From Deltaproteobacteria bacterium (lineage in GTDB: Bacteria; Myxococcota; Kuafuiibacteriia; Kuafuiibacteriales; Kuafuiibacteriaceae), in contig JAVJQW010000033.1 of the NCBI GenBank assembly GCA_040218735.1, positions 64,001 to 128,000 of the forward strand: a stretch of DNA of 64,000 bases, given 5' to 3'. Under the pieces are notes generated by a model that was given only the letters and a program-made list of their open reading frames with translations, was not told the origin of the DNA and made no database searches. Below are positions 1 through 64,000 of this stretch, piece after piece. A program made the translations under genes and the position numbers. Position 1 is the stretch's first letter. Each line of letters opens with the position of its first letter.

Positions 1-130
1 CGGCGTCGTCGAACCTCCGGTCACGCAGCTTGCGGACGAGCTCCGCCTGCGTGTGCGCGCGCCGGGTGAGGAGATCCAGCGCCGTGTCCCAACACGACTT
101 CGCCGGACGTTTCTTGGTTCGAAAACCCAC
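1..130 (-). CDS. recX: RecX regulatory protein, N-terminal part (runs off left edge)
   Basis: Not in ORF track. Translated by hand from GTG at 130: MGFRTKKRPAKSCWDTALDLLTRRAHTQAELVRKLRDRRFDDA, which fits the RecX N-terminal AL.LL.RR.H...EL..KL pattern. Starts 9 nt downstream of pilT. Confidence 0.75.
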   Translation of the reverse strand, partial: MGFRTKKRPAKSCWDTALDLLTRRAHTQAELVRKLRDRRFDDA

Positions 131-139
131 CGAGTGAAA

Positions 140-1315
140 CTAACGCCGACCGACCGTGCTCGGGTTGCGCCCCGTGCCGGAGCTCCCGCGCGCCGCGGGC
201 TCGCTGCCGGAGGGGCGTTCGAAGTCGTCCCACTTGCTGTCGGACGCCGACTCGATGCCCTGCACGCGGAGCGCGAAGTTGCTCGGGTTGGTCGCCTGCC
301 GCATCGCTTCCTCGTAGGTGATGGTGCCGTTCTTGTAGAGCATCATCAGCGCCTGATCGAACGTCTGCATCCCGTAGCTGACGTGACCATCGGCGATCGC
401 GGTCTCGATCTCCTTGGTGCGATCCTTGTCCTCGACCATCTCGCGGACACGCGGCGTCGCGCGCATGATCTCCAGCGCGGCGGTGCGGCTCTTGTTCTTG
501 GTCGGGACCAGGCGCTGGCAGATCACCGCGCGGAGCGTCGCACCCAGCTGCAGGCGAATCTGTCGCTGTTGGTGCGGCGGGAACACCGAGACGATACGCG
601 ACACCGTCTCCGTCGCGTCCAGGGTGTGGAGCGTGGACAGGACGAGGTGACCGGTCTCGGCCGCGAGCATCGCGGTCTCGATCGTCTCGAGGTCGCGCAT
701 CTCGCCGACGAGGATGACGTCCGGGTCCTGACGCAGCGCCGACTTCAACGCCTGTGAGAACGACATCGTGTCGACGCCGACCTCGCGTTGATTGATCACC
801 GATCGTTTGTCGCGGATGAGGAACTCGATCGGATCCTCGACGGTCATCACGTGCACCGTCTTGTTCGTGTTGATGTGATCGATCATCCCCGCGAGCGTCG
901 TCGACTTACCGGAGCCGGTGGTCCCGGTGACGAGCACCAGGCCGCGCTCCTCCATCGCAATCGTCTTGAGGATCGGCGGCAGCCCGAGGTCGTCGAGCGA
1001 GCGCACCTTGAATGGGATGACACGCAGCACGATCCCCACCGTCCCGCGCTGCTGGAACACGTTGACGCGGAAACGTCCGAGCCCCGGCACGCCGTACGCG
1101 AGGTCGAGCTCGTTGAACTGCTTGAACCGCTCGCGCTGGTAGTTGTTCATGATCGACAACGCCATGCGCGACAGCTCCTCGGGGGAGATGCGCTGGCCGT
1201 CCTTCAGCGGGACGAGCTGCCCGTTGATACGGAACATCGGCGGCAAGCCGGCCTTCAGGTGAATGTCCGACGCGTTGCCCTTCAGCGCGATGTTGAGGAC
1301 CTCGTTGAGCTCCAT
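140..1315 (-). CDS. pilT: Type IV pilus retraction ATPase, PilT/PilU family paralog
   Basis: Start trimmed to MELNEVLNIALKGNASDIHL. Walker A GTTGSGKST, Asp box TVEDPIE, ALRQDPDVILVGEMRD, His box GHLVLSTLHT, GMQTFDQ. RVREMVED replaces the canonical AIRNLIRE. Confidence 0.93.
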   Translation of the reverse strand: MELNEVLNIALKGNASDIHLKAGLPPMFRINGQLVPLKDGQRISPEELSRMALSIMNNYQRERFKQFNELDLAYGVPGLGRFRVNVFQQRGTVGIVLRVIPFKVRSLDDLGLPPILKTIAMEERGLVLVTGTTGSGKSTTLAGMIDHINTNKTVHVMTVEDPIEFLIRDKRSVINQREVGVDTMSFSQALKSALRQDPDVILVGEMRDLETIETAMLAAETGHLVLSTLHTLDATETVSRIVSVFPPHQQRQIRLQLGATLRAVICQRLVPTKNKSRTAALEIMRATPRVREMVEDKDRTKEIETAIADGHVSYGMQTFDQALMMLYKNGTITYEEAMRQATNPSNFALRVQGIESASDSKWDDFERPSGSEPAARGSSGTGRNPSTVGRR

Positions 1316-1347
1316 GAACCCGGTCAGCGTAGCACAGAAGAAACTTT

Positions 1348-1860
1348 CTACAGCTTCCAGGGGCCGACCGGGACGATGCGCAACGCGATACCGACGACCA
1401 CCTCGACACCGTCGTCCGCCATGCGCCCACCGCTTCGCACGCCGTGCAACACGTCGACGTCGAGATCGATCGTCGCGCGATTCACCCAGAGGCTCCACAG
1501 CACGTGCAGACGTCCTCCGACGCGATGCGTCCCTTCCCTGTCGAACCCGTAGAGCGGGCCGACGAACGCACCGACCGGCAATCCACGGCGCACGTCGAAC
1601 ACCCCCTCGCCGTACCAACCGACACCGATCGACGTCGCAGTTTCGATGCGGTCGTCGACATCGATGCGAAACGAGGACGCCAACCCGAACGACGTCGCCC
1701 AGTCGAAAGTCGCCCCCACGCGGAACGCGGCCGGCGGACCCGCGTCGCGCGTGCGCAACGCACCGCCGATCCGGAGTCCAGGGTAGAGCGCGGGCGGTCG
1801 TGCTTCCGCCGGGGCGGTCGACGCGGTGACGAGGAGGAGCGCGAAGAGCGCGCGTTTCAA
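1348..1860 (-). CDS. Exported hypothetical protein, probable small outer-membrane beta-barrel
   Basis: TTG start overlaps the upstream stop. Signal peptide MKRALFALLLVTASTAPAEA, then alternating hydrophobic beta-strand-like segments. Confidence 0.65.
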   Translation of the reverse strand: MKRALFALLLVTASTAPAEARPPALYPGLRIGGALRTRDAGPPAAFRVGATFDWATSFGLASSFRIDVDDRIETATSIGVGWYGEGVFDVRRGLPVGAFVGPLYGFDREGTHRVGGRLHVLWSLWVNRATIDLDVDVLHGVRSGGRMADDGVEVVVGIALRIVPVGPWKL

Positions 1861-2240
1861 CGGAACTCGATGATCGCGGCTTCGACCGCCGACTCCTCGA
1901 CCTCGGGCGGCAGCTCGTCGGCGCGCTCCGGGTGCTGCGGGCACTGGCGGCAGTGGAAGCTCTTCCAGCGCACGCGCGCGGCGAAGCTCAGACACGACTG
2001 GTAGTAGTCGCAATCCATCTGCCGGCGCGTCTGCACCTCGTCGTAGTCGAGATAGGCGATCGGTGTCGGGCGCGTCCCACGGGGGAGCTGAACGAGGTCG
2101 ATGATGTCCGCGTCCTGGCGTCGAGCGTCGGTCTTGGAACGCGCGACTGCGAGCGTGGAACCGCCGCTTTTCGAGGAACCCGTCACCTTCGCGAACGAGT
2201 CTATCACACGCTCTGCGCGCGCCGACTGCACGCGCCGCAT
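1857..2240 (-). CDS. Small hypothetical protein with C-x5-C-x13-C-x2-C metal-binding motif
   Basis: C-terminal part of ORF 1857..2849, from MRRVQSAR. Contains CDYYQSCLSFAARVRWKSFHCRQC and an acidic tail. Confidence 0.65.
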   Translation of the reverse strand: MRRVQSARAERVIDSFAKVTGSSKSGGSTLAVARSKTDARRQDADIIDLVQLPRGTRPTPIAYLDYDEVQTRRQMDCDYYQSCLSFAARVRWKSFHCRQCPQHPERADELPPEVEESAVEAAIIEFR

Positions 2241-2299
2241 GTTTTTTGGAATTCGAAAGTGTTCGCGCGAAGTGCGCAAAAGCGATCGATCGATCGGGG

Positions 2300-3265
2300 T
2301 CAGGCTCTTGACTGGCGGGCCAGGATCTCTTTGATTTCCTGGTTCTCTCGACCGAGTCGCGTCATCTCGTTTTCGACCGCGGCGAGACGTTCCGCGAGTT
2401 GACTGTGCATCACGGCGAGGCTCTTGAACTCGTCGAGCACCATGTCCTGACTGATCTTCATCGGCCCCGGACCCTCGCGCGGCGGCGCGGGTGGCGCTGC
2501 AGGTTGTCTTGCATTCGCGTTGGCGCCGAGGCTCGTCTTCGGAATCGAAGCCGACCAGCTGCCCGGCTTCACCGACGGCGGACGCTGCGCAGCCGCAGCA
2601 CGCGCCGCCGGGTGGTTCGCAGCGGGCGCAGCCGCGGGTGACGACGCCGGCTTCTTCCCCGCCGTGTTCGGGATGACCTTCCCGCCGGCCTTGATGTGAT
2701 TGAACACGCCGAGCGTGATGTGACGCAGCGTCTCGAGCACGCCCGTCCCCTGCGACGCGACCGCCGGGAGCGACTTCACGCCGCGCTCGTTGAGCTGCGC
2801 GGCCAGCTCCGCCTCCGGGATGAGGTGCGGGAGGTCGCGTTTGTTCCACTGCATCACGAGCGGAATCGAGCTGTAGTCGAGCCCGTTCGCGGCGAGGTTC
2901 GTCTTGAGGTCGGCGAGGGACTGGCGGTTCTCGTCGACCATGTGGTCCTGCGAGTCGGCGACGAACACGATGCCGTCCGCGCCCTTCAACACGAGCTTGC
3001 GCGTCTCGGCGTAGTAGACCTGTCCGGGCACCGTGAAGAGGCGGACCATGAACTTCATGCCGCTGATCGTCCCGAGGTTGAGGGGCAACAGATCGAAGTA
3101 GATCGTTCGGTCCGTCTCGGTCGCGACGGACAGCAGCTCGCTGCGCGTCTCGGGGCGCATGCGCGCATGGACTTGCTGGAGGTTGGTCGTCTTTCCGCAG
3201 CGACCTGGCCCGTAGTACACGATCTTGGCGATCAACTCGCGCGACTTGTAGTTATACGTCGGCAT
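2300..3265 (-). CDS. MglA/SofG-family small GTPase with Ala/Pro linker and C-terminal coiled coil
   Basis: KIVYYGPGRCGKTTNL, TETDRTIYFDLLP, TVPGQVYY, LKGADGIVFVADSQ and NKRDLP are MglA-type G motifs. About 125-aa C-terminal extension ending in a heptad helix. Confidence 0.88.
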   Translation of the reverse strand: MPTYNYKSRELIAKIVYYGPGRCGKTTNLQQVHARMRPETRSELLSVATETDRTIYFDLLPLNLGTISGMKFMVRLFTVPGQVYYAETRKLVLKGADGIVFVADSQDHMVDENRQSLADLKTNLAANGLDYSSIPLVMQWNKRDLPHLIPEAELAAQLNERGVKSLPAVASQGTGVLETLRHITLGVFNHIKAGGKVIPNTAGKKPASSPAAAPAANHPAARAAAAQRPPSVKPGSWSASIPKTSLGANANARQPAAPPAPPREGPGPMKISQDMVLDEFKSLAVMHSQLAERLAAVENEMTRLGRENQEIKEILARQSRA

Positions 3266-3311
3266 CCAGAACCCGCCCGGCAGTCTCCAATCGGCAGGAT
3301 TTGTGGTCAAG

Positions 3312-4850
3312 TTACGGGATGTCGGGCCGTTCGAGGCGTCGTGCGGCCTCGGTGAGCACGACCTGCGCGCGTGGGTCCGGGAAGGCGATCAGCGCACGCG
3401 AGAGCGCAACGCGCTCGGCCGGGGGCGGAGCGGGCTCGGTCCGAAACGCCTCCATGAGCGCGGGGAGGGTGGCGGGCTCCGCAAAACGGGTCAGCCGATC
3501 GACGATCTCCAGGCGCAGGGCGAGGAGCCCGGGGCGCTCCACGTCCGTCCACGGGTTTGCGCGCAGCATCGCCGCGAGGTTCGGCGCGGGGTTGTCACTC
3601 CGCGCGACGAGCGGGACCGCCGCGCGCTGAACACGTGCGTCGGGGTCGACCCGCAGCATCGACACGCTCGACTCGATCGTCGAACCGAAGTGCTCCGCGA
3701 GCACGCGGTACGCGAGCCCGCGCGCGAGCGACGAGCCCTTGGGGTCCTTCGCGAACGCCAGCAGGCTCTCCGCCTGATCCGCGCCGCTGATCCGACGCAC
3801 CGCGCGACGCGCCACAGCGGCGATCCGGCGGTCCTTGCTCTGGGTGTGCACCCGGACGTCCTGCAGGATCCACGGCGGCGCGATCATCGCGAGGCGCTCG
3901 AGGCCCCGGACCACCGTCGCGCGCTGGGAGGCGTCGAGCATGTCTCGCGCGGCCTGGATCTCTTCGGCCAACCGGGCCTCGGAGCGGCCGGTCTTGCGGC
4001 GTCGGTACTCGGCGCCGAGGCGCTGCGTGACCTCGTCGCGTGGTTGTCGGTAGAGCGCGGCGCGCCACGGCGGGGTCTCCTTCGCGAGGAGCAGCTCGCG
4101 GCCGAGGCGGCCGACGCCCATCTCACCGTCGTGGCCCTCCGCGAGCTCTTCGGCCGCGCCGGGCAGGGTGAGCTTCGCGAAGTCCCACGGTGACCGCGCG
4201 CGCTTCGCCTGCTCGATCGCGGACTCGATCGAGATCATCCCGACCTTCGCGCGCTTCGCGAGTCGTTCGACGACCGCGGGCAGCGCCTTCAGCAGACCTT
4301 CGCGATCTTGCACCGGCGCGAGCGCACGGTTGGACCGAACCGGCGGTCCCTCTTCGGTCTCGTCGGCGAAGACAAATCCGTGCAGCGCGCACACGTAACG
4401 GCCGACGCCCTCCGCGTCGATCGTCAGCCGCGACGACGCGCCCTCGTCGAGGATCTGCAGCAGGTCGAGCTCGCGCTGCATGAGATCCACGGTGATGTTG
4501 CGCGACTGGTACTCGGGCGCGATCTCGTCGAAGCCGCGGTGGATCTCGAGCGAGCCGTCGCGTCCGTAGGTGAACGCGCGCGAACCCGTCCACACCGGCC
4601 GGCCGTCGCGCGCGACGCCGACCAGCGTCAGCTCCACGGCCTGGTCAGGTGCGAGCTGCACCTCGATGACGTACGTCCGAATGCCCGGGAAGCCGGGGGC
4701 GAAGAGGCGCGACAGCCCTTCGAGGCCCGCATCCACCCCGAGCATTCGGCGTAGGACCTCGCGCGCAGGCCCGTCGATCGCGCTCCCCTTGCCGACCCCC
4801 TCCAGCAGGCGGTGGGCGCTCGCCTGGGCGCGGGGTGCGGGGACCGACAT
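3312..4850 (-). CDS. Hypothetical protein: GNAT-like N-terminal domain plus C-terminal HEAT-like repeats
   Basis: N-terminal IAPEYQSRNI...GVGRYVCALHGF resembles GNAT motifs A/B. C-terminal helical repeats such as LRVDPDARVQRAAV and ARGLAYRVLAE. Confidence 0.6.
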   Translation of the reverse strand: MSVPAPRAQASAHRLLEGVGKGSAIDGPAREVLRRMLGVDAGLEGLSRLFAPGFPGIRTYVIEVQLAPDQAVELTLVGVARDGRPVWTGSRAFTYGRDGSLEIHRGFDEIAPEYQSRNITVDLMQRELDLLQILDEGASSRLTIDAEGVGRYVCALHGFVFADETEEGPPVRSNRALAPVQDREGLLKALPAVVERLAKRAKVGMISIESAIEQAKRARSPWDFAKLTLPGAAEELAEGHDGEMGVGRLGRELLLAKETPPWRAALYRQPRDEVTQRLGAEYRRRKTGRSEARLAEEIQAARDMLDASQRATVVRGLERLAMIAPPWILQDVRVHTQSKDRRIAAVARRAVRRISGADQAESLLAFAKDPKGSSLARGLAYRVLAEHFGSTIESSVSMLRVDPDARVQRAAVPLVARSDNPAPNLAAMLRANPWTDVERPGLLALRLEIVDRLTRFAEPATLPALMEAFRTEPAPPPAERVALSRALIAFPDPRAQVVLTEAARRLERPDIP

Positions 4851-4922
4851 CCGCCCATTCGTCTAACACGTCCGCCTCGGTTTGTTTGGCTGATTTCGCC
4901 GGCCCAGCTAGGGTGAGAGGCC

Positions 4923-6323
4923 GTGAGTCTTTGGCACGACGCACGCGCGCTGTTCGAACGTGCGCGTGAATACTGGCTCCAGGACATCTGGGCGCGCCGA
5001 GACTACGAGAGCCTGCCGTTCCTGACGCGCCTTCGAATCACCGCGTCGCGCGCCGTGTACATCGTGGTCGCGAGTTTCTTGCGCGATCGCATCAAGCTGC
5101 GCGCCGCGGCGCTCACGTACGTGAGTCTGTTGTCACTCGTCCCGGCCTTGGTGGTGGGTGTGTCGTTGTTCTCCGCGTTCGGCGGCCTGGAGGGCGCGGA
5201 GGCGAAGCTCAAGTCCTTCGTCGTCGACACGATCGCCGTGCAGTCGCAGCGCGAGGTGCTGCTCGGTTACATGAACCAGCTCATGGCGAAGGGGCAGGCG
5301 GCGAAGCTCGGCGTCGTCGGCATGTTGCCGTTGTTGCTGACGGTGGTGTCGCTGCTGTCGAACATCGAGCTGTCGTTCAACGACATCTGGGGCGTGCAGA
5401 AGAACCGCTCCTTCCTGCAGCGGTTCCAGGTGTACTGGCCGCTGATCACGCTGCTGCCGATCCTGTTCGGCGTCTCGATCTCGGCGACGTCCGCGTTCGA
5501 GGAGTCGATGGTCGGGCAGGCGATCTACGCGATCCCCGGGATGAGCCTCACGACGCACCTGGTGCGGGTGGTGCTGACGTGTCTGTTCTTCACGTTCCTC
5601 TACAAGATCATGCCGAACACCCGCGTGCGTCTGCGCAACGCGGCGGTCGGCGGGTTCGTCGCGGGTTCGTTGTGGTTGATCGCCGAGAACCTCTACGCGG
5701 TGTACGCGGCGAACGCGATCACGTACTCGGCGCTGTACGGCTCGCTCGGCGCGGTGCCGCTGTTCGTCATCTGGGTGTACGTGTCCTGGATCGTCACGCT
5801 GCTCGGCGCGATGCTGACGTTTGCGATTCAGTCCGCGAAGACCTACGAGCCCGACCGCGCGATCGCAGTGCTCGATCGTGAGTACGTCGCGGTGCGGTTG
5901 ATGGTCTCGGCGGCGGAGCGCTTCGCGAAGGGCGAGCACGCGGTCACGGCGCAGGAGCTCGTCGACGAGGTCGCCGTCCCGCCGCGCGTCGCGCGTCAGC
6001 TGCTCGGCGTTTTGGTGCGCCACGGTCTCCTCGCCGAGACGGTGCACGACGAGGACGTCGGCTTCGTCCCGGCGCGACCGCTGGAGAACATCTTCGTCGC
6101 GGACGTGGTCCGGTCGCTCCGCGAGGACCGCGACGTCACGCGGATTCAGGTCCCCGAGAACGACGCCGTGGGGACGAAGGTCTTCGAGCAGCTGTCGAAG
6201 GCGAACCAGGACGGGGAGCGGGATCTGACGGCGCTCTCGTTGTCGGCGTTGCTCGAGGACACCGGCAAGAAACACCTGCGGGTGCACGAAGAGCCGAAGG
6301 CGCCGCGCGCCGCTTCTTCCTGA
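4923..6323 (+). CDS. YihY/BrkB family inner-membrane protein with C-terminal Rrf2-like winged helix
   Basis: RAAALTYVSLLSLVP, NIELSFNDIWGV, YSALYGSLGAVPLFVIWVYVSW, several TM helices. C-terminal wHTH-like GFVPARPLENI. Confidence 0.88.
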   Translation: MSLWHDARALFERAREYWLQDIWARRDYESLPFLTRLRITASRAVYIVVASFLRDRIKLRAAALTYVSLLSLVPALVVGVSLFSAFGGLEGAEAKLKSFVVDTIAVQSQREVLLGYMNQLMAKGQAAKLGVVGMLPLLLTVVSLLSNIELSFNDIWGVQKNRSFLQRFQVYWPLITLLPILFGVSISATSAFEESMVGQAIYAIPGMSLTTHLVRVVLTCLFFTFLYKIMPNTRVRLRNAAVGGFVAGSLWLIAENLYAVYAANAITYSALYGSLGAVPLFVIWVYVSWIVTLLGAMLTFAIQSAKTYEPDRAIAVLDREYVAVRLMVSAAERFAKGEHAVTAQELVDEVAVPPRVARQLLGVLVRHGLLAETVHDEDVGFVPARPLENIFVADVVRSLREDRDVTRIQVPENDAVGTKVFEQLSKANQDGERDLTALSLSALLEDTGKKHLRVHEEPKAPRAASS

Positions 6324-6929
6324 TCAGTCGATCACGGCGCTGCCGTGCAGCGGGCCCGTGTACATCTCGGGCTGCGGCACGCGCGGCGTGGCGTCACCCG
6401 TCACCGTGGGCACGTCGCTCGTGCGCCACAGGCTCGGGTGTTGTTTGCGACCGGACGCGCCCGCGCCGCTTTCGTTCCCGTTGACGGAGCGCTGCTTGCG
6501 GACGGCGGTGCGGCGGGCGGTCGCGAGGGTCGCGATCGACGGCGCCGGCGTGGCGATCACGATCGGCGCGCGCGTGCGGACGAAGCGCTCGGCCGTAGCC
6601 TGCGCGTCCATCCCCGACTCGGACTCGAAGCGCTCTTGCGCGCGGACCTTCTGACGGGAGGCGAGGGCGCGGTCGCTGAGGTCCGCCTCGAAGCCGGCCT
6701 CCTCGCTGTGGAGCGCGTCGGTGCGGCCCCCGACGGCGTCGCGGCCGCCGACGGCTACGAGCTTCCCCTCGGGATCGACGAGCGTCGCCGCCCCGTCTTC
6801 GTCGACGGTCGGCATCTGGTCGAGCATCGCCCGCCAGCGCGCGAGGGCGAGGTCTCTCCGCCCCCCTCTCGTCAGTGCCTGTACCAAGCCATCGCGTATT
6901 ATCGGCGGGCGCTCCCGTGTGTTGCTCAA
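6324..6929 (-). CDS. Hypothetical protein
   Basis: Fills the gap between yihY and sppA with plausible composition. No recognisable motif; start uncertain. Confidence 0.4.
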   Translation of the reverse strand: MSNTRERPPIIRDGLVQALTRGGRRDLALARWRAMLDQMPTVDEDGAATLVDPEGKLVAVGGRDAVGGRTDALHSEEAGFEADLSDRALASRQKVRAQERFESESGMDAQATAERFVRTRAPIVIATPAPSIATLATARRTAVRKQRSVNGNESGAGASGRKQHPSLWRTSDVPTVTGDATPRVPQPEMYTGPLHGSAVID

Positions 6930-6958
6930 AAAAGTGACACGTGGGCTACTGCCCCGCG

Positions 6959-9376
6959 ATGGCGAGCGCCGCAGCGTTGACGGCAGTCTTCTCCAGCCTC
7001 CTCGCGGTGCCCACGCCGATGAGGCTCACGGCCGACGTCGAGGACGCCTACGCCCTCGACGTGAACCCGGCCGCGCTGGGGTACGTCGAGGACTTCCAGC
7101 TCCGCCTGGTCTACGGGCGGGCCGACGCCGACGTGTACCGGCCGGCGACCGTCGGCGCGACCAACGGGTTCGGCGCCTTCACGGCGATCCCCCTCGCGCG
7201 GGGCTTCACGCTCGGCGGGAGCGTCGAGGTCGACGTCGACCAGGGCGACCGCACCGCCGCGCGCACCGCGATCGGGATCGGCTACGCGCGCCGCGGCTTC
7301 GGGTTGGGCCTGTCGTATTCGAACCGGCCCCGGTTCGACGCGGACAGCAAGGGGATGGTCGACTTCGGCCTCTCGCTCCGCCCGTCGCGCTACGTCGCGT
7401 TTGGCCTCACGGTGCACGACCTCGTGCAGCACGCGCAGCGCCGGGAGTGGGACATCGGCCTGGCGATCTGGCCCCACGAGGTCCTGCGGCTCTCCGCGCA
7501 GTGGCGCATCACCCAGGACGAGCCGCTCAACCAGGACACCTTCGACCTCCGCTTCCTCGCGACGGTGAACCCGGTCGACGGCCTCTACGTCGGCATCGGC
7601 GCGGACGTCGACGCCGCGGTTTACCTCAGCCTCGGCCTCGACTTCGGCGGCATCGGGATCGGCAGCGCCGTCAACGGCGTCAACGGCGATCCCGCGTTCG
7701 TCGCGGAGCTCGTGTACGACGCCGACGAGCAGCCGGCGCTCATCGAGCCGTCCGCCGTCGCCGTCGTCGATCTCGCGGGGGAGCTGAAGCCAGAGCCGGA
7801 GGTGAAGCTCCTCGGCGGCGCGTTGTTCCACGCGTACGGCGCGGCGCCGCTCGTGCTCGACGCGCTCGCGAAGAGCGACCGCGTGGACGGTGTGTTCGCA
7901 CGCATCGGCAGCCTCGACATCGACTGGGCGACCGCCGTCGAGACGCGGAAGGCGCTGATGACGCTCAAGAAGTCGGGGCGCCGGGTCGACTGCCAGCTCC
8001 TCGGTCGCGGCGACCTCGCGATGTACCTCGCGTCGGCGTGCTCTTCGATCATCGTGACGCCGCCGCAGCAGGTCGAGATGAACGGCATCGCGGCCGACGT
8101 GTTGTTCTTCGGCGAAGCGCTCGAGGACATCGGCGTGCAGGTCAACGTCGTGCGGCGCGGCGCGTACAAGAACTCGCCCGATCAGTTCGCGCGCTCCGGA
8201 ATGAGCGTGGAGCACCGCGAGGCGCTCGGCGCCTACCTCGACACGGTGTTCGACACGTTGGTCGAGGGGGTTGCGGAGGGCCGCAAGCTCGAGAAGGCGA
8301 AGGTGCTCGAGCTGATGGATCGCGGCACGTTCACGTCGAGCGAAGCCGTCGATCTGAAGCTCGTCGACGAACGGCTCTACCCCGACGAGGTCGAGGAGCA
8401 CGTACGCAAACACTACGGCGGCGGGGCCCGCTTCGTGCGCGCCGGCGAGTTGATCCCGCGCTACGTGGACCGTTGGCGTCGCCAGCCCGGTATCGCGATC
8501 ATCCACGTCGACGCCGCGATCACCGGCGGCTCGTCCCGCGACATGCCGCTGGGCTTCGGACGCACCGTCGGTGCGCGCACGTTGATCCAGGCGATCGAGG
8601 CGGCCGGCTCCGACAGCAACGTGCGCGCCGTCGTGCTGCGCGTCGACAGCCCCGGCGGCGACGCGGTCGCGTCGGACCTCATCGCACGCGCGGTGCGTCG
8701 CCTCGCCGAGAAGAAGCCCGTGATCGCCAGCTTCGGCGACATCGCGGCGAGCGGCGGCTACTACGTGTCGGCCGACGCGACGACGATCTTCGCGGAGTCG
8801 ACGACGCTCACGGGATCGATCGGCGTCTTCTCGATGTCGTTTGGTTTCGAGGAGCTCCTCGCGAAGCTCGGTGTGCACTCCGCGCTCTTGGAGCGCGGCG
8901 CGCGCTCCAGCGCGAGCTCACCGTGGACGAACCCGGACGCCGACGACATCGCGATGGTTCAGCACGGCGTCGACGACGCCTACGAGCAGTTCCTCGCCGT
9001 CGTCGCGCGCGGGCGGAAGATGGAGGTCGAGGAGGTCCGCAAGATCGCCGAGGGTCGCATCTGGAGCGGCCGCGACGCGAAGGCCAAGGGCCTCGTCGAC
9101 GAGATCGGCGGGTTGATGGATGCGGTGCGCGCCGCGAAGGCCGCCGCTGGCTTCGAGGCCGACGAGACGATCTCGGTGCGCACCTACCCGAAGAACCGCG
9201 CGCCGCTCCCGGAGCCGGTGCGGACGATCGCCGCCGCCATCCTCCCGAACGAGCCCGAGCTGCCGCGCTGGCTGCCGGACGGGCTGCGCGCGTGGGTCAC
9301 GTCGTGGCTCGTTCCGTTCGCGGACGGAAGTGCGCGGAACGTCGCGCTCGTGCCCTGGTCCGTGCGCGTGCGCTGA
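6959..9376 (+). CDS. sppA: Signal peptide peptidase SppA (tandem S49 domains) with N-terminal beta-barrel-like domain
   Basis: LRVDSPGG, catalytic Ser in AASGGYY, TGSIGV, Lys in GAYKN, AEGRIWSG, GLVDEIGG. The N-terminal ~260 aa has NPAALG and amphipathic beta-strands. Confidence 0.9.
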   Translation: MASAAALTAVFSSLLAVPTPMRLTADVEDAYALDVNPAALGYVEDFQLRLVYGRADADVYRPATVGATNGFGAFTAIPLARGFTLGGSVEVDVDQGDRTAARTAIGIGYARRGFGLGLSYSNRPRFDADSKGMVDFGLSLRPSRYVAFGLTVHDLVQHAQRREWDIGLAIWPHEVLRLSAQWRITQDEPLNQDTFDLRFLATVNPVDGLYVGIGADVDAAVYLSLGLDFGGIGIGSAVNGVNGDPAFVAELVYDADEQPALIEPSAVAVVDLAGELKPEPEVKLLGGALFHAYGAAPLVLDALAKSDRVDGVFARIGSLDIDWATAVETRKALMTLKKSGRRVDCQLLGRGDLAMYLASACSSIIVTPPQQVEMNGIAADVLFFGEALEDIGVQVNVVRRGAYKNSPDQFARSGMSVEHREALGAYLDTVFDTLVEGVAEGRKLEKAKVLELMDRGTFTSSEAVDLKLVDERLYPDEVEEHVRKHYGGGARFVRAGELIPRYVDRWRRQPGIAIIHVDAAITGGSSRDMPLGFGRTVGARTLIQAIEAAGSDSNVRAVVLRVDSPGGDAVASDLIARAVRRLAEKKPVIASFGDIAASGGYYVSADATTIFAESTTLTGSIGVFSMSFGFEELLAKLGVHSALLERGARSSASSPWTNPDADDIAMVQHGVDDAYEQFLAVVARGRKMEVEEVRKIAEGRIWSGRDAKAKGLVDEIGGLMDAVRAAKAAAGFEADETISVRTYPKNRAPLPEPVRTIAAAILPNEPELPRWLPDGLRAWVTSWLVPFADGSARNVALVPWSVRVR

Positions 9377-9395
9377 GCGACGCGTTCGGCCGACG

Positions 9396-9902
9396 TCAGC
9401 GCGGGTCGACGTCGAACGCCCGACGCACGGGCCGCTCCAGGTGCCGAGCGATGCTCTCGCGAATGTGCGTCCCGTCGTCGTCGATCACGAGGGCGTGGAC
9501 GTAGAGCGTCCGGCCGTCCGCCGACACGTCGAGGCTCAGCGTGCCTGGCGTCAGGGAGATCAGGCTCGCGAGCATCGTGATCTCCACGTCGGACGTCAGG
9601 TGGATCGGCACCGCGACCACGCCGGGGCGCACCGCCAGCTTCGGTCGCCACGCCTCGCGCGCCACGCTCAGCGCGGACTTCACCAGCTCCAACAGAAACG
9701 CCGCGGCGAGCACCAAGAGCCCCCACGGCCTTGGACGCACCCGTCGCTGCAAGTGCCCGTCGCCCGGCGGAGCCAGGCGCGTCGTCAGCGTCAGGATGAT
9801 CGCGGAGACCACCGCGCCCGCGGCGATTCCGCGCAGGTCGAGTGACGCAAAGAGCGCCGTCCACACGGCGGTCAAGAAGAGCACGGTGACGACCTGACTC
9901 AC
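9396..9902 (-). CDS. mrpE: Na+/H+ antiporter subunit E
   Basis: RPGVVAVP...LASLISLTPGTLSLDVS...LYVHAL; last gene of the operon. Confidence 0.92.
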   Translation of the reverse strand: MSQVVTVLFLTAVWTALFASLDLRGIAAGAVVSAIILTLTTRLAPPGDGHLQRRVRPRPWGLLVLAAAFLLELVKSALSVAREAWRPKLAVRPGVVAVPIHLTSDVEITMLASLISLTPGTLSLDVSADGRTLYVHALVIDDDGTHIRESIARHLERPVRRAFDVDPR

Positions 9903-11374
9903 TCGAGCACCCCCTTACGGTACGCCTCGACGTCGGACAGCTCCGCCGCCGCGCGGTCCGCGACCGCGAACAGCGGACCCGGCGCGAACGAGACGACCGC
10001 GACGATCGCTACCAGCAGAACGATCGGCACGAGGCGCCCCCACGCCACGACCGGCGTCGCGGGTTCGGCTGGCGCCTGCTTCCAGAGACCGAGCGACCAC
10101 GCCTGCGCGACGGACGCGAGCACGAGCGCGCTGCCCGCGAGCGCTGCGATCACACCCGGCCAGCGACCGACGGCGGTCAGGGCGTCGAGGATCGCGAGCT
10201 TGCCCCAGAAGCCGACCAGCGGCGGGAACCCAGCGACCGAGAACGCGGCGACGATGAATGCGATGGCGAGCAGCGGGTGGCTTCGGTACAGGCCCCCCAT
10301 GTCCATGAGGCGACGTCCGCGCGTGATGCGCTCGACCTCGCCACACACGAGCAGCAGCGTGGTCACGACCAGCATGTCGGAGAGCAGGTACGCGATCGTG
10401 CCCGCCCGGCCGCGCTCGGTGCCGGTCGAGATGCCGATCAGCATGAAGCCCACGGCGAAGACGACGGAGTGAACGACGGCGCCGCGCAGCGTGACTTGCG
10501 CCAGCGCGCCGAACGCTCCGACCGCCATCGAGACGAAGGCGCACACGAGGAGGAGGTCGTCGAACCAGGGCACGACGTCGTCGAACATCAGCGCCCCCGT
10601 GCGGAGGAATGCGTAGACGCCGACCTTGGTCAGCAGCCCGGCGAGCAGCGCAGCGAGGCCCGCGGGCGGGCTGCCGTACGCGGTCGGGAGCCACAGCCCG
10701 AACGGGAACATCGCGGCCTTGATCCCGAAGCCGACGACGAACAGCACCGCGATGCTCGAGACGAGCGGCACGCCGCCCGGCTGGTGCAGCGCGATGGACA
10801 GCTCCGCGAGGTTGAGCGTGCCGGTCGCCCCGTACAGCAGCGCGATGGCCACGAGGAAACACGTCGAGGACAACAGGTTCAGCACGACGTACTTGGCCGC
10901 GGCTTCGACCTGCGCGCGTGCGTTGCCGATTGCGACCAACACGAAGGACGAGATCAGCAGCACCTCGAACCAGACGTAGAGGTTGAAGAGGTCGCCGGTG
11001 AGGAAGGCGCCCTGGACCCCCATCACCAACGTGTTGGCGAGCGGCCAGAAGTCGGAGCGTCGTCGGTCTTCGTCGGCGTTCGCGAGCTGAAAGCCGGTCA
11101 CCGCGAAGTGCACGATGGACGTCACCACCACGAGCCCCGCCGAGAGGGTGTCGACGTAGACGACGATGCCGAACGGCGCCGCCCACGCGCCCATCTGCAA
11201 CCGCGCGGGGCCGCCGCCCCAAACTTCGAGGAACAGCACCGCGGCGACGACCACGTGCAGCGTGGCGCCGAGGAGCGCGACGCTCTGCTGCACCCGTCGA
11301 TTCTTGCGGGAGGAGAGCGCGAGCACCGCCGTGGCGAGCGGGACGACCTGCGGGAGGACGGGCAGGATGTTCAC
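9899..11374 (-). CDS. mrpD: Na+/H+ antiporter subunit D
   Basis: GAWAAPFGI, FLTGDLFNLYVWFEV, GTLNLAEL, GIKAAMFP, LLTKVGVY, GFPPLVGFWGK. Confidence 0.92.
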   Translation of the reverse strand: MNILPVLPQVVPLATAVLALSSRKNRRVQQSVALLGATLHVVVAAVLFLEVWGGGPARLQMGAWAAPFGIVVYVDTLSAGLVVVTSIVHFAVTGFQLANADEDRRRSDFWPLANTLVMGVQGAFLTGDLFNLYVWFEVLLISSFVLVAIGNARAQVEAAAKYVVLNLLSSTCFLVAIALLYGATGTLNLAELSIALHQPGGVPLVSSIAVLFVVGFGIKAAMFPFGLWLPTAYGSPPAGLAALLAGLLTKVGVYAFLRTGALMFDDVVPWFDDLLLVCAFVSMAVGAFGALAQVTLRGAVVHSVVFAVGFMLIGISTGTERGRAGTIAYLLSDMLVVTTLLLVCGEVERITRGRRLMDMGGLYRSHPLLAIAFIVAAFSVAGFPPLVGFWGKLAILDALTAVGRWPGVIAALAGSALVLASVAQAWSLGLWKQAPAEPATPVVAWGRLVPIVLLVAIVAVVSFAPGPLFAVADRAAAELSDVEAYRKGVLE

Positions 11375-11763
11375 GCCGCGAGCTCCTCTTCAGCCGCGCG
11401 ATCCGGCGTGTCGTCGGCGACGGTCTCCGCTTCGGAGAGGCGGTCGGTGTCGAGCGTGCCCAGCGTTCGGTACACGCGGAAGGCGAGCGCGAACGCAAAC
11501 GCTGTGATGCCGAAGCTGATCACGATCGCCGTGAGGATGAGCGCCTGCGGGAGCGGATTGGCGGCCTGCTCCAATGTCTGGGCGCCGGCGGGGATGATCG
11601 GCGGCATCCCGCGGGTGAGCCGGCCCGAAGTGAAGATGACGAGGTTCGCCGCGTTCGAGACGAGCATGAACCCGATCACCATGCGGAGGAAGCTCCGCCG
11701 AAGGAGCGCTTGGAGCGCGAGCGCCAGTACGATGCCGGCGCATATCGCGAGGGACACCTGCAT
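11371..11763 (-). CDS. mrpC: Na+/H+ antiporter subunit C
   Basis: Start trimmed to MQVSLAIC; ANPLPQALILTAIVISFG signature. Confidence 0.92.
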   Translation of the reverse strand: MQVSLAICAGIVLALALQALLRRSFLRMVIGFMLVSNAANLVIFTSGRLTRGMPPIIPAGAQTLEQAANPLPQALILTAIVISFGITAFAFALAFRVYRTLGTLDTDRLSEAETVADDTPDRAAEEELAA

Positions 11764-11765
11764 CG

Positions 11766-12203
11766 TTAGTCGTCCTCCTTCAAACGCGAGGGCTGCAGCT
11801 CGAGCGTGAAGACGAAGAGGAGCACCGTGCCGACGACGACGAAGTACACGCCGAGGTCGAACAGCGTCGTCGTGCCGATGTCGTAGTGCCCGCCGCCGGG
11901 GAGCGGCAGATGGAACCACAGGCTGCGGAGCATCGGCTCGCCGAGCAGGGCCGGGAGGACTGCGGCGATCGCGGCGCACCCCAGACCGAACGCGGCGAGC
12001 TGCGTCGGAGACACGGGGAAGCGGGCGCGGGCCTCCCGGGCGTCGCCGGAGACGATCCACAGCACGAGGCCCGCCGCTGCGACGAGGCCGCCGACGAACC
12101 CGCCGCCCGGATCGTGGTGACCGCGCAGGAACACAAACACCGAGAAGAGGAGGATGAGCGGCATCAAGAGCCGCGCCATCGTGCGCAGGAGGATCGAGTA
12201 CAT
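11766..12203 (-). CDS. mrpB: Na+/H+ antiporter subunit B
   Basis: [15 protein letters not shown] and LFDLGVY signatures. Confidence 0.93.
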
Positions 12204-14506
12204 CAGGAGGACCTCCTGACTTCGTTGGTGCGCGCGCGTCGCCGCAGCAACGCGAACACGCCGAGGCCCGCGATGGTCAGCACGGTGATCTCACCCCACG
12301 TATCGAACCCGCGGAAGTCGACGAGGATGACGTTGACGACGTTCCGTCCGTGGGCGTCGGGGACGGAGTGCTGCAGGTACCACTCGCTGATGCGCGCGGG
12401 GAGCGGGCCCGCGAGGTTCGACAGCAACAGCGCGCTGACCATCGTGCCGACGCCGGCGCTGATCACGAAGTCGCGCGCCGCGGAGTAGGGGCGTGGGCGC
12501 TCGAACGCGAGGTCCGGCAGGTGCAGCAACGTGAGGACCACGAGGATGACGGTGAGGGTCTCGATCGCGAACTGCGTCATCGCGACGTCGGGCGCGCCGA
12601 AGAGCAGGTAGACGATCGCGACGCAGTAGCCGCTGATGCCGACCGCGATGATCGCGCGCATGGCGGGCTCGGCGAACGCGGCGACGGTGGAGGAGACGAC
12701 GAGGAGGATGAGGAGCGCGGCCTCGTGCACGTGGATCCCGTCGAACCCGGGCCAGACCAACGCGTCGTGGGTGCTGGTCGATACGACGAGCCCGACGACC
12801 GCGGCGCCGAGCACGACCATTACGTAGCGGCGTAGTTTGCCCACGTAGATCGCGTCGGTGATGCGGTCCGCGATCCGCACCATCGACAGCAGCGCGCGCT
12901 CGAAGACCTGCGGGGGGAGCTCCGTGAAGGGGCGCACCCACGTGGCGAACGCGGACGAGTGCCGCAGGCGCACCGCCAAGAAGGCGACGCCGCCGCCGAG
13001 CGCGTAGGTGCCGAGGCTCGCGCCGAGCGCGGGCGTCAGCCCGTGCCACAGCGACAGGTGCACGTCGGGCGCGCCGGCGAGGATCGCGCCGGCCGCGCCG
13101 CCGACGGGGCCGTCGAGCCACGCCGGCATCAGCCCGGCGACGAGGCCGAGCGCCGCGAGGACGACGGGGGGCGCCGCGAGGAGCACGTCATCGTGGGCGT
13201 GTTTCGCGGCGTCCGAGGGTGCGCCGAAGAACGGACGCACGCCGACCACGTACGCGCCGGCGACGAGCGCCGCATTGGCGACGACGCCGACCGCGAGCGC
13301 GACGAACCCGAGCGCGCCCGCGCCGAGGTTCGCTTCGTACGCGACCTCCTTCCCCACGAACCCGAGGAACGGCGGGAGCCCGGCCATCGACGCACACGCG
13401 AGGACGGCGGCGGCCGTCGTGATCTTCATGGTGCGACCGAGGCCCGAGAGGGCGTCGAGGTCACGGGTGTGCGCGCCGTGATCGACCGAGCCCGCCACCA
13501 TGAACAGCGCCCCCTTGTAGAGCGCGTGCACCACCAGATACGTCATCGCGGCGACGACGCTGGCTTCGTCCCCGAAGCCGAGCAGCAGGACCAAAAGGCC
13601 CAGCGCCATCGTCGTGGTGTACGCGAGGACACTCTTGAGGTCCGAGAAGCGCAGCGCCGACCACGCCGACAGCAGCATCGTCGCGCTCCCGACCGCGACG
13701 AGGGTGTACGTCCACGGCGCGGAGCCCGACCACAGCGGCGACAGGCGCGCGAGGAGGAAGACGCCGGCCTTCACCATCGTGGCGGAGTGCAGGTACGCGC
13801 TCACCGGCGTGGGGCCGGCCATCGCCGCGGGGAGCCAGAAGTGGAACGGGAACTGCGCGGACTTGGTCAGCGCGCCGAGCAGCACGAGCGCGAGCGCCCA
13901 CGTCGACAGGGGGTGCGCCGCGATGGCGTTGGCGCCGTCGATCCACGCGCTCAGCGCCCAGGTCCCGGTCATGTGGTGGAGCAGGACGAAGCCGCCGAGG
14001 AGCGCGAGCCCGCCCGTGCCGGTGACCAGCAACGCCTTGCGCGCGGCGACGCGCGCGGAGCGCTCCTCGTGATCGAAGCCGATCAGGAGGTACGACGACA
14101 GGCTCGTGCCCTCCCAGAACACAAACAGCGTGATGGCGTCGTCCGCGAGGACGAGCCCGAGCATCGACGCCATGAACGTGAAGAGCAGCGCGTAGAACCG
14201 ACCGAGGTCTCGGTGCTGCGCGAGGTAGCGCCCGCCGTAGATCACGATCAGCGTTCCGATGCCGAGGATGAGTACGGCGAAGAGCGCCGAGAGCCCGTCG
14301 ACGCGCAGTGCGAGCTCGACGCCGAGCGGCTCGACCCAGGGGCGTCGCCACTCGGGCATGGGGTCGAGGCCCACGATCATCCGGACGAACCGAAAGCAGC
14401 CGTAGGCGGGGGCGGTCGCGAGCACGAAGGGCGCGACGCCGCGCGCGCGCGCGACGAGCGGGCTCACGAGCGCCGCCACGACGAGAGCGAGGAGGACTTC
14501 GATCAC
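12203..14506 (-). CDS. mrpA: Na+/H+ antiporter subunit A
   Basis: [74 protein letters not shown]. Confidence 0.95.
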
Positions 14507-14901
14507 GAGCGACTCCCGTCACGCTCGGAGGCGGTCGGAGGCGGCTTCGCGCCGAACAGATCGGTCGGCTCGGGGTACGCGTCGGCGAGATCGTCGACCT
14601 CGGTGTTCGGTGCGCGGGGGGCGCCGGCGAGGTACGCCGCGCGCCCGATCATCTGCGCGGACGCGGGGGCGGTGAGGAGCGTGAAGACGATGACGCCGAC
14701 GGCGCGGGTCACGAGGGAGATGTCGTCGCCGAAGTGCACGGCCGCGGCGGCCATGAAGAAACCTACGCCGAGCGTGCCCGCCTTGGTGATGGCGTGCATG
14801 CGGGTGAACACGTCGGGGAAGCGCAGCGCGCCGAGCACGGCGCTCGCCACGAAGAAGACGCCCACGAGGAGGAGCACCGTGCTGACGACCGCGGCGGTCA
14901 C
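14503..14901 (-). CDS. mrpG: Na+/H+ antiporter subunit G
   Basis: RFPDVFTRMHAITKAGTLG and LTAP signatures. Confidence 0.93.
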   Translation of the reverse strand: MTAAVVSTVLLLVGVFFVASAVLGALRFPDVFTRMHAITKAGTLGVGFFMAAAAVHFGDDISLVTRAVGVIVFTLLTAPASAQMIGRAAYLAGAPRAPNTEVDDLADAYPEPTDLFGAKPPPTASERDGSRS

Positions 14902-15182
14902 GCCTTCCTCCGGTGGACGCGCTCGAGGAACCGCGCGAACGCGACGGTCCCGAGGAACGCGAGGAGCGAGAGCACGAGCGCGACGTCGAGGAGCGGACCT
15001 TCCTCGACGAGCATCGAGCCCGCGCCGATGATGCAGACGGTGATGTAGGCGACGAGGTCGAGGGCCACGACGCGGTCCGCGAGGTGGGGACCGCGGACGA
15101 CGCGGACGACCGCCCCGGCGAGGGCGATCACCAACAAGGACACGACGCCCATCAGGACGCCTTCGAACCAGCCGAGCGGCAC
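14898..15182 (-). CDS. mrpF: Na+/H+ antiporter subunit F
   Basis: RGPHLADRVVALD and LLAFLGTVAFARFL signatures. Confidence 0.92.
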   Translation of the reverse strand: MPLGWFEGVLMGVVSLLVIALAGAVVRVVRGPHLADRVVALDLVAYITVCIIGAGSMLVEEGPLLDVALVLSLLAFLGTVAFARFLERVHRRKA

Positions 15183-15291
15183 TGCGCTGGAAGCGGTACT
15201 ACCCCGTGTCCCCGTACGTCCACGCCCAAGTCGGTGGGGGCGTGGCCGCGCGTTTGAGCCGCGAGGGCTCGGCTGCTACACGCGGGCCACG

Positions 15292-16185
15292 ATGGCCAAC
15301 AACCAGACCATTCGGGTCGCAGCCGCTCAGATCGATCCCGTCCTCAAAGACGTGAAGGCGAACCTCGACAAACACCTCGAGTGGATCGAGCGGGCGCGCG
15401 CGGAGGGGGTCGAGCTGCTCGTGTTCCCGGAGCTGTCGTTGTCGGGCTACGACGTGCGCGACGCCGCGATCGACATCGCGATCAGCGTGATGGATCCGCT
15501 CGACGACCCGACCCTCGTCAAGATCGCGGAGGCGGCGGGGGACATGTTCGTGGTCGTCGGCTTCGTCGAGGAGGGCTTCGGCGCGCAGATCTTCAACGCC
15601 GCGGGTGTGTTCCACCGCGGCGAGCAGGTGTTCGTGCACCGCAAGCTCAACCTCGCCAACTACGGCGACATGCAGGAGGCGAAGTTCTTCGCGGCGGGGC
15701 GGTACATGGAGCCCTTCGAGCTCCCGAAGCAGTTCACCGGCGCGATCCTGTGCTGCAGCGACAGCTGGAACCCCGCGCTGGTCCACATCGCGGCCCTCCA
15801 CGGCGCGACGATGCTGACCATCCCGACGAACTCCTCCCTCGACGCGGAGAGCGGTGACGTCTCCAAACCCGAGCGCTGGGACACGGTCCTGTCGTTCTAC
15901 GCGACGCTCTACGGGCTGCCGGTCGTGTTCTGCAATCGGGTCGGGCGCGAGGGGGTCCACACGTTCTGGGGCGGCTCCCGCATCCTCGACGCGCACGGCG
16001 CTCAGGTCGCGCGCGCGAGCGGCGAAGGCGAGGAGCTCATCGTCGCCGAGATCGCGCAGCGCGACGTCCGCGAAGCGCGCTTTCGTCTCCCTACGGTCCG
16101 CGACAGCAACCTTTCTCTCATTCACCGCGAGATCGATCGCCTCGCCCAGCGCGTCGGCGTGCCGAAGGTCGTGCGCAAGACGTGA
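15292..16185 (+). CDS. Carbon-nitrogen hydrolase (nitrilase/amidase superfamily)
   Basis: Triad E (VFPELSLSGY), K (HRKLNL), C (ILCCSDSW); also NRVG and FWGGSRI motifs. Confidence 0.92.
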   Translation: MANNQTIRVAAAQIDPVLKDVKANLDKHLEWIERARAEGVELLVFPELSLSGYDVRDAAIDIAISVMDPLDDPTLVKIAEAAGDMFVVVGFVEEGFGAQIFNAAGVFHRGEQVFVHRKLNLANYGDMQEAKFFAAGRYMEPFELPKQFTGAILCCSDSWNPALVHIAALHGATMLTIPTNSSLDAESGDVSKPERWDTVLSFYATLYGLPVVFCNRVGREGVHTFWGGSRILDAHGAQVARASGEGEELIVAEIAQRDVREARFRLPTVRDSNLSLIHREIDRLAQRVGVPKVVRKT

Positions 16186-16286
16186 AGCCGCGCGTCGCAC
16201 GGACGCGTTGTGCACCGCCGTACGCGAAATGATGCAGGGCAATACAGGTGCGACTGAGTGGAGTGATGTCGAACGTTTGTCGGCCT

Positions 16287-16298
16287 TGCGGCGCAGCA
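16287..16298 (+). promoter_or_regulatory. Possible PhaR-like operator TGCGGCGCAGCA
   Basis: TGC-N3-GCA box 25 nt upstream of the PHB depolymerase ATG; related TGCACCGCCG near 16211. Could be chance in GC-rich DNA. Confidence 0.3.
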
Positions 16299-16322
16299 TC
16301 GCCCTTCCGCTGAATGGTGGAC

Positions 16323-17822
16323 ATGCTGCGAAGGACCTCGTTCGGAATCATCTCTTCGGTGTTGCTGGCGGTCGGGGGGTGCCGCGATGCGCCGCTCGAC
16401 TGGGACCAGACGGCCTCCGCCGTGGGGCCGGGGCAGTCGTCGTGGCAGGGGCAGACGATCGCGGGCATGAACGTGCGGCTGTACGTCCCCGCGAGCTCGG
16501 GGCCCCGTGGGCTGATGGTGGTGCTGCACGGATGCGCGCAGCAGAACACCGCGATCGGTGACTCCGGGAACTGGGGTGACACCGCGGACCGGTTCGGCTG
16601 GGTCGTCGCCGCGCCGAACGCGCCGGGCGGCGGAGTGCTCGCCGGGTGCTGGGACTACTACGGGACGAACCAGTCGCGGACGAACAAGTTCAACGACGAC
16701 GTGCTCGCGCTCGTGCAGTCGCTCGTGAACGACGGCGCGCTCGCGATCGATCCGGACCGCGTCTACGTGAGCGGGCTTTCGTCGGGGGCGAGCCAGGCGA
16801 TGGTGCTCGGGTGCCTCGCGCCGGATGTCTTCGCGGGCGTGGGTATCAACGCCGGGCCGACGGTCGGCACGACGTCGGGGCAAGTGAGCTCCGTCGCGAC
16901 GAACGTGAACAGCGCTTCGTCGTTGTGCCGCTCGTGGGCGGGGAGCAACGGCGCGCACTTCACGACGCAGCTCACTTCGATCGTCTACGGCAGCAACGAC
17001 TTCGTCGTCGCGACCGGCTACAACACCCTCAACGCGCAGGTCATGGCCGACGTCTACGACGTCCCGGGACCGCAGTCGTTCTCGACCGCGAACCTCGTCG
17101 GCGCGAACCCCGCCGGCTCGGGGCAGGCGTGGAGTGATCTCGACGGCCCGCGCATTCGCCTGATTCAGAACACCGGCCTCGGGCACAACTGGCCGTCGGG
17201 CGCGGGCGGCTCGCAGTCGGCCGGCTTCGTGAACCCGAACAGCGTCGACTACCCCGAGGAGCTCGCGTCGTTCTTCGAGACCTACAACCGCCGCACCGGC
17301 GGGGGGGCGCCGGACGCCGGTGTCCCGAACGACGCGGGACCGGCGCCGGACGCCGGCTTCGTCGACGCGGGCACGCCGCCCGACGCGGGCACATCCGACG
17401 CCGGCGTCCCCACGGGCGTGACCGCGACGCTCACGCAGCACATCCAGGCCGGGCGGCTGACGTGGGCGCAGTTCGGGACGTACTACCTCCAGTACGGCAC
17501 CGCGCCGTTCACGCTGTATCAGCAGCCGGACGGGAGCTGGTCCGACACGCCGCCCTCGGGCCCGCCGCCGGACGCGGGGGTCCCGGCCGACGCAGGAACG
17601 CCCGACGCGGGCGCGCCGCCGCCGGACGCGGGTTCGTCGCCGTGCACGAGCTACACGTCGAACAACTACCAGCACGTCCAAGCGGGACGCGCGACAGTGT
17701 GTAACTTCTCGTACGTGTGCGCGGTGGGCTCCGGCGATCAGCTCGGCCTGTACAACGTGTTCTACACGTCGACGGTGCGCGAAACCTCGCCCGGGTACTA
17801 CGAGGCGGGCGCCTGCCCGTAG
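16323..17822 (+). CDS. phaZ: Extracellular poly(3-hydroxybutyrate) depolymerase, probable lipoprotein
   Basis: Lipobox LAVGGC, oxyanion VLHGCAQ, lipase box GLSSG, GHNWP His. PDAG linkers. C-terminal substrate-binding domain NNYQHVQAGRA...GLYNVF...PGYY...CP and a second internal QHIQAGRL module. Confidence 0.88.
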   Translation: MLRRTSFGIISSVLLAVGGCRDAPLDWDQTASAVGPGQSSWQGQTIAGMNVRLYVPASSGPRGLMVVLHGCAQQNTAIGDSGNWGDTADRFGWVVAAPNAPGGGVLAGCWDYYGTNQSRTNKFNDDVLALVQSLVNDGALAIDPDRVYVSGLSSGASQAMVLGCLAPDVFAGVGINAGPTVGTTSGQVSSVATNVNSASSLCRSWAGSNGAHFTTQLTSIVYGSNDFVVATGYNTLNAQVMADVYDVPGPQSFSTANLVGANPAGSGQAWSDLDGPRIRLIQNTGLGHNWPSGAGGSQSAGFVNPNSVDYPEELASFFETYNRRTGGGAPDAGVPNDAGPAPDAGFVDAGTPPDAGTSDAGVPTGVTATLTQHIQAGRLTWAQFGTYYLQYGTAPFTLYQQPDGSWSDTPPSGPPPDAGVPADAGTPDAGAPPPDAGSSPCTSYTSNNYQHVQAGRATVCNFSYVCAVGSGDQLGLYNVFYTSTVRETSPGYYEAGACP

Positions 17823-18096
17823 GCTCGGGCCCTCGGCACGTGCGCTGCTCCAGCCGACAGGCCGGGGAGACGGTGCGCGCGAGAGTCTCGGGTTCGGGCG
17901 GGAGATCTTCCGTGATTCGCGAGGCGTCCTACTCAGAGGCTTGGATACTGTTCTCGCGAGCGGGGTGGGCGTCGGAGGAGGGGATGTTGGCGGGCTGTTC
18001 TATTGAGTGGAGCCGAGGCGCCGTGCCCTTAGGGCGAGGTCTGGGGCGAGGGCTCGGGCTGGGGACGAGCTGATGTCGGCGCCTGCGCGTCGCGCG

Positions 18097-18225
18097 CTAC
18101 CACAGCGTACCGTCCTTCCACTCGCGCACCAGCACGACCAGCAGGAAGAGCGTCGACACCGAGGACAGCGCCACCGCCGCCCAGAGCGCGATCGTGAGGA
18201 GGCCTTCGGGGACGAGGGTGCTCAT
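18097..18225 (-). CDS. Small single-pass membrane protein (42 aa), probable symporter accessory subunit
   Basis: MSTLVPEGLLTIALWAAVALSSVSTLFLLVVLVREWKDGTLW; ATGA overlap with the symporter stop. Confidence 0.65.
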   Translation of the reverse strand: MSTLVPEGLLTIALWAAVALSSVSTLFLLVVLVREWKDGTLW

Positions 18226-19652
18226 GACGTGGCTTCCGGCGCGCGGAGGCGCTGCATTTCGGACCAGTCGAACGCGCGCGGCGCGACGAGGGTGGAGACG
18301 ACGACGCAGACCATCGAGACGCCCGCGCCCGCGAGCGCTGCCGTGTAGAAGCCCACGGTGAAGTAGGCGGTCAGGCCGGCGACGATGCCGAGCACCATGC
18401 CCGCGACCGCGCCGTTCGGGTTGGTCTTCTCCCAGTAGAGCCCGGCGGCGATCGGCCAGATCGTCGCGCCGACGAACGCTCCGGTGAATTGGATCATCTC
18501 GGCGAGCGTCGTGACGCGGCCCCAGCACAACGCGATGGCGAGGACGCCGAGCGCCACGATGATCATTCGGCTTGCGCGTTCGAGCTGCGCGCTCGAGGCC
18601 GTCGGCGCGATCAACCCGCGGTAGACGTCCTCGACGAGGAGGTCCGCCGTCGCCGCGAGGAGCGAGTCGAGGGACGACGCGAGCGAGCAGAACACGATGA
18701 CCAGGATCAGCACCGCGCCCGTCGTTCCGAGGAGGTTGCCGATCACCATCGGGCCGACCATGTCGAGCGCGGGGATGTTGAGTCCGAGCGCCGGAGCGGC
18801 GAGCGCGATCGAGCCCGCGACCACCGGCACCGGCAACCACGCGACACCCGCGAGGAAGTATGCCTTGAAGCCGACGCCCTCGCGCAGCGCGAGCGCGCGC
18901 GACCACCACACGTTGCTGTGGAAGATCTCCCCGAGCCCGAACAAGAGGTTGTTGAAGAGGAACATGATCGAGGCAGGCGCGAGCATGTCGAGCAGACCCA
19001 CGCGCTCGGTCTCGAGCGTCGTGAAGATCTCGCCTATACCCACCTGCGTGTAGACCGCGATCGCCGCGACGATCAGCCCGATCAAGATCACCACCGACTG
19101 GATATAGTCCGTCCCGATCACCGCGTGCAGCCCGCCGAGCAGCGTGTACCCGACGCACACCACGGTAATGACGATCATCCCCACGTGGTACTCGATGCCG
19201 GTCAGCGCGTTGAGCAGCACACCACCGGCCATCCCCATACTCACCAGCCAACCCAGTCCGTAGAAGAATGAGATCAAGAGGAACACGAACCACGCCGGAC
19301 GACCGAAGCGCGTCCGCACGAAGTCACCGCTCGTGTACCCATTCGGCATCAGGTGTTTGATGCGCTCGGCCATCGGCGCGAACAGGATCAAACCCACCGC
19401 GCCGAGTGAGTAACCCACCATCCCCCAGACCCCGAGCTGATAGGCGAGCTGCGGCGCCGCCATCGTGGTGTTCGAGGTGATCCAGGTGGCCATCGCCGTC
19501 GCCATCCCGAGCGCGAGGCCCACGTTGCGACCCGCGAGCATCCGGTCGTCGAAGGAGTTGGCGCGCTTGCCCCAGAGCCACCCCAGGAACACCCACGCGA
19601 CCGAGAAGAACGCGAGGACGATCCACCCCGTGCTGGCGTCGAGTGTCCTCAT
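18222..19652 (-). CDS. Sodium:solute symporter (SSS) family transporter, DUR3/urea-like
   Basis: AGRNVG, YTLLGGLHAVIGTDYIQ, SSLDSLLAA; about 13 hydrophobic segments. Confidence 0.88.
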   Translation of the reverse strand: MRTLDASTGWIVLAFFSVAWVFLGWLWGKRANSFDDRMLAGRNVGLALGMATAMATWITSNTTMAAPQLAYQLGVWGMVGYSLGAVGLILFAPMAERIKHLMPNGYTSGDFVRTRFGRPAWFVFLLISFFYGLGWLVSMGMAGGVLLNALTGIEYHVGMIVITVVCVGYTLLGGLHAVIGTDYIQSVVILIGLIVAAIAVYTQVGIGEIFTTLETERVGLLDMLAPASIMFLFNNLLFGLGEIFHSNVWWSRALALREGVGFKAYFLAGVAWLPVPVVAGSIALAAPALGLNIPALDMVGPMVIGNLLGTTGAVLILVIVFCSLASSLDSLLAATADLLVEDVYRGLIAPTASSAQLERASRMIIVALGVLAIALCWGRVTTLAEMIQFTGAFVGATIWPIAAGLYWEKTNPNGAVAGMVLGIVAGLTAYFTVGFYTAALAGAGVSMVCVVVSTLVAPRAFDWSEMQRLRAPEATS

Positions 19653-19990
19653 CCGATCTCTCCTCTTCGGTGCTGGCGGTGCCCGCGAACGACGAACGCG
19701 ATCGTCGACGCGGAGATGGCGAAGCCCACGAGGAACAACGCGAAGGTGAGCCCCATCGAGGGCGGCGCGACTTGCACGGTGCAGGACGCCTTCGCGTCCG
19801 CGACCGCGAGCGCATATTCGTAGGTGCCTTCACGCCGGCCGCTCACGGTGGTGGCGGCGTCGGGGCCTTCGTAGATCTTCGCGCCGTCTTCGGTAAGGGT
19901 GACCGTCGCGCCCTCGGGCACGGTCCACGCGATGCGGTAGGCGCCGGTGTCGTTCGGCGCGGTGGGGCAGTCGAGTTTCAGCTCCGGCAC
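19649..19990 (-). CDS. Small membrane-anchored protein with beta-sandwich-like N-terminus
   Basis: YRIAW...IYEGPD...GTYEY beta-rich part, then a C-terminal TM and basic tail. Coupled between asnB and the symporter. Confidence 0.7.
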   Translation of the reverse strand: MPELKLDCPTAPNDTGAYRIAWTVPEGATVTLTEDGAKIYEGPDAATTVSGRREGTYEYALAVADAKASCTVQVAPPSMGLTFALFLVGFAISASTIAFVVRGHRQHRRGEIG

Positions 19991-19994
19991 GCCG

Positions 19995-21533
19995 TCAGCT
20001 ACCGCTCTCGGCCGTGCGGCGTTTGATGCCGTCCATCATCACCGGATAGTCGCCGAACATGTCGAAGACGCGGCGCCCACCCATCTCGCCGAAGTGCTCG
20101 CGCCAGATCTTGAAGTAGTAGTACGCCTCCTTGGAGACGAGCTGCGCTTCGGGGTGCTCGCGCTTGGCGGCTTCGAACTCGTCGTCCGTGACGCGGCCGT
20201 TGACGACCTCGATGATCGAACGCCCGCCGCTGCCCTGGTCGAACGGCATCTTCTCGCGCCACAGCAGGTCGTGCGGCAGCAGGTCCTCGAACGCCTCGCG
20301 CAGGATGTACTTCTCGACGAGGCGCCCATCGACCTCCTTGATCTTCACCTCGGCCGGCAGGTTGAGCGCGTACTCCACGAGGTCGCGGTCCATGAACGGC
20401 ACGCGCGCCTCCAGCGAGACCGCCATGCTCATGCGGTCGAGGCGCTGCAGCTCGGTCTTGTGCAGGTTCTGGATCAACGTCCACGTCGCCTGCTCGAGCT
20501 CGGGCCACGGCATGTTCCGCAGCGCCTTGTAGCCGGCGAAGATCTCGTCGCTCCCCTCGCCACACAGCACGACCTTGATGCCCATGTCCTTCGCGAAGCG
20601 CGCGGCCATGAGCGTGACCACCGAGCCGGTGACCATCGACGGGTTGTAGCTCTCGACGTGCCAGATCGCCTCCGGCAGCAGATCGAACATCTCGTCGACG
20701 GTGAAGGTCCGAACGTGGTGCCGGATGCCGAGGTGCTCACCGAGCTTTCGCGCCGCGATGACGTCGGGCCGCCCCTCCATCCCGACCGTGAAGGCCTGCA
20801 GGTTCGGGTTGTACTGCGCGGCGATCGCGGTCACGAGGCTGGAGTCGAGCCCGCCGGAGAGGAACGTCCCGACCTCGACGTCGGCGACCGTCATCCGCTT
20901 CTGGACCGCGTGGTCGAGGAGCGTGCGGACCATCTTGGGGTTCGGGAAGCTCTTGTGCGACGCGCGGTAGTAGTACTGCTCCGGCCCACGCTCCGTGAGG
21001 CGGTAACCGGGCGGTAGGCTGCGGACGGTTTGGGGCTCGACGCCGGCCGCGAGGAGGGCCTTAGCCTCCGAGGCGAAGTACCAGCGCTCACCCTCGCGGG
21101 CGTAGTAGAGCGGTTTGATGCCCAGCGCGTCGCGCGCGGCGAGGAAGCGGCCTCGGTTCTGGTCGTAGAGGACGAACGCGTACATCCCGTCGAGGAGCTT
21201 CACGCAGTCGTCACCGTGATCTTCGTAGAGGTGGGAGATGACCTCGGCGTCGGAGCCGGTCCCCAGCTCGTGAGTGGCCGACAGGTCCATCCTCAGCGCC
21301 TGGTGGTTGTAGATCTCCCCGTTGCAGACCACGTGGACGTCGCCGGTCTCGTTGTGGAGGGGCTGATCCCCCCGCTCGAGGTCCACGATCGACAGCCGAT
21401 TGATGCCCAGGCCGACCCGCCCGTCGAAGAACTGGTACTTCGTGTTGTCCTCGCCCCGGTGAACCGTATCCGAGAGCATCGCGACGAGCGCCTGCTCGTC
21501 GCTGTGGTTGAACATTCCGACGATGCCGCACAT
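19995..21533 (-). CDS. asnB: Asparagine synthase (glutamine-hydrolyzing) family amidotransferase
   Basis: N-terminal MCGI, RLSIVD, NGEIYNH, SGGLDSS, GEGSDEIFAGY, DRMSMAVSLEARVPF. Confidence 0.92.
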   Translation of the reverse strand: MCGIVGMFNHSDEQALVAMLSDTVHRGEDNTKYQFFDGRVGLGINRLSIVDLERGDQPLHNETGDVHVVCNGEIYNHQALRMDLSATHELGTGSDAEVISHLYEDHGDDCVKLLDGMYAFVLYDQNRGRFLAARDALGIKPLYYAREGERWYFASEAKALLAAGVEPQTVRSLPPGYRLTERGPEQYYYRASHKSFPNPKMVRTLLDHAVQKRMTVADVEVGTFLSGGLDSSLVTAIAAQYNPNLQAFTVGMEGRPDVIAARKLGEHLGIRHHVRTFTVDEMFDLLPEAIWHVESYNPSMVTGSVVTLMAARFAKDMGIKVVLCGEGSDEIFAGYKALRNMPWPELEQATWTLIQNLHKTELQRLDRMSMAVSLEARVPFMDRDLVEYALNLPAEVKIKEVDGRLVEKYILREAFEDLLPHDLLWREKMPFDQGSGGRSIIEVVNGRVTDDEFEAAKREHPEAQLVSKEAYYYFKIWREHFGEMGGRRVFDMFGDYPVMMDGIKRRTAESGS

Positions 21534-21691
21534 GGTTCCGTGCGGGGTAACAACTCGGGTCGAGGCCCGCAACCGAAGGTCCTCGGAGGCGCCGGCCCCG
21601 AAAGGCGCGGTTTGTCGACGTCAGCCCGAATCGCGTGGTACTCCAGTCAGAGTAGGGGGGCGAGTCCGTTCGGACCCCGCTTTTCGTAGCG

Positions 21692-23881
21692 ATGCCGCAT
21701 CGAGTCCTGGTCGTAGACGACGAAGAGTCGATCCGCTCACTCATCAAGGACTACCTCGAAGGGCAGGGGTATCGCGTCCTCGTCGCACCGGACTGCGACA
21801 AAGCGCTCAAGATGTTCGAGAACGATCGGCCGCACATGGCGATCGTCGACTTCCTCCTGCCGCCCAAGAACGGGTTCGCGGTGGTCGAGTCGATGCGGTC
21901 TGCGCAGAAGAACGCACGTCTACCCATCATCATGATGAGCGGCGTCTTCAAGAACCCGAAGACCGCCGTCGAGGCCCGCGAGAAGTACCAGGTCGTCGAG
22001 TTCCTCTCGAAGCCGCTGGACCTCGAGCAGCTCTCGCAGATCGTCTCCGAGTCCCTCGAGGGGATCGAACCCGACGACTACCAACCCGAGGCCCCCGCCG
22101 CGATTCGGCCGACGTCCATCTCACCGGACAAGAGCGCCTCCGCACCGCGCCGCGGGCGCTCCGGATCCAAACCCCCACCCCGCGGGCTGTCGTACGGCGG
22201 TGGCGGACCAGCGCCGAAGGCCGAGGCGGGCGGTGCACCGCAGCCTCGCGCGCCGTCGGTGGCCGAGCTCATCCAGGACGGCATCTACATGGGGCGCCCG
22301 TTCCCCGAGCTCGACGAAGAGGGGGAGATCGAGACGTACCCCGTCGCGCTGCTCCTCTCGACCATCCGTTACGACGGCTCGACCGGCATGCTCGACATGA
22401 CCGACTCGGGCACCCACCGGCGCATCTACATCACCGAGGGCAACCCGACCTTCATGCAGTCGAACGCCGAGGGCGAAAACGTCGGCGCGCTGCTGTTGCG
22501 CCGCGGGCGCATCACGGAGCCCGACTTCGACCGCTGCCTTCGTTACATGAAGGACAAGCGCCGAACGCTGCAGCAGTCGCTCCTCGAGCTGAAGCTCGTG
22601 AACGAGCCGGACCTCGCGACCGCCTACAAGCTCCTCGCCGGGCAGCTGCTCCCGCTCGCGCTCGGGATGAGCGGCGGCACTTTCAAGTGGCGCGTCACGG
22701 ATGCGTTCGTGGGGCGCGTGCCCGAGGGCCGCTTCGACGCGATGGCGACGCTCTTCGACGGCATCAAGCGGCACGTGCACCCGCCGCAGATCCTGAAGTT
22801 CTTCAAGGGCCGCGAGGACATCCCGCTCGTGAAGACCACGGAGTTCGAGAAGCTCCAGCCGTACTTCAGACGCACGTTCTCCGCGACGAACATCGTCAGC
22901 CAGATCGACGGCGGCACGACGTACCGCTCCATCACGCGGTCGATGTCGGACGACGCGTCGACCGTGATCCCGCAGCTCTTCGCGCTCGCGACGAGCGGCA
23001 TGTGTGTGCTCCCGGAGCTCACGGAGTCGAACGCCATGGAGGTCGCGGTGAACGCCGCGGCGGCGGACATCCAGTTCGGCTCCGAGCTCGACGGCTCGGG
23101 AGACATCGACCTCGGCCTCGACGACGGAGGCTCGGACCTCTCGCCGGAGGCGAAGAAGGCGCAGGCGCGCATCGAGCGTTACTACGACGACATCATGTCG
23201 CAGGACTTCTTCCGAATCTTCAACGCTGCGCCCGACACCGACGAGGACACGGTGAAGGCGGCGTACTTCGACCTCGCGAAGAAGTGGCACACGGACTCGT
23301 TCGCGAACCTCGGCTTGTCGAAGTCACTCCTGCGCAAGGTCGACGAGATCTTCCAGCGCATCACCGAGGCCTACGACACGATCACCAACCCGCAGCGTCG
23401 CGGCGAGTACATGGTGTACCTCGACCGCAAGCAGAAGGGCCTCCCGACCGACGTCAACGAGATCCTGCGCGGTGAGCAGCTCTACGATCAGGCGCTCGCG
23501 ATGATTCGCCGCCGCGACTTCTCCGGTGCGCAATCCGTGTTGCAGGAAGCGACGCGCCTCAACCCGGACCCGCTCTACTACGCGACGCTCGGTTGGGCGA
23601 CGTTCAACGTGAACCAGAAGTCACAGGTGCACGTGACCGAGGCGGTGCAGCAGCTCAAACACGCGATCAGCGAGCAGGAGAACCTGCCGGTCGCGTACCA
23701 GTACCTCGGTCAGATCTGCTTCATGCGCGGGCAGAACAGCGAAGCCAAGAAGTGGTGGTCGCGCTGCCTGGAGTGGGAGCCGAACAACATCGACGCCGCC
23801 CGCGGCATCCGCATGGTCAACTCACGCGGCGAGTCCAAGGGCAACAAGGGCCTCCTCTCCAAGTTCCTCAAGGAGAAGTGA
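21692..23881 (+). CDS. Response regulator: receiver + DUF4388-like + J-like domain + TPR
   Basis: Receiver VLVVDD, IVDFLLP, FLSKP; Pro-rich linker; RRIYITEGNP...VGALLLRRGRIT; J-like AYFDLAKKWHTD...IFQRITEAYDT; C-terminal TPRs. Confidence 0.85.
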   Translation: MPHRVLVVDDEESIRSLIKDYLEGQGYRVLVAPDCDKALKMFENDRPHMAIVDFLLPPKNGFAVVESMRSAQKNARLPIIMMSGVFKNPKTAVEAREKYQVVEFLSKPLDLEQLSQIVSESLEGIEPDDYQPEAPAAIRPTSISPDKSASAPRRGRSGSKPPPRGLSYGGGGPAPKAEAGGAPQPRAPSVAELIQDGIYMGRPFPELDEEGEIETYPVALLLSTIRYDGSTGMLDMTDSGTHRRIYITEGNPTFMQSNAEGENVGALLLRRGRITEPDFDRCLRYMKDKRRTLQQSLLELKLVNEPDLATAYKLLAGQLLPLALGMSGGTFKWRVTDAFVGRVPEGRFDAMATLFDGIKRHVHPPQILKFFKGREDIPLVKTTEFEKLQPYFRRTFSATNIVSQIDGGTTYRSITRSMSDDASTVIPQLFALATSGMCVLPELTESNAMEVAVNAAAADIQFGSELDGSGDIDLGLDDGGSDLSPEAKKAQARIERYYDDIMSQDFFRIFNAAPDTDEDTVKAAYFDLAKKWHTDSFANLGLSKSLLRKVDEIFQRITEAYDTITNPQRRGEYMVYLDRKQKGLPTDVNEILRGEQLYDQALAMIRRRDFSGAQSVLQEATRLNPDPLYYATLGWATFNVNQKSQVHVTEAVQQLKHAISEQENLPVAYQYLGQICFMRGQNSEAKKWWSRCLEWEPNNIDAARGIRMVNSRGESKGNKGLLSKFLKEK

Positions 23882-23912
23882 CGTCGCGGCGCGTCGCGCG
23901 CCGTAGCGAAAC

Positions 23913-23940
23913 GTCACGGACGGTCACGGATCGCCACGGA
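23913..23940 (+). repeat. Three direct repeats GYCACGGA at 10-bp period, candidate enhancer
   Basis: GTCACGGA at 23913 and 23923, GCCACGGA at 23933; intergenic. Confidence 0.6.
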
Positions 23941-23969
23941 CGGAACCCGCGCGCGCCTCCGCCCTCCGT

Positions 23970-23985
23970 CGGCACGTGTCCTGCG
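23970..23985 (+). promoter_or_regulatory. Sigma54-type -24/-12 promoter
   Basis: CGGCACG-TGTC-CTGCG (GG-N10-GC), with ATG 23999 just downstream and direct repeats upstream. Confidence 0.5.
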
Positions 23986-23998
23986 TGTTCGATCGGGC

Positions 23999-24364
23999 AT
24001 GTACGAATCGCTGAAACACCCCGGCACCTCGAAGATGACGACGATCTACGTGCGGCCCGAGCGTGAGGGCTGGGCCGTCCTCGGTGAGCACGGCCGCATC
24101 GCGGTCCGCGTGAGCGAGGAGGGCGCGTATCGGTTCGCGCTCGATCTGGCCAAGGCCGCCCGGCCGTCGCGGCTCGTGTGGCACCGCGCCGACGGCGAGA
24201 GTGTGGTGCGCCGCTTCGGCCCCGAGCTGTGGCCGCCGAACCCGAAGCCGCTCGACCGCTACGACGGCGCGCACGGATCCCGCGGGCACGAAGCCCGCTT
24301 TCACTTCGAGCCGGAAGGCGCGCGGTTGGATCTGCGGTGGTCGATGAAGGACGCGATGGCGTAG
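23999..24364 (+). CDS. Small hypothetical protein, DUF2188-like
   Basis: IYVRPEREGWAV...ALDLAKAARPSRLVWHRADG resembles DUF2188; alternative start at 24035. Confidence 0.55.
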   Translation: MYESLKHPGTSKMTTIYVRPEREGWAVLGEHGRIAVRVSEEGAYRFALDLAKAARPSRLVWHRADGESVVRRFGPELWPPNPKPLDRYDGAHGSRGHEARFHFEPEGARLDLRWSMKDAMA

Positions 24365-24386
24365 GCGGCCCGAAGGGCGGGGCGAC

Positions 24387-25730
24387 CTACTCCTCTTCGT
24401 CCTTGATGATGATGGTGCCGCCCTGGAGCGGTTTGATCGGGCCGCGGACCTTCACGCGCTTCCGCTTGGGCCCGGCGCGTCGCGCGACCTTCGCGGGCGA
24501 CGCGTCGACCTCGTTGATCGTGCTCTGCGAGCGGATGCGTTTTTCGATCGTGGCCACCGCGGAGGCGCCTTTGAAGGAGCGCACCGACTCGTCGATCGCG
24601 CCGACGATCTGGAACACGTCGGCCTCCGCCGTCAGCAGCTCGAGGTCGAACGCGACGACGTTGAGGTGCTGGACGTTCCCGGTGCCGACGTCGACGACCA
24701 GGGTGTGCATGTTGAAGTGATCCTCGTCCTTCGCCATGCCGCCGGCGACGACGTACTTGGCGCCGGCCACCTTGCCCGCCTGCACCGCGCTCTTCACCGC
24801 GGACTTGTCGAGTTTGTTGGCCGCGATCGCGTCGGTCACGTCGCCGACGGAGTCGCCGCCGACGCTGCCGCCGAAGCTGACCGTGAACGTCGTCTTCTTG
24901 CCGGCCTTCACGTCGACGATCCCGCCGTACTGCGGCACACCTTCGACGACGGCGGTGAGGAGGTGCTTCCCGGGCACGGTCTTCTCGAGCACGACCGGCG
25001 CGACGTCCATCTCGCGGCCGTCGAGGAACACCTTCGCGCCGGGCAGCCCGCTCTTCACGAACAGCTCACCGCGCTTGTCCTTCAGCGCTTCGGTCGCGGC
25101 CGCGCGGAACCAGCGGCGGTAGTGGCGTGAGAACTCCTTCGCCGGGAGCGCGAACGACGGGCGCATCCGCGCCGCGACGTCCATGACCTTCTTGGCTTCG
25201 GCGTCGTCCGCGGCCCACATCAACGCGCGCGCGAGATCGTGGTGTGCGCGGATGAAGTCGTCGACCTCTTCGATCGCGCCCGCGTTCTTCTCCATCGCCG
25301 CGATCACCTTTTGGCGCGCGGCGATCGCCGCGCGGATGTCGCGGCGCGCTTCGGCTTCGGTGGCTTCCTTCTGCGCGGCGGTGGCTTCGTCGAGCGTCGG
25401 TCCGCTCTCCTTCGCCCCGTTGGCGACCGCGCCGCGGATGACGACGATGCCGTCCTTTTGCTGCAGCTCTTTGTTCAGCAGGTTCGTCGCGGTCGCGGCC
25501 TTCCGCTGCTCCACCGACCGGAAGATCGGTTGGTACGGCAGGACGAGCACCTTCTCGCCCGTCTTCTCCGCTTCGGCGGCTTTTTCCGCGGCGGCTTCGG
25601 CCGTCCCGTTGGTGGAGGGCTCCGCGGACTCTGCGGCGGCCTCTCCGGCTGCGAACGCGGGGGTCGACGCGAGCGCGAAGACGCTGGCGCCGAGCAAGAA
25701 GGCGTTCCGTCGGACAAGTTGGTTCATCAT
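24387..25730 (-). CDS. Exported PEGA-domain protein with TPR-like helices
   Basis: Signal peptide ending PAFA; PEGA LFVKSGLPGAKVFLDG...PGKHLL. Confidence 0.8.
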   Translation of the reverse strand: MMNQLVRRNAFLLGASVFALASTPAFAAGEAAAESAEPSTNGTAEAAAEKAAEAEKTGEKVLVLPYQPIFRSVEQRKAATATNLLNKELQQKDGIVVIRGAVANGAKESGPTLDEATAAQKEATEAEARRDIRAAIAARQKVIAAMEKNAGAIEEVDDFIRAHHDLARALMWAADDAEAKKVMDVAARMRPSFALPAKEFSRHYRRWFRAAATEALKDKRGELFVKSGLPGAKVFLDGREMDVAPVVLEKTVPGKHLLTAVVEGVPQYGGIVDVKAGKKTTFTVSFGGSVGGDSVGDVTDAIAANKLDKSAVKSAVQAGKVAGAKYVVAGGMAKDEDHFNMHTLVVDVGTGNVQHLNVVAFDLELLTAEADVFQIVGAIDESVRSFKGASAVATIEKRIRSQSTINEVDASPAKVARRAGPKRKRVKVRGPIKPLQGGTIIIKDEEE

Positions 25731-25773
25731 GCGCGCTCCCGATTCAAAACGTGCGATCCGGCCGGGTCAACGT

Positions 25774-26595
25774 TTACGCTCGACACTGTTCGAGCACCGT
25801 CTCGACGTACGACGAAAGCAGCGCCTTGCTGCCGCGTACGACGAACTTCACGACCCTGAATTCCGGATCCGTGGCCACGTCCTGCCCACCGGGACCGCGC
25901 ACGAGGAGCGCGCCATCGGCGTCCTCCGCGTCGCTCCAGCTCGTATCCGGGGCTTCCGTGACCAAGGTCTGCACCACAAAACTCGTCAGAGCCCGCACCG
26001 CCGCCGAGTGAAACACCATCCGACCGCGCACCTGGCTCCGCTCCTGCAGGATGTGACGCTCCAACGCCCCCAAACTTTCAAGTCCTGGGGCGATCAGCTG
26101 GCGAAAACACGTCCTGGAGGCGTCGACGACGGCCTGGCCGCCCTCCGCGAGGATGTCGGCGTACTCGCCGCGCGGGGTGTCCTCGATCAGGCACTCCTCG
26201 AAGCTCCCGAGCGTCGCCGACGCGTCCTGGGGCCTGAGGTAGCCGGTCCGCCACTTGTCGAGCGTCGACCGCTTGTTGCGCGAGAACCGCGCGAACATCG
26301 ACCGGTCCTCGCGCCCTCCGCCCTCCGTCTCGACCGGCGTGAAGCCGAGGCTGATCAGGCCGTCCTTGAGCGGCTCGGGGATCGGGGAGCGCGAGACCAC
26401 ACACGTGGCGAGGGCGAGGTTGTCCGGATCCAGGATCGTGGGATCCGTCATCGCCTGGTACTGGTGCTCGAAGATCCGCTCGTTGACCGCCGCGACGAGC
26501 TCCTCGGCCGATACGGCGTGCGGATCGACGAGGTTCGCGGTGAGCTCCACCACGCCGTCCTTCACCGCGATCAGTAGGCCCTCTTCCAGCGGCAC
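25774..26595 (-). CDS. Hypothetical protein
   Basis: Clean 273-aa ORF between GT87 and PEGA genes with typical codon usage; function not recognised. Confidence 0.7.
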   Translation of the reverse strand: MPLEEGLLIAVKDGVVELTANLVDPHAVSAEELVAAVNERIFEHQYQAMTDPTILDPDNLALATCVVSRSPIPEPLKDGLISLGFTPVETEGGGREDRSMFARFSRNKRSTLDKWRTGYLRPQDASATLGSFEECLIEDTPRGEYADILAEGGQAVVDASRTCFRQLIAPGLESLGALERHILQERSQVRGRMVFHSAAVRALTSFVVQTLVTEAPDTSWSDAEDADGALLVRGPGGQDVATDPEFRVVKFVVRGSKALLSSYVETVLEQCRA

Positions 26596-26607
26596 CGCGG
26601 GCGGAGG

Positions 26608-27927
26608 TTAGCCGACCCTTCGGCGGCGAACCAGTACCCAGCTCGTCAGCGCGAGCGCCGGCGCGTGGACCACGAACCGCACCCAGCCGAGGTCCGTCCA
26701 GCGCCCGGTCACCAGCTCCAGCCAGGACGGGTGATGGAGGAGCGGCGCGGCCACCACGAGCCACAGCACGGCCGGGGTGAAGCGAAAGCCGGGCGCCGCC
26801 AGCGCGAACGGGACGAGCCACAGCACGTACCAAGGGTGGAAGGTCGGCGCGAGGAGGAGGAGCGCGAAGATCAGCGTCCCGGCGCGCTCGGGGACGGCGT
26901 CGACCGCGACGCGGCGGCGCAGCGACACGACCATCACCCCGAGGAACAGCACCCCGGTGAGCCCGCGCGCGACCTGGTGGCGCGTGAGCGTGACCGTTCC
27001 GAAGCGGCGCCAGTCGCCGCCCAGCCCCAGCTCCGCGACCTCCAGGAGCACCGTGAACAGGCCGTCGCCGGCGCGCCAGCGCGAGGCGTAGGCGCCGAGC
27101 CCTTCGCCGGCGTGGCTCCCCGCGAGGAGGAAGGGCACCGCGAGGAGCGCGAGGCCCGCGAGGACCCAAGTCCCGCGCCGTGTGGCGCGGAGGGCCGCGG
27201 GGAGGGCGACGAGGCCGTTGAGCTTCGCGAGCGCGGCGAGCACGAGGCCGCCGTAGCCAGCCGCCGGTCTCAGCTTCGCGAAGCCGAAGACCGCGACGGC
27301 GAGGCCCAGCGCGGAGAGCCCGTCCGCGTGGCCCTCCCGCGCGACCTCGACGAGGCCGATCGGGCAGAGCCACCACGCGATCGCCGCGCGTGGCCCGGCG
27401 ACGCGGTGGAGGATCGCGGTCGTCGCGCCGTCGGCGATCACCAGGAGCGCTTTGAGCCAGTACAGGGCGTACGTCCCGGTGAGGGCGGCGAGGCCGCCGG
27501 CGAGCGCGAAGACCGTCTGCGCGAACGGCGGGTAGATCGTCGCGAGCTCGGGGTGGTTGATGCGGAGCCAGGCGCGGTCGAGCAGGGCGGGATCCACGCC
27601 GAGCGCCGGGGCCTCCGCGGGGGCGTGGGCGAACGGGAAGCCGAGGCCTTCGGACCAGACGACGCGCCCCTCGAAGACGTAGCGGAAGACGTCGTCCGAG
27701 AAGGCCGGGGCGAGCGCGATCGCCCAAATCCTGAGGAGGGCGCCCGCGACGAGCGCGGCCTGCGGTCGGCGTCCTTCACCGCGGGCGAGGAGGATCCAGC
27801 CGATCCCCGCGATGGCCATCGCGACGAGGTGAGCGAGGAACCGCCGGCGTGGATCGTCCAGGCTGAACGACGCGGCGGTGCCGAGCACGATGGCGGCGAG
27901 CGCGAGGTCTTCGCGGTGGAGTCGCAT
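26608..27927 (-). CDS. GT-C fold membrane glycosyltransferase (GT87/DUF2029-like)
   Basis: SDDVFRY, INHP...TIYPP, EGHAD, PTFHPWY; multiple TMs. Confidence 0.82.
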   Translation of the reverse strand: MRLHREDLALAAIVLGTAASFSLDDPRRRFLAHLVAMAIAGIGWILLARGEGRRPQAALVAGALLRIWAIALAPAFSDDVFRYVFEGRVVWSEGLGFPFAHAPAEAPALGVDPALLDRAWLRINHPELATIYPPFAQTVFALAGGLAALTGTYALYWLKALLVIADGATTAILHRVAGPRAAIAWWLCPIGLVEVAREGHADGLSALGLAVAVFGFAKLRPAAGYGGLVLAALAKLNGLVALPAALRATRRGTWVLAGLALLAVPFLLAGSHAGEGLGAYASRWRAGDGLFTVLLEVAELGLGGDWRRFGTVTLTRHQVARGLTGVLFLGVMVVSLRRRVAVDAVPERAGTLIFALLLLAPTFHPWYVLWLVPFALAAPGFRFTPAVLWLVVAAPLLHHPSWLELVTGRWTDLGWVRFVVHAPALALTSWVLVRRRRVG

Positions 27928-28000
27928 GAGGAGGTTTCGAACCGGGATCCGCTTGTTTGACAGCCTGTCCGGAGAATGCGATTTATCCGAAACTGCCGTG

Positions 28001-28693
28001 ATGCGTCAGCTTTTACGCGCTTCACTCCTGACGACCTTGTCGTCGTTCGTGATCACTTCGGGGGCGGTCGAAGCAGCGCAGGTGCGCGGCTCGGTCCAGG
28101 CGCCGCCGAAGCCGGTCGAGGTCGGCAAGGAGGGGGGCTATGCGCGCACGCAGGTGTCCGCTCCGGCCAAGAGCCTCGAGGAGCAGAAGCAGGACGTCAC
28201 GCTGTTCCTCTACAGCAAGGAATCCCTCCCCATACCGGCTCCGGAGGCGCACCAGACCGTCACGATCCGCGGGCGGCGCTTCACGCCGGACGTCGCGGCA
28301 TGTGCAGTCGATGCGGAGATCGTGTTCGACAACCAGGAGCGGGACGCGGTGACGGTCGTCGTGAACGCCACCAAGATCGGCCCGATCCAGCCCGGCGAGA
28401 AGGCTTCGTACACGTGCGCGGCCGGCGAGCCCGAGGACCCGCGCGTCGTTCGGGTCGAGGGCATTCGGTTCATGTCGGGCCTCGTGTACGTCGGGCAGAT
28501 CGGCGTCGCGGCGCGGCCGAACGAGGCCGGGTACTTCTCGATCAGCGCGCCGCAGGGCACCTACGAACTTCAATATTTGACCAAAGCGGGGATCGTGATG
28601 CGCAAGCCCGTCGAGATCGAGCGCTCGGACGTCAACGTCGGCGCGGTGAATCTCGCCGAGTCCAGCGAACCCGAGGGTACGGACGGCGAGTGA
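28001..28693 (+). CDS. Exported beta-sandwich protein (cupredoxin/carboxypeptidase-regulatory-like)
   Basis: Signal peptide MRQLLRASLL...VEA; TIRGRRFTP...IVFDNQE; GYFSISAPQGTYEL. Confidence 0.7.
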   Translation: MRQLLRASLLTTLSSFVITSGAVEAAQVRGSVQAPPKPVEVGKEGGYARTQVSAPAKSLEEQKQDVTLFLYSKESLPIPAPEAHQTVTIRGRRFTPDVAACAVDAEIVFDNQERDAVTVVVNATKIGPIQPGEKASYTCAAGEPEDPRVVRVEGIRFMSGLVYVGQIGVAARPNEAGYFSISAPQGTYELQYLTKAGIVMRKPVEIERSDVNVGAVNLAESSEPEGTDGE

Positions 28694-28697
28694 GCCC

Positions 28698-30905
28698 ATG
28701 GCTTTTTGGATCCGGCACATCATCCTGATCGTCCTGTGCGTCGTGTTGCCGCTGGGCGCCGCGCTCTACTTCGACACGGAGTCGGAGAAGGACCGCGCGC
28801 GCCAGGTCGGCGCGTCCACGGTGCGCGCGGCGACGCGCGGGCTCGACTCGGCGCTGTCGCTGCAGGCCCACGAAGCGGTCGCACACGCGGTGTCGGTCGC
28901 GCAGCGGCTGTCGGACAACGAAGTCCTGAGCGAGATGGCGCGCAGCGGCTCGCGCGGTGAAGAGGCGTTCACGCGGACTGTCGCGATGCTCGACGAGGCG
29001 GCCGAAGGCGGTCGCTTCGCGTGGCTCGTCGACGCCGAGGGCAACATCGTCGCGCGCAACGGTGCGACGGCGCGTGACGAGACACCGGAGTCGGTCGTCG
29101 GTCACCCGATCTTCGTGGCGACGCAGACCGGCAACGCGCTGGACGGCATCTGGGACGATCGCAACGGCGTCGTGAGCGTCGCCGGTGCGCCGATCGTGGA
29201 CGACGGTGCGGCCTCGGGTGCGCTCTTGGTCGGGCAGCAGGTCGGGTCGAAGACGGTCAAGGAGCTCGCGGACAAGATCGAAGCGCAGGTCACGCTGATC
29301 GCCGGCGAGAACATCCTCGCGTCCAGCCTCGAGTCGGCGAAGGCGCAGGAGGTCGCGCTGCCGGCGAAGATCGACGAGACCTCCTACGGCGGTCGCCGCA
29401 ACGCGCCGCTGCCGCAATTCAACTTGCCGATGCTCCCGCTGCTGATCGACCACCGCGCGGACGGCATCGCGTTCGCGTCGACGGCCGTCCCGGTGCGGGG
29501 TTCGGTGCCCGCGGTGCACTGGGTGGTGTCGGTCGATTCGTCGAGTGGGTTGGAGGGGCTCGCGCAGCGGCAGGAGATCATCTTCGGTGTGCTCGCGGCG
29601 TCGATCCTCTTGGCGCTGCTCATCGGGTTGGTGAACCACCGAACGTTCGTGCGTCCGATCGACCGCGTCGCCGAGCACCTCTCGGAGATCCAGCTCGGTC
29701 GCGGCGACCTCGAGCTCCCCGAGGCGCGGGTGAGCAGGCCCTTCAGGCGCCTCGTACGCCTGATCAACATGACCGTGCAGCGGATGCCCGCGCGCGGTTT
29801 GTCGGGGATCGGCACGGCCGACGTCAGCCTCTCCGAAGCACGCCCGGTCTCTCGCACCGGGAGCTTGATGGTGCACCACACGCCCGTGCCGGAGCCGGCG
29901 CCCGAGCCGCCGCCGCCCGCACCCACGCCCGAGGGGCTCTCGGAGCTGGAGCTCCCCGAGCCCGAGCTCCCGCCGCCGCAGCCGCCCGCCGCCGAGATGC
30001 CGTCGCCGGCGCCGCAGTTCGCCGACCTCGGGACGCCGCAGCCCGCGGAGGTCCCCGCGGACATCGAGCCGAGCCTTCCGCCCCCGCCCGGGACGGGGCT
30101 CGGCGGTGACGACGACGTCGACGAGGCCGCGGCGATCGCCGAGGCGATCGCATCGCTCGAAGCCGGTCAGGCGCTGTCGGCGCCGCCGCAGCCCGCCGCG
30201 CCCTCGCCGCGTCAGGCGTCCCAGATCCGCGGTCGTCCGATGGGCCTCGAGGTCCCCTCCGCCGAGGAGGAGATGCCGGCGCCGTTCGCGCCGTCGCAGT
30301 CGACGTTCCTCCGCGAGGGGATGTCGTTGTCGCTGCCCAGCCAGGACGACCCGGCGCCGCCGGAGCGCCCCGCACCCGGGGTTCGCGGCGGTGGCAGCCT
30401 CGATCTGTCGGGGTACGCGGGCGTGCAGGACCGCGACAGCGCGGACGTCGATGGCGAGAGCTTCGGTCCGGAGGCGACGGTGGTCGCGCCGGTCGCCGAG
30501 GATCTGCTCGCGAAGTCAGCGCGCGACGACCTGACGGATCACCACCACGTCATCAACGGTGACGAGAAGCCCGACATGACGGTGGTCGCTTCGGTGCCGG
30601 CCGACCTGCTCGCGCAGTCGGCGGGGGAGGCGCCCATCCCGGATCCGCCGCCGCCGCCCTCGAACGAAAACGGCCTCGACGCCGCGGACCGCGCGCACTT
30701 CGAAGAGGTCTACGAGCGCTTCATCGACATGCGGAGGCGCTGCGGTGAGAAGACGGCGGACCTCGCGTTCGATCGCTTCCTGAAGAAGCTCACGAAGAAC
30801 CGCGAGAACCTCATCAAGAAGTACCACTGCCGCACGGTGCGTTTTCAGGTCTACGAGAAGGACGGCAAGGCCGCCCTCAAGGCGACGCCCGTCCGCGCGC
30901 GTTGA
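28698..30905 (+). CDS. MXAN_5187-family protein (TM, Cache-like, TM, HAMP-like, Pro-rich, conserved C-terminal domain)
   Basis: C-terminal HFEEVYERF...CGE...FLKKLTKNR...VRFQVYEKDGKAALKATP is typical of the myxobacterial MXAN_5187 C-domain. Confidence 0.82.
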   Translation: MAFWIRHIILIVLCVVLPLGAALYFDTESEKDRARQVGASTVRAATRGLDSALSLQAHEAVAHAVSVAQRLSDNEVLSEMARSGSRGEEAFTRTVAMLDEAAEGGRFAWLVDAEGNIVARNGATARDETPESVVGHPIFVATQTGNALDGIWDDRNGVVSVAGAPIVDDGAASGALLVGQQVGSKTVKELADKIEAQVTLIAGENILASSLESAKAQEVALPAKIDETSYGGRRNAPLPQFNLPMLPLLIDHRADGIAFASTAVPVRGSVPAVHWVVSVDSSSGLEGLAQRQEIIFGVLAASILLALLIGLVNHRTFVRPIDRVAEHLSEIQLGRGDLELPEARVSRPFRRLVRLINMTVQRMPARGLSGIGTADVSLSEARPVSRTGSLMVHHTPVPEPAPEPPPPAPTPEGLSELELPEPELPPPQPPAAEMPSPAPQFADLGTPQPAEVPADIEPSLPPPPGTGLGGDDDVDEAAAIAEAIASLEAGQALSAPPQPAAPSPRQASQIRGRPMGLEVPSAEEEMPAPFAPSQSTFLREGMSLSLPSQDDPAPPERPAPGVRGGGSLDLSGYAGVQDRDSADVDGESFGPEATVVAPVAEDLLAKSARDDLTDHHHVINGDEKPDMTVVASVPADLLAQSAGEAPIPDPPPPPSNENGLDAADRAHFEEVYERFIDMRRRCGEKTADLAFDRFLKKLTKNRENLIKKYHCRTVRFQVYEKDGKAALKATPVRAR

Positions 30906-30941
30906 CCGGGCCCCATTGACCGCGCACGCTGACCGCGCCGC

Positions 30942-31259
30942 TCAGTTCAGAAACGTGCCGCTGGGCGGGGGTGTATTGCTGCCGCCGCCGGCTTCGATCT
31001 GCCCGAACTTTTGCTCGAACCCACGGATGGAGTCTTCCAGCGCGCGCAGCAGGCGGCGCGCGTGTTTCGGGCTGGTGATGATGCGCGCGCGGACTTTGCC
31101 CTTCGGCTCCTGCGGCTGCACGTAGATGAAGTCGAGCGTGAACTCGGTCTCGCTGTGGTTCACCATCGCCATGTTGGCGTAGCTGCCCTGCGCGGTCTCG
31201 GGATCGAGCTCGATCTTCACTTGGACTTGGTTCGGCGGGTTCTTCGGGTTCGTCATCAC
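30942..31259 (-). CDS. DUF3467 family protein
   Basis: GSYANMAMVNHSETEFTLDF...RARIITSPKHARRL. Confidence 0.85.
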   Translation of the reverse strand: MMTNPKNPPNQVQVKIELDPETAQGSYANMAMVNHSETEFTLDFIYVQPQEPKGKVRARIITSPKHARRLLRALEDSIRGFEQKFGQIEAGGGSNTPPPSGTFLN

Positions 31260-32194
31260 ATGGCCTCGAGCTTCTTCTTGGTCTGGCGTGCGCCCTTTTT
31301 GTCGCCCGCTTTCTTCTGCGCTTCGTACAGCCGCTCCCAGAGCGTCTTTTCCTTGGGGAACGCCTGCGTGAGGGCGTCGAGCTGCGTCGCCGCCTCCTTG
31401 TAGCGCTTCGCCTTCATCAACACGATCGCGTACTCACTCGTCAGCGAGGGATCCTTCGTGGCTTCGACGAGCTTCGCGTAGGTCGACAGCGCGTCGTCGA
31501 CGCGGCCGCCGAGGTAGTACGCCTTCGCGAGCTGGCTCGCGGCGTCGAGATCGTCCGGCGTGATCCGGTGCGCACGTTCGAGCTGGGTAATCGCGCCGGG
31601 GACGTCTTTCGACGCGAGGAGCAGCCGCCCGTGGATCGCCGCGCAGCGCCCACACTTGTCGTCGGCGCTCGCCTGCTTGGCGAGATCGAGCGCGGTCTTC
31701 ATGTCACCGCCGAGCCCCTTCGCGTAAGCGAGGTGCGCGAGGACGTCGCTGTTCTTGCCGTCCGTCAGACCGCGCGCGCGCTCGTAGTTCGCGACGGCGT
31801 CCGCGTTGCGACCCTCCTGCAACGCGAGGAAACCGGCCTCGGCGTGGAGCGCGACGGACGTCGGGAGCGCGGCCATCCCGTCGGCGTAGGCCTGACGCTC
31901 GCAGTCGGCGTCGTCGTTCAGCGAACACGCGCTGCCGAGGAGCAGGTAGGCCTGCTCGAGGTTCGGGTTCTTCTCGATCGCCGCGCGGCACTGCGTGATC
32001 GTGGTCTCGAGGTCGTTCCGCTTGGCGGCGGCGATCGCGGCCTCCAGCTCCGGTTTCCCGGCGGACTTGCTGCCGAACCCGATCGGCCGAGGGCGCCGTT
32101 TCTTCGGCGGCGGCTTGGCCGCAGACTCCTCGGGGGGCGGCTGACTCGCGCAGGCGAACCCGGCGACGGCGAACAGAGCGAGCAAGATACGCAT
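31256..32194 (-). CDS. TPR-repeat lipoprotein
   Basis: Lipobox VAGFAC; repeated TPR helices. Confidence 0.82.
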   Translation of the reverse strand: MRILLALFAVAGFACASQPPPEESAAKPPPKKRRPRPIGFGSKSAGKPELEAAIAAAKRNDLETTITQCRAAIEKNPNLEQAYLLLGSACSLNDDADCERQAYADGMAALPTSVALHAEAGFLALQEGRNADAVANYERARGLTDGKNSDVLAHLAYAKGLGGDMKTALDLAKQASADDKCGRCAAIHGRLLLASKDVPGAITQLERAHRITPDDLDAASQLAKAYYLGGRVDDALSTYAKLVEATKDPSLTSEYAIVLMKAKRYKEAATQLDALTQAFPKEKTLWERLYEAQKKAGDKKGARQTKKKLEAM

Positions 32195-32292
32195 GGCGTG
32201 CCGCGGACCCTACCCCGCGCGCGCCAACACGTCACGCCGCGCGCACCACGCTGGCTTGACTGCGCTGACGTGACCGACTACCCCGAGCGCCG

Positions 32293-33075
32293 ATGCTGAT
32301 GCAGCCGGAGGGGGTACCGGTCGTCTCGCTGTGCGGGGTCCGCATCCTCGCGGTGACCGAAGCAGAGTGTGTCGATCTCATCCTCGACGCCCTCGACGAG
32401 GGCCGTGGCGGCTGGGTCGTTACACCCAACCTCGACATCATCCGGCAGAGTGTTCAGCAGCCGGAGCTCGCGGCGATGCTCGCGCGGGCGGAGATCCTCG
32501 TCGCGGACGGCATGCCGCTGATCTGGGCGAGCCGACTCCAGGGCACGCCGCTCCCGGAGCGCGTCGCAGGCTCCAACCTGATCTCGAGCCTCTCCGCAAA
32601 AGCCGCGCGGCGACGGCGGTCACTGTTCATGCTGGGCGGGGATCCGGGCGTCGCAGAGCAGGCCTCGCAGATCCTCACCGACCGCAACCCCGACCTCGAC
32701 ATCCGAGGCACCTACTGCCCCGAGTTCGGCTTCGAGAAGGACCCGGCGCAGATGGACGCGATCGTCGAGGCGGTGAAGGCGTCGGGCGCCGACATCGTGT
32801 TCGTCGCGCTCGGCTTCCCGAAGAGCGAGCGCCTCACCGAGAAGATCCGCGGCGCGCTCCCCGACGCCTGGTGGATCGGCGTGGGGATCAGCTTCAGCTT
32901 TCTGAGCGGCGACGTGAAGCGCGCGCCGCCCTGGATGCAGCGCGCGGGCCTCGAGTGGGTGCACCGACTTCAGCAAGAGCCGGGGCGCCTCGCGAAGCGC
33001 TACCTCGTACACGATATCCCGTTCGCGGGGCGGCTGTTCGCGAGCGCGGCGCGCGGGCGCTTCAAGAGCGAGTAG
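32293..33075 (+). CDS. WecB/TagA/CpsF family glycosyltransferase
   Basis: VTPNLD, ADGMP, ERVAGS, VALGFPKSE, RAPPWMQRAGLEWVHRL, EPGRLAKRY. Confidence 0.93.
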   Translation: MLMQPEGVPVVSLCGVRILAVTEAECVDLILDALDEGRGGWVVTPNLDIIRQSVQQPELAAMLARAEILVADGMPLIWASRLQGTPLPERVAGSNLISSLSAKAARRRRSLFMLGGDPGVAEQASQILTDRNPDLDIRGTYCPEFGFEKDPAQMDAIVEAVKASGADIVFVALGFPKSERLTEKIRGALPDAWWIGVGISFSFLSGDVKRAPPWMQRAGLEWVHRLQQEPGRLAKRYLVHDIPFAGRLFASAARGRFKSE

Positions 33076-34339
33076 GGAGCTTCTTCGACACCGCGCAACG
33101 GTCGCGCTCGGTCTCGAGTCGCTTCAGTAGATCGTCCTTGTTCACGACTTTGATCTTCCAGGCGGTGACGTCCGGTCGAAGTCCGTCGAGCGCACGGAGC
33201 GCGCACAGGTGATCCTGTCGCTCCTTCTGTGTCTTCGTCTTCATGATCGTCTGCACCCACGCTTCGGTCGCCTCCGCGAGCATCAAATGCGCCGCGCCGT
33301 TGAGACCACCTCGAACCATGCTGATCCTCATGTGCTTGCGGCGCTCCGCGTCCGTCGAGAGCTCCGAGCCGTCGGGCACGGTGATCCACCCCGCGAGGAC
33401 GTCATCCTTGGAGAACACCATCATGAGGCCGCCGCTCGAGAGCGCGTTCGTCGAGGTTGGGACGAGCTCTGGGTTGTTCTCGAGCTCGTCGTACGCGGAG
33501 TGATGAATGAGGAGGGTGAGCTTCGCGGAGAAATCGAGCCTCCGCGCGTAGCGCTGAAGTGCGAGCCAGTGTTGCTCGTCGTTCATCGTGTCGATCGGCG
33601 CGTCCTTGGGGAGCCAACGCAGCGGGACCTTCGAATAGCCGTAGGCGCGCTTCGCGACCTCGTTGGCTTCGGCGGCGAGATCGTTGGCGTACGCTTCGAG
33701 CTCCTCGCTCGCGTGCGGCGTGAACAGCCGCCCGGAGCCCTTCACGACGCCCATGTACTTGCCACCCGAGGAGTGGCCACCGCGCGTGAACTGACGAACG
33801 TGCACCAGCTCGTGCCGCACGACGCGCGGCGAAGGTGTTCCGGTGAGCACCGAGTGATGATCGATCAACATCGCGCCGTCGCGGCACACGGCGACGCGGT
33901 GGCGCAGCGCGGTGGGGGCGTAGACCAACGCGAAGTCGTATTGGGTGCGAAGTTCGTAGGCGAGCCGCCCGAGGGGGTTGTTGGCGGAAGGGAGGATGTA
34001 GAGCTCCTCGTCGTCACGCACGTGTTCGACGCCGAGCGCGCGGAGGTGGTCCGCGCCGCGCTCGACGATGACGGCGCGACGGGACTTTGCCTCGTCCGCC
34101 ATGACCTGGAACGCCGTCAGGACCGCGTCGGCGACCTCGACGTCGTCACCTCTCGCGGCGAGGCGTCGGGTGGTCTCTGCCTTGGCGTCTTCGGCGAGGC
34201 CCGGCAGGGTCGCGCGGTCGAAGCGTGTGATGGCGTCGCGCAGGGCGCGTTCGGTGACTGCGGGGTCCGGCGGGGGCGTGGGCGGGACCGTCGCGCAGGC
34301 GATGAGGAGGGGGAGGCCGAAGAGGGCTGGGATTCTCAA
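33062..34339 (-). CDS. Putative lipoprotein zinc metallopeptidase (HExxH...E)
   Basis: Lipobox LLIAC after a TTG start (start uncertain); RHELVH and downstream EELEAY. Confidence 0.6.
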   Translation of the reverse strand: MRIPALFGLPLLIACATVPPTPPPDPAVTERALRDAITRFDRATLPGLAEDAKAETTRRLAARGDDVEVADAVLTAFQVMADEAKSRRAVIVERGADHLRALGVEHVRDDEELYILPSANNPLGRLAYELRTQYDFALVYAPTALRHRVAVCRDGAMLIDHHSVLTGTPSPRVVRHELVHVRQFTRGGHSSGGKYMGVVKGSGRLFTPHASEELEAYANDLAAEANEVAKRAYGYSKVPLRWLPKDAPIDTMNDEQHWLALQRYARRLDFSAKLTLLIHHSAYDELENNPELVPTSTNALSSGGLMMVFSKDDVLAGWITVPDGSELSTDAERRKHMRISMVRGGLNGAAHLMLAEATEAWVQTIMKTKTQKERQDHLCALRALDGLRPDVTAWKIKVVNKDDLLKRLETERDRCAVSKKLPTRS

Positions 34340-34383
34340 CTGTGTGTCGAAAACCGTAGGCACGCCCCGCGAGGCGACCAGCC

Positions 34384-35985
34384 CTATCGTTCCTTCGAGA
34401 TGGGCGTTTCGTCCGCTTCGACCTCGTCCTTCACGGACGCCGCGGCGGCGTCGAGTGCCTCGTCCATCTCCGAGTCCTCTTCGGGGACGGCGCCGTGCGG
34501 CGCGGGTGGGAGCAGGATCACGAACGACGCGCCGCCGACCGGAGAGCGGCGCAGCGCGATCGAGCCGCCGTGTTGCAGCACGATCTTCTTTACGATCGCG
34601 AGGCCGAGGCCGGTGCCTTCGGTCTTGGTCGTGTAGTACGGCTCGAAGACCTTCTCCGCGACGTCCTGCGGGACGCCCGGACCGTTGTCCTCGACGCGAA
34701 TCTCGACGAGCCCCGTCGCCGGGATGCGCGCGATGCGGATCCACAGCTTGGCGTTCCCCTTGCCGGCCGCCTGGATGCCGTTCATCACGAGGTTCGCGAG
34801 CACGCGCCGCATCAACACGCGGTCCACCGCGATGGTCAGCGGGTCCGCCGGGAGGTCGACCTCCACGGCGGCGTCGGGTTCGAAGCCGTTGTATGCGTTG
34901 AGGAACGCGTGCACGAAGCGCGACGCGTCGACGGGGGACGGCGTGACCTCCGGGAGGCGCGCAAACTGCGAGAACTCACCGACGAGCCGCGTGAGCGCGC
35001 CGATCTCCTCTTCGACGACGTCGCTCGCGTCGTCGACGAGCTTCTTGAAGCGCGGCTCGCTGTCGGGTGCGCGGCGTCGCAGCTCCTGGATGGCGAGGCG
35101 GATGGGCGTGAGTGGGTTCTTGATCTCGTGCGCGAGGCGCCGCGCGAACTCCTGCCAGCCCGAGACCTTCTCCAGATACACGATGCGGTCGCGCGCTTCC
35201 GCGACCTCTTCGATCATCCGGTTGAAGCCGTTCGTGAGCTCGGTGATTTCGTCGTCTCCGCCGAGCGGGACGGTGAAGCCGGACTCCCCCTTCGCGACGC
35301 GCTCCGTGGCGAGCGCGAGCTGCGAGACGCGGCGCGTGACGCTGCGGGCGAGGAGGTAACCCACCGCCAACGAGAGGAAGAGCACGAATGCGGAGATGGC
35401 GATGTACGTCAGATAGAAGGTGCGCGAGCGCTGGTCCTCGGTGCGGAGCGACGCGTCGTACAGGCGCGCGATCTCCTCCGCGTGTGCGCGGTCCGCGAGG
35501 TACTTGCGCGAGAGGATGAAGACGATCTCCAGCTTCGGGGCGTCGCCGAGTCCGAGCGGGAGGACGATCGTCTTGGGGACGAAGCCGTCGCCCATGCGTT
35601 CCTCGGGGCCGTCGAGCGCGACGAGGATCTCTTCGTCGAAGGTGATCACACGCGCCGATCGGATCTCTTCGTTGTCGGTGAGCACCTGCGCGAGCCGCAC
35701 CTTCACGTCGTCGACGCTGCCGTCGCGCGCGGCGCGAATGAGGATGGGGTCACTCGCGATCGACTGCGCGCGCGCGGAGTATTCGCTCTTCTTCGCGTCG
35801 AAGAAGTCCTTGTAGAACAGCGCCGAGTCCTCGAGCTGCTCGCGGACGCCGGTGTGCATCGACAGCGCGAGCCGGGTCTCGATGATCTGTGGGATGAAGA
35901 TCACCGAGATGACGAACGGCACCGTCGCCGCGAGGAAGATCGCGATGATGATCCGCCGCTCGAAGCGTGAGACTTTCGGCATCAT
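34384..35985 (-). CDS. NtrY-like sensor histidine kinase (TM, periplasmic, TM, HAMP, HisKA, HATPase)
   Basis: WQEFARRLAHEIKNPLTPI, NLVMNG, EDNGPG, FEPYYTTK, GTGLGL. Confidence 0.93.
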   Translation of the reverse strand: MMPKVSRFERRIIIAIFLAATVPFVISVIFIPQIIETRLALSMHTGVREQLEDSALFYKDFFDAKKSEYSARAQSIASDPILIRAARDGSVDDVKVRLAQVLTDNEEIRSARVITFDEEILVALDGPEERMGDGFVPKTIVLPLGLGDAPKLEIVFILSRKYLADRAHAEEIARLYDASLRTEDQRSRTFYLTYIAISAFVLFLSLAVGYLLARSVTRRVSQLALATERVAKGESGFTVPLGGDDEITELTNGFNRMIEEVAEARDRIVYLEKVSGWQEFARRLAHEIKNPLTPIRLAIQELRRRAPDSEPRFKKLVDDASDVVEEEIGALTRLVGEFSQFARLPEVTPSPVDASRFVHAFLNAYNGFEPDAAVEVDLPADPLTIAVDRVLMRRVLANLVMNGIQAAGKGNAKLWIRIARIPATGLVEIRVEDNGPGVPQDVAEKVFEPYYTTKTEGTGLGLAIVKKIVLQHGGSIALRRSPVGGASFVILLPPAPHGAVPEEDSEMDEALDAAAASVKDEVEADETPISKER

Positions 35986-36644
35986 CACGGCGAGGCCCTC
36001 GCGGGGCGCGAGAGCGGCCCCGATCGGAACACGAACGCGTCCGCCTTCGCACCCGTCTGCGAGCGGAAGAAACGTGCCACCGCGCCGAAGAAGGCCCGAG
36101 GCCGGCCGCTGGAGGTCCCGCGCGGGTTCGACATGAACTCGCGGCTCTTCTCCATCAGCTCCGGCGAAACCGGGTTGAGCGCCACCTGCACCATCACGCG
36201 ATAACCCGAGGACCGGCGCATCAACGCGCTGTCGACCAGCGGCACCTGTTCGACGACACCACACGCCCGCAGCGCATCTTCGATCAACGGGAAGCGCTTG
36301 CGTTGGATGCGAGGGCCGTCACTCGTCCTCAGGTGGACTACCTCGTCCCAGATGTCGAAGCGCATCTCGCAGCGCCGCGTGCGCTTCACGATCGCGTCGC
36401 CGCGCTGGTCGAGGAGCGCGACGTTCATGAGGACGAGGCTGGTGAGGCCCCCGGAGAGGCGCTTGCGGAACTCTTCGGTGAAGGTGCTGGTGACGTCGAA
36501 CGACATCTGCACCACGTTGCGGCGGCGGCTGAGCGCGACGTCGAGGCCGGCGGGCTCGTCGTCGGCGAACGCGGGCGTGGTGCCGCCCAGCAGGGCGAGG
36601 CCCGCCAGGAACGTTCGCACGCGCGCTGTCCGCATCGCGCGCAT
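35985..36644 (-). CDS. DUF4390-like exported protein
   Basis: Signal peptide ending PAFA; KRLSGGL...MRFDIWDE; position upstream of an NtrY-like kinase is typical. Confidence 0.7.
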   Translation of the reverse strand: MRAMRTARVRTFLAGLALLGGTTPAFADDEPAGLDVALSRRRNVVQMSFDVTSTFTEEFRKRLSGGLTSLVLMNVALLDQRGDAIVKRTRRCEMRFDIWDEVVHLRTSDGPRIQRKRFPLIEDALRACGVVEQVPLVDSALMRRSSGYRVMVQVALNPVSPELMEKSREFMSNPRGTSSGRPRAFFGAVARFFRSQTGAKADAFVFRSGPLSRPARASP

Positions 36645-36648
36645 CGTC

Positions 36649-38067
36649 TCAGAGCACCACGTTCATCATGTAGGCGAGTGACAGGCTGAAGTTGCCGATC
36701 GCGGTGTCGAACTTGAGGCCGGCGTCGAAGGAGAGCGGGATCTGACCGCCGGTGCCGCGTCCGCTGGCGTCCTCTTGCAGCTCGTCGAGTGATGCGGTGG
36801 CGGTGAGCTCGAGGCCGCCGTACAAATACATTCGATAGAGCAGGTCGCCGCCACCGGCGATCGGGACCGCATAGATCGCGCCGGTGCTGACGATCAGATC
36901 GTCGTAGTCGTTGCTCTCGGAGAAGTTGACGTCGACGTTGCGGGGGAGGGCGTCGCGGTTCAGCAGGAAGTAGGCGTAGTCGGCGCCGTAGAACTGGTTG
37001 AAGAACGGCGTCTGCCCCTGAACCATGCCGCCGAAGAGGCGCAGGATCAGGCTGTGGTCCTCGAACACCGTGATCGCGTGTTGCAGCTCTGCGGTGTACT
37101 TCGAGAACTCGTACCCGGAGAGGATCAGCGACGTGCCGACCTCCACGGCGAGCGCGATGCGGGTGCCGACGCGCGGGACGAATGCGTCGTCGCGCGTGTC
37201 GATCTCGTAGGACGCGGTGAGCGTCGACAGGACGGAGTCGTCGAACTGGATCGACGGCGCGCGACGAAGGACGGCGGGGTCGAGGTTGGGGAGGCGGTTC
37301 GCGTGCACGCTCTCGAGTCGGTAGACGAGGGAGATGCGCTGGGCCGGACCGACGCCCAGGCCGAACCCGAGTGAGCCGCCGCGTCGCGCGTAAGTGAGGG
37401 CGGGGCCGGTCGGGTCGTCTTCGTCGAGGATCTCGGCGCCGGAGAGCAGGATGGCGGAGCCGGAGAGCTGAAGCGGTGTGTTGGCGAGGTTCGGAACGAA
37501 CACGCGCATGGTGAGCGCGCGACGATCGCGGCCCAGCACGAAGCTGCCGCCGACGGTGACTCCGCGCCCGAGGAAGTTCGTCTCCGCGACGCCGAAGCCG
37601 CCGAACACCGGTGACACTTGCGAGTAACCGAGGAAGAGCTCGTCGATGAGGATGGTGTTGCGTTCTTCGACCTCCACGACGAGGAGCGCGCGCCCGCGAC
37701 GCGAGCCGCGACGGAGGCTGAACTCGACCGACTTGAAGAACCCGGTGTTGAGGAGACGCAGGCGTGACTGAACGATGCGGTCGTCGTCGACGAGGTCGCC
37801 GACTTCGACGACGAGGCGCGAGCGGATCACCGCGGGGGTGGTCTTCTCGTTACCGATGATCTCGATGCCTTCGATGAAGAGCGCGTTGGGATCCGCGCGC
37901 AGGCCGACGCCGAGGACGTCCGGGCTGGGGTCCTTTCCGGCCTCGAGGAAGGCGTCGAACGCCAGGTCGTCCACGGCGGTGGTCGCGGTCGACGTCGTCT
38001 CGGTCTGCTGAGCCCACGCCGGCGCGGCCACGCACGTCAGGGCGACGGCGAGATTCGCTCGGATCAT
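36649..38067 (-). CDS. Omp85/BamA-TamA family protein with a single POTRA domain
   Basis: [14 protein letters not shown]...[11 protein letters not shown]...VEVEER; [20 protein letters not shown]; beta-barrel strands. Confidence 0.85.
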
Positions 38068-38360
38068 CAATCGATCTCTTCTCGAAGTTCGACGCGCGAG
38101 CCCGTCGGACATTCCTGGCGTATACCCCGAGCGCGGCGATCGCGCCCGGGTTCGGTCGGATTTCGCGCCGACGCGCGGGGCGGGATCGTGAGCGATCGCA
38201 CGTGTGCCAACGCCGCGGATCACGGGGCGATTCCCGCGGCACCGACTCGTATCGAGGCACTCGGGGTGAACGCTCCGGCGGTGCCTCAGGGCTGGCCCCG
38301 TCGAGCCGATCCGACATTGAGGCCGTCGTGTTCGCGCGGGGCCGTTGGGGTGAAGGCTAC

Positions 38361-40237
38361 ATGAGCATTCGAAGCTACGGGGCGGCGCTCGTCGTCGCAC
38401 AGTGCGCGGTCGTCAGCACCGCGTTCGCGCAGGTCGACGAACCAGGGACCTTCTCGGGCGAGCGATTCGAGCTCGCCGTGGATCCGGACGGCGTGCTCAA
38501 CGTGGACGCGGCCGTCGTGCCCGATCACCTCGCGTGGGACCTGAGCTTCTGGCTCGGCGGCGCCCACGACCCGCTCGTGCTCTACGACGAGCGCGACGGC
38601 TTCGAACGACAGCGCGGTGACCTCGTCGGGACGCGCATCGGCGGGAGCATCGGCGGTGCGGTTTCGCTGTTCGGCGTCGTTCAGCTCGGGCTGTCGGTGC
38701 CGCTGGTCGCGTTCCAGAGTCGGAACCCGCAGGCCGACGGTGCGACGGCGCCGCTCCCGGATCTTCAGGTCGTCGGTGTCGGCAACGTTCGGTTGTCGCC
38801 GAAGGTGGCGGTGCTGCGCGACGCGTCGCACGGGTTCGACCTCGCGGTGATCCCGCGGCTCTCGCTGCCGGCGCTCTCGTCCGGCAACTACATCGGCGAC
38901 GACGCGTTTGTGTTCGCGCCGACGGTCGCGGCTTCGAAGGACTTCACCGTCTTCCGCACCGCGTTCAACACCGGTCTGCGGTTCACGAAGACCGACGAGT
39001 GGCTGGGGTTGGTGCGTTCGCACGAGATCACGGCGTCGGCAGCCGTGTCGGTACGCCTCGAGGAGCTCGGCGGGCCTCCGCTGGATCTCGATGCTTCGCT
39101 CGCTGGCGCGACTTCGCTGTCGCGTCCCTTGGCTTCGACGCAGAACTACTTCGAGGGGATCGGCGGCGCGACGTACGACTTCGGCGGCCCGCTCCTCGCG
39201 TTCGCCGCCGCGGGTCTGGGGACGGGTGCGGGGTACGGGACGCCGGACTATCGCGCGTTGGTCGGCGTGCGTCTGAGCTCGCGGGTCGACGACCCCGATC
39301 AGGACGGCATCGAAGGCGAGGACGACGCGTGTCCGAAGGCCGCGGAGGACTACGACGGCTTCGAGGACCTCGACGGTTGTCCGGAGGAGGACAACGACGG
39401 CGACCGGATCGCGGATGCGCTCGACGGTGCGCCGAACCACGCGGAGGACATCGACGGCTTCGAAGACGACGACGGGATTCCGGACCCCGACAACGACCAG
39501 GACTCGGTGGAGGATGCGCGCGACGCGTGTCCGACGGTGGCCGGAGTCGTGGACAACGGCGGCTGCCCCGACGTGGACGGCGACGGTGACGGCGTTTGGG
39601 ATCGACTCGACGCGTGCGTCGACGAGCCGGAGGACGTGGATGGGTTCGAGGACGCCGACGGGTGCCCGGAGGCGGACAACGACGGCGACACGCTGCTCGA
39701 CGCGGCGGATGCATGCCCGGACGAAGCGGGGCCCGTTGCGAACCGGGGCTGCCCGGACGTGGACACCGACGGCGACGGCATCGTCGACCGCCTCGACAAC
39801 TGCCCGAAGGAGGCGGGTGCGGTGGAGAACTACGGGTGCGTGGCGAAGCAGATGGTCCGTCTCACGGACCAGAAGATCGAGATCGCAGACACCGTCTACT
39901 TCGAGTTCGGGAACGCGGCGATTCGTTCGGTGTCGTTCGCGATGCTCGACAACATCGCCAAGGTGCTCATGGAGCACGAGCGAATCTCGCGGCTGCGCAT
40001 CGAAGGTCACACGGACGACGTGGGGCCGCGTGAGCTGAACCTGTCGTTGTCGGCTGCGCGTGCCAAGGCGGTCCTCGACTACCTCGTCGCGGCGGGGGTG
40101 TCGCGTGAGCGACTCGAGAGCGCGGGCTTCGCGTTCGATCAACCCATCGCGGACAACGGCACCGAGGAGGGGCGCGCTGCGAATCGGCGCGTCGAGTTCG
40201 TCATCGTGGAAGCGCCCGTGGGCGCGGAGGTGGTCGA

Positions 40238-40241
<4 letters not shown>
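38361..40241 (+). CDS. TraB-like protein: beta-barrel + thrombospondin type-3 repeats + OmpA C-terminal domain
   Basis: Signal peptide ending AFAQ; barrel region; DxDGxxDxxDxCP and EDxDGFED repeats; OmpA IEGHTD...LSAARA...NRRVEF. Confidence 0.88.
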
Positions 40242-45139
<4,898 letters not shown>

Positions 45140-45153
45140 CGAGCCGGATCCTA

Positions 45154-45169
45154 GGGCACGGTCGTTGCT
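45154..45169 (+). promoter_or_regulatory. Sigma54-type -24/-12 promoter
   Basis: GGGCACG-GTCG-TTGCT, near consensus, just upstream of ATG 45184. Confidence 0.55.
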
Positions 45170-45183
45170 CCCCTTCGGCGCCG

Positions 45184-46191
45184 ATGCGCCGCTCCCTCTG
45201 CGCCGGTCTCTTGCTCCTCGGCGCCTGCGAAATCGAGTACGCCGACAAGGACGAGCCCGGATTCTCGCCGCCGATCTGTGGCGTCAACGCCTCCTGCGTC
45301 AGCTGCACCGACCCCAACGGCTGCGACCCGTCGCGCCTCGTGCTGTCGGGCGCCGACACGGCCGACGGCCTGTCCCTCATGCACTTCGCCCTCCCCACCG
45401 CGGTCGGGGGCCTGCAGACGATCGACGTCCAGACGTTCACCACGACGATTCCGCTGTACACGCACCTGTCGAGCGGAGGCGCGGCCGAGGTCGTCGACGT
45501 GGGTACCGACTACGTCGTCGTTCGGGGTGTCCGTCCGGGCCGCATCAACCTCATCGTGCGCAACGGGCTCGACGAGGGGCAGATCGAGCTGGAGGTCGAG
45601 CCGATCGAGCACATCGAGGCCGGCCTCGTCGACCCGACCAGCGGACTGCTCGGAGTCGGCCGTGAGCTCGCGTCGCGCGCGGTGGCTCCGGGCGGCGCGA
45701 CGCCGGTGCACGTCCGCCTCTTCGGGACGAGCGGACGTCGCGTGGTCGACGAGGGCGTCACCTCCGCGACGTCGAGCGTGACTTGGCCGCAGGACGCTCC
45801 GCTCCGCTGGGATACGGTGCTCGCCTCGGTGCGCGAGGCGAGCGAAGGTCCGCAGCTCCTCGTCGTGCTGACCTCCGACGGCCGTCTTTGGCCCAGCACC
45901 GTCGAGCCGGCGGGCGTCGATGAGATCCGCCTCGAACCATCGCAGGAGCGGCAGACCACTCGGGGGGAGCGCCTCGTCACGTTGTGTTTCTCCGCGCGCT
46001 GGCGAGGTCGTGTCGTCTCCGCGCCGAACTGGGGGTTCGAGGTCGCCGGGGAGACGCTGTTCCGGTTCGCCGGCGCCCCCATGCACTTCGGCCACATGAC
46101 CTGCGTGCCCACGCGCACCGCCTCGCTCGGTCCACGCAAGATGCGCGTGACCGCGGGTGGGCACGAACAGGTCGTGGACTTCGTCTACTGA
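45184..46191 (+). CDS. Hypothetical lipoprotein (Cys-rich N-terminus, Ig-like beta domains)
   Basis: Lipobox LLLGAC; CGVNASCVSC..C; beta-rich remainder. Confidence 0.75.
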   Translation: MRRSLCAGLLLLGACEIEYADKDEPGFSPPICGVNASCVSCTDPNGCDPSRLVLSGADTADGLSLMHFALPTAVGGLQTIDVQTFTTTIPLYTHLSSGGAAEVVDVGTDYVVVRGVRPGRINLIVRNGLDEGQIELEVEPIEHIEAGLVDPTSGLLGVGRELASRAVAPGGATPVHVRLFGTSGRRVVDEGVTSATSSVTWPQDAPLRWDTVLASVREASEGPQLLVVLTSDGRLWPSTVEPAGVDEIRLEPSQERQTTRGERLVTLCFSARWRGRVVSAPNWGFEVAGETLFRFAGAPMHFGHMTCVPTRTASLGPRKMRVTAGGHEQVVDFVY

Positions 46192-46197
46192 ATGGAA

Positions 46198-48255
46198 TCA
46201 GAACCAGACGCGGTAGCCGAGCTCCGCGCGGATCGTGGTGAGGTTACCCTCGAAGCGCGTCCCGCCGGGCGCCGACAACCCGTTGGCGCTCGCACCCAGG
46301 CCGTTGAGCGTCGCGCCGAGGAAGAGCGCGCCATCGCCGAGGCTGATGCCGCCCTCGACCGTCGCGCGGCCGCCGATACCGGTGTTGCTCCCGCCGCCGA
46401 GGTTCGAGCCGGACACCGAGACACCGCCGCGCTCGATGCGAACGGCGACGCCGGCACGCACGAGGAGCTCGAAGTTCTTCGAAGAGACCACCGCGAACCC
46501 GAAGTCGATCGGGAGCAGCAGCCCTGACACCGCGGTGCGGGTCTCGAGGCGCGACTCACCGACGACGAGTCGCCCGCTCGTGCTCCCGTAGACCAGCTCC
46601 AACCCGGCGCGCACCGCGAGGCGGTGGTCGAGGAGAGGCAGGCGCAGCTCGCCCATGAACCCGCCGCCGACCGTGAGGAGTGAGTCGAAGGAGCTGCCGA
46701 TGAGCGCCGCGCCGGACACACCGAACTTCGGCGACAGCCCCGCGCGCCGCCGCGTGCTCGGCAGCTCGACCTTCTTCTTCTCTTCCTTCGTTCGCAGCGC
46801 CGGCGGGGTGCCGGTCAGCTCGACCGACGTCGTCGCGCGCACCAACTCCAGCGCCTCCCCGGCGACCTTCGGCGCGGCCGGGAGCTCGGCGTACACCTCG
46901 ACGGTCGCGCCCGGAGCACCCGGCGTCCCCGGCGGTATCGACGCGCGGTAACGCCCCAGCCCCGTGCGCGTCGGCTCCAGAACGGCGCCGCCTTCGATGC
47001 GCACCTTCGGCACCGGGTGGTTCGTCAGGTTGCCGGAGGCGTCCTGCACCTCGATCGTGATCGCGCCACGTTCGTCGCGGTCGACCGCTGCGCGCTGGAC
47101 GTTCATGCGGCTCCCGAGCGCCGCGCCGAACTCGACTTCGCCGACCGCCTCCTCGTCCATCAGGATGCGCACCGACTTGGCCTCCGTCGGGCGCTCCAAC
47201 ACGAGCACCTTGGCCGTCGGCGAAACGTCGTCGGTCGCGACGAGCTTCGCGCCCTCCACTGCGATCTCCGGCCAGTAGGGGTCCCCGCCGAACGGCGCAG
47301 GCGGAATTGCGACGACGATCGACGGCCCGATACCCCCGTCCGCGACGTTCTGGCCGGGCAGGGCCATCGCGGTGCCGAGCGACACGAGCCCTGTGGGGAG
47401 GATGACGGAGAGCTCGCGGCGCTCGCCGTCGATCTCCTCGTACGCGCGGACGCGTTTGCCGTAGCGGACGATGACGTCCTCCATCACGGTGCGTCCGTCG
47501 GCGAGTGCGGTGACCGGCTCTTGTTCGATCTCCGCTCCCTCCACCGCGAGCTGCGAGCCGGGTTCGATCTCCACGCTCACCCGCACGGGCGCAAGCACAC
47601 TCACGCCAGCCTGCTCGAGCGCGTAACCGGTCGCCGACGACGCCGCGGCGAGGACGATGATGTGGCTCGGTGCGTCCGGCGGAAGGTCCGGCAACGCGAG
47701 GGTGGTCTGGACACTCAGCTGACGATCGCTCCCGTCCGCGAAGGCGGGCGCCAGCTCACCGGCGTCGGCGAAGAGCTCGAGGCGCTCGACGCTCTCGCCG
47801 CGGGTCGTGGCGGCGACGCCGACGTCGGTCGGCTTGGCGACGTTGATCGAGGCCGGCGAAGCCTGCAGCTCCAGGTCCGGCGCACGCGGCGGCGGGATGA
47901 GCAGCGTGAACGCCTCCGAGACCCGGTTGCCGTTCGACATCGTGAGCGAGATGTCGAGGATCTCGTCCACGGCCGCTCCGCGCGCGGGCGGCGTGTAGAA
48001 CATTTCGACCCGGCCGTCGCCGATTACGCGCACGCCCGTGACGCGCCCCTCGCTCGCCACGATGCGCGGGCGTTTCACCGTCGGTCCGCCGGGGCCGGAC
48101 AGCACCACGACGTGCAGCGGGATGCGCGATCGCCCGTCGGCGACGAGGTACCCCGCGCCGGGCCGCACCACGGAGAGCGTGGGCTGCTCGAGCTGCGCGG
48201 CGGCGACGGTCGGGAACGCGAGCGCCGCCGCGACGATGATCGCGGCGCGTCTCAC
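46198..48255 (-). CDS. Exported multi-Ig-like (invasin-like) protein with C-terminal beta-barrel
   Basis: GTG start overlaps the rng stop. Signal peptide ending AAA; ADG and ITIEVQDASGN Ig-like motifs; C-terminal strands ending AELGYRVWF. Confidence 0.72.
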   Translation of the reverse strand: MRRAAIIVAAALAFPTVAAAQLEQPTLSVVRPGAGYLVADGRSRIPLHVVVLSGPGGPTVKRPRIVASEGRVTGVRVIGDGRVEMFYTPPARGAAVDEILDISLTMSNGNRVSEAFTLLIPPPRAPDLELQASPASINVAKPTDVGVAATTRGESVERLELFADAGELAPAFADGSDRQLSVQTTLALPDLPPDAPSHIIVLAAASSATGYALEQAGVSVLAPVRVSVEIEPGSQLAVEGAEIEQEPVTALADGRTVMEDVIVRYGKRVRAYEEIDGERRELSVILPTGLVSLGTAMALPGQNVADGGIGPSIVVAIPPAPFGGDPYWPEIAVEGAKLVATDDVSPTAKVLVLERPTEAKSVRILMDEEAVGEVEFGAALGSRMNVQRAAVDRDERGAITIEVQDASGNLTNHPVPKVRIEGGAVLEPTRTGLGRYRASIPPGTPGAPGATVEVYAELPAAPKVAGEALELVRATTSVELTGTPPALRTKEEKKKVELPSTRRRAGLSPKFGVSGAALIGSSFDSLLTVGGGFMGELRLPLLDHRLAVRAGLELVYGSTSGRLVVGESRLETRTAVSGLLLPIDFGFAVVSSKNFELLVRAGVAVRIERGGVSVSGSNLGGGSNTGIGGRATVEGGISLGDGALFLGATLNGLGASANGLSAPGGTRFEGNLTTIRAELGYRVWF

Positions 48256-49769
48256 GGGATAGTGCTCGTCGTTCGCACCAGGACTTCGTACGACTCCTGA
48301 TGCAGGTCGCGGCGTGCCTCGACCACGATGTTTCGTCCCAGCTGTTCCTCGAGCTTCACGAGTCGCTTCGAAGTATCCTCCCAGAGGCGGGCCGCGACCT
48401 CGGGCATCGCGCTGACCAGGATCTGACCGTCGGGGTGGAGCTGCGCCTGTCGCTTGATCTCGCGCAGGATGTCCTGACACAGCGTCGCCTTCGAGCGGAT
48501 GCGCCCGCGACCGTCGCAGTAGGGGCAGGGCTCGGTGAGCGCCTTGCCGAGCGAGGGCCGCACACGTTTGCGCGTCATCTCGATCAACCCGAAGTCGCTC
48601 ATCGTCGACACGTGGGTCTTGGCGCGGTCCTTCTCGATCTCCTCTACGAAGCAGCTGAAGACCTTCTCGCGGCTCTCGGGGAGCTGCATGTCGATGAAGT
48701 CGACGATGATGATGCCGCCGAGGTTCCTCAGGCGGATCTGCGCGGCGATCGCCTTGGCCGCTTCGAGGTTCGTCTTGAGGAGCGTCGCTTCGAGGTCCTT
48801 CGACCCGACGAAGCTCGCGGTGTTCACGTCGATCGCGGTGAGCGCCTCCGCCTCGTCGACGACGATCGCGGCGCCGCTCGGCAGCGTGATCTCACGGAGC
48901 AGCGCGCGCTCGACCTCCACCTCGAGCCCGAAGCGATCGAAGATCGGCTCCGGCTCCTCGTAGATCTCCACCCGCTCCGACAGGTGGGGCGCCGACCGGT
49001 TCAGGAGGCGCTTGATACGCTCGCCCTGCTCGGCGCTGTCGACGACCAGCGCTTCGACGTCGTCGTTGAAGAGGTCGCGGGTCGCGCGCAGGACGAGGTC
49101 GAGGTCTGCGAGGAGGAGCGCCGGGACGGGCTGCGTACGTGCGGCCTCCTCGACCTCGCGCCACAGCGAGCGAACGAACTCCATGTCCTTCGCGATGGTG
49201 TCGCTGTCGAGGCCCTCGCAGACGGTGCGAACGATGAAGCCGCCGTCCTCCGGTTGCCGGAGGGATTCGACGAGCTCGCGGAGGCGCTTGCGCTCCGCGT
49301 CCTGCGTGATCTTCCGCGACACGCCGACCTTCTGGATCGTCGGCATGTACACCACGTAGCGCCCGGGGATGGTGACGTAGCCGGTGACACGCGCGCCCTT
49401 CGTGCCGAGGGGGGCCTTCGCGACCTGAACGACGATCTGCTGGCCTTCGCTCAGGAGCTTCTCGATCGGCGGGCGCTCGCGCGGCGGGGGGACGTCGACG
49501 CTGTTTTCGATGTCTTCCGCTGCGTCGCGGGCGAGGTCTTCCTCGGTGACGATGTCGTCCACGTAGAGGAACGCTGCGCGCCCGAGCCCGATCTCCACGA
49601 ACGCCGCCTGCATCCCGGGGAGCACGCGGGTGACCTTGCCGCGGTAGACGTTGCCGACGACGCCGAGGTGATGGTCGCGCTCGATGTAGATCTCTTCGAG
49701 CACGCCGTCCCTGAGGAACGCGACGCGGGCTTCGCCGGGGGCGCGGTTGATGACGATCCGTGCGGACAT
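48252..49769 (-). CDS. rng: Ribonuclease G (Rne/Rng family)
   Basis: GNVYRGKVTRVLPGMQAAFVEIG, AIDVNT, LRNLGGIIIVDFIDM, GLIEMTRKR, CPYCDGRG; 505 aa with no RNase E scaffold tail. Confidence 0.93.
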   Translation of the reverse strand: MSARIVINRAPGEARVAFLRDGVLEEIYIERDHHLGVVGNVYRGKVTRVLPGMQAAFVEIGLGRAAFLYVDDIVTEEDLARDAAEDIENSVDVPPPRERPPIEKLLSEGQQIVVQVAKAPLGTKGARVTGYVTIPGRYVVYMPTIQKVGVSRKITQDAERKRLRELVESLRQPEDGGFIVRTVCEGLDSDTIAKDMEFVRSLWREVEEAARTQPVPALLLADLDLVLRATRDLFNDDVEALVVDSAEQGERIKRLLNRSAPHLSERVEIYEEPEPIFDRFGLEVEVERALLREITLPSGAAIVVDEAEALTAIDVNTASFVGSKDLEATLLKTNLEAAKAIAAQIRLRNLGGIIIVDFIDMQLPESREKVFSCFVEEIEKDRAKTHVSTMSDFGLIEMTRKRVRPSLGKALTEPCPYCDGRGRIRSKATLCQDILREIKRQAQLHPDGQILVSAMPEVAARLWEDTSKRLVKLEEQLGRNIVVEARRDLHQESYEVLVRTTSTIP

Positions 49770-49816
49770 CCGCTCTCGGACCGGGACCCTAGCTCACATT
49801 TCGTGCTTCGTCGTCT

Positions 49817-50680
49817 TCACAGCCGAAACAGGGAGACCACGAGGTTCACGATGCCGTTCTCCAGCGAGAGCTCGCCGCGATCGTAGTAGTCGTACCGTCC
49901 GGCACCGGACCGCATGGCCTGTTGCTGGGCCATGGCGGCGTCGATGCGGGCCATGCGCTTCTTGGCCTCCAGATCCTCCAGCTCGCGGCGGCGGGATTCC
50001 TCCAGGCCCCCGCCTCGGATGAACTCCACGATGGCCGGGAGCTCGCCGGCGTCGAACCAGGCGCCGTGGGCCTTGCACAGGTCGATGATCACCCCGGACC
50101 GGCGCGCGTAGTTCTTCGGGGTCATGAGCTTTTCGCACTGGGGGCAGGGGATGTAGCCGTGCTGGGCGACGTCCTGGCTGGGCTTGGGCAGCTCGGCGAG
50201 GGAGAGCATCGCGGGGGCGGAGAGGGACTCGTTCTCCTGCATCCGCTCGAAAACGGTGTGGTCGAGCCACAGCCCGCCGCACTGGGTGCAGTGGTCGATC
50301 AGGACCTCCCCGGCCAGGAGGCTCTCCAGCTCGGAGGTCTTGCAGCGGGGGCAGGGCCACGACTCCTCGCGCTCCGACTTCAGGTGTCGGACCGCGGGCG
50401 CCTCGACGCGGACGCCGCAGTGCTGGCAGTGCCGCGCGCCGGCGAACATGCCGCCGAAGCAGCGCGGGCAGCGGACGACGGCGAGCGGGCTGTCGCAGTG
50501 GGCGCAGGCGCTCTGGGTGCTGTTCGTCGCCGCACCGCACTGGGGGCACTGCATGGTGTCGGCGGCTTCGGGTGGGTGGGGGAGGGTGAAGGTGACGCCG
50601 CAGCGGCAGCGGCCGCTGGTCCCCGGCGGGCGCCCCGAGACATCGTAGCGAGCGGAGCAGCCGGGGCAGTCGACGATCAT
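49817..50680 (-). CDS. Multi zinc-ribbon protein (double zinc ribbon plus two zf-TFIIB-like domains)
   Basis: About ten CxxC-type knuckles; IDHCTQCGGLWLD and IDLCKAHGAWFDAGEL. Confidence 0.8.
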   Translation of the reverse strand: MIVDCPGCSARYDVSGRPPGTSGRCRCGVTFTLPHPPEAADTMQCPQCGAATNSTQSACAHCDSPLAVVRCPRCFGGMFAGARHCQHCGVRVEAPAVRHLKSEREESWPCPRCKTSELESLLAGEVLIDHCTQCGGLWLDHTVFERMQENESLSAPAMLSLAELPKPSQDVAQHGYIPCPQCEKLMTPKNYARRSGVIIDLCKAHGAWFDAGELPAIVEFIRGGGLEESRRRELEDLEAKKRMARIDAAMAQQQAMRSGAGRYDYYDRGELSLENGIVNLVVSLFRL

Positions 50681-50806
50681 GGAGCGAATGATAGGGGCCG
50701 GGGGCGCCCGGTAAAACGTCGCGCGCGCGATCGAAACGTGCGCACCCCATGACGCGCTGTGCAGGGTTCTGTACAACCGAGGGGGGCGTCGGTTGGGGGA
50801 GGCTCC

Positions 50807-50822
50807 TGGCGCGGCCCCTGCA
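50807..50822 (+). promoter_or_regulatory. Sigma54-type -24/-12 promoter
   Basis: TGGCGCG-GCCC-CTGCA just upstream of ATG 50835. Confidence 0.5.
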
Positions 50823-50834
50823 AAAGGACTCGGC

Positions 50835-51356
50835 ATGACCTTCACGCTGCCCCTCCTCACGCTCTTGTCCGTCGCGGGCCCCGCGCCCGAGGAGGGGCCG
50901 CAAGAGCCGGTCGCGGTCGATGACGCGACGCGGCTCGCCTCGGGGCTCGAGCCGGGCGGCGAGGCGCCCGAGTGGGGCGACAGCCACGGGCTCTCGTTCT
51001 ACCTCGAGTCTGCGGCGGTCTACCTGACGGGCGTGAACGTGGAGTACCGCTACCGCTGGTTCGCGGCGCGCGCGAACGTCACCACCATCGTCGTCGGCCG
51101 GCCCCCCGTCCTCGTCGGCGGCTCGCTGTTCGGCCTCCTCTTCGAGGGCAACCACCACCTCGAGCTGGGCCTGAGCGTCGGCGTCTTCATCACCGACGAG
51201 AACATCGCGATGGTCGCGCCGTCGGTGGGCTACCGCTACCAGGCGCCCGACGGTGGCATCCTCGTGCGCGCCGGATTGTACGCCGCGAACGTCCCGTTCT
51301 TCGAGGAGCGCCGGTTCTTCCCCATCCCTCAGGCTTCGATCGGCTACGCGTTCTGA
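50835..51356 (+). CDS. Small exported outer-membrane beta-barrel-like protein
   Basis: Hydrophobic N-terminus; strands GVNVEYR, HHLELGL, VGYRYQ; ends ASIGYAF. Confidence 0.72.
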   Translation: MTFTLPLLTLLSVAGPAPEEGPQEPVAVDDATRLASGLEPGGEAPEWGDSHGLSFYLESAAVYLTGVNVEYRYRWFAARANVTTIVVGRPPVLVGGSLFGLLFEGNHHLELGLSVGVFITDENIAMVAPSVGYRYQAPDGGILVRAGLYAANVPFFEERRFFPIPQASIGYAF

Positions 51357-51395
51357 GCTGGTCTCGGGGCCCGGTGCGATTTTTCTCGCCGCCCG

Positions 51396-51422
51396 GGGAT
51401 CATTTCTCGACGACGCCGGTCT
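51396..51422 (+). promoter_or_regulatory. Putative ECF-sigma promoter, copy 1 (GGGATC-N16-GGTCT)
   Basis: GGGATCATTTCTCGACGACGCCGGTCT upstream of the ECF gene; same boxes and spacing as 54118..54144. Confidence 0.65.
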
Positions 51423-51443
51423 GTCTGGGCAACGGGGACGACC

Positions 51444-51989
51444 ATGGACCGGCGTCAGGCGATCGCGAAGGCCCGTAGGGGGCGACAGAAGGGCTTTTCG
51501 TGGCTCTTCACCGCCTACCGCGGGCGGATCTTCGCGTTTGTGCGCCGGACCTACGGGCTGGACGACGCACGCGCGAGTGACGTCCTGCAGAACACCTTCG
51601 TGCGCGCGTTCAACGCGCTCGACCAGCTCGAAGACCCGGACGCTTTCGAGCCGTGGCTCCTCAAGATTGCGCGCCGCGAAGCGCTCCGCGTGATCACCGC
51701 GGCGTCGGGCCGACGTGAGACGGCCGTCGAGATCGAGGTGGAGTGCACGCGGCAGGAAGAGCTCGCGGAGCAAGCCGAGCTCGAACGGCTGCGTCGCCTG
51801 ATCCGCGAGGTCGCCGACTCGATCGAGCCGCCCGAGATCCGCGAGACGGCGCTCGCCTACTACTTCGGCGAACGCAAGACGACGGAGGCGCTCGCCGCCG
51901 AGCTCGGCGTTCCACACCCCACGGTGCGCAAGCGGCTGCACTCGTTTCGCAACAAACTCAAACGACGCCTCGCGGAGGAGACGACATGA
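51444..51989 (+). CDS. ECF-type RNA polymerase sigma factor
   Basis: Region 2 ASDVLQNTFVRAF...FEPWLLKIARR; region 4 ALAAELGVPHPTVRKRLH; 181 aa. Confidence 0.9.
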   Translation: MDRRQAIAKARRGRQKGFSWLFTAYRGRIFAFVRRTYGLDDARASDVLQNTFVRAFNALDQLEDPDAFEPWLLKIARREALRVITAASGRRETAVEIEVECTRQEELAEQAELERLRRLIREVADSIEPPEIRETALAYYFGERKTTEALAAELGVPHPTVRKRLHSFRNKLKRRLAEETT

Positions 51990-52558
51990 ACGACCTCGAT
52001 CAGCGAATCGACCGCGCTTTGGAAGACGGCGAGACGGAGCGCGCCGCCGAGCTCCTCGCGGCGCAGCGGGCGCTCGCGGAGGATGTGACCCCGAACCTCG
52101 CGTTCGAGGACTTCGCCGGGCAGCTCCCTATCGAGCGCCGGCGCGCGTGGTGGTGGCCGGCCGCCGGGCTCCTCGCGGCTGCCGCAGCCGCGTTCCTCCT
52201 CGTGCCGCGCGGCGACGGTGTGAAGGGCCCAGGCGACGCGTGCACGCCGGTCGAGCTGCGCGTCGCGCACGAGGGCACGCAGCTCGCCCTGCACCCGACC
52301 GTGGACGATCGGTGCAGCTTCACCGTGCACGCGTTCGAGCTCGACGCCGCGCGCTGGCGGCCCGTCGGCGCAGGAGAAGCCGACGCGCTCCAGCTCGGGC
52401 CGGGGCGGTGGGTCCTCGTCGTGATCGCGTCGCGCGACGCGATCGAGCCCGAGCGCGCCGACGTCGTCGGGGTGCTCAACGCGGTCGGGCGGGGCGCCCC
52501 ACCCACGATTCGGGGCGAACCGGTGTTCGCGGACGTATACGATCTGGGGTCCCGTTGA
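51986..52558 (+). CDS. Single-pass putative anti-sigma factor (ActD/DUF4384-like)
   Basis: ATGA overlap with sigma. Short acidic cytoplasmic helix, TM WWWPAAGLLAAAAAAFLLV, GDGVKG motif, beta-rich outer domain with two Cys. Confidence 0.72.
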   Translation: MNDLDQRIDRALEDGETERAAELLAAQRALAEDVTPNLAFEDFAGQLPIERRRAWWWPAAGLLAAAAAAFLLVPRGDGVKGPGDACTPVELRVAHEGTQLALHPTVDDRCSFTVHAFELDAARWRPVGAGEADALQLGPGRWVLVVIASRDAIEPERADVVGVLNAVGRGAPPTIRGEPVFADVYDLGSR

Positions 52559-54108
52559 AGCTGCTCCTCGCGATGTTGCTGGCCGCCCAGGCGAGCCAGG
52601 GCAAGAAGATCGCGCTCGTCGCGGGCATCGACACGTTCGCGGACGACGCGTGGCCCGCGCTGCGCTACGCCGAGAAGGACGCTCGCGATGTCGCGACCGC
52701 GCTCGCCGACGACTTCGACGAGGTGCGAACGATCGACGGCATCGTCACACGCGGTCGGCTCGAAGCTGAGCTCGCCGACCTCGAAGCGACCAGCGACTAC
52801 GACACCGTCGTCGTCTACCTCTCTACCCACGGCACCCTCGCCTACGACGACGCCGGGCAGCTCGACCGCGTGCTCGTCCTGCACGACACGACGAAGAGCG
52901 ACCCGCGGCGGACGGGCCTCGCCTACGGCGCGCTCACCGCGAGGCTCGAACGCATCCGCGCGCGCCAGAAGCTCGTCATCCTCGCGGCGTGTCACTCCGG
53001 CGCCGGGAAGTCGAAGCTCGACCCCGGCTTGGCCGCCGAGCTGTCGACGCTCAAGGACGGGTTCTTCTCCGAGCCGCACCTCGTGACCGGTGAAGGTCAG
53101 ATCATCCTCGCCGCGAGTGCGTTCGGCGAGACCGCGCGCGAAGACGACAAGCTCGAGAACGACATCTACACGCACTTCTTCCTGAAGGCGCTCGACGACG
53201 CCTTCGACCTCGACGAGGACGGCGCGATCACCGCCCTCGAAGCGCACCACTACGCGCGCCGCGAGACGATCGCCTACACCGGCGGCAAACAACGGCCGAC
53301 GCTGACCGCCGAGGTCGTCGGTGTGGATCCGATCGTCCTGCGCGGCCGACGTGTCCGCCTCGGCCGCCCGATGATCGCCGGCTTCAGCGGCCCCTTCGTC
53401 GGCGCGCGCTTGGAGGTCGACGGGCGCGAGAAGGGCGTCTTGCCGGGGACGTTCGTCGTCGAAGATGGCGCGCGTCGTGTGCGGGTCTTCAGGCCGGGCG
53501 CCGCGGAGCCCATGTTCGACGAGCTCGTCGACGCTGACGCGGGCGCGGTGGTGGTGCTCGACGATCGCGTTCGTCGCGAGGCAACGCCGTGGCGCGTGTA
53601 CGCGGGGGGCGGCTACGCCGCGGTCCGAGGTGAAGTGGGCCGGCGACACCTCCCGGGGTACTTCGTGGTCGGCGCCGGCGCGCGGTACGCGCTCCAGGAG
53701 CGCGTCGGGGTCGGCGCGTCGGTCTACGGTACGCAGATGGGGCAGAACATCCGTTTGCTCTCCGGCGACGGCGTCGAGGTCACGGCCCCGCAGACGATCG
53801 GGCTCGTCCAGGTCAGCGCCGACGTCGCGGTTCAGTTCTACTCAGTGGAGTGGGCCGATGTCGCGGCTCGAGTCCACGCCGGGTGGATCGCAGGGCGTCG
53901 ACGCGTGGAGGTTTCGACGGTGTCCGATCCCGATCGGCTCGTCTCTCACCCGTTCTTCGGAGCGGCGATCGAGGGCACCGCGTGGCCGCACCCGATGTTC
54001 GGCGTTCGCGCCGAGATCGCCGTCGATCTGTCGCTCCCGCAGGTCGACGGCGAGTTGCGCCCGACGTTCGGCGATCGCTACGGTCTGGGGGCCGTCGCGC
54101 GGTTTTGA
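52555..54108 (+). CDS. Exported caspase-family (C14) protease + PEGA-like domain + C-terminal beta-barrel
   Basis: TTGA overlap. Signal peptide MKLLLAMLLAAQA; ALVAGID, LRYAEKDA, His in YLSTHG, Cys in LAACHSG, YTHF, QRP; GARLEVDG; strands ending GLGAVARF. Confidence 0.85.
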   Translation: MKLLLAMLLAAQASQGKKIALVAGIDTFADDAWPALRYAEKDARDVATALADDFDEVRTIDGIVTRGRLEAELADLEATSDYDTVVVYLSTHGTLAYDDAGQLDRVLVLHDTTKSDPRRTGLAYGALTARLERIRARQKLVILAACHSGAGKSKLDPGLAAELSTLKDGFFSEPHLVTGEGQIILAASAFGETAREDDKLENDIYTHFFLKALDDAFDLDEDGAITALEAHHYARRETIAYTGGKQRPTLTAEVVGVDPIVLRGRRVRLGRPMIAGFSGPFVGARLEVDGREKGVLPGTFVVEDGARRVRVFRPGAAEPMFDELVDADAGAVVVLDDRVRREATPWRVYAGGGYAAVRGEVGRRHLPGYFVVGAGARYALQERVGVGASVYGTQMGQNIRLLSGDGVEVTAPQTIGLVQVSADVAVQFYSVEWADVAARVHAGWIAGRRRVEVSTVSDPDRLVSHPFFGAAIEGTAWPHPMFGVRAEIAVDLSLPQVDGELRPTFGDRYGLGAVARF

Positions 54109-54117
54109 TCCGCGCGC

Positions 54118-54144
54118 GGGATCATTTTCGATGGAGCTGGGTCT
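54118..54144 (+). promoter_or_regulatory. Putative ECF-sigma promoter, copy 2, probably driving a leaderless mRNA
   Basis: GGGATCATTTTCGATGGAGCTGGGTCT; ATG 54152 follows after 7 nt with no Shine-Dalgarno. Confidence 0.65.
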
Positions 54145-54151
54145 TCAGGGC

Positions 54152-55666
54152 ATGAGACGAAACCAAACCCTCCTCACCCTCACCTCCCTCCTCGCGCTCG
54201 CCTGTGGAGACCTCGGAAACGGCGGCGAACGTGAGCGTCCGCTCCATGACCTGAGCCGCTTCGCGCTCACGCAGGTCCCGGCCCCGTCGGTGGGCAACTA
54301 TCGACTCGCGGAAGCGTCGAACCCCCGAACCATCCTCACCGTCGACCAGCTCTTCGAGAAGGACGGCGACCTGTGGTCCTTCACGCGACGCTGGCAGCAG
54401 GACGAGCTCATCTTCGCGCGTCACGACGCGAGCGGCGCCGTGATCGACGAACACCGCTTCACCGAGTCCGCCTACGGGCTCGTCGTGAGCGCCACCGCCG
54501 ACGCCAACGGGAACATCTGGATCGCGGGCGGCGGTGTGGTGCAGGAGCTGAACCTCGCGACGGGGGTCGTCGGGCGGAGCTACACGACCGTGCACGCTCC
54601 GGTCGTGGTGAGCGACGGGACGAACCTCTTCCTCGGTGCGCCCGGGCTGCTCCGTTCGATCGATCCGGCGACGGGCGTGGTCGTGCGGGACTTCCAGTCG
54701 ACGATTGACGAGATCGTCGAACGACACGACTGGCAGATCAACACGATCGCGTTCACGACCAACCTCATGTTGATCGGGCTGCGCTGGCAGTTCTCGGACA
54801 TCATCGCGATCGACCGGAGCACCGGCCGCTTCGTGGGCTTCGTCGGCAACGTGCCGCGCGGTGGAAGTGAGCGGGGCGTGTTGCTGGGGCGAGGCGGGAG
54901 CCTCCTGGGGATGTTGGACGACGTCACGCTCGTCGACGTCGCGCTCGGGGCGCCGCTCCCGGAGGTGTCGGTGGACAACGCGATCGCCTTCGAACACTCC
55001 GGCGCGCGGGCGATCACGGCCGTGGGTAACGAGCTCTGGGTGCTCTACGCGGACAACGCCGGAGCGAACCTCGTCGGCTACGACGCCGCGACGCGCGTGC
55101 CGCTGTCGGGGTACGCGCTCGACCCTGCGCTCGCGCAGGAGTTGTACGACGAGGACGACGACGTCTCGCCCTTCGGGCTCACTTACGCGAACAGCGAGAT
55201 GTACGTCGTCGCGATGTCCCCAGGCCTGGACTATCTGGGGAGCCGCGTCCGCGTCATCGATCACACGACGGGCAACCTGGCGCGTTCGTTCGACGTGCCG
55301 CAGATGATGACGGGGCTGTGCCACGACGGCACCACGTTGCACGCGATCGAGACCCCCGGCGGTTTCTTGAACCCGGGCATCGCGCCGCCCGAGCTTCACG
55401 AGCTCGACGACTCGAACGGCCTGTCGCAAACGTCGCGCACCGTGGACCTCGACACGCAGGCGCTGCCTTCGCTCGTGTGTGAGACGAACGCGGTCACGGT
55501 CGGCGCTTCGGACACGCGGCTGCAGGTCCGGCTCGCGACGACGTCGACGGCCGTCGACCACGCGTCGTTCCCGCTCCTCGAGGCCGGCTCCGGCGTCGAG
55601 ATCGGAGCGAGCCTGTTCATGATCGCGCCGTCGCGGAACGTCCTGTTCGATGCGAGTCGGCCGTAG
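54152..55666 (+). CDS. Lipoprotein with beta-propeller-like repeats
   Basis: Lipobox LLALAC; repeated blades (DANGNIW, IDPATG, IDRSTG, IDHTTG, GLCHDGTTL). Confidence 0.78.
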   Translation: MRRNQTLLTLTSLLALACGDLGNGGERERPLHDLSRFALTQVPAPSVGNYRLAEASNPRTILTVDQLFEKDGDLWSFTRRWQQDELIFARHDASGAVIDEHRFTESAYGLVVSATADANGNIWIAGGGVVQELNLATGVVGRSYTTVHAPVVVSDGTNLFLGAPGLLRSIDPATGVVVRDFQSTIDEIVERHDWQINTIAFTTNLMLIGLRWQFSDIIAIDRSTGRFVGFVGNVPRGGSERGVLLGRGGSLLGMLDDVTLVDVALGAPLPEVSVDNAIAFEHSGARAITAVGNELWVLYADNAGANLVGYDAATRVPLSGYALDPALAQELYDEDDDVSPFGLTYANSEMYVVAMSPGLDYLGSRVRVIDHTTGNLARSFDVPQMMTGLCHDGTTLHAIETPGGFLNPGIAPPELHELDDSNGLSQTSRTVDLDTQALPSLVCETNAVTVGASDTRLQVRLATTSTAVDHASFPLLEAGSGVEIGASLFMIAPSRNVLFDASRP

Positions 55667-55669
55667 GCC

Positions 55670-56944
55670 TCAAGGGCACGCCGACGCGTCCACCACGATC
55701 TCGCCGAACAGACGAATGCTGTTGTTCGGGATGTCGACGTCGAACGGGAGCAGGTCGACCCCCGAGCCCGTCATCGGCTTCACGCGCGCGTAGACGTTGT
55801 ACGTCCCGTCCGGGGTCCCCGCCGGGACGCGGAAGACGCGCCCGATGATCTTGCTGCTCATGGGCGGAACGTCGAACGTGCGTGTGTCCGGTGATTGAAG
55901 ATCGGCGGCGGCGCCGTTCACCTCGAAGACCTGGTCCTCGGAGAACCACAGCTGCTCTTCGGTGATCAGGTTGATCGTCGAGCGGTTGTTCAGCGTGTAG
56001 CGAACCTGGACGTAGTCACCCGCGCAGACCTCGTAGCCGCCGATCGGAAAGGCGCCCGCCGGGAGGCTGGGATCCACGCCGCAGTACACCGCGCCCGCGT
56101 GAATGTCGGCGTAGGTGTCGAAGCGCGGCGACACCTTGCAGTTGTAGACCTGCTTCGCTTTGTTCGTGCCTGCTTCGGCCGCCGTCTCGAACCAGGTGTT
56201 CGACACCGTCAGATCGATCGCGCTCGTCGGGTTCGCCGCCTCGTACGTCACCTGGAGCCCGAGGAGGTCGTCCGGGAACAGCTCGGCGCGCGGCACTTCG
56301 TTCGCGCCGCGCGTCCACGCGTCGACGCCGTACGCCATCACCGAGAGGTTCTCCTTCGCGTGCGCGAGCCCGAGTGTGTGTCCGATCTCGTGCAGGAGGA
56401 TCGCGCGGAACGAGGACCCGCCGGGGAACCCGATCGCCGACAGCCCGAGGTCGTCCGGCGGCCCGAAGATCCAGTTGAAGGACTTGTTGAAGCGTGCGTG
56501 CGCCTCGACGTAGGTGCAGCCACCGAGGTCCGGGTCCGTACCGCCGACCGCGGCCTTGTTGATGTTGCTCGTGAAGCCGACGACGATCGAGTGGTCCGGA
56601 TAGCTGTCGTCCTTCTTGACCGAAGCGAGGTCGATGTCGCCCGTCATGAGGTCACCCGCCTCGAGCCGGATGAAGGTGTTGTTCGCGGTGTTGTACTCCT
56701 CGATCACCGCGTCGATGTCCGCCATCAGGTAGAGGAGGTACACAAGCGACTCGACGCCCGTGATGCCCACGCCGTCGAGGTAGTCGAAGAAGCTGTCCGT
56801 CGCGACGTGGACCTGCACCGGCGTGGAGAAGTCCCAGCTCGCGCCGCCCTGCGGGCAGTCGGACTGAAGGCGGCGGAACGCGTGGGCGGGGGTCGCCGCG
56901 AGCGACGCGGCGATGAGGAGTGCGCAGGAGATGGTTCGCGTCAT
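55670..56944 (-). CDS. Secreted metzincin (matrixin-like) zinc metalloprotease with C-terminal Ig/CARDB-like domain
   Basis: Signal peptide ending AHA; HEIGHTLGLAH; Met-turn SVM; VPAGTPDGTY and NN at the C-terminus. Confidence 0.82.
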   Translation of the reverse strand: MTRTISCALLIAASLAATPAHAFRRLQSDCPQGGASWDFSTPVQVHVATDSFFDYLDGVGITGVESLVYLLYLMADIDAVIEEYNTANNTFIRLEAGDLMTGDIDLASVKKDDSYPDHSIVVGFTSNINKAAVGGTDPDLGGCTYVEAHARFNKSFNWIFGPPDDLGLSAIGFPGGSSFRAILLHEIGHTLGLAHAKENLSVMAYGVDAWTRGANEVPRAELFPDDLLGLQVTYEAANPTSAIDLTVSNTWFETAAEAGTNKAKQVYNCKVSPRFDTYADIHAGAVYCGVDPSLPAGAFPIGGYEVCAGDYVQVRYTLNNRSTINLITEEQLWFSEDQVFEVNGAAADLQSPDTRTFDVPPMSSKIIGRVFRVPAGTPDGTYNVYARVKPMTGSGVDLLPFDVDIPNNSIRLFGEIVVDASACP

Positions 56945-57152
56945 GTGATGATCTATGCGCCGACGGCGCGAGACCTCACGCGACGGCTCGATCCTCGTCG
57001 TATTCGACGAGCCTGCCGCCTCCAGGTATTCAAGGGAGTCGCGATGTCCATTCCCGACTAGGGAAGGAACCTGACGGGGTACGCGTACCCGGCGGCTGAA
57101 CAGTTTCAACTTCGGTCGTCGGCCGAGCTCCAGTGATACGCGGCAACGAGAC

Positions 57153-57587
57153 ATGCATCAGTGCGATGAACTACTTCGTGCGTGCGGCGTTGTCGGCGTC
57201 GGGGCGCGCCGGTTGACGGACACGGAGGCGAGCGCGTTCGTGGCGCGCGTTGTCGAGCGCTTTAGGCCGACGAAGATGTCGGGGCACCTGGCGATCGGTG
57301 ACGACTCGGCCTTGCTGGCTACCGATGCGTTCGAGTTCAGACTGGGGGCCGCGCTGACCGAGGAGCCTGTTCGGGTGTTCTTCGATCAGGAAGGTCCGAA
57401 TCGGCGATCCGTCGTGGAGCTCGACGATGGACGTCGACTGGGGGAGGTCATGGAGGAGAGCTTCGGGATGGAGTACTTCGTCGCGGACGTGTCCGCGTCG
57501 TTCCTCATCTCGGTGAATTGGTATGCGATCGAGTTTGCCGGAGCAGCGCTCGAGTTGCGGGCGAGGCTCCTTCGGGAGGGCAGGTAG
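57153..57587 (+). CDS. Hypothetical protein, DUF6756/immunity-protein-like
   Basis: 144 aa with more T-ending codons than its neighbours; PVRVFFD...MEYFVAD...FLISVNW pattern. Confidence 0.55.
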   Translation: MHQCDELLRACGVVGVGARRLTDTEASAFVARVVERFRPTKMSGHLAIGDDSALLATDAFEFRLGAALTEEPVRVFFDQEGPNRRSVVELDDGRRLGEVMEESFGMEYFVADVSASFLISVNWYAIEFAGAALELRARLLREGR

Positions 57588-57627
57588 TCGGGGCACGATC
57601 TTCGAGGCGCGTAACGCCCGAGCACGA

Positions 57628-57651
57628 AGCCGGACGCCACCGCGTCCGGCT
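57628..57651. terminator. Hairpin between convergent genes, possible bidirectional terminator
   Basis: Perfect 10-bp stem AGCCGGACGC-CACC-GCGTCCGGCT; no U-tract. Confidence 0.5.
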
Positions 57652-57662
57652 CCACACGTCCG

Positions 57663-58616
57663 CTACAGCTTCTCGATCAGCTCCGGCACGACCTTGAACA
57701 GGTCGGCCACGAGCCCGTAGTCGGCGATCTGGAAGATCGGCGCGTCCGGGTCCTTGTTGATCGCGACGATCGTCTTCGAACCCTTCATGCCCGCGACGTG
57801 CTGGATCGCGCCGGAGATTCCGATCGCGAAGTACAGCTCCGGCGCGACGACCTTGCCGGTCTGGCCGACCTGCATGTCGTTGGGCACCCAGCCCGCGTCG
57901 ACGACGGCGCGGCTGGCGCCGATGCCGGCGTTGAGCTTGTCGGCGAGGGGCTCGATCAGCGCCGGGAAGTTGCCGGCCTCCTTGAGGCCGCGACCGCCCG
58001 AGATGACGACGCGCGCTTCGGTGAGCTCCGGACGCTCCGACTCGATCTTGTCGAACTTCACGTACTCCGTCTTGAGCCCGCCGAGGTCGACGGAGAGCGC
58101 CTTCACCTCACCCGCGTCGCCCGGCTGGGCGGCGTCGAACTCGGTGGGGCGCGTCGTGATCACCTTCGTGTCCGTGGTGATCTCGACCGTCGCGATGACG
58201 TTACCCGCCTGCACCGGACGGCGCACCGCGAAGCCTTCGTCGCCCGCGAAGCCGAGGATGTCCGAAGCCATCCCCGCGCCGAGGAGCGCCGCCGCGCGCG
58301 GCATGACGTCCTTGCCGTGCGACGTCGCCGCCATTACGACCACCGTCGCGCCCGCGGCCTCCGCGCCGGCCTTGATGACCTTCGCGTACGCCTCGGCGAG
58401 CGGGTTCGCGAGCGCCGCGTCGTCCGCCACGTGGACGGCCGCGCCGTACTTCGCGAGCTCACCTGCGGCTTCGCCGATGCCCGAGCCGATCGCGAGCAGC
58501 TGCACGTTGCCGCCGCTGCGCTTCGCCGCCTCGTTCGCAAACGTGACCGCGGTGAATGTGGCGCCCTTGATCGCGCCTTCCGAGATTTCGCTGACGACCA
58601 GTACGTTCGACATCAC
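57663..58616 (-). CDS. etfA: Electron transfer flavoprotein alpha subunit
   Basis: ELTEARVVISGGRG, GASRAVVDAGW, QVGQTGK, GISGAIQH, AINKDPDAPIF. Confidence 0.96.
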   Translation of the reverse strand: MMSNVLVVSEISEGAIKGATFTAVTFANEAAKRSGGNVQLLAIGSGIGEAAGELAKYGAAVHVADDAALANPLAEAYAKVIKAGAEAAGATVVVMAATSHGKDVMPRAAALLGAGMASDILGFAGDEGFAVRRPVQAGNVIATVEITTDTKVITTRPTEFDAAQPGDAGEVKALSVDLGGLKTEYVKFDKIESERPELTEARVVISGGRGLKEAGNFPALIEPLADKLNAGIGASRAVVDAGWVPNDMQVGQTGKVVAPELYFAIGISGAIQHVAGMKGSKTIVAINKDPDAPIFQIADYGLVADLFKVVPELIEKL

Positions 58617-59401
58617 AGCACCTTCGCTTCGTTCTTGAGCTTACCGAGCAGCTCGTCCACGTCCTCGACCTTCACGCCCGCCTGCCGCTCGGGCGGCTCG
58701 GCGTACTTCACGGTGCGGACCTTCGCGGAGACGTCGACGCCGAGGCTGTCGACCGCGATCTCCTTCACCTCCTTCTTCTTCGCCTTCATGATGCCGGGCA
58801 GCGAGGCGAAGCGGGGGTGGTTGAGGCGAAGGTCGGTCGTGACGATCGCCGGGAGCTTCAGCTTGAGCGTCTCGAGGCCGCCGTCGACCTCACGCAGCAC
58901 GGTCGCGTGACCGTCCGCGACTTCGACGCCGGGCTTTTGCGCCTTCTCCTCGTCGGAGTCGAGCGCGGCCGTCTTCGACGCAAACGTCGCCTGCGGCCAG
59001 TCGAGGTACCCCGCGAGGAGCTGACCCGCCTGGTTGGCGTCGTCGTCGGTGGCCTGCTTGCCCATGATCACCAGATCGGGCTGCTCGTCTTCGACGATCT
59101 TCTGCAGCAGGCGCGCGACGGCGTCGGGGTCGAGCTCGTCGCTGAGCACGAGGATGCCGCGGTTGGCACCCATCGCCAGACCCTGTCGGATCTGCTGCGT
59201 GGCGTCTTTGCTACCAATGCTCGCGACGACGACTTCGCCGCCGTGGGCCTTGGCCAGGCGCAGCGCTTCTTCGACGGCGATTTCGTCGAAGGGGTTGGCT
59301 ACGAAGTTCATGCCGTCGGTCACCAGGCCGGACCCGTCGGGCGCGATCTTGACCTTGCGCTCGTAGTCCGTGACCCGCTTGACGGTGACGAGGATCTTCA
59401 T
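58613..59401 (-). CDS. etfB: Electron transfer flavoprotein beta subunit
   Basis: MKILVTVKRV, NPFDEIAVEEALRL, GKQATDDD, REVDGG, PRFASLPGIMKAKKK. Confidence 0.96.
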   Translation of the reverse strand: MKILVTVKRVTDYERKVKIAPDGSGLVTDGMNFVANPFDEIAVEEALRLAKAHGGEVVVASIGSKDATQQIRQGLAMGANRGILVLSDELDPDAVARLLQKIVEDEQPDLVIMGKQATDDDANQAGQLLAGYLDWPQATFASKTAALDSDEEKAQKPGVEVADGHATVLREVDGGLETLKLKLPAIVTTDLRLNHPRFASLPGIMKAKKKEVKEIAVDSLGVDVSAKVRTVKYAEPPERQAGVKVEDVDELLGKLKNEAKVL

Positions 59402-59487
59402 GGACGTCTCCTATCGGTTGAGACCGGCTGCACCCCCGCTCGGAATTGATGCGGTGTGTCAGTCGGTGGTCCGCGGTTTAGTGTTCC

Positions 59488-59505
59488 GTTGACTCGCGTG
59501 TCAAC
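59488..59505. promoter_or_regulatory. Palindrome GTTGAC-N6-GTCAAC between divergent etfB and parA
   Basis: GTTGACTCGCGTGTCAAC; includes a minus-strand TTGACA -35 box facing etfB. Confidence 0.5.
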
Positions 59506-59553
59506 CGTTGCGAGGTCGGGTCCCGCGTGCTACCCGCCAACGCCAACGGACTC

Positions 59554-60330
59554 GTGGCCCGCATCATCGCCATTGCCAACCAAAAAGGTGGCGTCGGAAA
59601 GACCACCACCGCGGTGAACCTCGGGGCGTCCCTAGCTGCGGACGGCCGGAAGGTCCTCGTGGTGGACATCGATCCCCAAGGGAACGCCTCCAGCGGCGTG
59701 GGCGTGCCCATGGCCGAGCTGGAGCAGGGGGTCTACGACATCCTCATCAACGGGGTGGCCGCCGAACAGATCGTGCGGTCGACCGACATCGAGACGCTCT
59801 GGGTCGCCCCCGCGAACCGCGACCTCGCGGGCGCCTCCCTCGAGCTCGCGAGCCTCGAAGCCGCGCACACGCGCCTGCGAGAACAGCTCGCCCCGATCCG
59901 CGACCGCTACGACTACATCGTCATCGACTGCCCGCCGTCGCTCGACCTCCTCACGATCAACGGCCTCACCGCCGCCGACTCCGTGCTCATCCCGGTGCAG
60001 TGCGAGTACTACGCGATGGAGGGGCTCTCGAAGCTCGTCGAGACCATCGAGATGGTGCGCGACAGCTTGAACGAGCAGCTCACGATCGAAGGCATCCTCT
60101 TCACGATGTACGACCCGCGGAACAACCTCTCGGGCCAGGTCGTCAACGAGGTCCGCGGCTACTTCACCGACAAGGTCTTCGAGACGATGATCCCGCGGAA
60201 CATCCGCCTCTCCGAGGCGCCGTCGTTCGGGCAGCCCTGCATCCTCTACGACATCGCGAGCCGCGGCTCGCAGTGTTACCTGCAGCTCGCCCGCGAGCTC
60301 GAGTCCCGGCACCCCGCCGAAGCCGCCTAG
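59554..60330 (+). CDS. parA: ParA/Soj family ATPase
   Basis: ANQKGGVGKTTT, DIDPQGNA, IDCPPSL, PVQCEYYAMEG, IPRNIRLSEAPSFG; start GTG 59554 or 59527. Confidence 0.93.
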   Translation: MARIIAIANQKGGVGKTTTAVNLGASLAADGRKVLVVDIDPQGNASSGVGVPMAELEQGVYDILINGVAAEQIVRSTDIETLWVAPANRDLAGASLELASLEAAHTRLREQLAPIRDRYDYIVIDCPPSLDLLTINGLTAADSVLIPVQCEYYAMEGLSKLVETIEMVRDSLNEQLTIEGILFTMYDPRNNLSGQVVNEVRGYFTDKVFETMIPRNIRLSEAPSFGQPCILYDIASRGSQCYLQLARELESRHPAEAA

Positions 60331-62226
60331 TCACTTTCTCAGCGCACGCCGCAAGAGGCTCCGGCAACGTCGGACCGTTGGTCCGCGCGCGCCGAACGCT
60401 TCTCCGTTGTCGATACACGCGTTGACGGCCGTACGCTCTCCGGTCCCCGCGGCGAGCCGTGCTTCACAGAGGCGTCGCATCGTCCGCAGCGCGTCGAGCG
60501 CGGCCTCCAGGCGCTGCTGCTCCGACTGGAACGGGTCCTCCGCCTTACGGATGCTCGCGTCGATCCGCTCCCAGGCCTTGGCGTCTTCTCGTGACGACGC
60601 GAGGTCGCGGCGCGTGTTCGCGACCATCGCGCGGACCTTTTCGGCGTCCTTCGCGTTGGGTCGCAGCTGGAGGTAGCGCTCGTAGTGCTCGATGGCCTTC
60701 TCGTGGTCGTCGTTTCGTGCGTGCAGCACGCCGAGTGATCGGTGGCTCGGGGCGTGGTTCGGGTTCGCGCGCACCGCGGCCTCCAGTGCTTCCTCCGCGC
60801 GTCGGAGCTCGCCGAGCAGGAGATACCGATTCCCCGCGGTGTAGAGCTGCGCATCCGAGGGGCGCGATGGTTGCGGTGCTCCCGAGGCCTCGGGCGCCGC
60901 GCCACCGTCCCGTACGATGCGCTCCGCCTCGGCGCGGGGGGCTGCGCCCGGGCGCTGGATGACGCCGGGGCTTCGGGCGGGCCGACGCTCCGGCTCGGCG
61001 CGAGGCTGCTCCCGCACGGCGACGCGTGTCGCCATCGCGACCAACAAACCCATCGCAAGAGCGATCAAGACGTAGAGCCCGACCTTTCGACGTCGGCGCG
61101 GAGGCGCGCGGCGGACCGCAGGCCTTCGGGGCGGCTTGGGCTTGGCGTTACGGACGTCGGTGCGCGTCGGCTCGGCGGGACGTGCGACCGGGTCCGTGCG
61201 CGTCGCGTCGACCTCGAACAGGTCTGCGTTCACCTGCCCGGTGGTTTCGAGCGCTCCTTCGGACGCGGCCGTCATCGCGTCGATCCACGACCGCACTGCG
61301 GCGCGGGAGACCTCCAGACGGACGGACTCGACGGCGGAGGTGAGGTCGAGGCGAAACGCCTCCGCGCTCGCGTGGCGGTCGCCCGGCGCGGGGGAGAGGG
61401 CTCGCTCCACTACGCGGGCAACGAGGGGCGGCACGCCGTGTGAAGTCGGCTTCGGGTAGGCGCGCTGGGACTGGGCTTCGATCAGCTCGTCCACCGGGGA
61501 GCGGCGAAACGCGCGCTGCCCGGTCATCGCCTCGAGCGCTACGACACCCATCGCGAACACGTCGGACGCGACGGTCGCTTCCGCGCCGCGGAGCCGCTCC
61601 GGCGCCAGGTAGCGAAGCGTACCCACGAACTTCTGGTTGACGGTCAGGCGCGTGTGTACGGCGCGGCGAGCGAGGCCGAAGTCGATGAGCTTCGTCGAGC
61701 CGTTGGTCAGCACCATCAAGTTCGACGGTTTGAGATCACGGTGCAGGAGGCCGAGCGCGTGCGCGGCCTCCAACCCCGCGCACGTATCGGTGACGATCTG
61801 CAGGACCGCGGGCAGATCGACGCGGCCCCGCGCCTGCTGGATCAGCGCGCCGAGCGCGACGCCGTCGAGGAACTCCATCACGATGTAGGGCGGGCTCTCG
61901 GAGAGGTCGAGATCGAAGAGCTGCACCACGTTGGGGTGACGGAGGCGGTGGAGCGCCTCCGCTTCGTGTCGAAAGCGGACCAGCGCGGTCTCCTCGGTGC
62001 TCGGGAGGATCGTCTTGAGGACACAGACGCGGTCGAGCGCTCGGTGCGTCGCGAGGTGCACCGCGCCCATCCCGCCGCGCGCTACCTCGCGCAGGATGAC
62101 GTACGGACCGATCGAACCCGGCTTCACTTGGATCCCGAGGCCCACGTCGACGAGCGGCTCGATCCCCACGGACAGGTCGTCATGTTGGACGCCGATTCGG
62201 CTGCGGAGCCCGGGTGCGACGTGCAC
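60331..62226 (-). CDS. Membrane Ser/Thr protein kinase with extracytoplasmic TPR
   Basis: ARGGMGAV, VLK, HRDLKPSN, DFG, GTLRYLAPE, SDVFAMG; TM; TPR ending YLQLRPNAKDA. Start uncertain. Confidence 0.88.
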   Translation of the reverse strand: MHVAPGLRSRIGVQHDDLSVGIEPLVDVGLGIQVKPGSIGPYVILREVARGGMGAVHLATHRALDRVCVLKTILPSTEETALVRFRHEAEALHRLRHPNVVQLFDLDLSESPPYIVMEFLDGVALGALIQQARGRVDLPAVLQIVTDTCAGLEAAHALGLLHRDLKPSNLMVLTNGSTKLIDFGLARRAVHTRLTVNQKFVGTLRYLAPERLRGAEATVASDVFAMGVVALEAMTGQRAFRRSPVDELIEAQSQRAYPKPTSHGVPPLVARVVERALSPAPGDRHASAEAFRLDLTSAVESVRLEVSRAAVRSWIDAMTAASEGALETTGQVNADLFEVDATRTDPVARPAEPTRTDVRNAKPKPPRRPAVRRAPPRRRRKVGLYVLIALAMGLLVAMATRVAVREQPRAEPERRPARSPGVIQRPGAAPRAEAERIVRDGGAAPEASGAPQPSRPSDAQLYTAGNRYLLLGELRRAEEALEAAVRANPNHAPSHRSLGVLHARNDDHEKAIEHYERYLQLRPNAKDAEKVRAMVANTRRDLASSREDAKAWERIDASIRKAEDPFQSEQQRLEAALDALRTMRRLCEARLAAGTGERTAVNACIDNGEAFGARGPTVRRCRSLLRRALRK

Positions 62227-62260
62227 ATGCTCCGCGGGATCATAGCCGAGGATGCGTCGG

Positions 62261-62896
62261 CTACCGCACGACCACGGGCACCGAGGTCGCGGCGCCCCCG
62301 TAGCGCACCCGCACCGTCGTCTCGCCGGGGGCGAGCGCTCGCAGCGTCCCGGGGGTCGCGCAGGGATCGCGCTCCACGACCTCGAGTACGTCGGGATCGT
62401 CGACGGCGACTTCGCGCTTGCCGTACACGACGCGCTCGTCGGCGTTCGTCGCCGACAGGCTCAGGATCGCGTTCGTCCCGCGCGTCAGGAGGACCGTGCC
62501 ATCGCGGGTCTGTCCGCCGTCGATCGCGACGTCGATCGCCGTGACCGCCACCGACTCGAGCTCGATGCTCCCGAAGTAGCCGACTCCGCTCATCTCGACG
62601 ATCGAGACGCCGCTGCGTTCGGCGCGCAGGGTCGTGCCAGCGAGGAGCTCCCACGCCTCTCCCGAGACCACGTTCACTTCGAGCGTGGCCGGCGTGGGCT
62701 CACGACACGTGGACTGGCCGAAGGACTCGCAGCGGACGTGGCTCTGGAGATCCACGGTCGTCCCGACCGCGTACGCCTGACGGGGCGCAAAGTCGCGCCC
62801 CTGTTGGCACCCGCGCGCTCGCGCCGAGACCTCCACGTTCTGTTGGCCCAAGGAACACGCGGGCAGCAGCGCGACGAAGACGAACCTGTGCACCAT
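62261..62896 (-). CDS. Hypothetical lipoprotein with Ig-like (Big_2-like) domain
   Basis: Lipobox LLPAC; DDPDVLEV...LRALAPGETTVRV. Confidence 0.72.
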   Translation of the reverse strand: MVHRFVFVALLPACSLGQQNVEVSARARGCQQGRDFAPRQAYAVGTTVDLQSHVRCESFGQSTCREPTPATLEVNVVSGEAWELLAGTTLRAERSGVSIVEMSGVGYFGSIELESVAVTAIDVAIDGGQTRDGTVLLTRGTNAILSLSATNADERVVYGKREVAVDDPDVLEVVERDPCATPGTLRALAPGETTVRVRYGGAATSVPVVVR

Positions 62897-62910
62897 GCAG
62901 CGTGAAGAGA

Positions 62911-62925
62911 CCAAGGTTCGTGCCA
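62911..62925 (-). promoter_or_regulatory. Possible sigma54-like promoter
   Basis: TGGCACG-AACC-TTGG, with -12 GC imperfect, just upstream of ATG 62896. Confidence 0.3.
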
Positions 62926-63004
62926 CGGCGACCACGCCGCGCGAGCGCGCGTCGCGTGTGCCGCCGCCTGCACACTGTGCAACCCGGCGTACACGGCTGC
63001 CGCG

Positions 63005-64000
63005 TCAGAGCGATAGGCCCGCGCCGATCGCCACCTCGATCCCGAGCGCCACGCGATCGTTCACCACCGGACCGACGCGCCCGCGCACGCCACCGAGGAC
63101 GTGCACGACCTCGGTGACGTCGAGGAGCCCGAACAGCTCCGCGAACAGGCCGTAGCGGGTGATGGCGTCGCCCTCGATCGTGCCCCTCGGATCCGCGCCG
63201 ATGCGCCAGCCGTCGATGAACAGGCCGCCGCCGGGGCGGATGTGGAAGTCCGACGACGAGTAGCGGTCGTAGCGTACGCCGAGCTGCACGCCGAGGTACT
63301 CCGGGGAGCTGAACGCCACTTCGACGGCGCGGTCCCCGTTCACGAACACCTCGGAGTAAGAGCCCGGCGCGAACCCGATCGGCACGCCGACGCCGATGGT
63401 CACGCCGCCCGGGAAGCGGGCGTCGAGGTGCGGCGTGAACCGAAACGTCCCCGACGGCGCGAGCGCGTTGGTGTCGATGCGGACACCTTCGCCCGCGCCC
63501 TCCACGCGGGCGCCGATTCCGTCGAAGCCCCAGCTCGCATCGACGCCGACCAGCACCTTGGTGCGATCCACCGCCGCGAGCATCTTTTCATCTTGCTCGA
63601 CGTCGATCGCGTCGAGCTTCGCGCGGGTCGAGGCGTCGCCCTCGGTTGCGCCGGGGAACTTCGCGAAGGTCTTCGCCGTGAACGCCGCGGCCGACGCGTT
63701 CGCGAGATCGTCGTGCGGCCCCACGACGCCGTACTCGAGGAGCGCGGAGTCCGGGTTGAGCCAGGCCTCGGAAGGGAAGTCGACCGCGTCGCGCGACCAC
63801 AGCCGCAAGCCGGTCTTTGCGTCGAAGACGTACGCTTGGCCCACGAGGAGCCGCCCTTGGCGCGGCTCGAGGGGAGGCTTCTTCGACGTGGCGCCCTGTC
63901 GCGCAGCTTGCAGATCGTAGACCGTCTGCTTGGAGACGTAGAAGCGATCGACCGGCTGCACCCGGACCACGATCACGAGGTCGGCCTCGGCGCCTGCGAT
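63005..64000 (-). CDS. Hypothetical protein with C-terminal beta-barrel (5' end beyond the window)
   Basis: Frame open to the right edge; amphipathic strands ending EVAIGAGLSL. Confidence 0.65.
   Translation of the reverse strand: MAGAEADLVIVVRVQPVDRFYVSKQTVYDLQAARQGATSKKPPLEPRQGRLLVGQAYVFDAKTGLRLWSRDAVDFPSEAWLNPDSALLEYGVVGPHDDLANASAAAFTAKTFAKFPGATEGDASTRAKLDAIDVEQDEKMLAAVDRTKVLVGVDASWGFDGIGARVEGAGEGVRIDTNALAPSGTFRFTPHLDARFPGGVTIGVGVPIGFAPGSYSEVFVNGDRAVEVAFSSPEYLGVQLGVRYDRYSSSDFHIRPGGGLFIDGWRIGADPRGTIEGDAITRYGLFAELFGLLDVTEVVHVLGGVRGRVGPVVNDRVALGIEVAIGAGLSL

Follow-up and report, generated by a model that had tools for sequence, protein, structure and literature searches.

An ECF sigma factor cassette of myxobacteria encodes a caspase-like protein with a predicted outer-membrane anchor, a candidate site-1 protease of its anti-sigma-like partner

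We have analysed a 64,000-nucleotide stretch of DNA (the window) in which four genes, all on the + strand, code for an ECF sigma factor, a single-pass anti-sigma-like protein, an exported C14 caspase-barrel protein and a lipoprotein. The locus is one copy of a gene cassette that is widespread in myxobacteria. Judged from sequence, the chances are about even that the caspase makes the site-1 cut in the anti-sigma and that the four genes constitute a self-regulated envelope signalling cassette.

By its sequence, the product of the first gene (positions 51444-51989, + strand, 181 aa) is an ECF (group 4) sigma-70 factor, having the size expected of the group (about 180-200 aa) and the sigma-2 and sigma-4 regions only. 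It scored 43.3 bits (E 3.1e-11) with Pfam Sigma70_r2, whose cut-off is 24, and 72.1 bits (E 4e-20) with NCBIfam sigma70-ECF TIGR02937, whose cut-off is 42.9, while Sigma70_r4 came just below its own cut-off (E 1.9e-4, 21.3 bits vs 24.1). The second gene (51986-52558, +, 190 aa) was assigned to a single-pass anti-sigma-like protein from its model and its position in related loci, and the third (52555-54108, +, 517 aa, TTG start) to an exported caspase-like protein from Pfam, alignments, AlphaFold2 and Foldseek. The fourth (54152-55666, +, 504 aa) encodes a lipoprotein, probably a beta-propeller, according to a lipobox ending at Cys18 and its Atlas neighbours. Reading the sequence directly, we have found the overlaps ATGA (51986-51989) and TTGA (52555-52558), in agreement with the translational coupling of the first three genes described in the first-pass annotation.

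That annotation had also proposed examining whether the gene order is conserved. Among 80 related loci, the 73 with at least 2 kb of upstream sequence were counted. A tblastn search placed a sigma homologue on the same strand and within 2.5 kb in 66 of the 73, and a sigma profile search recovered the sigma gene in five of the seven tblastn misses, bringing to 71/73 the loci with a sigma gene upstream of the caspase gene. This supported a conserved order of sigma, single-pass protein and caspase-barrel genes. The middle gene codes for a protein of 220-316 aa, with one hydrophobic helix in 65 of 68 loci, and the anti-sigma-like gene of the window stands where the middle gene does in these 68. 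Downstream of the caspase gene, the fourth position is usually taken by a lipoprotein gene. Relatives of the caspase protein numbered 237 in species-representative genomes, and the family comprised 1455 representative clusters at E up to 1e-30. It was recovered in M. xanthus, which carries the same cassette type (locus L047), and in Corallococcus, Archangium, Anaeromyxobacter and many uncultured Myxococcota.

Operons combining sigma-70-family and metacaspase genes have been reported in M. xanthus DK1622, Anaeromyxobacter, Haliangium and Sorangium (Asplund-Samuelsson et al. 2012, PMC3501461, available text), and these are almost certainly operons of the same kind as the present cassette. The available text of that paper records sigma co-occurrence only, with no anti-sigma, barrel anchor, lipoprotein, Lys-Gly motif or mechanism. 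A full-text literature search found no mechanistic description of this cassette, and the terms caspase, CHAT, C14, DUF4384 and PEGA are all absent from the main text of the ECF reclassification (PMC7826278), whose supplementary group descriptions may cover such context. This agreed with the earlier remark that myxobacteria have sigma/anti-sigma/caspase neighbourhoods for which no mechanism is described.

A link between myxobacterial metacaspases and developmental autolysis is speculated on in the accessible part of the 2012 paper (PMC3501461), and several defence systems use caspase-fold proteases (PMC8195603, as far as its available text goes). However, it is very improbable that the cassette is a cell-death or defence module, with the caspase as an executioner set free by phage or developmental signals. 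The protease is exported and predicted to be membrane-anchored, it carries no cytoplasmic effector domain, and the genes around the cassette are housekeeping ones (RNase G, electron-transfer flavoprotein). Moreover, the caspase family is chromosomal and broadly inherited in Myxococcota, and the same genome holds six further caspase paralogues, each with a sigma gene upstream, hence seven parallel cassettes.

The caspase-like protein is organised as a signal peptide (residues ~1-16), predicting Sec export, a C14 caspase domain (17-252), a beta-sandwich (260-334), a barrel (346-516) and a C-terminal Phe. Pfam Peptidase_C14 (PF00656) matched above its cut-off (E 2.6e-10, 40.8 bits vs 21.4), and CHAT gave an E of 9.2e-7; with its His and then Cys dyad the domain belongs to the clan CD caspase-hemoglobinase fold. 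The catalytic residues His92 (codon 52828-52830, +) and Cys146 (codon 52990-52992, +) were both invariant in 31/31 and 78/78 aligned homologues, with Asp42, Glu192 and Glu196 invariant or nearly so. The protein had initially been described as a signal-peptide-bearing C14 caspase-like protease with an intact His/Cys dyad, and these data bore this out.

All 80 relatives kept the dyad motifs and none was a pseudo-enzyme form, an argument that catalysis is important. This speaks against a binding relay without cutting, where the outer-membrane protein would contact the anti-sigma ectodomain and pass on a conformational signal, by analogy with FecA-FecR, or where the ectodomain would instead keep the protease inactive, the true substrates being other envelope proteins such as the lipoprotein. 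Such a relay would be in line with having one partner per membrane, and a variable fourth-position lipoprotein would suit a substrate or a ligand-binding partner; still, it also leaves the conserved Lys motif unexplained, and we regard it as quite improbable.

A candidate autoprocessing site, Lys167 (codon 53053-53055, +), was located in a disordered loop after the catalytic strand (residues 165-178, pLDDT below 50 in AlphaFold2). It was K in 78/78 homologues, preceded by I/T/L/V in 76/78 and followed by A/S/G in 75/78, and K-G was found shortly past the catalytic Cys in 6/6 paralogous proteases. The context of Lys167, flanked by an aliphatic residue or Thr on its N-terminal side and by a small residue on the other, resembles that of the anti-sigma Lys-Gly site described below. 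Meta-, ortho- and paracaspases prefer Lys or Arg at P1, and in metacaspases and MALT1 an Asp two residues before the catalytic Cys helps bind the basic P1 residue. That position is Ala in 78/78 homologues and Asp in the six paralogues of the same genome. Because of this Ala, Lys specificity is not secured for the subfamily of the window's protease.

The AlphaFold2 model of the caspase protein (mean pLDDT 87.1) comprises the beta-sandwich at residues 260-334 and eight strands within 346-516 (346-357, 369-379, 384-402, 408-431, 434-451, 460-476, 482-493 and 504-516), which AlphaFold2 and Foldseek together point to as an OmpA/Ail-like 8-strand outer-membrane barrel (53590-54105, +). Foldseek returned OmpA (1.8e-7) and Ail (1.9e-7), the best match being MALT1 caspase-Ig3 (1.4e-11), and further caspase-fold matches were GSU0716, metacaspase 4 and caspases. 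Pfam OMP_b-brl was sub-threshold on the barrel (E 0.013), and the C-terminal residue was F/W/Y in 60/77 complete homologues. The C-terminal beta-barrel ending in Phe, as originally annotated, thus gained a high-confidence 8-strand model of OmpA/Ail type. The PEGA-like domain annotated before it held only as to the fold: a beta-sandwich was modelled there, but PF08308 (PEGA) stayed below its cut-off with residues 255-345 alone (E 0.086, 13.2 bits vs 20.8).

Small OmpA/Ail-type barrels usually have their soluble domains facing the periplasm. Given this topology, the signal peptide and the odd-numbered barrel loops of 5-11 residues only, the caspase and the beta-sandwich should hang into the periplasm from the modelled outer-membrane barrel. 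The initial idea that the protease senses a surface cue was not sustained, the predicted anchor being a small 8-strand barrel with such short loops and the protease being expected to face the periplasm. Autotransporter-like surface display of the caspase was considered and rejected, as there are 8 strands, not 12, and no linker helix was modelled inside the barrel. The caspase-family profile gave 0 matches among PDB sequences at 0.001. A search for longer fused caspase-domain forms gave 16 matches, all of them distant caspase + WD40/TPR/helicase proteins and none with an anti-sigma or DUF4384.

The model of the anti-sigma-like protein (pLDDT 81) shows two short N-terminal helices, a membrane helix (residues 56-72), a linker (73-89) and a beta-sandwich (90-189), the latter being the predicted periplasmic domain. 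The GDGVKG motif (76-81) directly follows the predicted membrane helix, consistent with the periplasmic side on which it had been placed at first reading. We have aligned the middle proteins and found KG in 64/66, the other two having one KN and one RG. KG was the sole near-invariant motif of this alignment, whose mean column identity was 23%. It stands 6-21 residues past the membrane helix across relatives, with one outlier at 52, and 7 residues past it in the protein of the window; the residue before it is V/I/L in 43/66, and R-T-K-G follows the middle-protein helix in five of the six paralogous cassettes, namely those that were resolved. The linker holding Lys80-Gly81 has no secondary structure in the model. 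Hence, the Lys-Gly singled out early on proved to be near-invariant and to lie inside an unstructured juxtamembrane linker, and its conservation and position make Lys80-Gly81 (codons 52223-52228, +) the proposed cleavage site.

An H-x4-C-x2-C motif was present in 58/66 positional relatives, and zf-HC2 was matched by 3/42 aligned relatives. The N-terminal His/Cys zinc motif of class I (zf-HC2) anti-sigma factors is absent from the protein of the window. As this protein has only two short N-terminal helices, without the Cys motif of most relatives, we infer its binding and inhibition of sigma from position, coupling and topology. No Pfam family, DUF4384 (PF14326) included, matched it, and DUF4384 was matched by 5/42 aligned relatives (best E 5.2e-12); alignment with these relatives and the beta-sandwich model suggest that its ectodomain is DUF4384-like. 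A Foldseek search of PDB with the model had no match at E up to 0.001, the rows returned being weak and FN3/Ig-like. A predicted complex between residues 17-340 of the caspase protein (caspase and sandwich) and residues 72-190 of the anti-sigma (its ectodomain) scored 0.00 in two runs without controls and counts neither way.

We have then considered the promoter-like motif GGATCATTT-N12-GGTCT. Its first copy (51397-51422, +) has GGTC 26 nt upstream of the sigma start codon, and in the second exact copy (54119-54144, +) GGTCT ends 7 nt upstream of the lipoprotein start codon. These were the two exact matches in the window, where 0.09 were expected even allowing 2 mismatches, and the only two in the whole 11.6 Mb genome. 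One shared ECF-type promoter motif is thus strongly predicted to precede the sigma gene and the lipoprotein gene, and the exact second copy supported the early proposal that the lipoprotein gene depends on sigma. Many related loci likewise carry GGTC at -26/-27 relative to the estimated start of the sigma gene, and the elements upstream of it are clade-specific; in the nearest relative (locus L010) the same -35-like element is absent before the sigma gene. A sigma-70-type promoter scan gave 0 sites. Relaxed promoter patterns gave a few further genomic sites, the best of which (contig C55) was judged a chance match, with no same-strand ORF of at least 100 aa downstream. Both motif copies overlap weak terminator-like hairpins (3 found vs 2.4 expected from shuffles), and the hairpin at the second copy stands 3' of the caspase gene. 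The start of the stretch flagged in the first-pass annotation (51396) coincides with the first copy.

The downstream copy of the motif could also be read differently. The genes that follow an ECF sigma/anti-sigma pair often belong to its regulon, and the caspase-barrel protein and the lipoprotein may be an output of sigma for envelope remodelling or protein processing, the anti-sigma being inactivated by another route and KG being recognised by another protease or having a structural role. The fourth gene having its own copy of the motif is compatible with this, as is the translational coupling of the caspase gene to the sigma and anti-sigma genes, by which the caspase would be made only when sigma is active. 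Even so, we consider the caspase rather unlikely to be output only. It would leave unexplained why the sole near-invariant motif of the anti-sigma is a Lys plus a small residue in an exposed linker, why a like motif recurs in the disordered loop of the protease itself, in the family and in the six paralogues, and why the anti-sigma ectodomain is of DUF4384 type, a domain often fused to protease domains according to the available text of 10.1101/2022.08.17.504292.

The fourth gene product carries a lipobox, L-A-L-A-C, at residues 14-18, and at least 47/65 fourth-position proteins of related loci fit the strict lipobox pattern. Its Atlas model (pLDDT 0.68) has as neighbours a WD40 cluster (best TM 0.56), SGL/NHL-type and glutamine-cyclotransferase propellers. 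The lipobox agrees with the lipoprotein of the initial description, and these neighbours make its beta-propeller probable; a Pfam search gave nothing significant for the protein. Only two homologues were found in a word-indexed search, one of them downstream of the cassette of L010, and the protein showed no detectable relation to the fourth gene product of L008 (BLASTP E 0.12). Ten sampled fourth-position proteins contained CarboxypepD_reg (8), Laminin_G_3 (1) and an RCC1 propeller (1).

If the caspase is indeed the site-1 protease, it would be attached to the inner side of the outer membrane, project into the periplasm and become activated, perhaps through self-cutting at the invariant Lys167. 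The active protease would cut the anti-sigma after Lys80, between the membrane helix and the DUF4384-like domain, leaving a stub (7 residues here, 6-21 in relatives) open to a site-2 protease of RseP type; M50 site-2 protease genes were found in the genome. The freed sigma would then transcribe its own operon and the lipoprotein gene. Co-transcription of the protease with the sigma gene would create a positive feedback loop, which fits an output role equally well. Constitutive access to KG is unlikely, since a short linker (335-345) would hold the protease at the outer membrane, while KG lies only 7 residues from the inner one. The likeliest source of the input signal is the variable fourth-position lipoprotein or the state of the envelope.

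More tentatively, and with less confidence than in the cleavage itself, anchoring in opposite membranes may separate protease and substrate and so let the cassette sense the physical condition of the envelope. A barrel failing to insert would then act as an outer-membrane assembly alarm, with the protease itself as the reporter; alternatively, the two membranes might draw nearer and let the caspase reach the Lys-Gly linker, or the variable lipoprotein might deliver or release the caspase. Seven cassettes, each provided with a sigma, a promoter and a lipoprotein of its own, would in that case form a multiplexed array of caspase-triggered envelope sensors, and ECF signalling would have in these caspases its first dedicated family of caspase-fold site-1 proteases.

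ECF sigma factors rank among the major signal transducers of bacteria, and the activating protease and the signal are known for few groups. Were cleavage by the caspase to hold, caspase-fold proteases would serve regularly, and without killing the cell, in signalling across the bacterial envelope, in a large family for which a candidate cleavage site and a promoter are defined, and DUF4384 would gain a function as a domain accompanying caspase substrates.

Several known systems share parts of this arrangement. In the MALT1 paracaspase, too, an Ig-like sandwich comes directly after the caspase domain (Foldseek E 1.4e-11), but identity is 9-17%, and MALT1 is eukaryotic, cytosolic and without a barrel. 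In the type III-E CRISPR craspase, the caspase-like Csx29 (TPR-CHAT) cleaves Csx30, a protein that holds an ECF sigma and whose C-terminal domain is in some cases DUF4384 (10.1101/2022.08.17.504292, available text). As far as that text goes, the craspase sets an ECF sigma free through caspase-fold cleavage of the protein bound to it, as proposed for our cassette, and it shares DUF4384 with 5/42 anti-sigma relatives; unlike the cassette, it is cytoplasmic and RNA-guided and involves no membranes. FecA-FecR-FecI follows the same three-part logic of outer-membrane protein, inner-membrane anti-sigma and ECF sigma. The outer-membrane part of FecA type has 22 strands and is a TonB-dependent transducer, with a separate enzyme as site-1 protease, whereas here a modelled 8-strand anchor would carry the protease.

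In the sigma-E pathway, a site-1 cut in the periplasmic part of the single-pass anti-sigma RseA is followed by an M50 site-2 protease. With RseA/DegS/RseP the cassette would have in common a periplasmic site-1 cut, and M50 genes are present in its genome. DegS is an inner-membrane serine protease, activated by the C-termini of outer-membrane proteins and not encoded with the sigma gene; our candidate site-1 enzyme, in contrast, is a cysteine protease, a predicted outer-membrane protein, and encoded in the sigma operon. A further parallel comes from M. xanthus, where DdvA carries a periplasmic TPR-CHAT and is proposed to self-cleave before RseP (PMC11506125, available part). According to the same source, DdvS/DdvA has an ECF sigma, a single-pass anti-sigma, of zinc type in DdvA, and a periplasmic caspase-fold module, as predicted here, and a caspase-like cut of a flexible juxtamembrane linker before RseP is likewise proposed; its protease module is part of the anti-sigma polypeptide and would cut in trans, inside a dimer. 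In our cassette, by contrast, the protease is a separate C14-type protein with a predicted outer-membrane anchor and without TPR, and the anti-sigma ectodomain is a small DUF4384-like sandwich, so that, if the proposed cleavage is true, it would be a trans-acting counterpart to the DdvA model.

The cassette comprises four forward-strand genes in a region of 68-72% G+C. The sigma gene (51444-51989, +) was clearly of the ECF type in family searches (Sigma70_r2, E 3.1e-11; TIGR02937, E 4e-20), and its stop codon overlaps, in an ATGA at 51986-51989, the start of the gene for a 190-aa anti-sigma-like protein (51986-52558, +). The 517-aa caspase-barrel protease is encoded by the third gene (52555-54108, +), whose TTG start overlaps the anti-sigma stop in a TTGA at 52555-52558. 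Both overlaps are thus present, as the first-pass annotation had claimed for three translationally coupled genes. After a 43-nt gap follows the gene for a 504-aa lipoprotein (54152-55666, +). The protease scored above the cut-offs for Peptidase_C14 (E 2.6e-10) and CHAT (E 9.2e-7); neither the anti-sigma-like protein (Pfam included) nor the lipoprotein of the window had a family match.

The chromosomal context is ordinary, the cassette being flanked by genes for RNase G and two electron-transfer flavoprotein subunits (48252-49769 and 57663-59401, -). A convergent gene (55670-56944, -) codes for a zinc metalloprotease resembling the M10/matrixin enzymes (PF00413, E 1.6e-7), whose paralogue on contig C9 of the same genome is 42% identical; comparison of related loci placed this gene outside the conserved cassette. 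Just 5' of the cassette (50835-51356, +) lies a gene whose 173-aa product has a signal-peptide-like N terminus and the C-terminal residues Y-A-F and may be a small outer-membrane protein. It had no Pfam or NCBIfam match and one paralogue in the genome (contig C54, 33% identity), and at none of the other 80 loci was it found beside the cassette.

We have modelled the protease with AlphaFold2 from an alignment of 31 homologues (mean pLDDT 87). In the model a signal-peptide helix is followed by the caspase domain (18-252), then by a beta-sandwich (260-334) and finally by eight long strands (346-516). In Foldseek searches of the PDB the caspase part matched MALT1 caspase-Ig3 (1.4e-11), Geobacter GSU0716, metacaspases and caspases, and the strands matched OmpA and Ail (about 2e-7), in agreement with the C-terminal beta-barrel proposed from the sequence. 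The dyad, earlier read as intact, is formed by His92 and Cys146, which were invariant in the 31 homologues and in a set of 78 (78/78). The complete homologues from genomes (n = 77) measured 511-548 aa, and 60 of them ended in F, W or Y. For the PEGA-like domain of the first-pass annotation the Pfam match was weak and fell short of the cut-off (E 0.086); the model has the beta-sandwich in this place.

The barrel connections are of 5-11 residues after strands 1, 3, 5 and 7 and of 2-5 residues elsewhere. Such a loop pattern is usual in small outer-membrane barrels, whose N and C termini both lie on the periplasmic side. On this topology the caspase domain is predicted to hang beneath the outer membrane and should face the periplasm rather than the cell surface. 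The earlier idea that the protease senses a surface cue is thus not supported.

In the model of the anti-sigma-like protein (pLDDT 81), two short helices at the N terminus and a disordered stretch precede a membrane helix (56-72) and a beta-sandwich (90-189). The linker between the last two (73-89) had no secondary structure and includes G-D-G-V-K-G at 76-81, so that the single-pass protein with this motif beyond its helix was recovered in the model. We have aligned 66 anti-sigma sequences, with a mean column identity of 23%. One column held Lys in 65 rows, and K-G stood in 64, against one K-N and one R-G; the residue before was V, I or L in 43/66, and the one before that was Gly in 48/66. In the relatives this Lys lies 6-21 residues past the membrane helix (median 14, one outlier at 52). 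The K-G motif singled out in the first-pass annotation is conserved and, in the window's protein, lies in the unstructured linker. The motif H-x4-C-x2-C was present in 58/66 anti-sigma relatives and absent from the window's protein and its two nearest relatives (loci L008 and L010). Among aligned positional homologues of the window's anti-sigma, 5/42 matched DUF4384 (best E 5.2e-12) and 3/42 zf-HC2.

The protease has an invariant lysine of its own, Lys167 (78/78), with I, T, L or V before it in 76/78 and A, S or G after it in 75/78. Of the loops in the model, the only long one with low confidence (165-178) contains it; at this position caspases and metacaspases undergo processing between their large and small subunits. 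The pair of motifs recurred in the source genome, where six more distant protease paralogues (about 30% identity), each with a sigma gene upstream, belong to sigma/single-pass protein/caspase-barrel cassettes on contigs C46 (479-3918, -; a lipoprotein gene follows here too), C6 (72014-74914, +), C61 (22371-26430, + and 221721-224806, +), C17 (152974-155653, +) and C8 (65578-68503, +). The middle protein carries R-T-K-G directly after its membrane helix in the five of the six cassettes where this stretch could be read, and all six proteases carry K-G nine or so residues past the catalytic Cys and have barrel-like tails. The motif pair is thus a hallmark of a superfamily and not of one clade.

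To follow the linkage, one genome per species was scanned, giving 237 protease relatives. The best 80 of these 237 loci were kept, nearly all from Myxococcota, including M. xanthus, Corallococcus, Archangium, Hyalangium and Anaeromyxobacter. Where at least 2 kb of upstream sequence was available, tblastn found a same-strand sigma homologue within 2.5 kb upstream in 66 of 73 loci. A sigma profile recovered five of the seven misses and placed the sigma of L057 on the opposite strand; at L017 neither search found one upstream. The gene in between encodes 220-316 aa, and in 65 of 68 loci its product showed one hydrophobic helix around residue 85-135 (at the remaining three a wrong ORF had been picked, and these were dropped). 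This supported the conserved gene order. A same-strand ORF starting -120 to +400 nt from the caspase stop, most commonly with a one-base overlap, was present in 65 of the 69 loci with enough sequence, and at least 47 of these 65 ORFs had a strict lipobox pattern. Ten sampled fourth-position proteins contained CarboxypepD_reg (8), Laminin_G_3 (1) or an RCC1 propeller (1). The window's protein is of another type, a candidate beta-propeller by its Atlas neighbours, which were beta-propellers (best TM 0.56). The fourth slot is thus taken by a lipoprotein of variable make. Six loci with myxobacterial-type cassettes (L034, L083, L040, L041, L049 and L063; 37-44% identity to the window's protease) bear the titles Comamonas sp., uncultured Enterobacterales and, for four loci, a "Gammaproteobacteria" bin. 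Mislabelled or mis-binned records could explain this, as could a broader distribution of the family.

The promoter-like motif GGATCATTT-N12-GGTCT occurs at 51397 and 54119, before the sigma and lipoprotein genes. The window has no third site even at two mismatches (0.09 expected), and no further site was found across the 11.6-Mb genome. Related loci have GGTC 26-27 nt upstream of the estimated sigma start and, at fixed spacing upstream of it, an element that differs between clades (GTGTGGCC in loci of the Myxococcaceae/Archangiaceae type, TTGAGAC in a further group). By their sequence, these arrangements look like co-evolving autoregulated ECF promoters. Two observations count against the promoter reading. 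Weak terminator-like hairpins with T-rich tails (51383-51399 and 54106-54124, +) overlap the -35-like part of both motifs; as three were found against 2.4 expected from shuffles, hairpins are not enriched, and the two may represent a terminator abutting a promoter at each site, or chance. Moreover, the upstream element of the window's motif is missing ahead of the sigma gene of L010, the nearest relative, which has a similar GATGCAT...GTCT arrangement ahead of its lipoprotein gene. In the window, the second GGTCT ends 7 nt ahead of the lipoprotein start codon (54140-54154), and an in-frame ATG at 54131 falls within the spacer. Were this GGTCT to serve as the -10 element, the lipoprotein mRNA would have little or no leader.

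Two further repeats were seen in related loci. A second GTGGCC-N16-GGTC copy falls within the 3'-terminal part of the caspase gene and precedes the lipoprotein gene by 200-250 nt in Myxococcaceae/Archangiaceae-type loci (L033, L037, L053, L058, L066, L070, L071, L073, L074, L076, L079-L082, L084, L085, L087 and others; about 7288-7330). As these loci inherited the copy together with the coding sequence around it, they amount to no more than one observation; the copy may be an internal fourth-gene promoter or a coincidence of inherited coding sequence. Anaeromyxobacter-type loci (L024, L026, L029-L031, L036, L043 and L062; about 4956-5000) have a GTGGCCAG-N-GGGGTC dyad at the sigma gene 3' end, immediately ahead of the anti-sigma start.

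The components of the cassette with their order and coupling, their folds, the complete catalytic dyad, a Lys-Gly that is both conserved and exposed, and the promoter motif present in two copies are observed or strongly predicted, and would fit together as follows. The middle protein would bind sigma, the protease would cut it after Lys80, an M50 enzyme would remove the remaining stub (M50 site-2 proteases are present in the genome), and the freed sigma would activate both the operon to which it belongs and the lipoprotein gene. We give this joint model about an even chance. Three features weigh against its simple form. Co-transcription of the protease with sigma would create a feedback loop. 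The window's protease has Ala in place of the acidic residue expected two positions before the catalytic Cys, where all six paralogues keep Asp. Finally, the predicted outer-membrane tether would hold the protease away from a candidate site beside the inner membrane. The main rival, in which protease and lipoprotein are outputs of sigma and not its trigger, seems to us rather improbable. Under the cleavage model, the separation of protease and candidate site in opposite membranes may be the regulatory principle itself.

Metacaspase and sigma-factor genes are known to occur together in four M. xanthus operons and in Anaeromyxobacter, Haliangium and Sorangium (2012, PMC3501461), the relevant passages of that paper giving the co-occurrence without a mechanism. 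For DdvA, work from 2024 describes a periplasmic caspase-fold module fused to the anti-sigma, with self-cleavage before RseP proposed (PMC11506125). Release of an ECF sigma by a caspase-fold protease is established in type III-E CRISPR systems, in which certain substrates carry a C-terminal DUF4384 domain (10.1101/2022.08.17.504292), the domain matched by 5/42 anti-sigma relatives of the cassette. Other work lists CHAT proteins in the ECF54 context (PMC8999054) and an ECF sigma as a possible component of EACC2-caspase systems (PMC8195603). Full-text literature searches brought up no account of the barrel-anchored type, its Lys-Gly site or its promoter; the supplements of PMC7826278 may bear on the point. 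With its short anti-sigma lacking the Cys motif, its separate promoter-like motif for the gene of a candidate propeller lipoprotein and its Ala for Asp, the window's copy appears to be a somewhat reduced further member. The cassette family as a whole would represent a new variant of regulated anti-sigma proteolysis.
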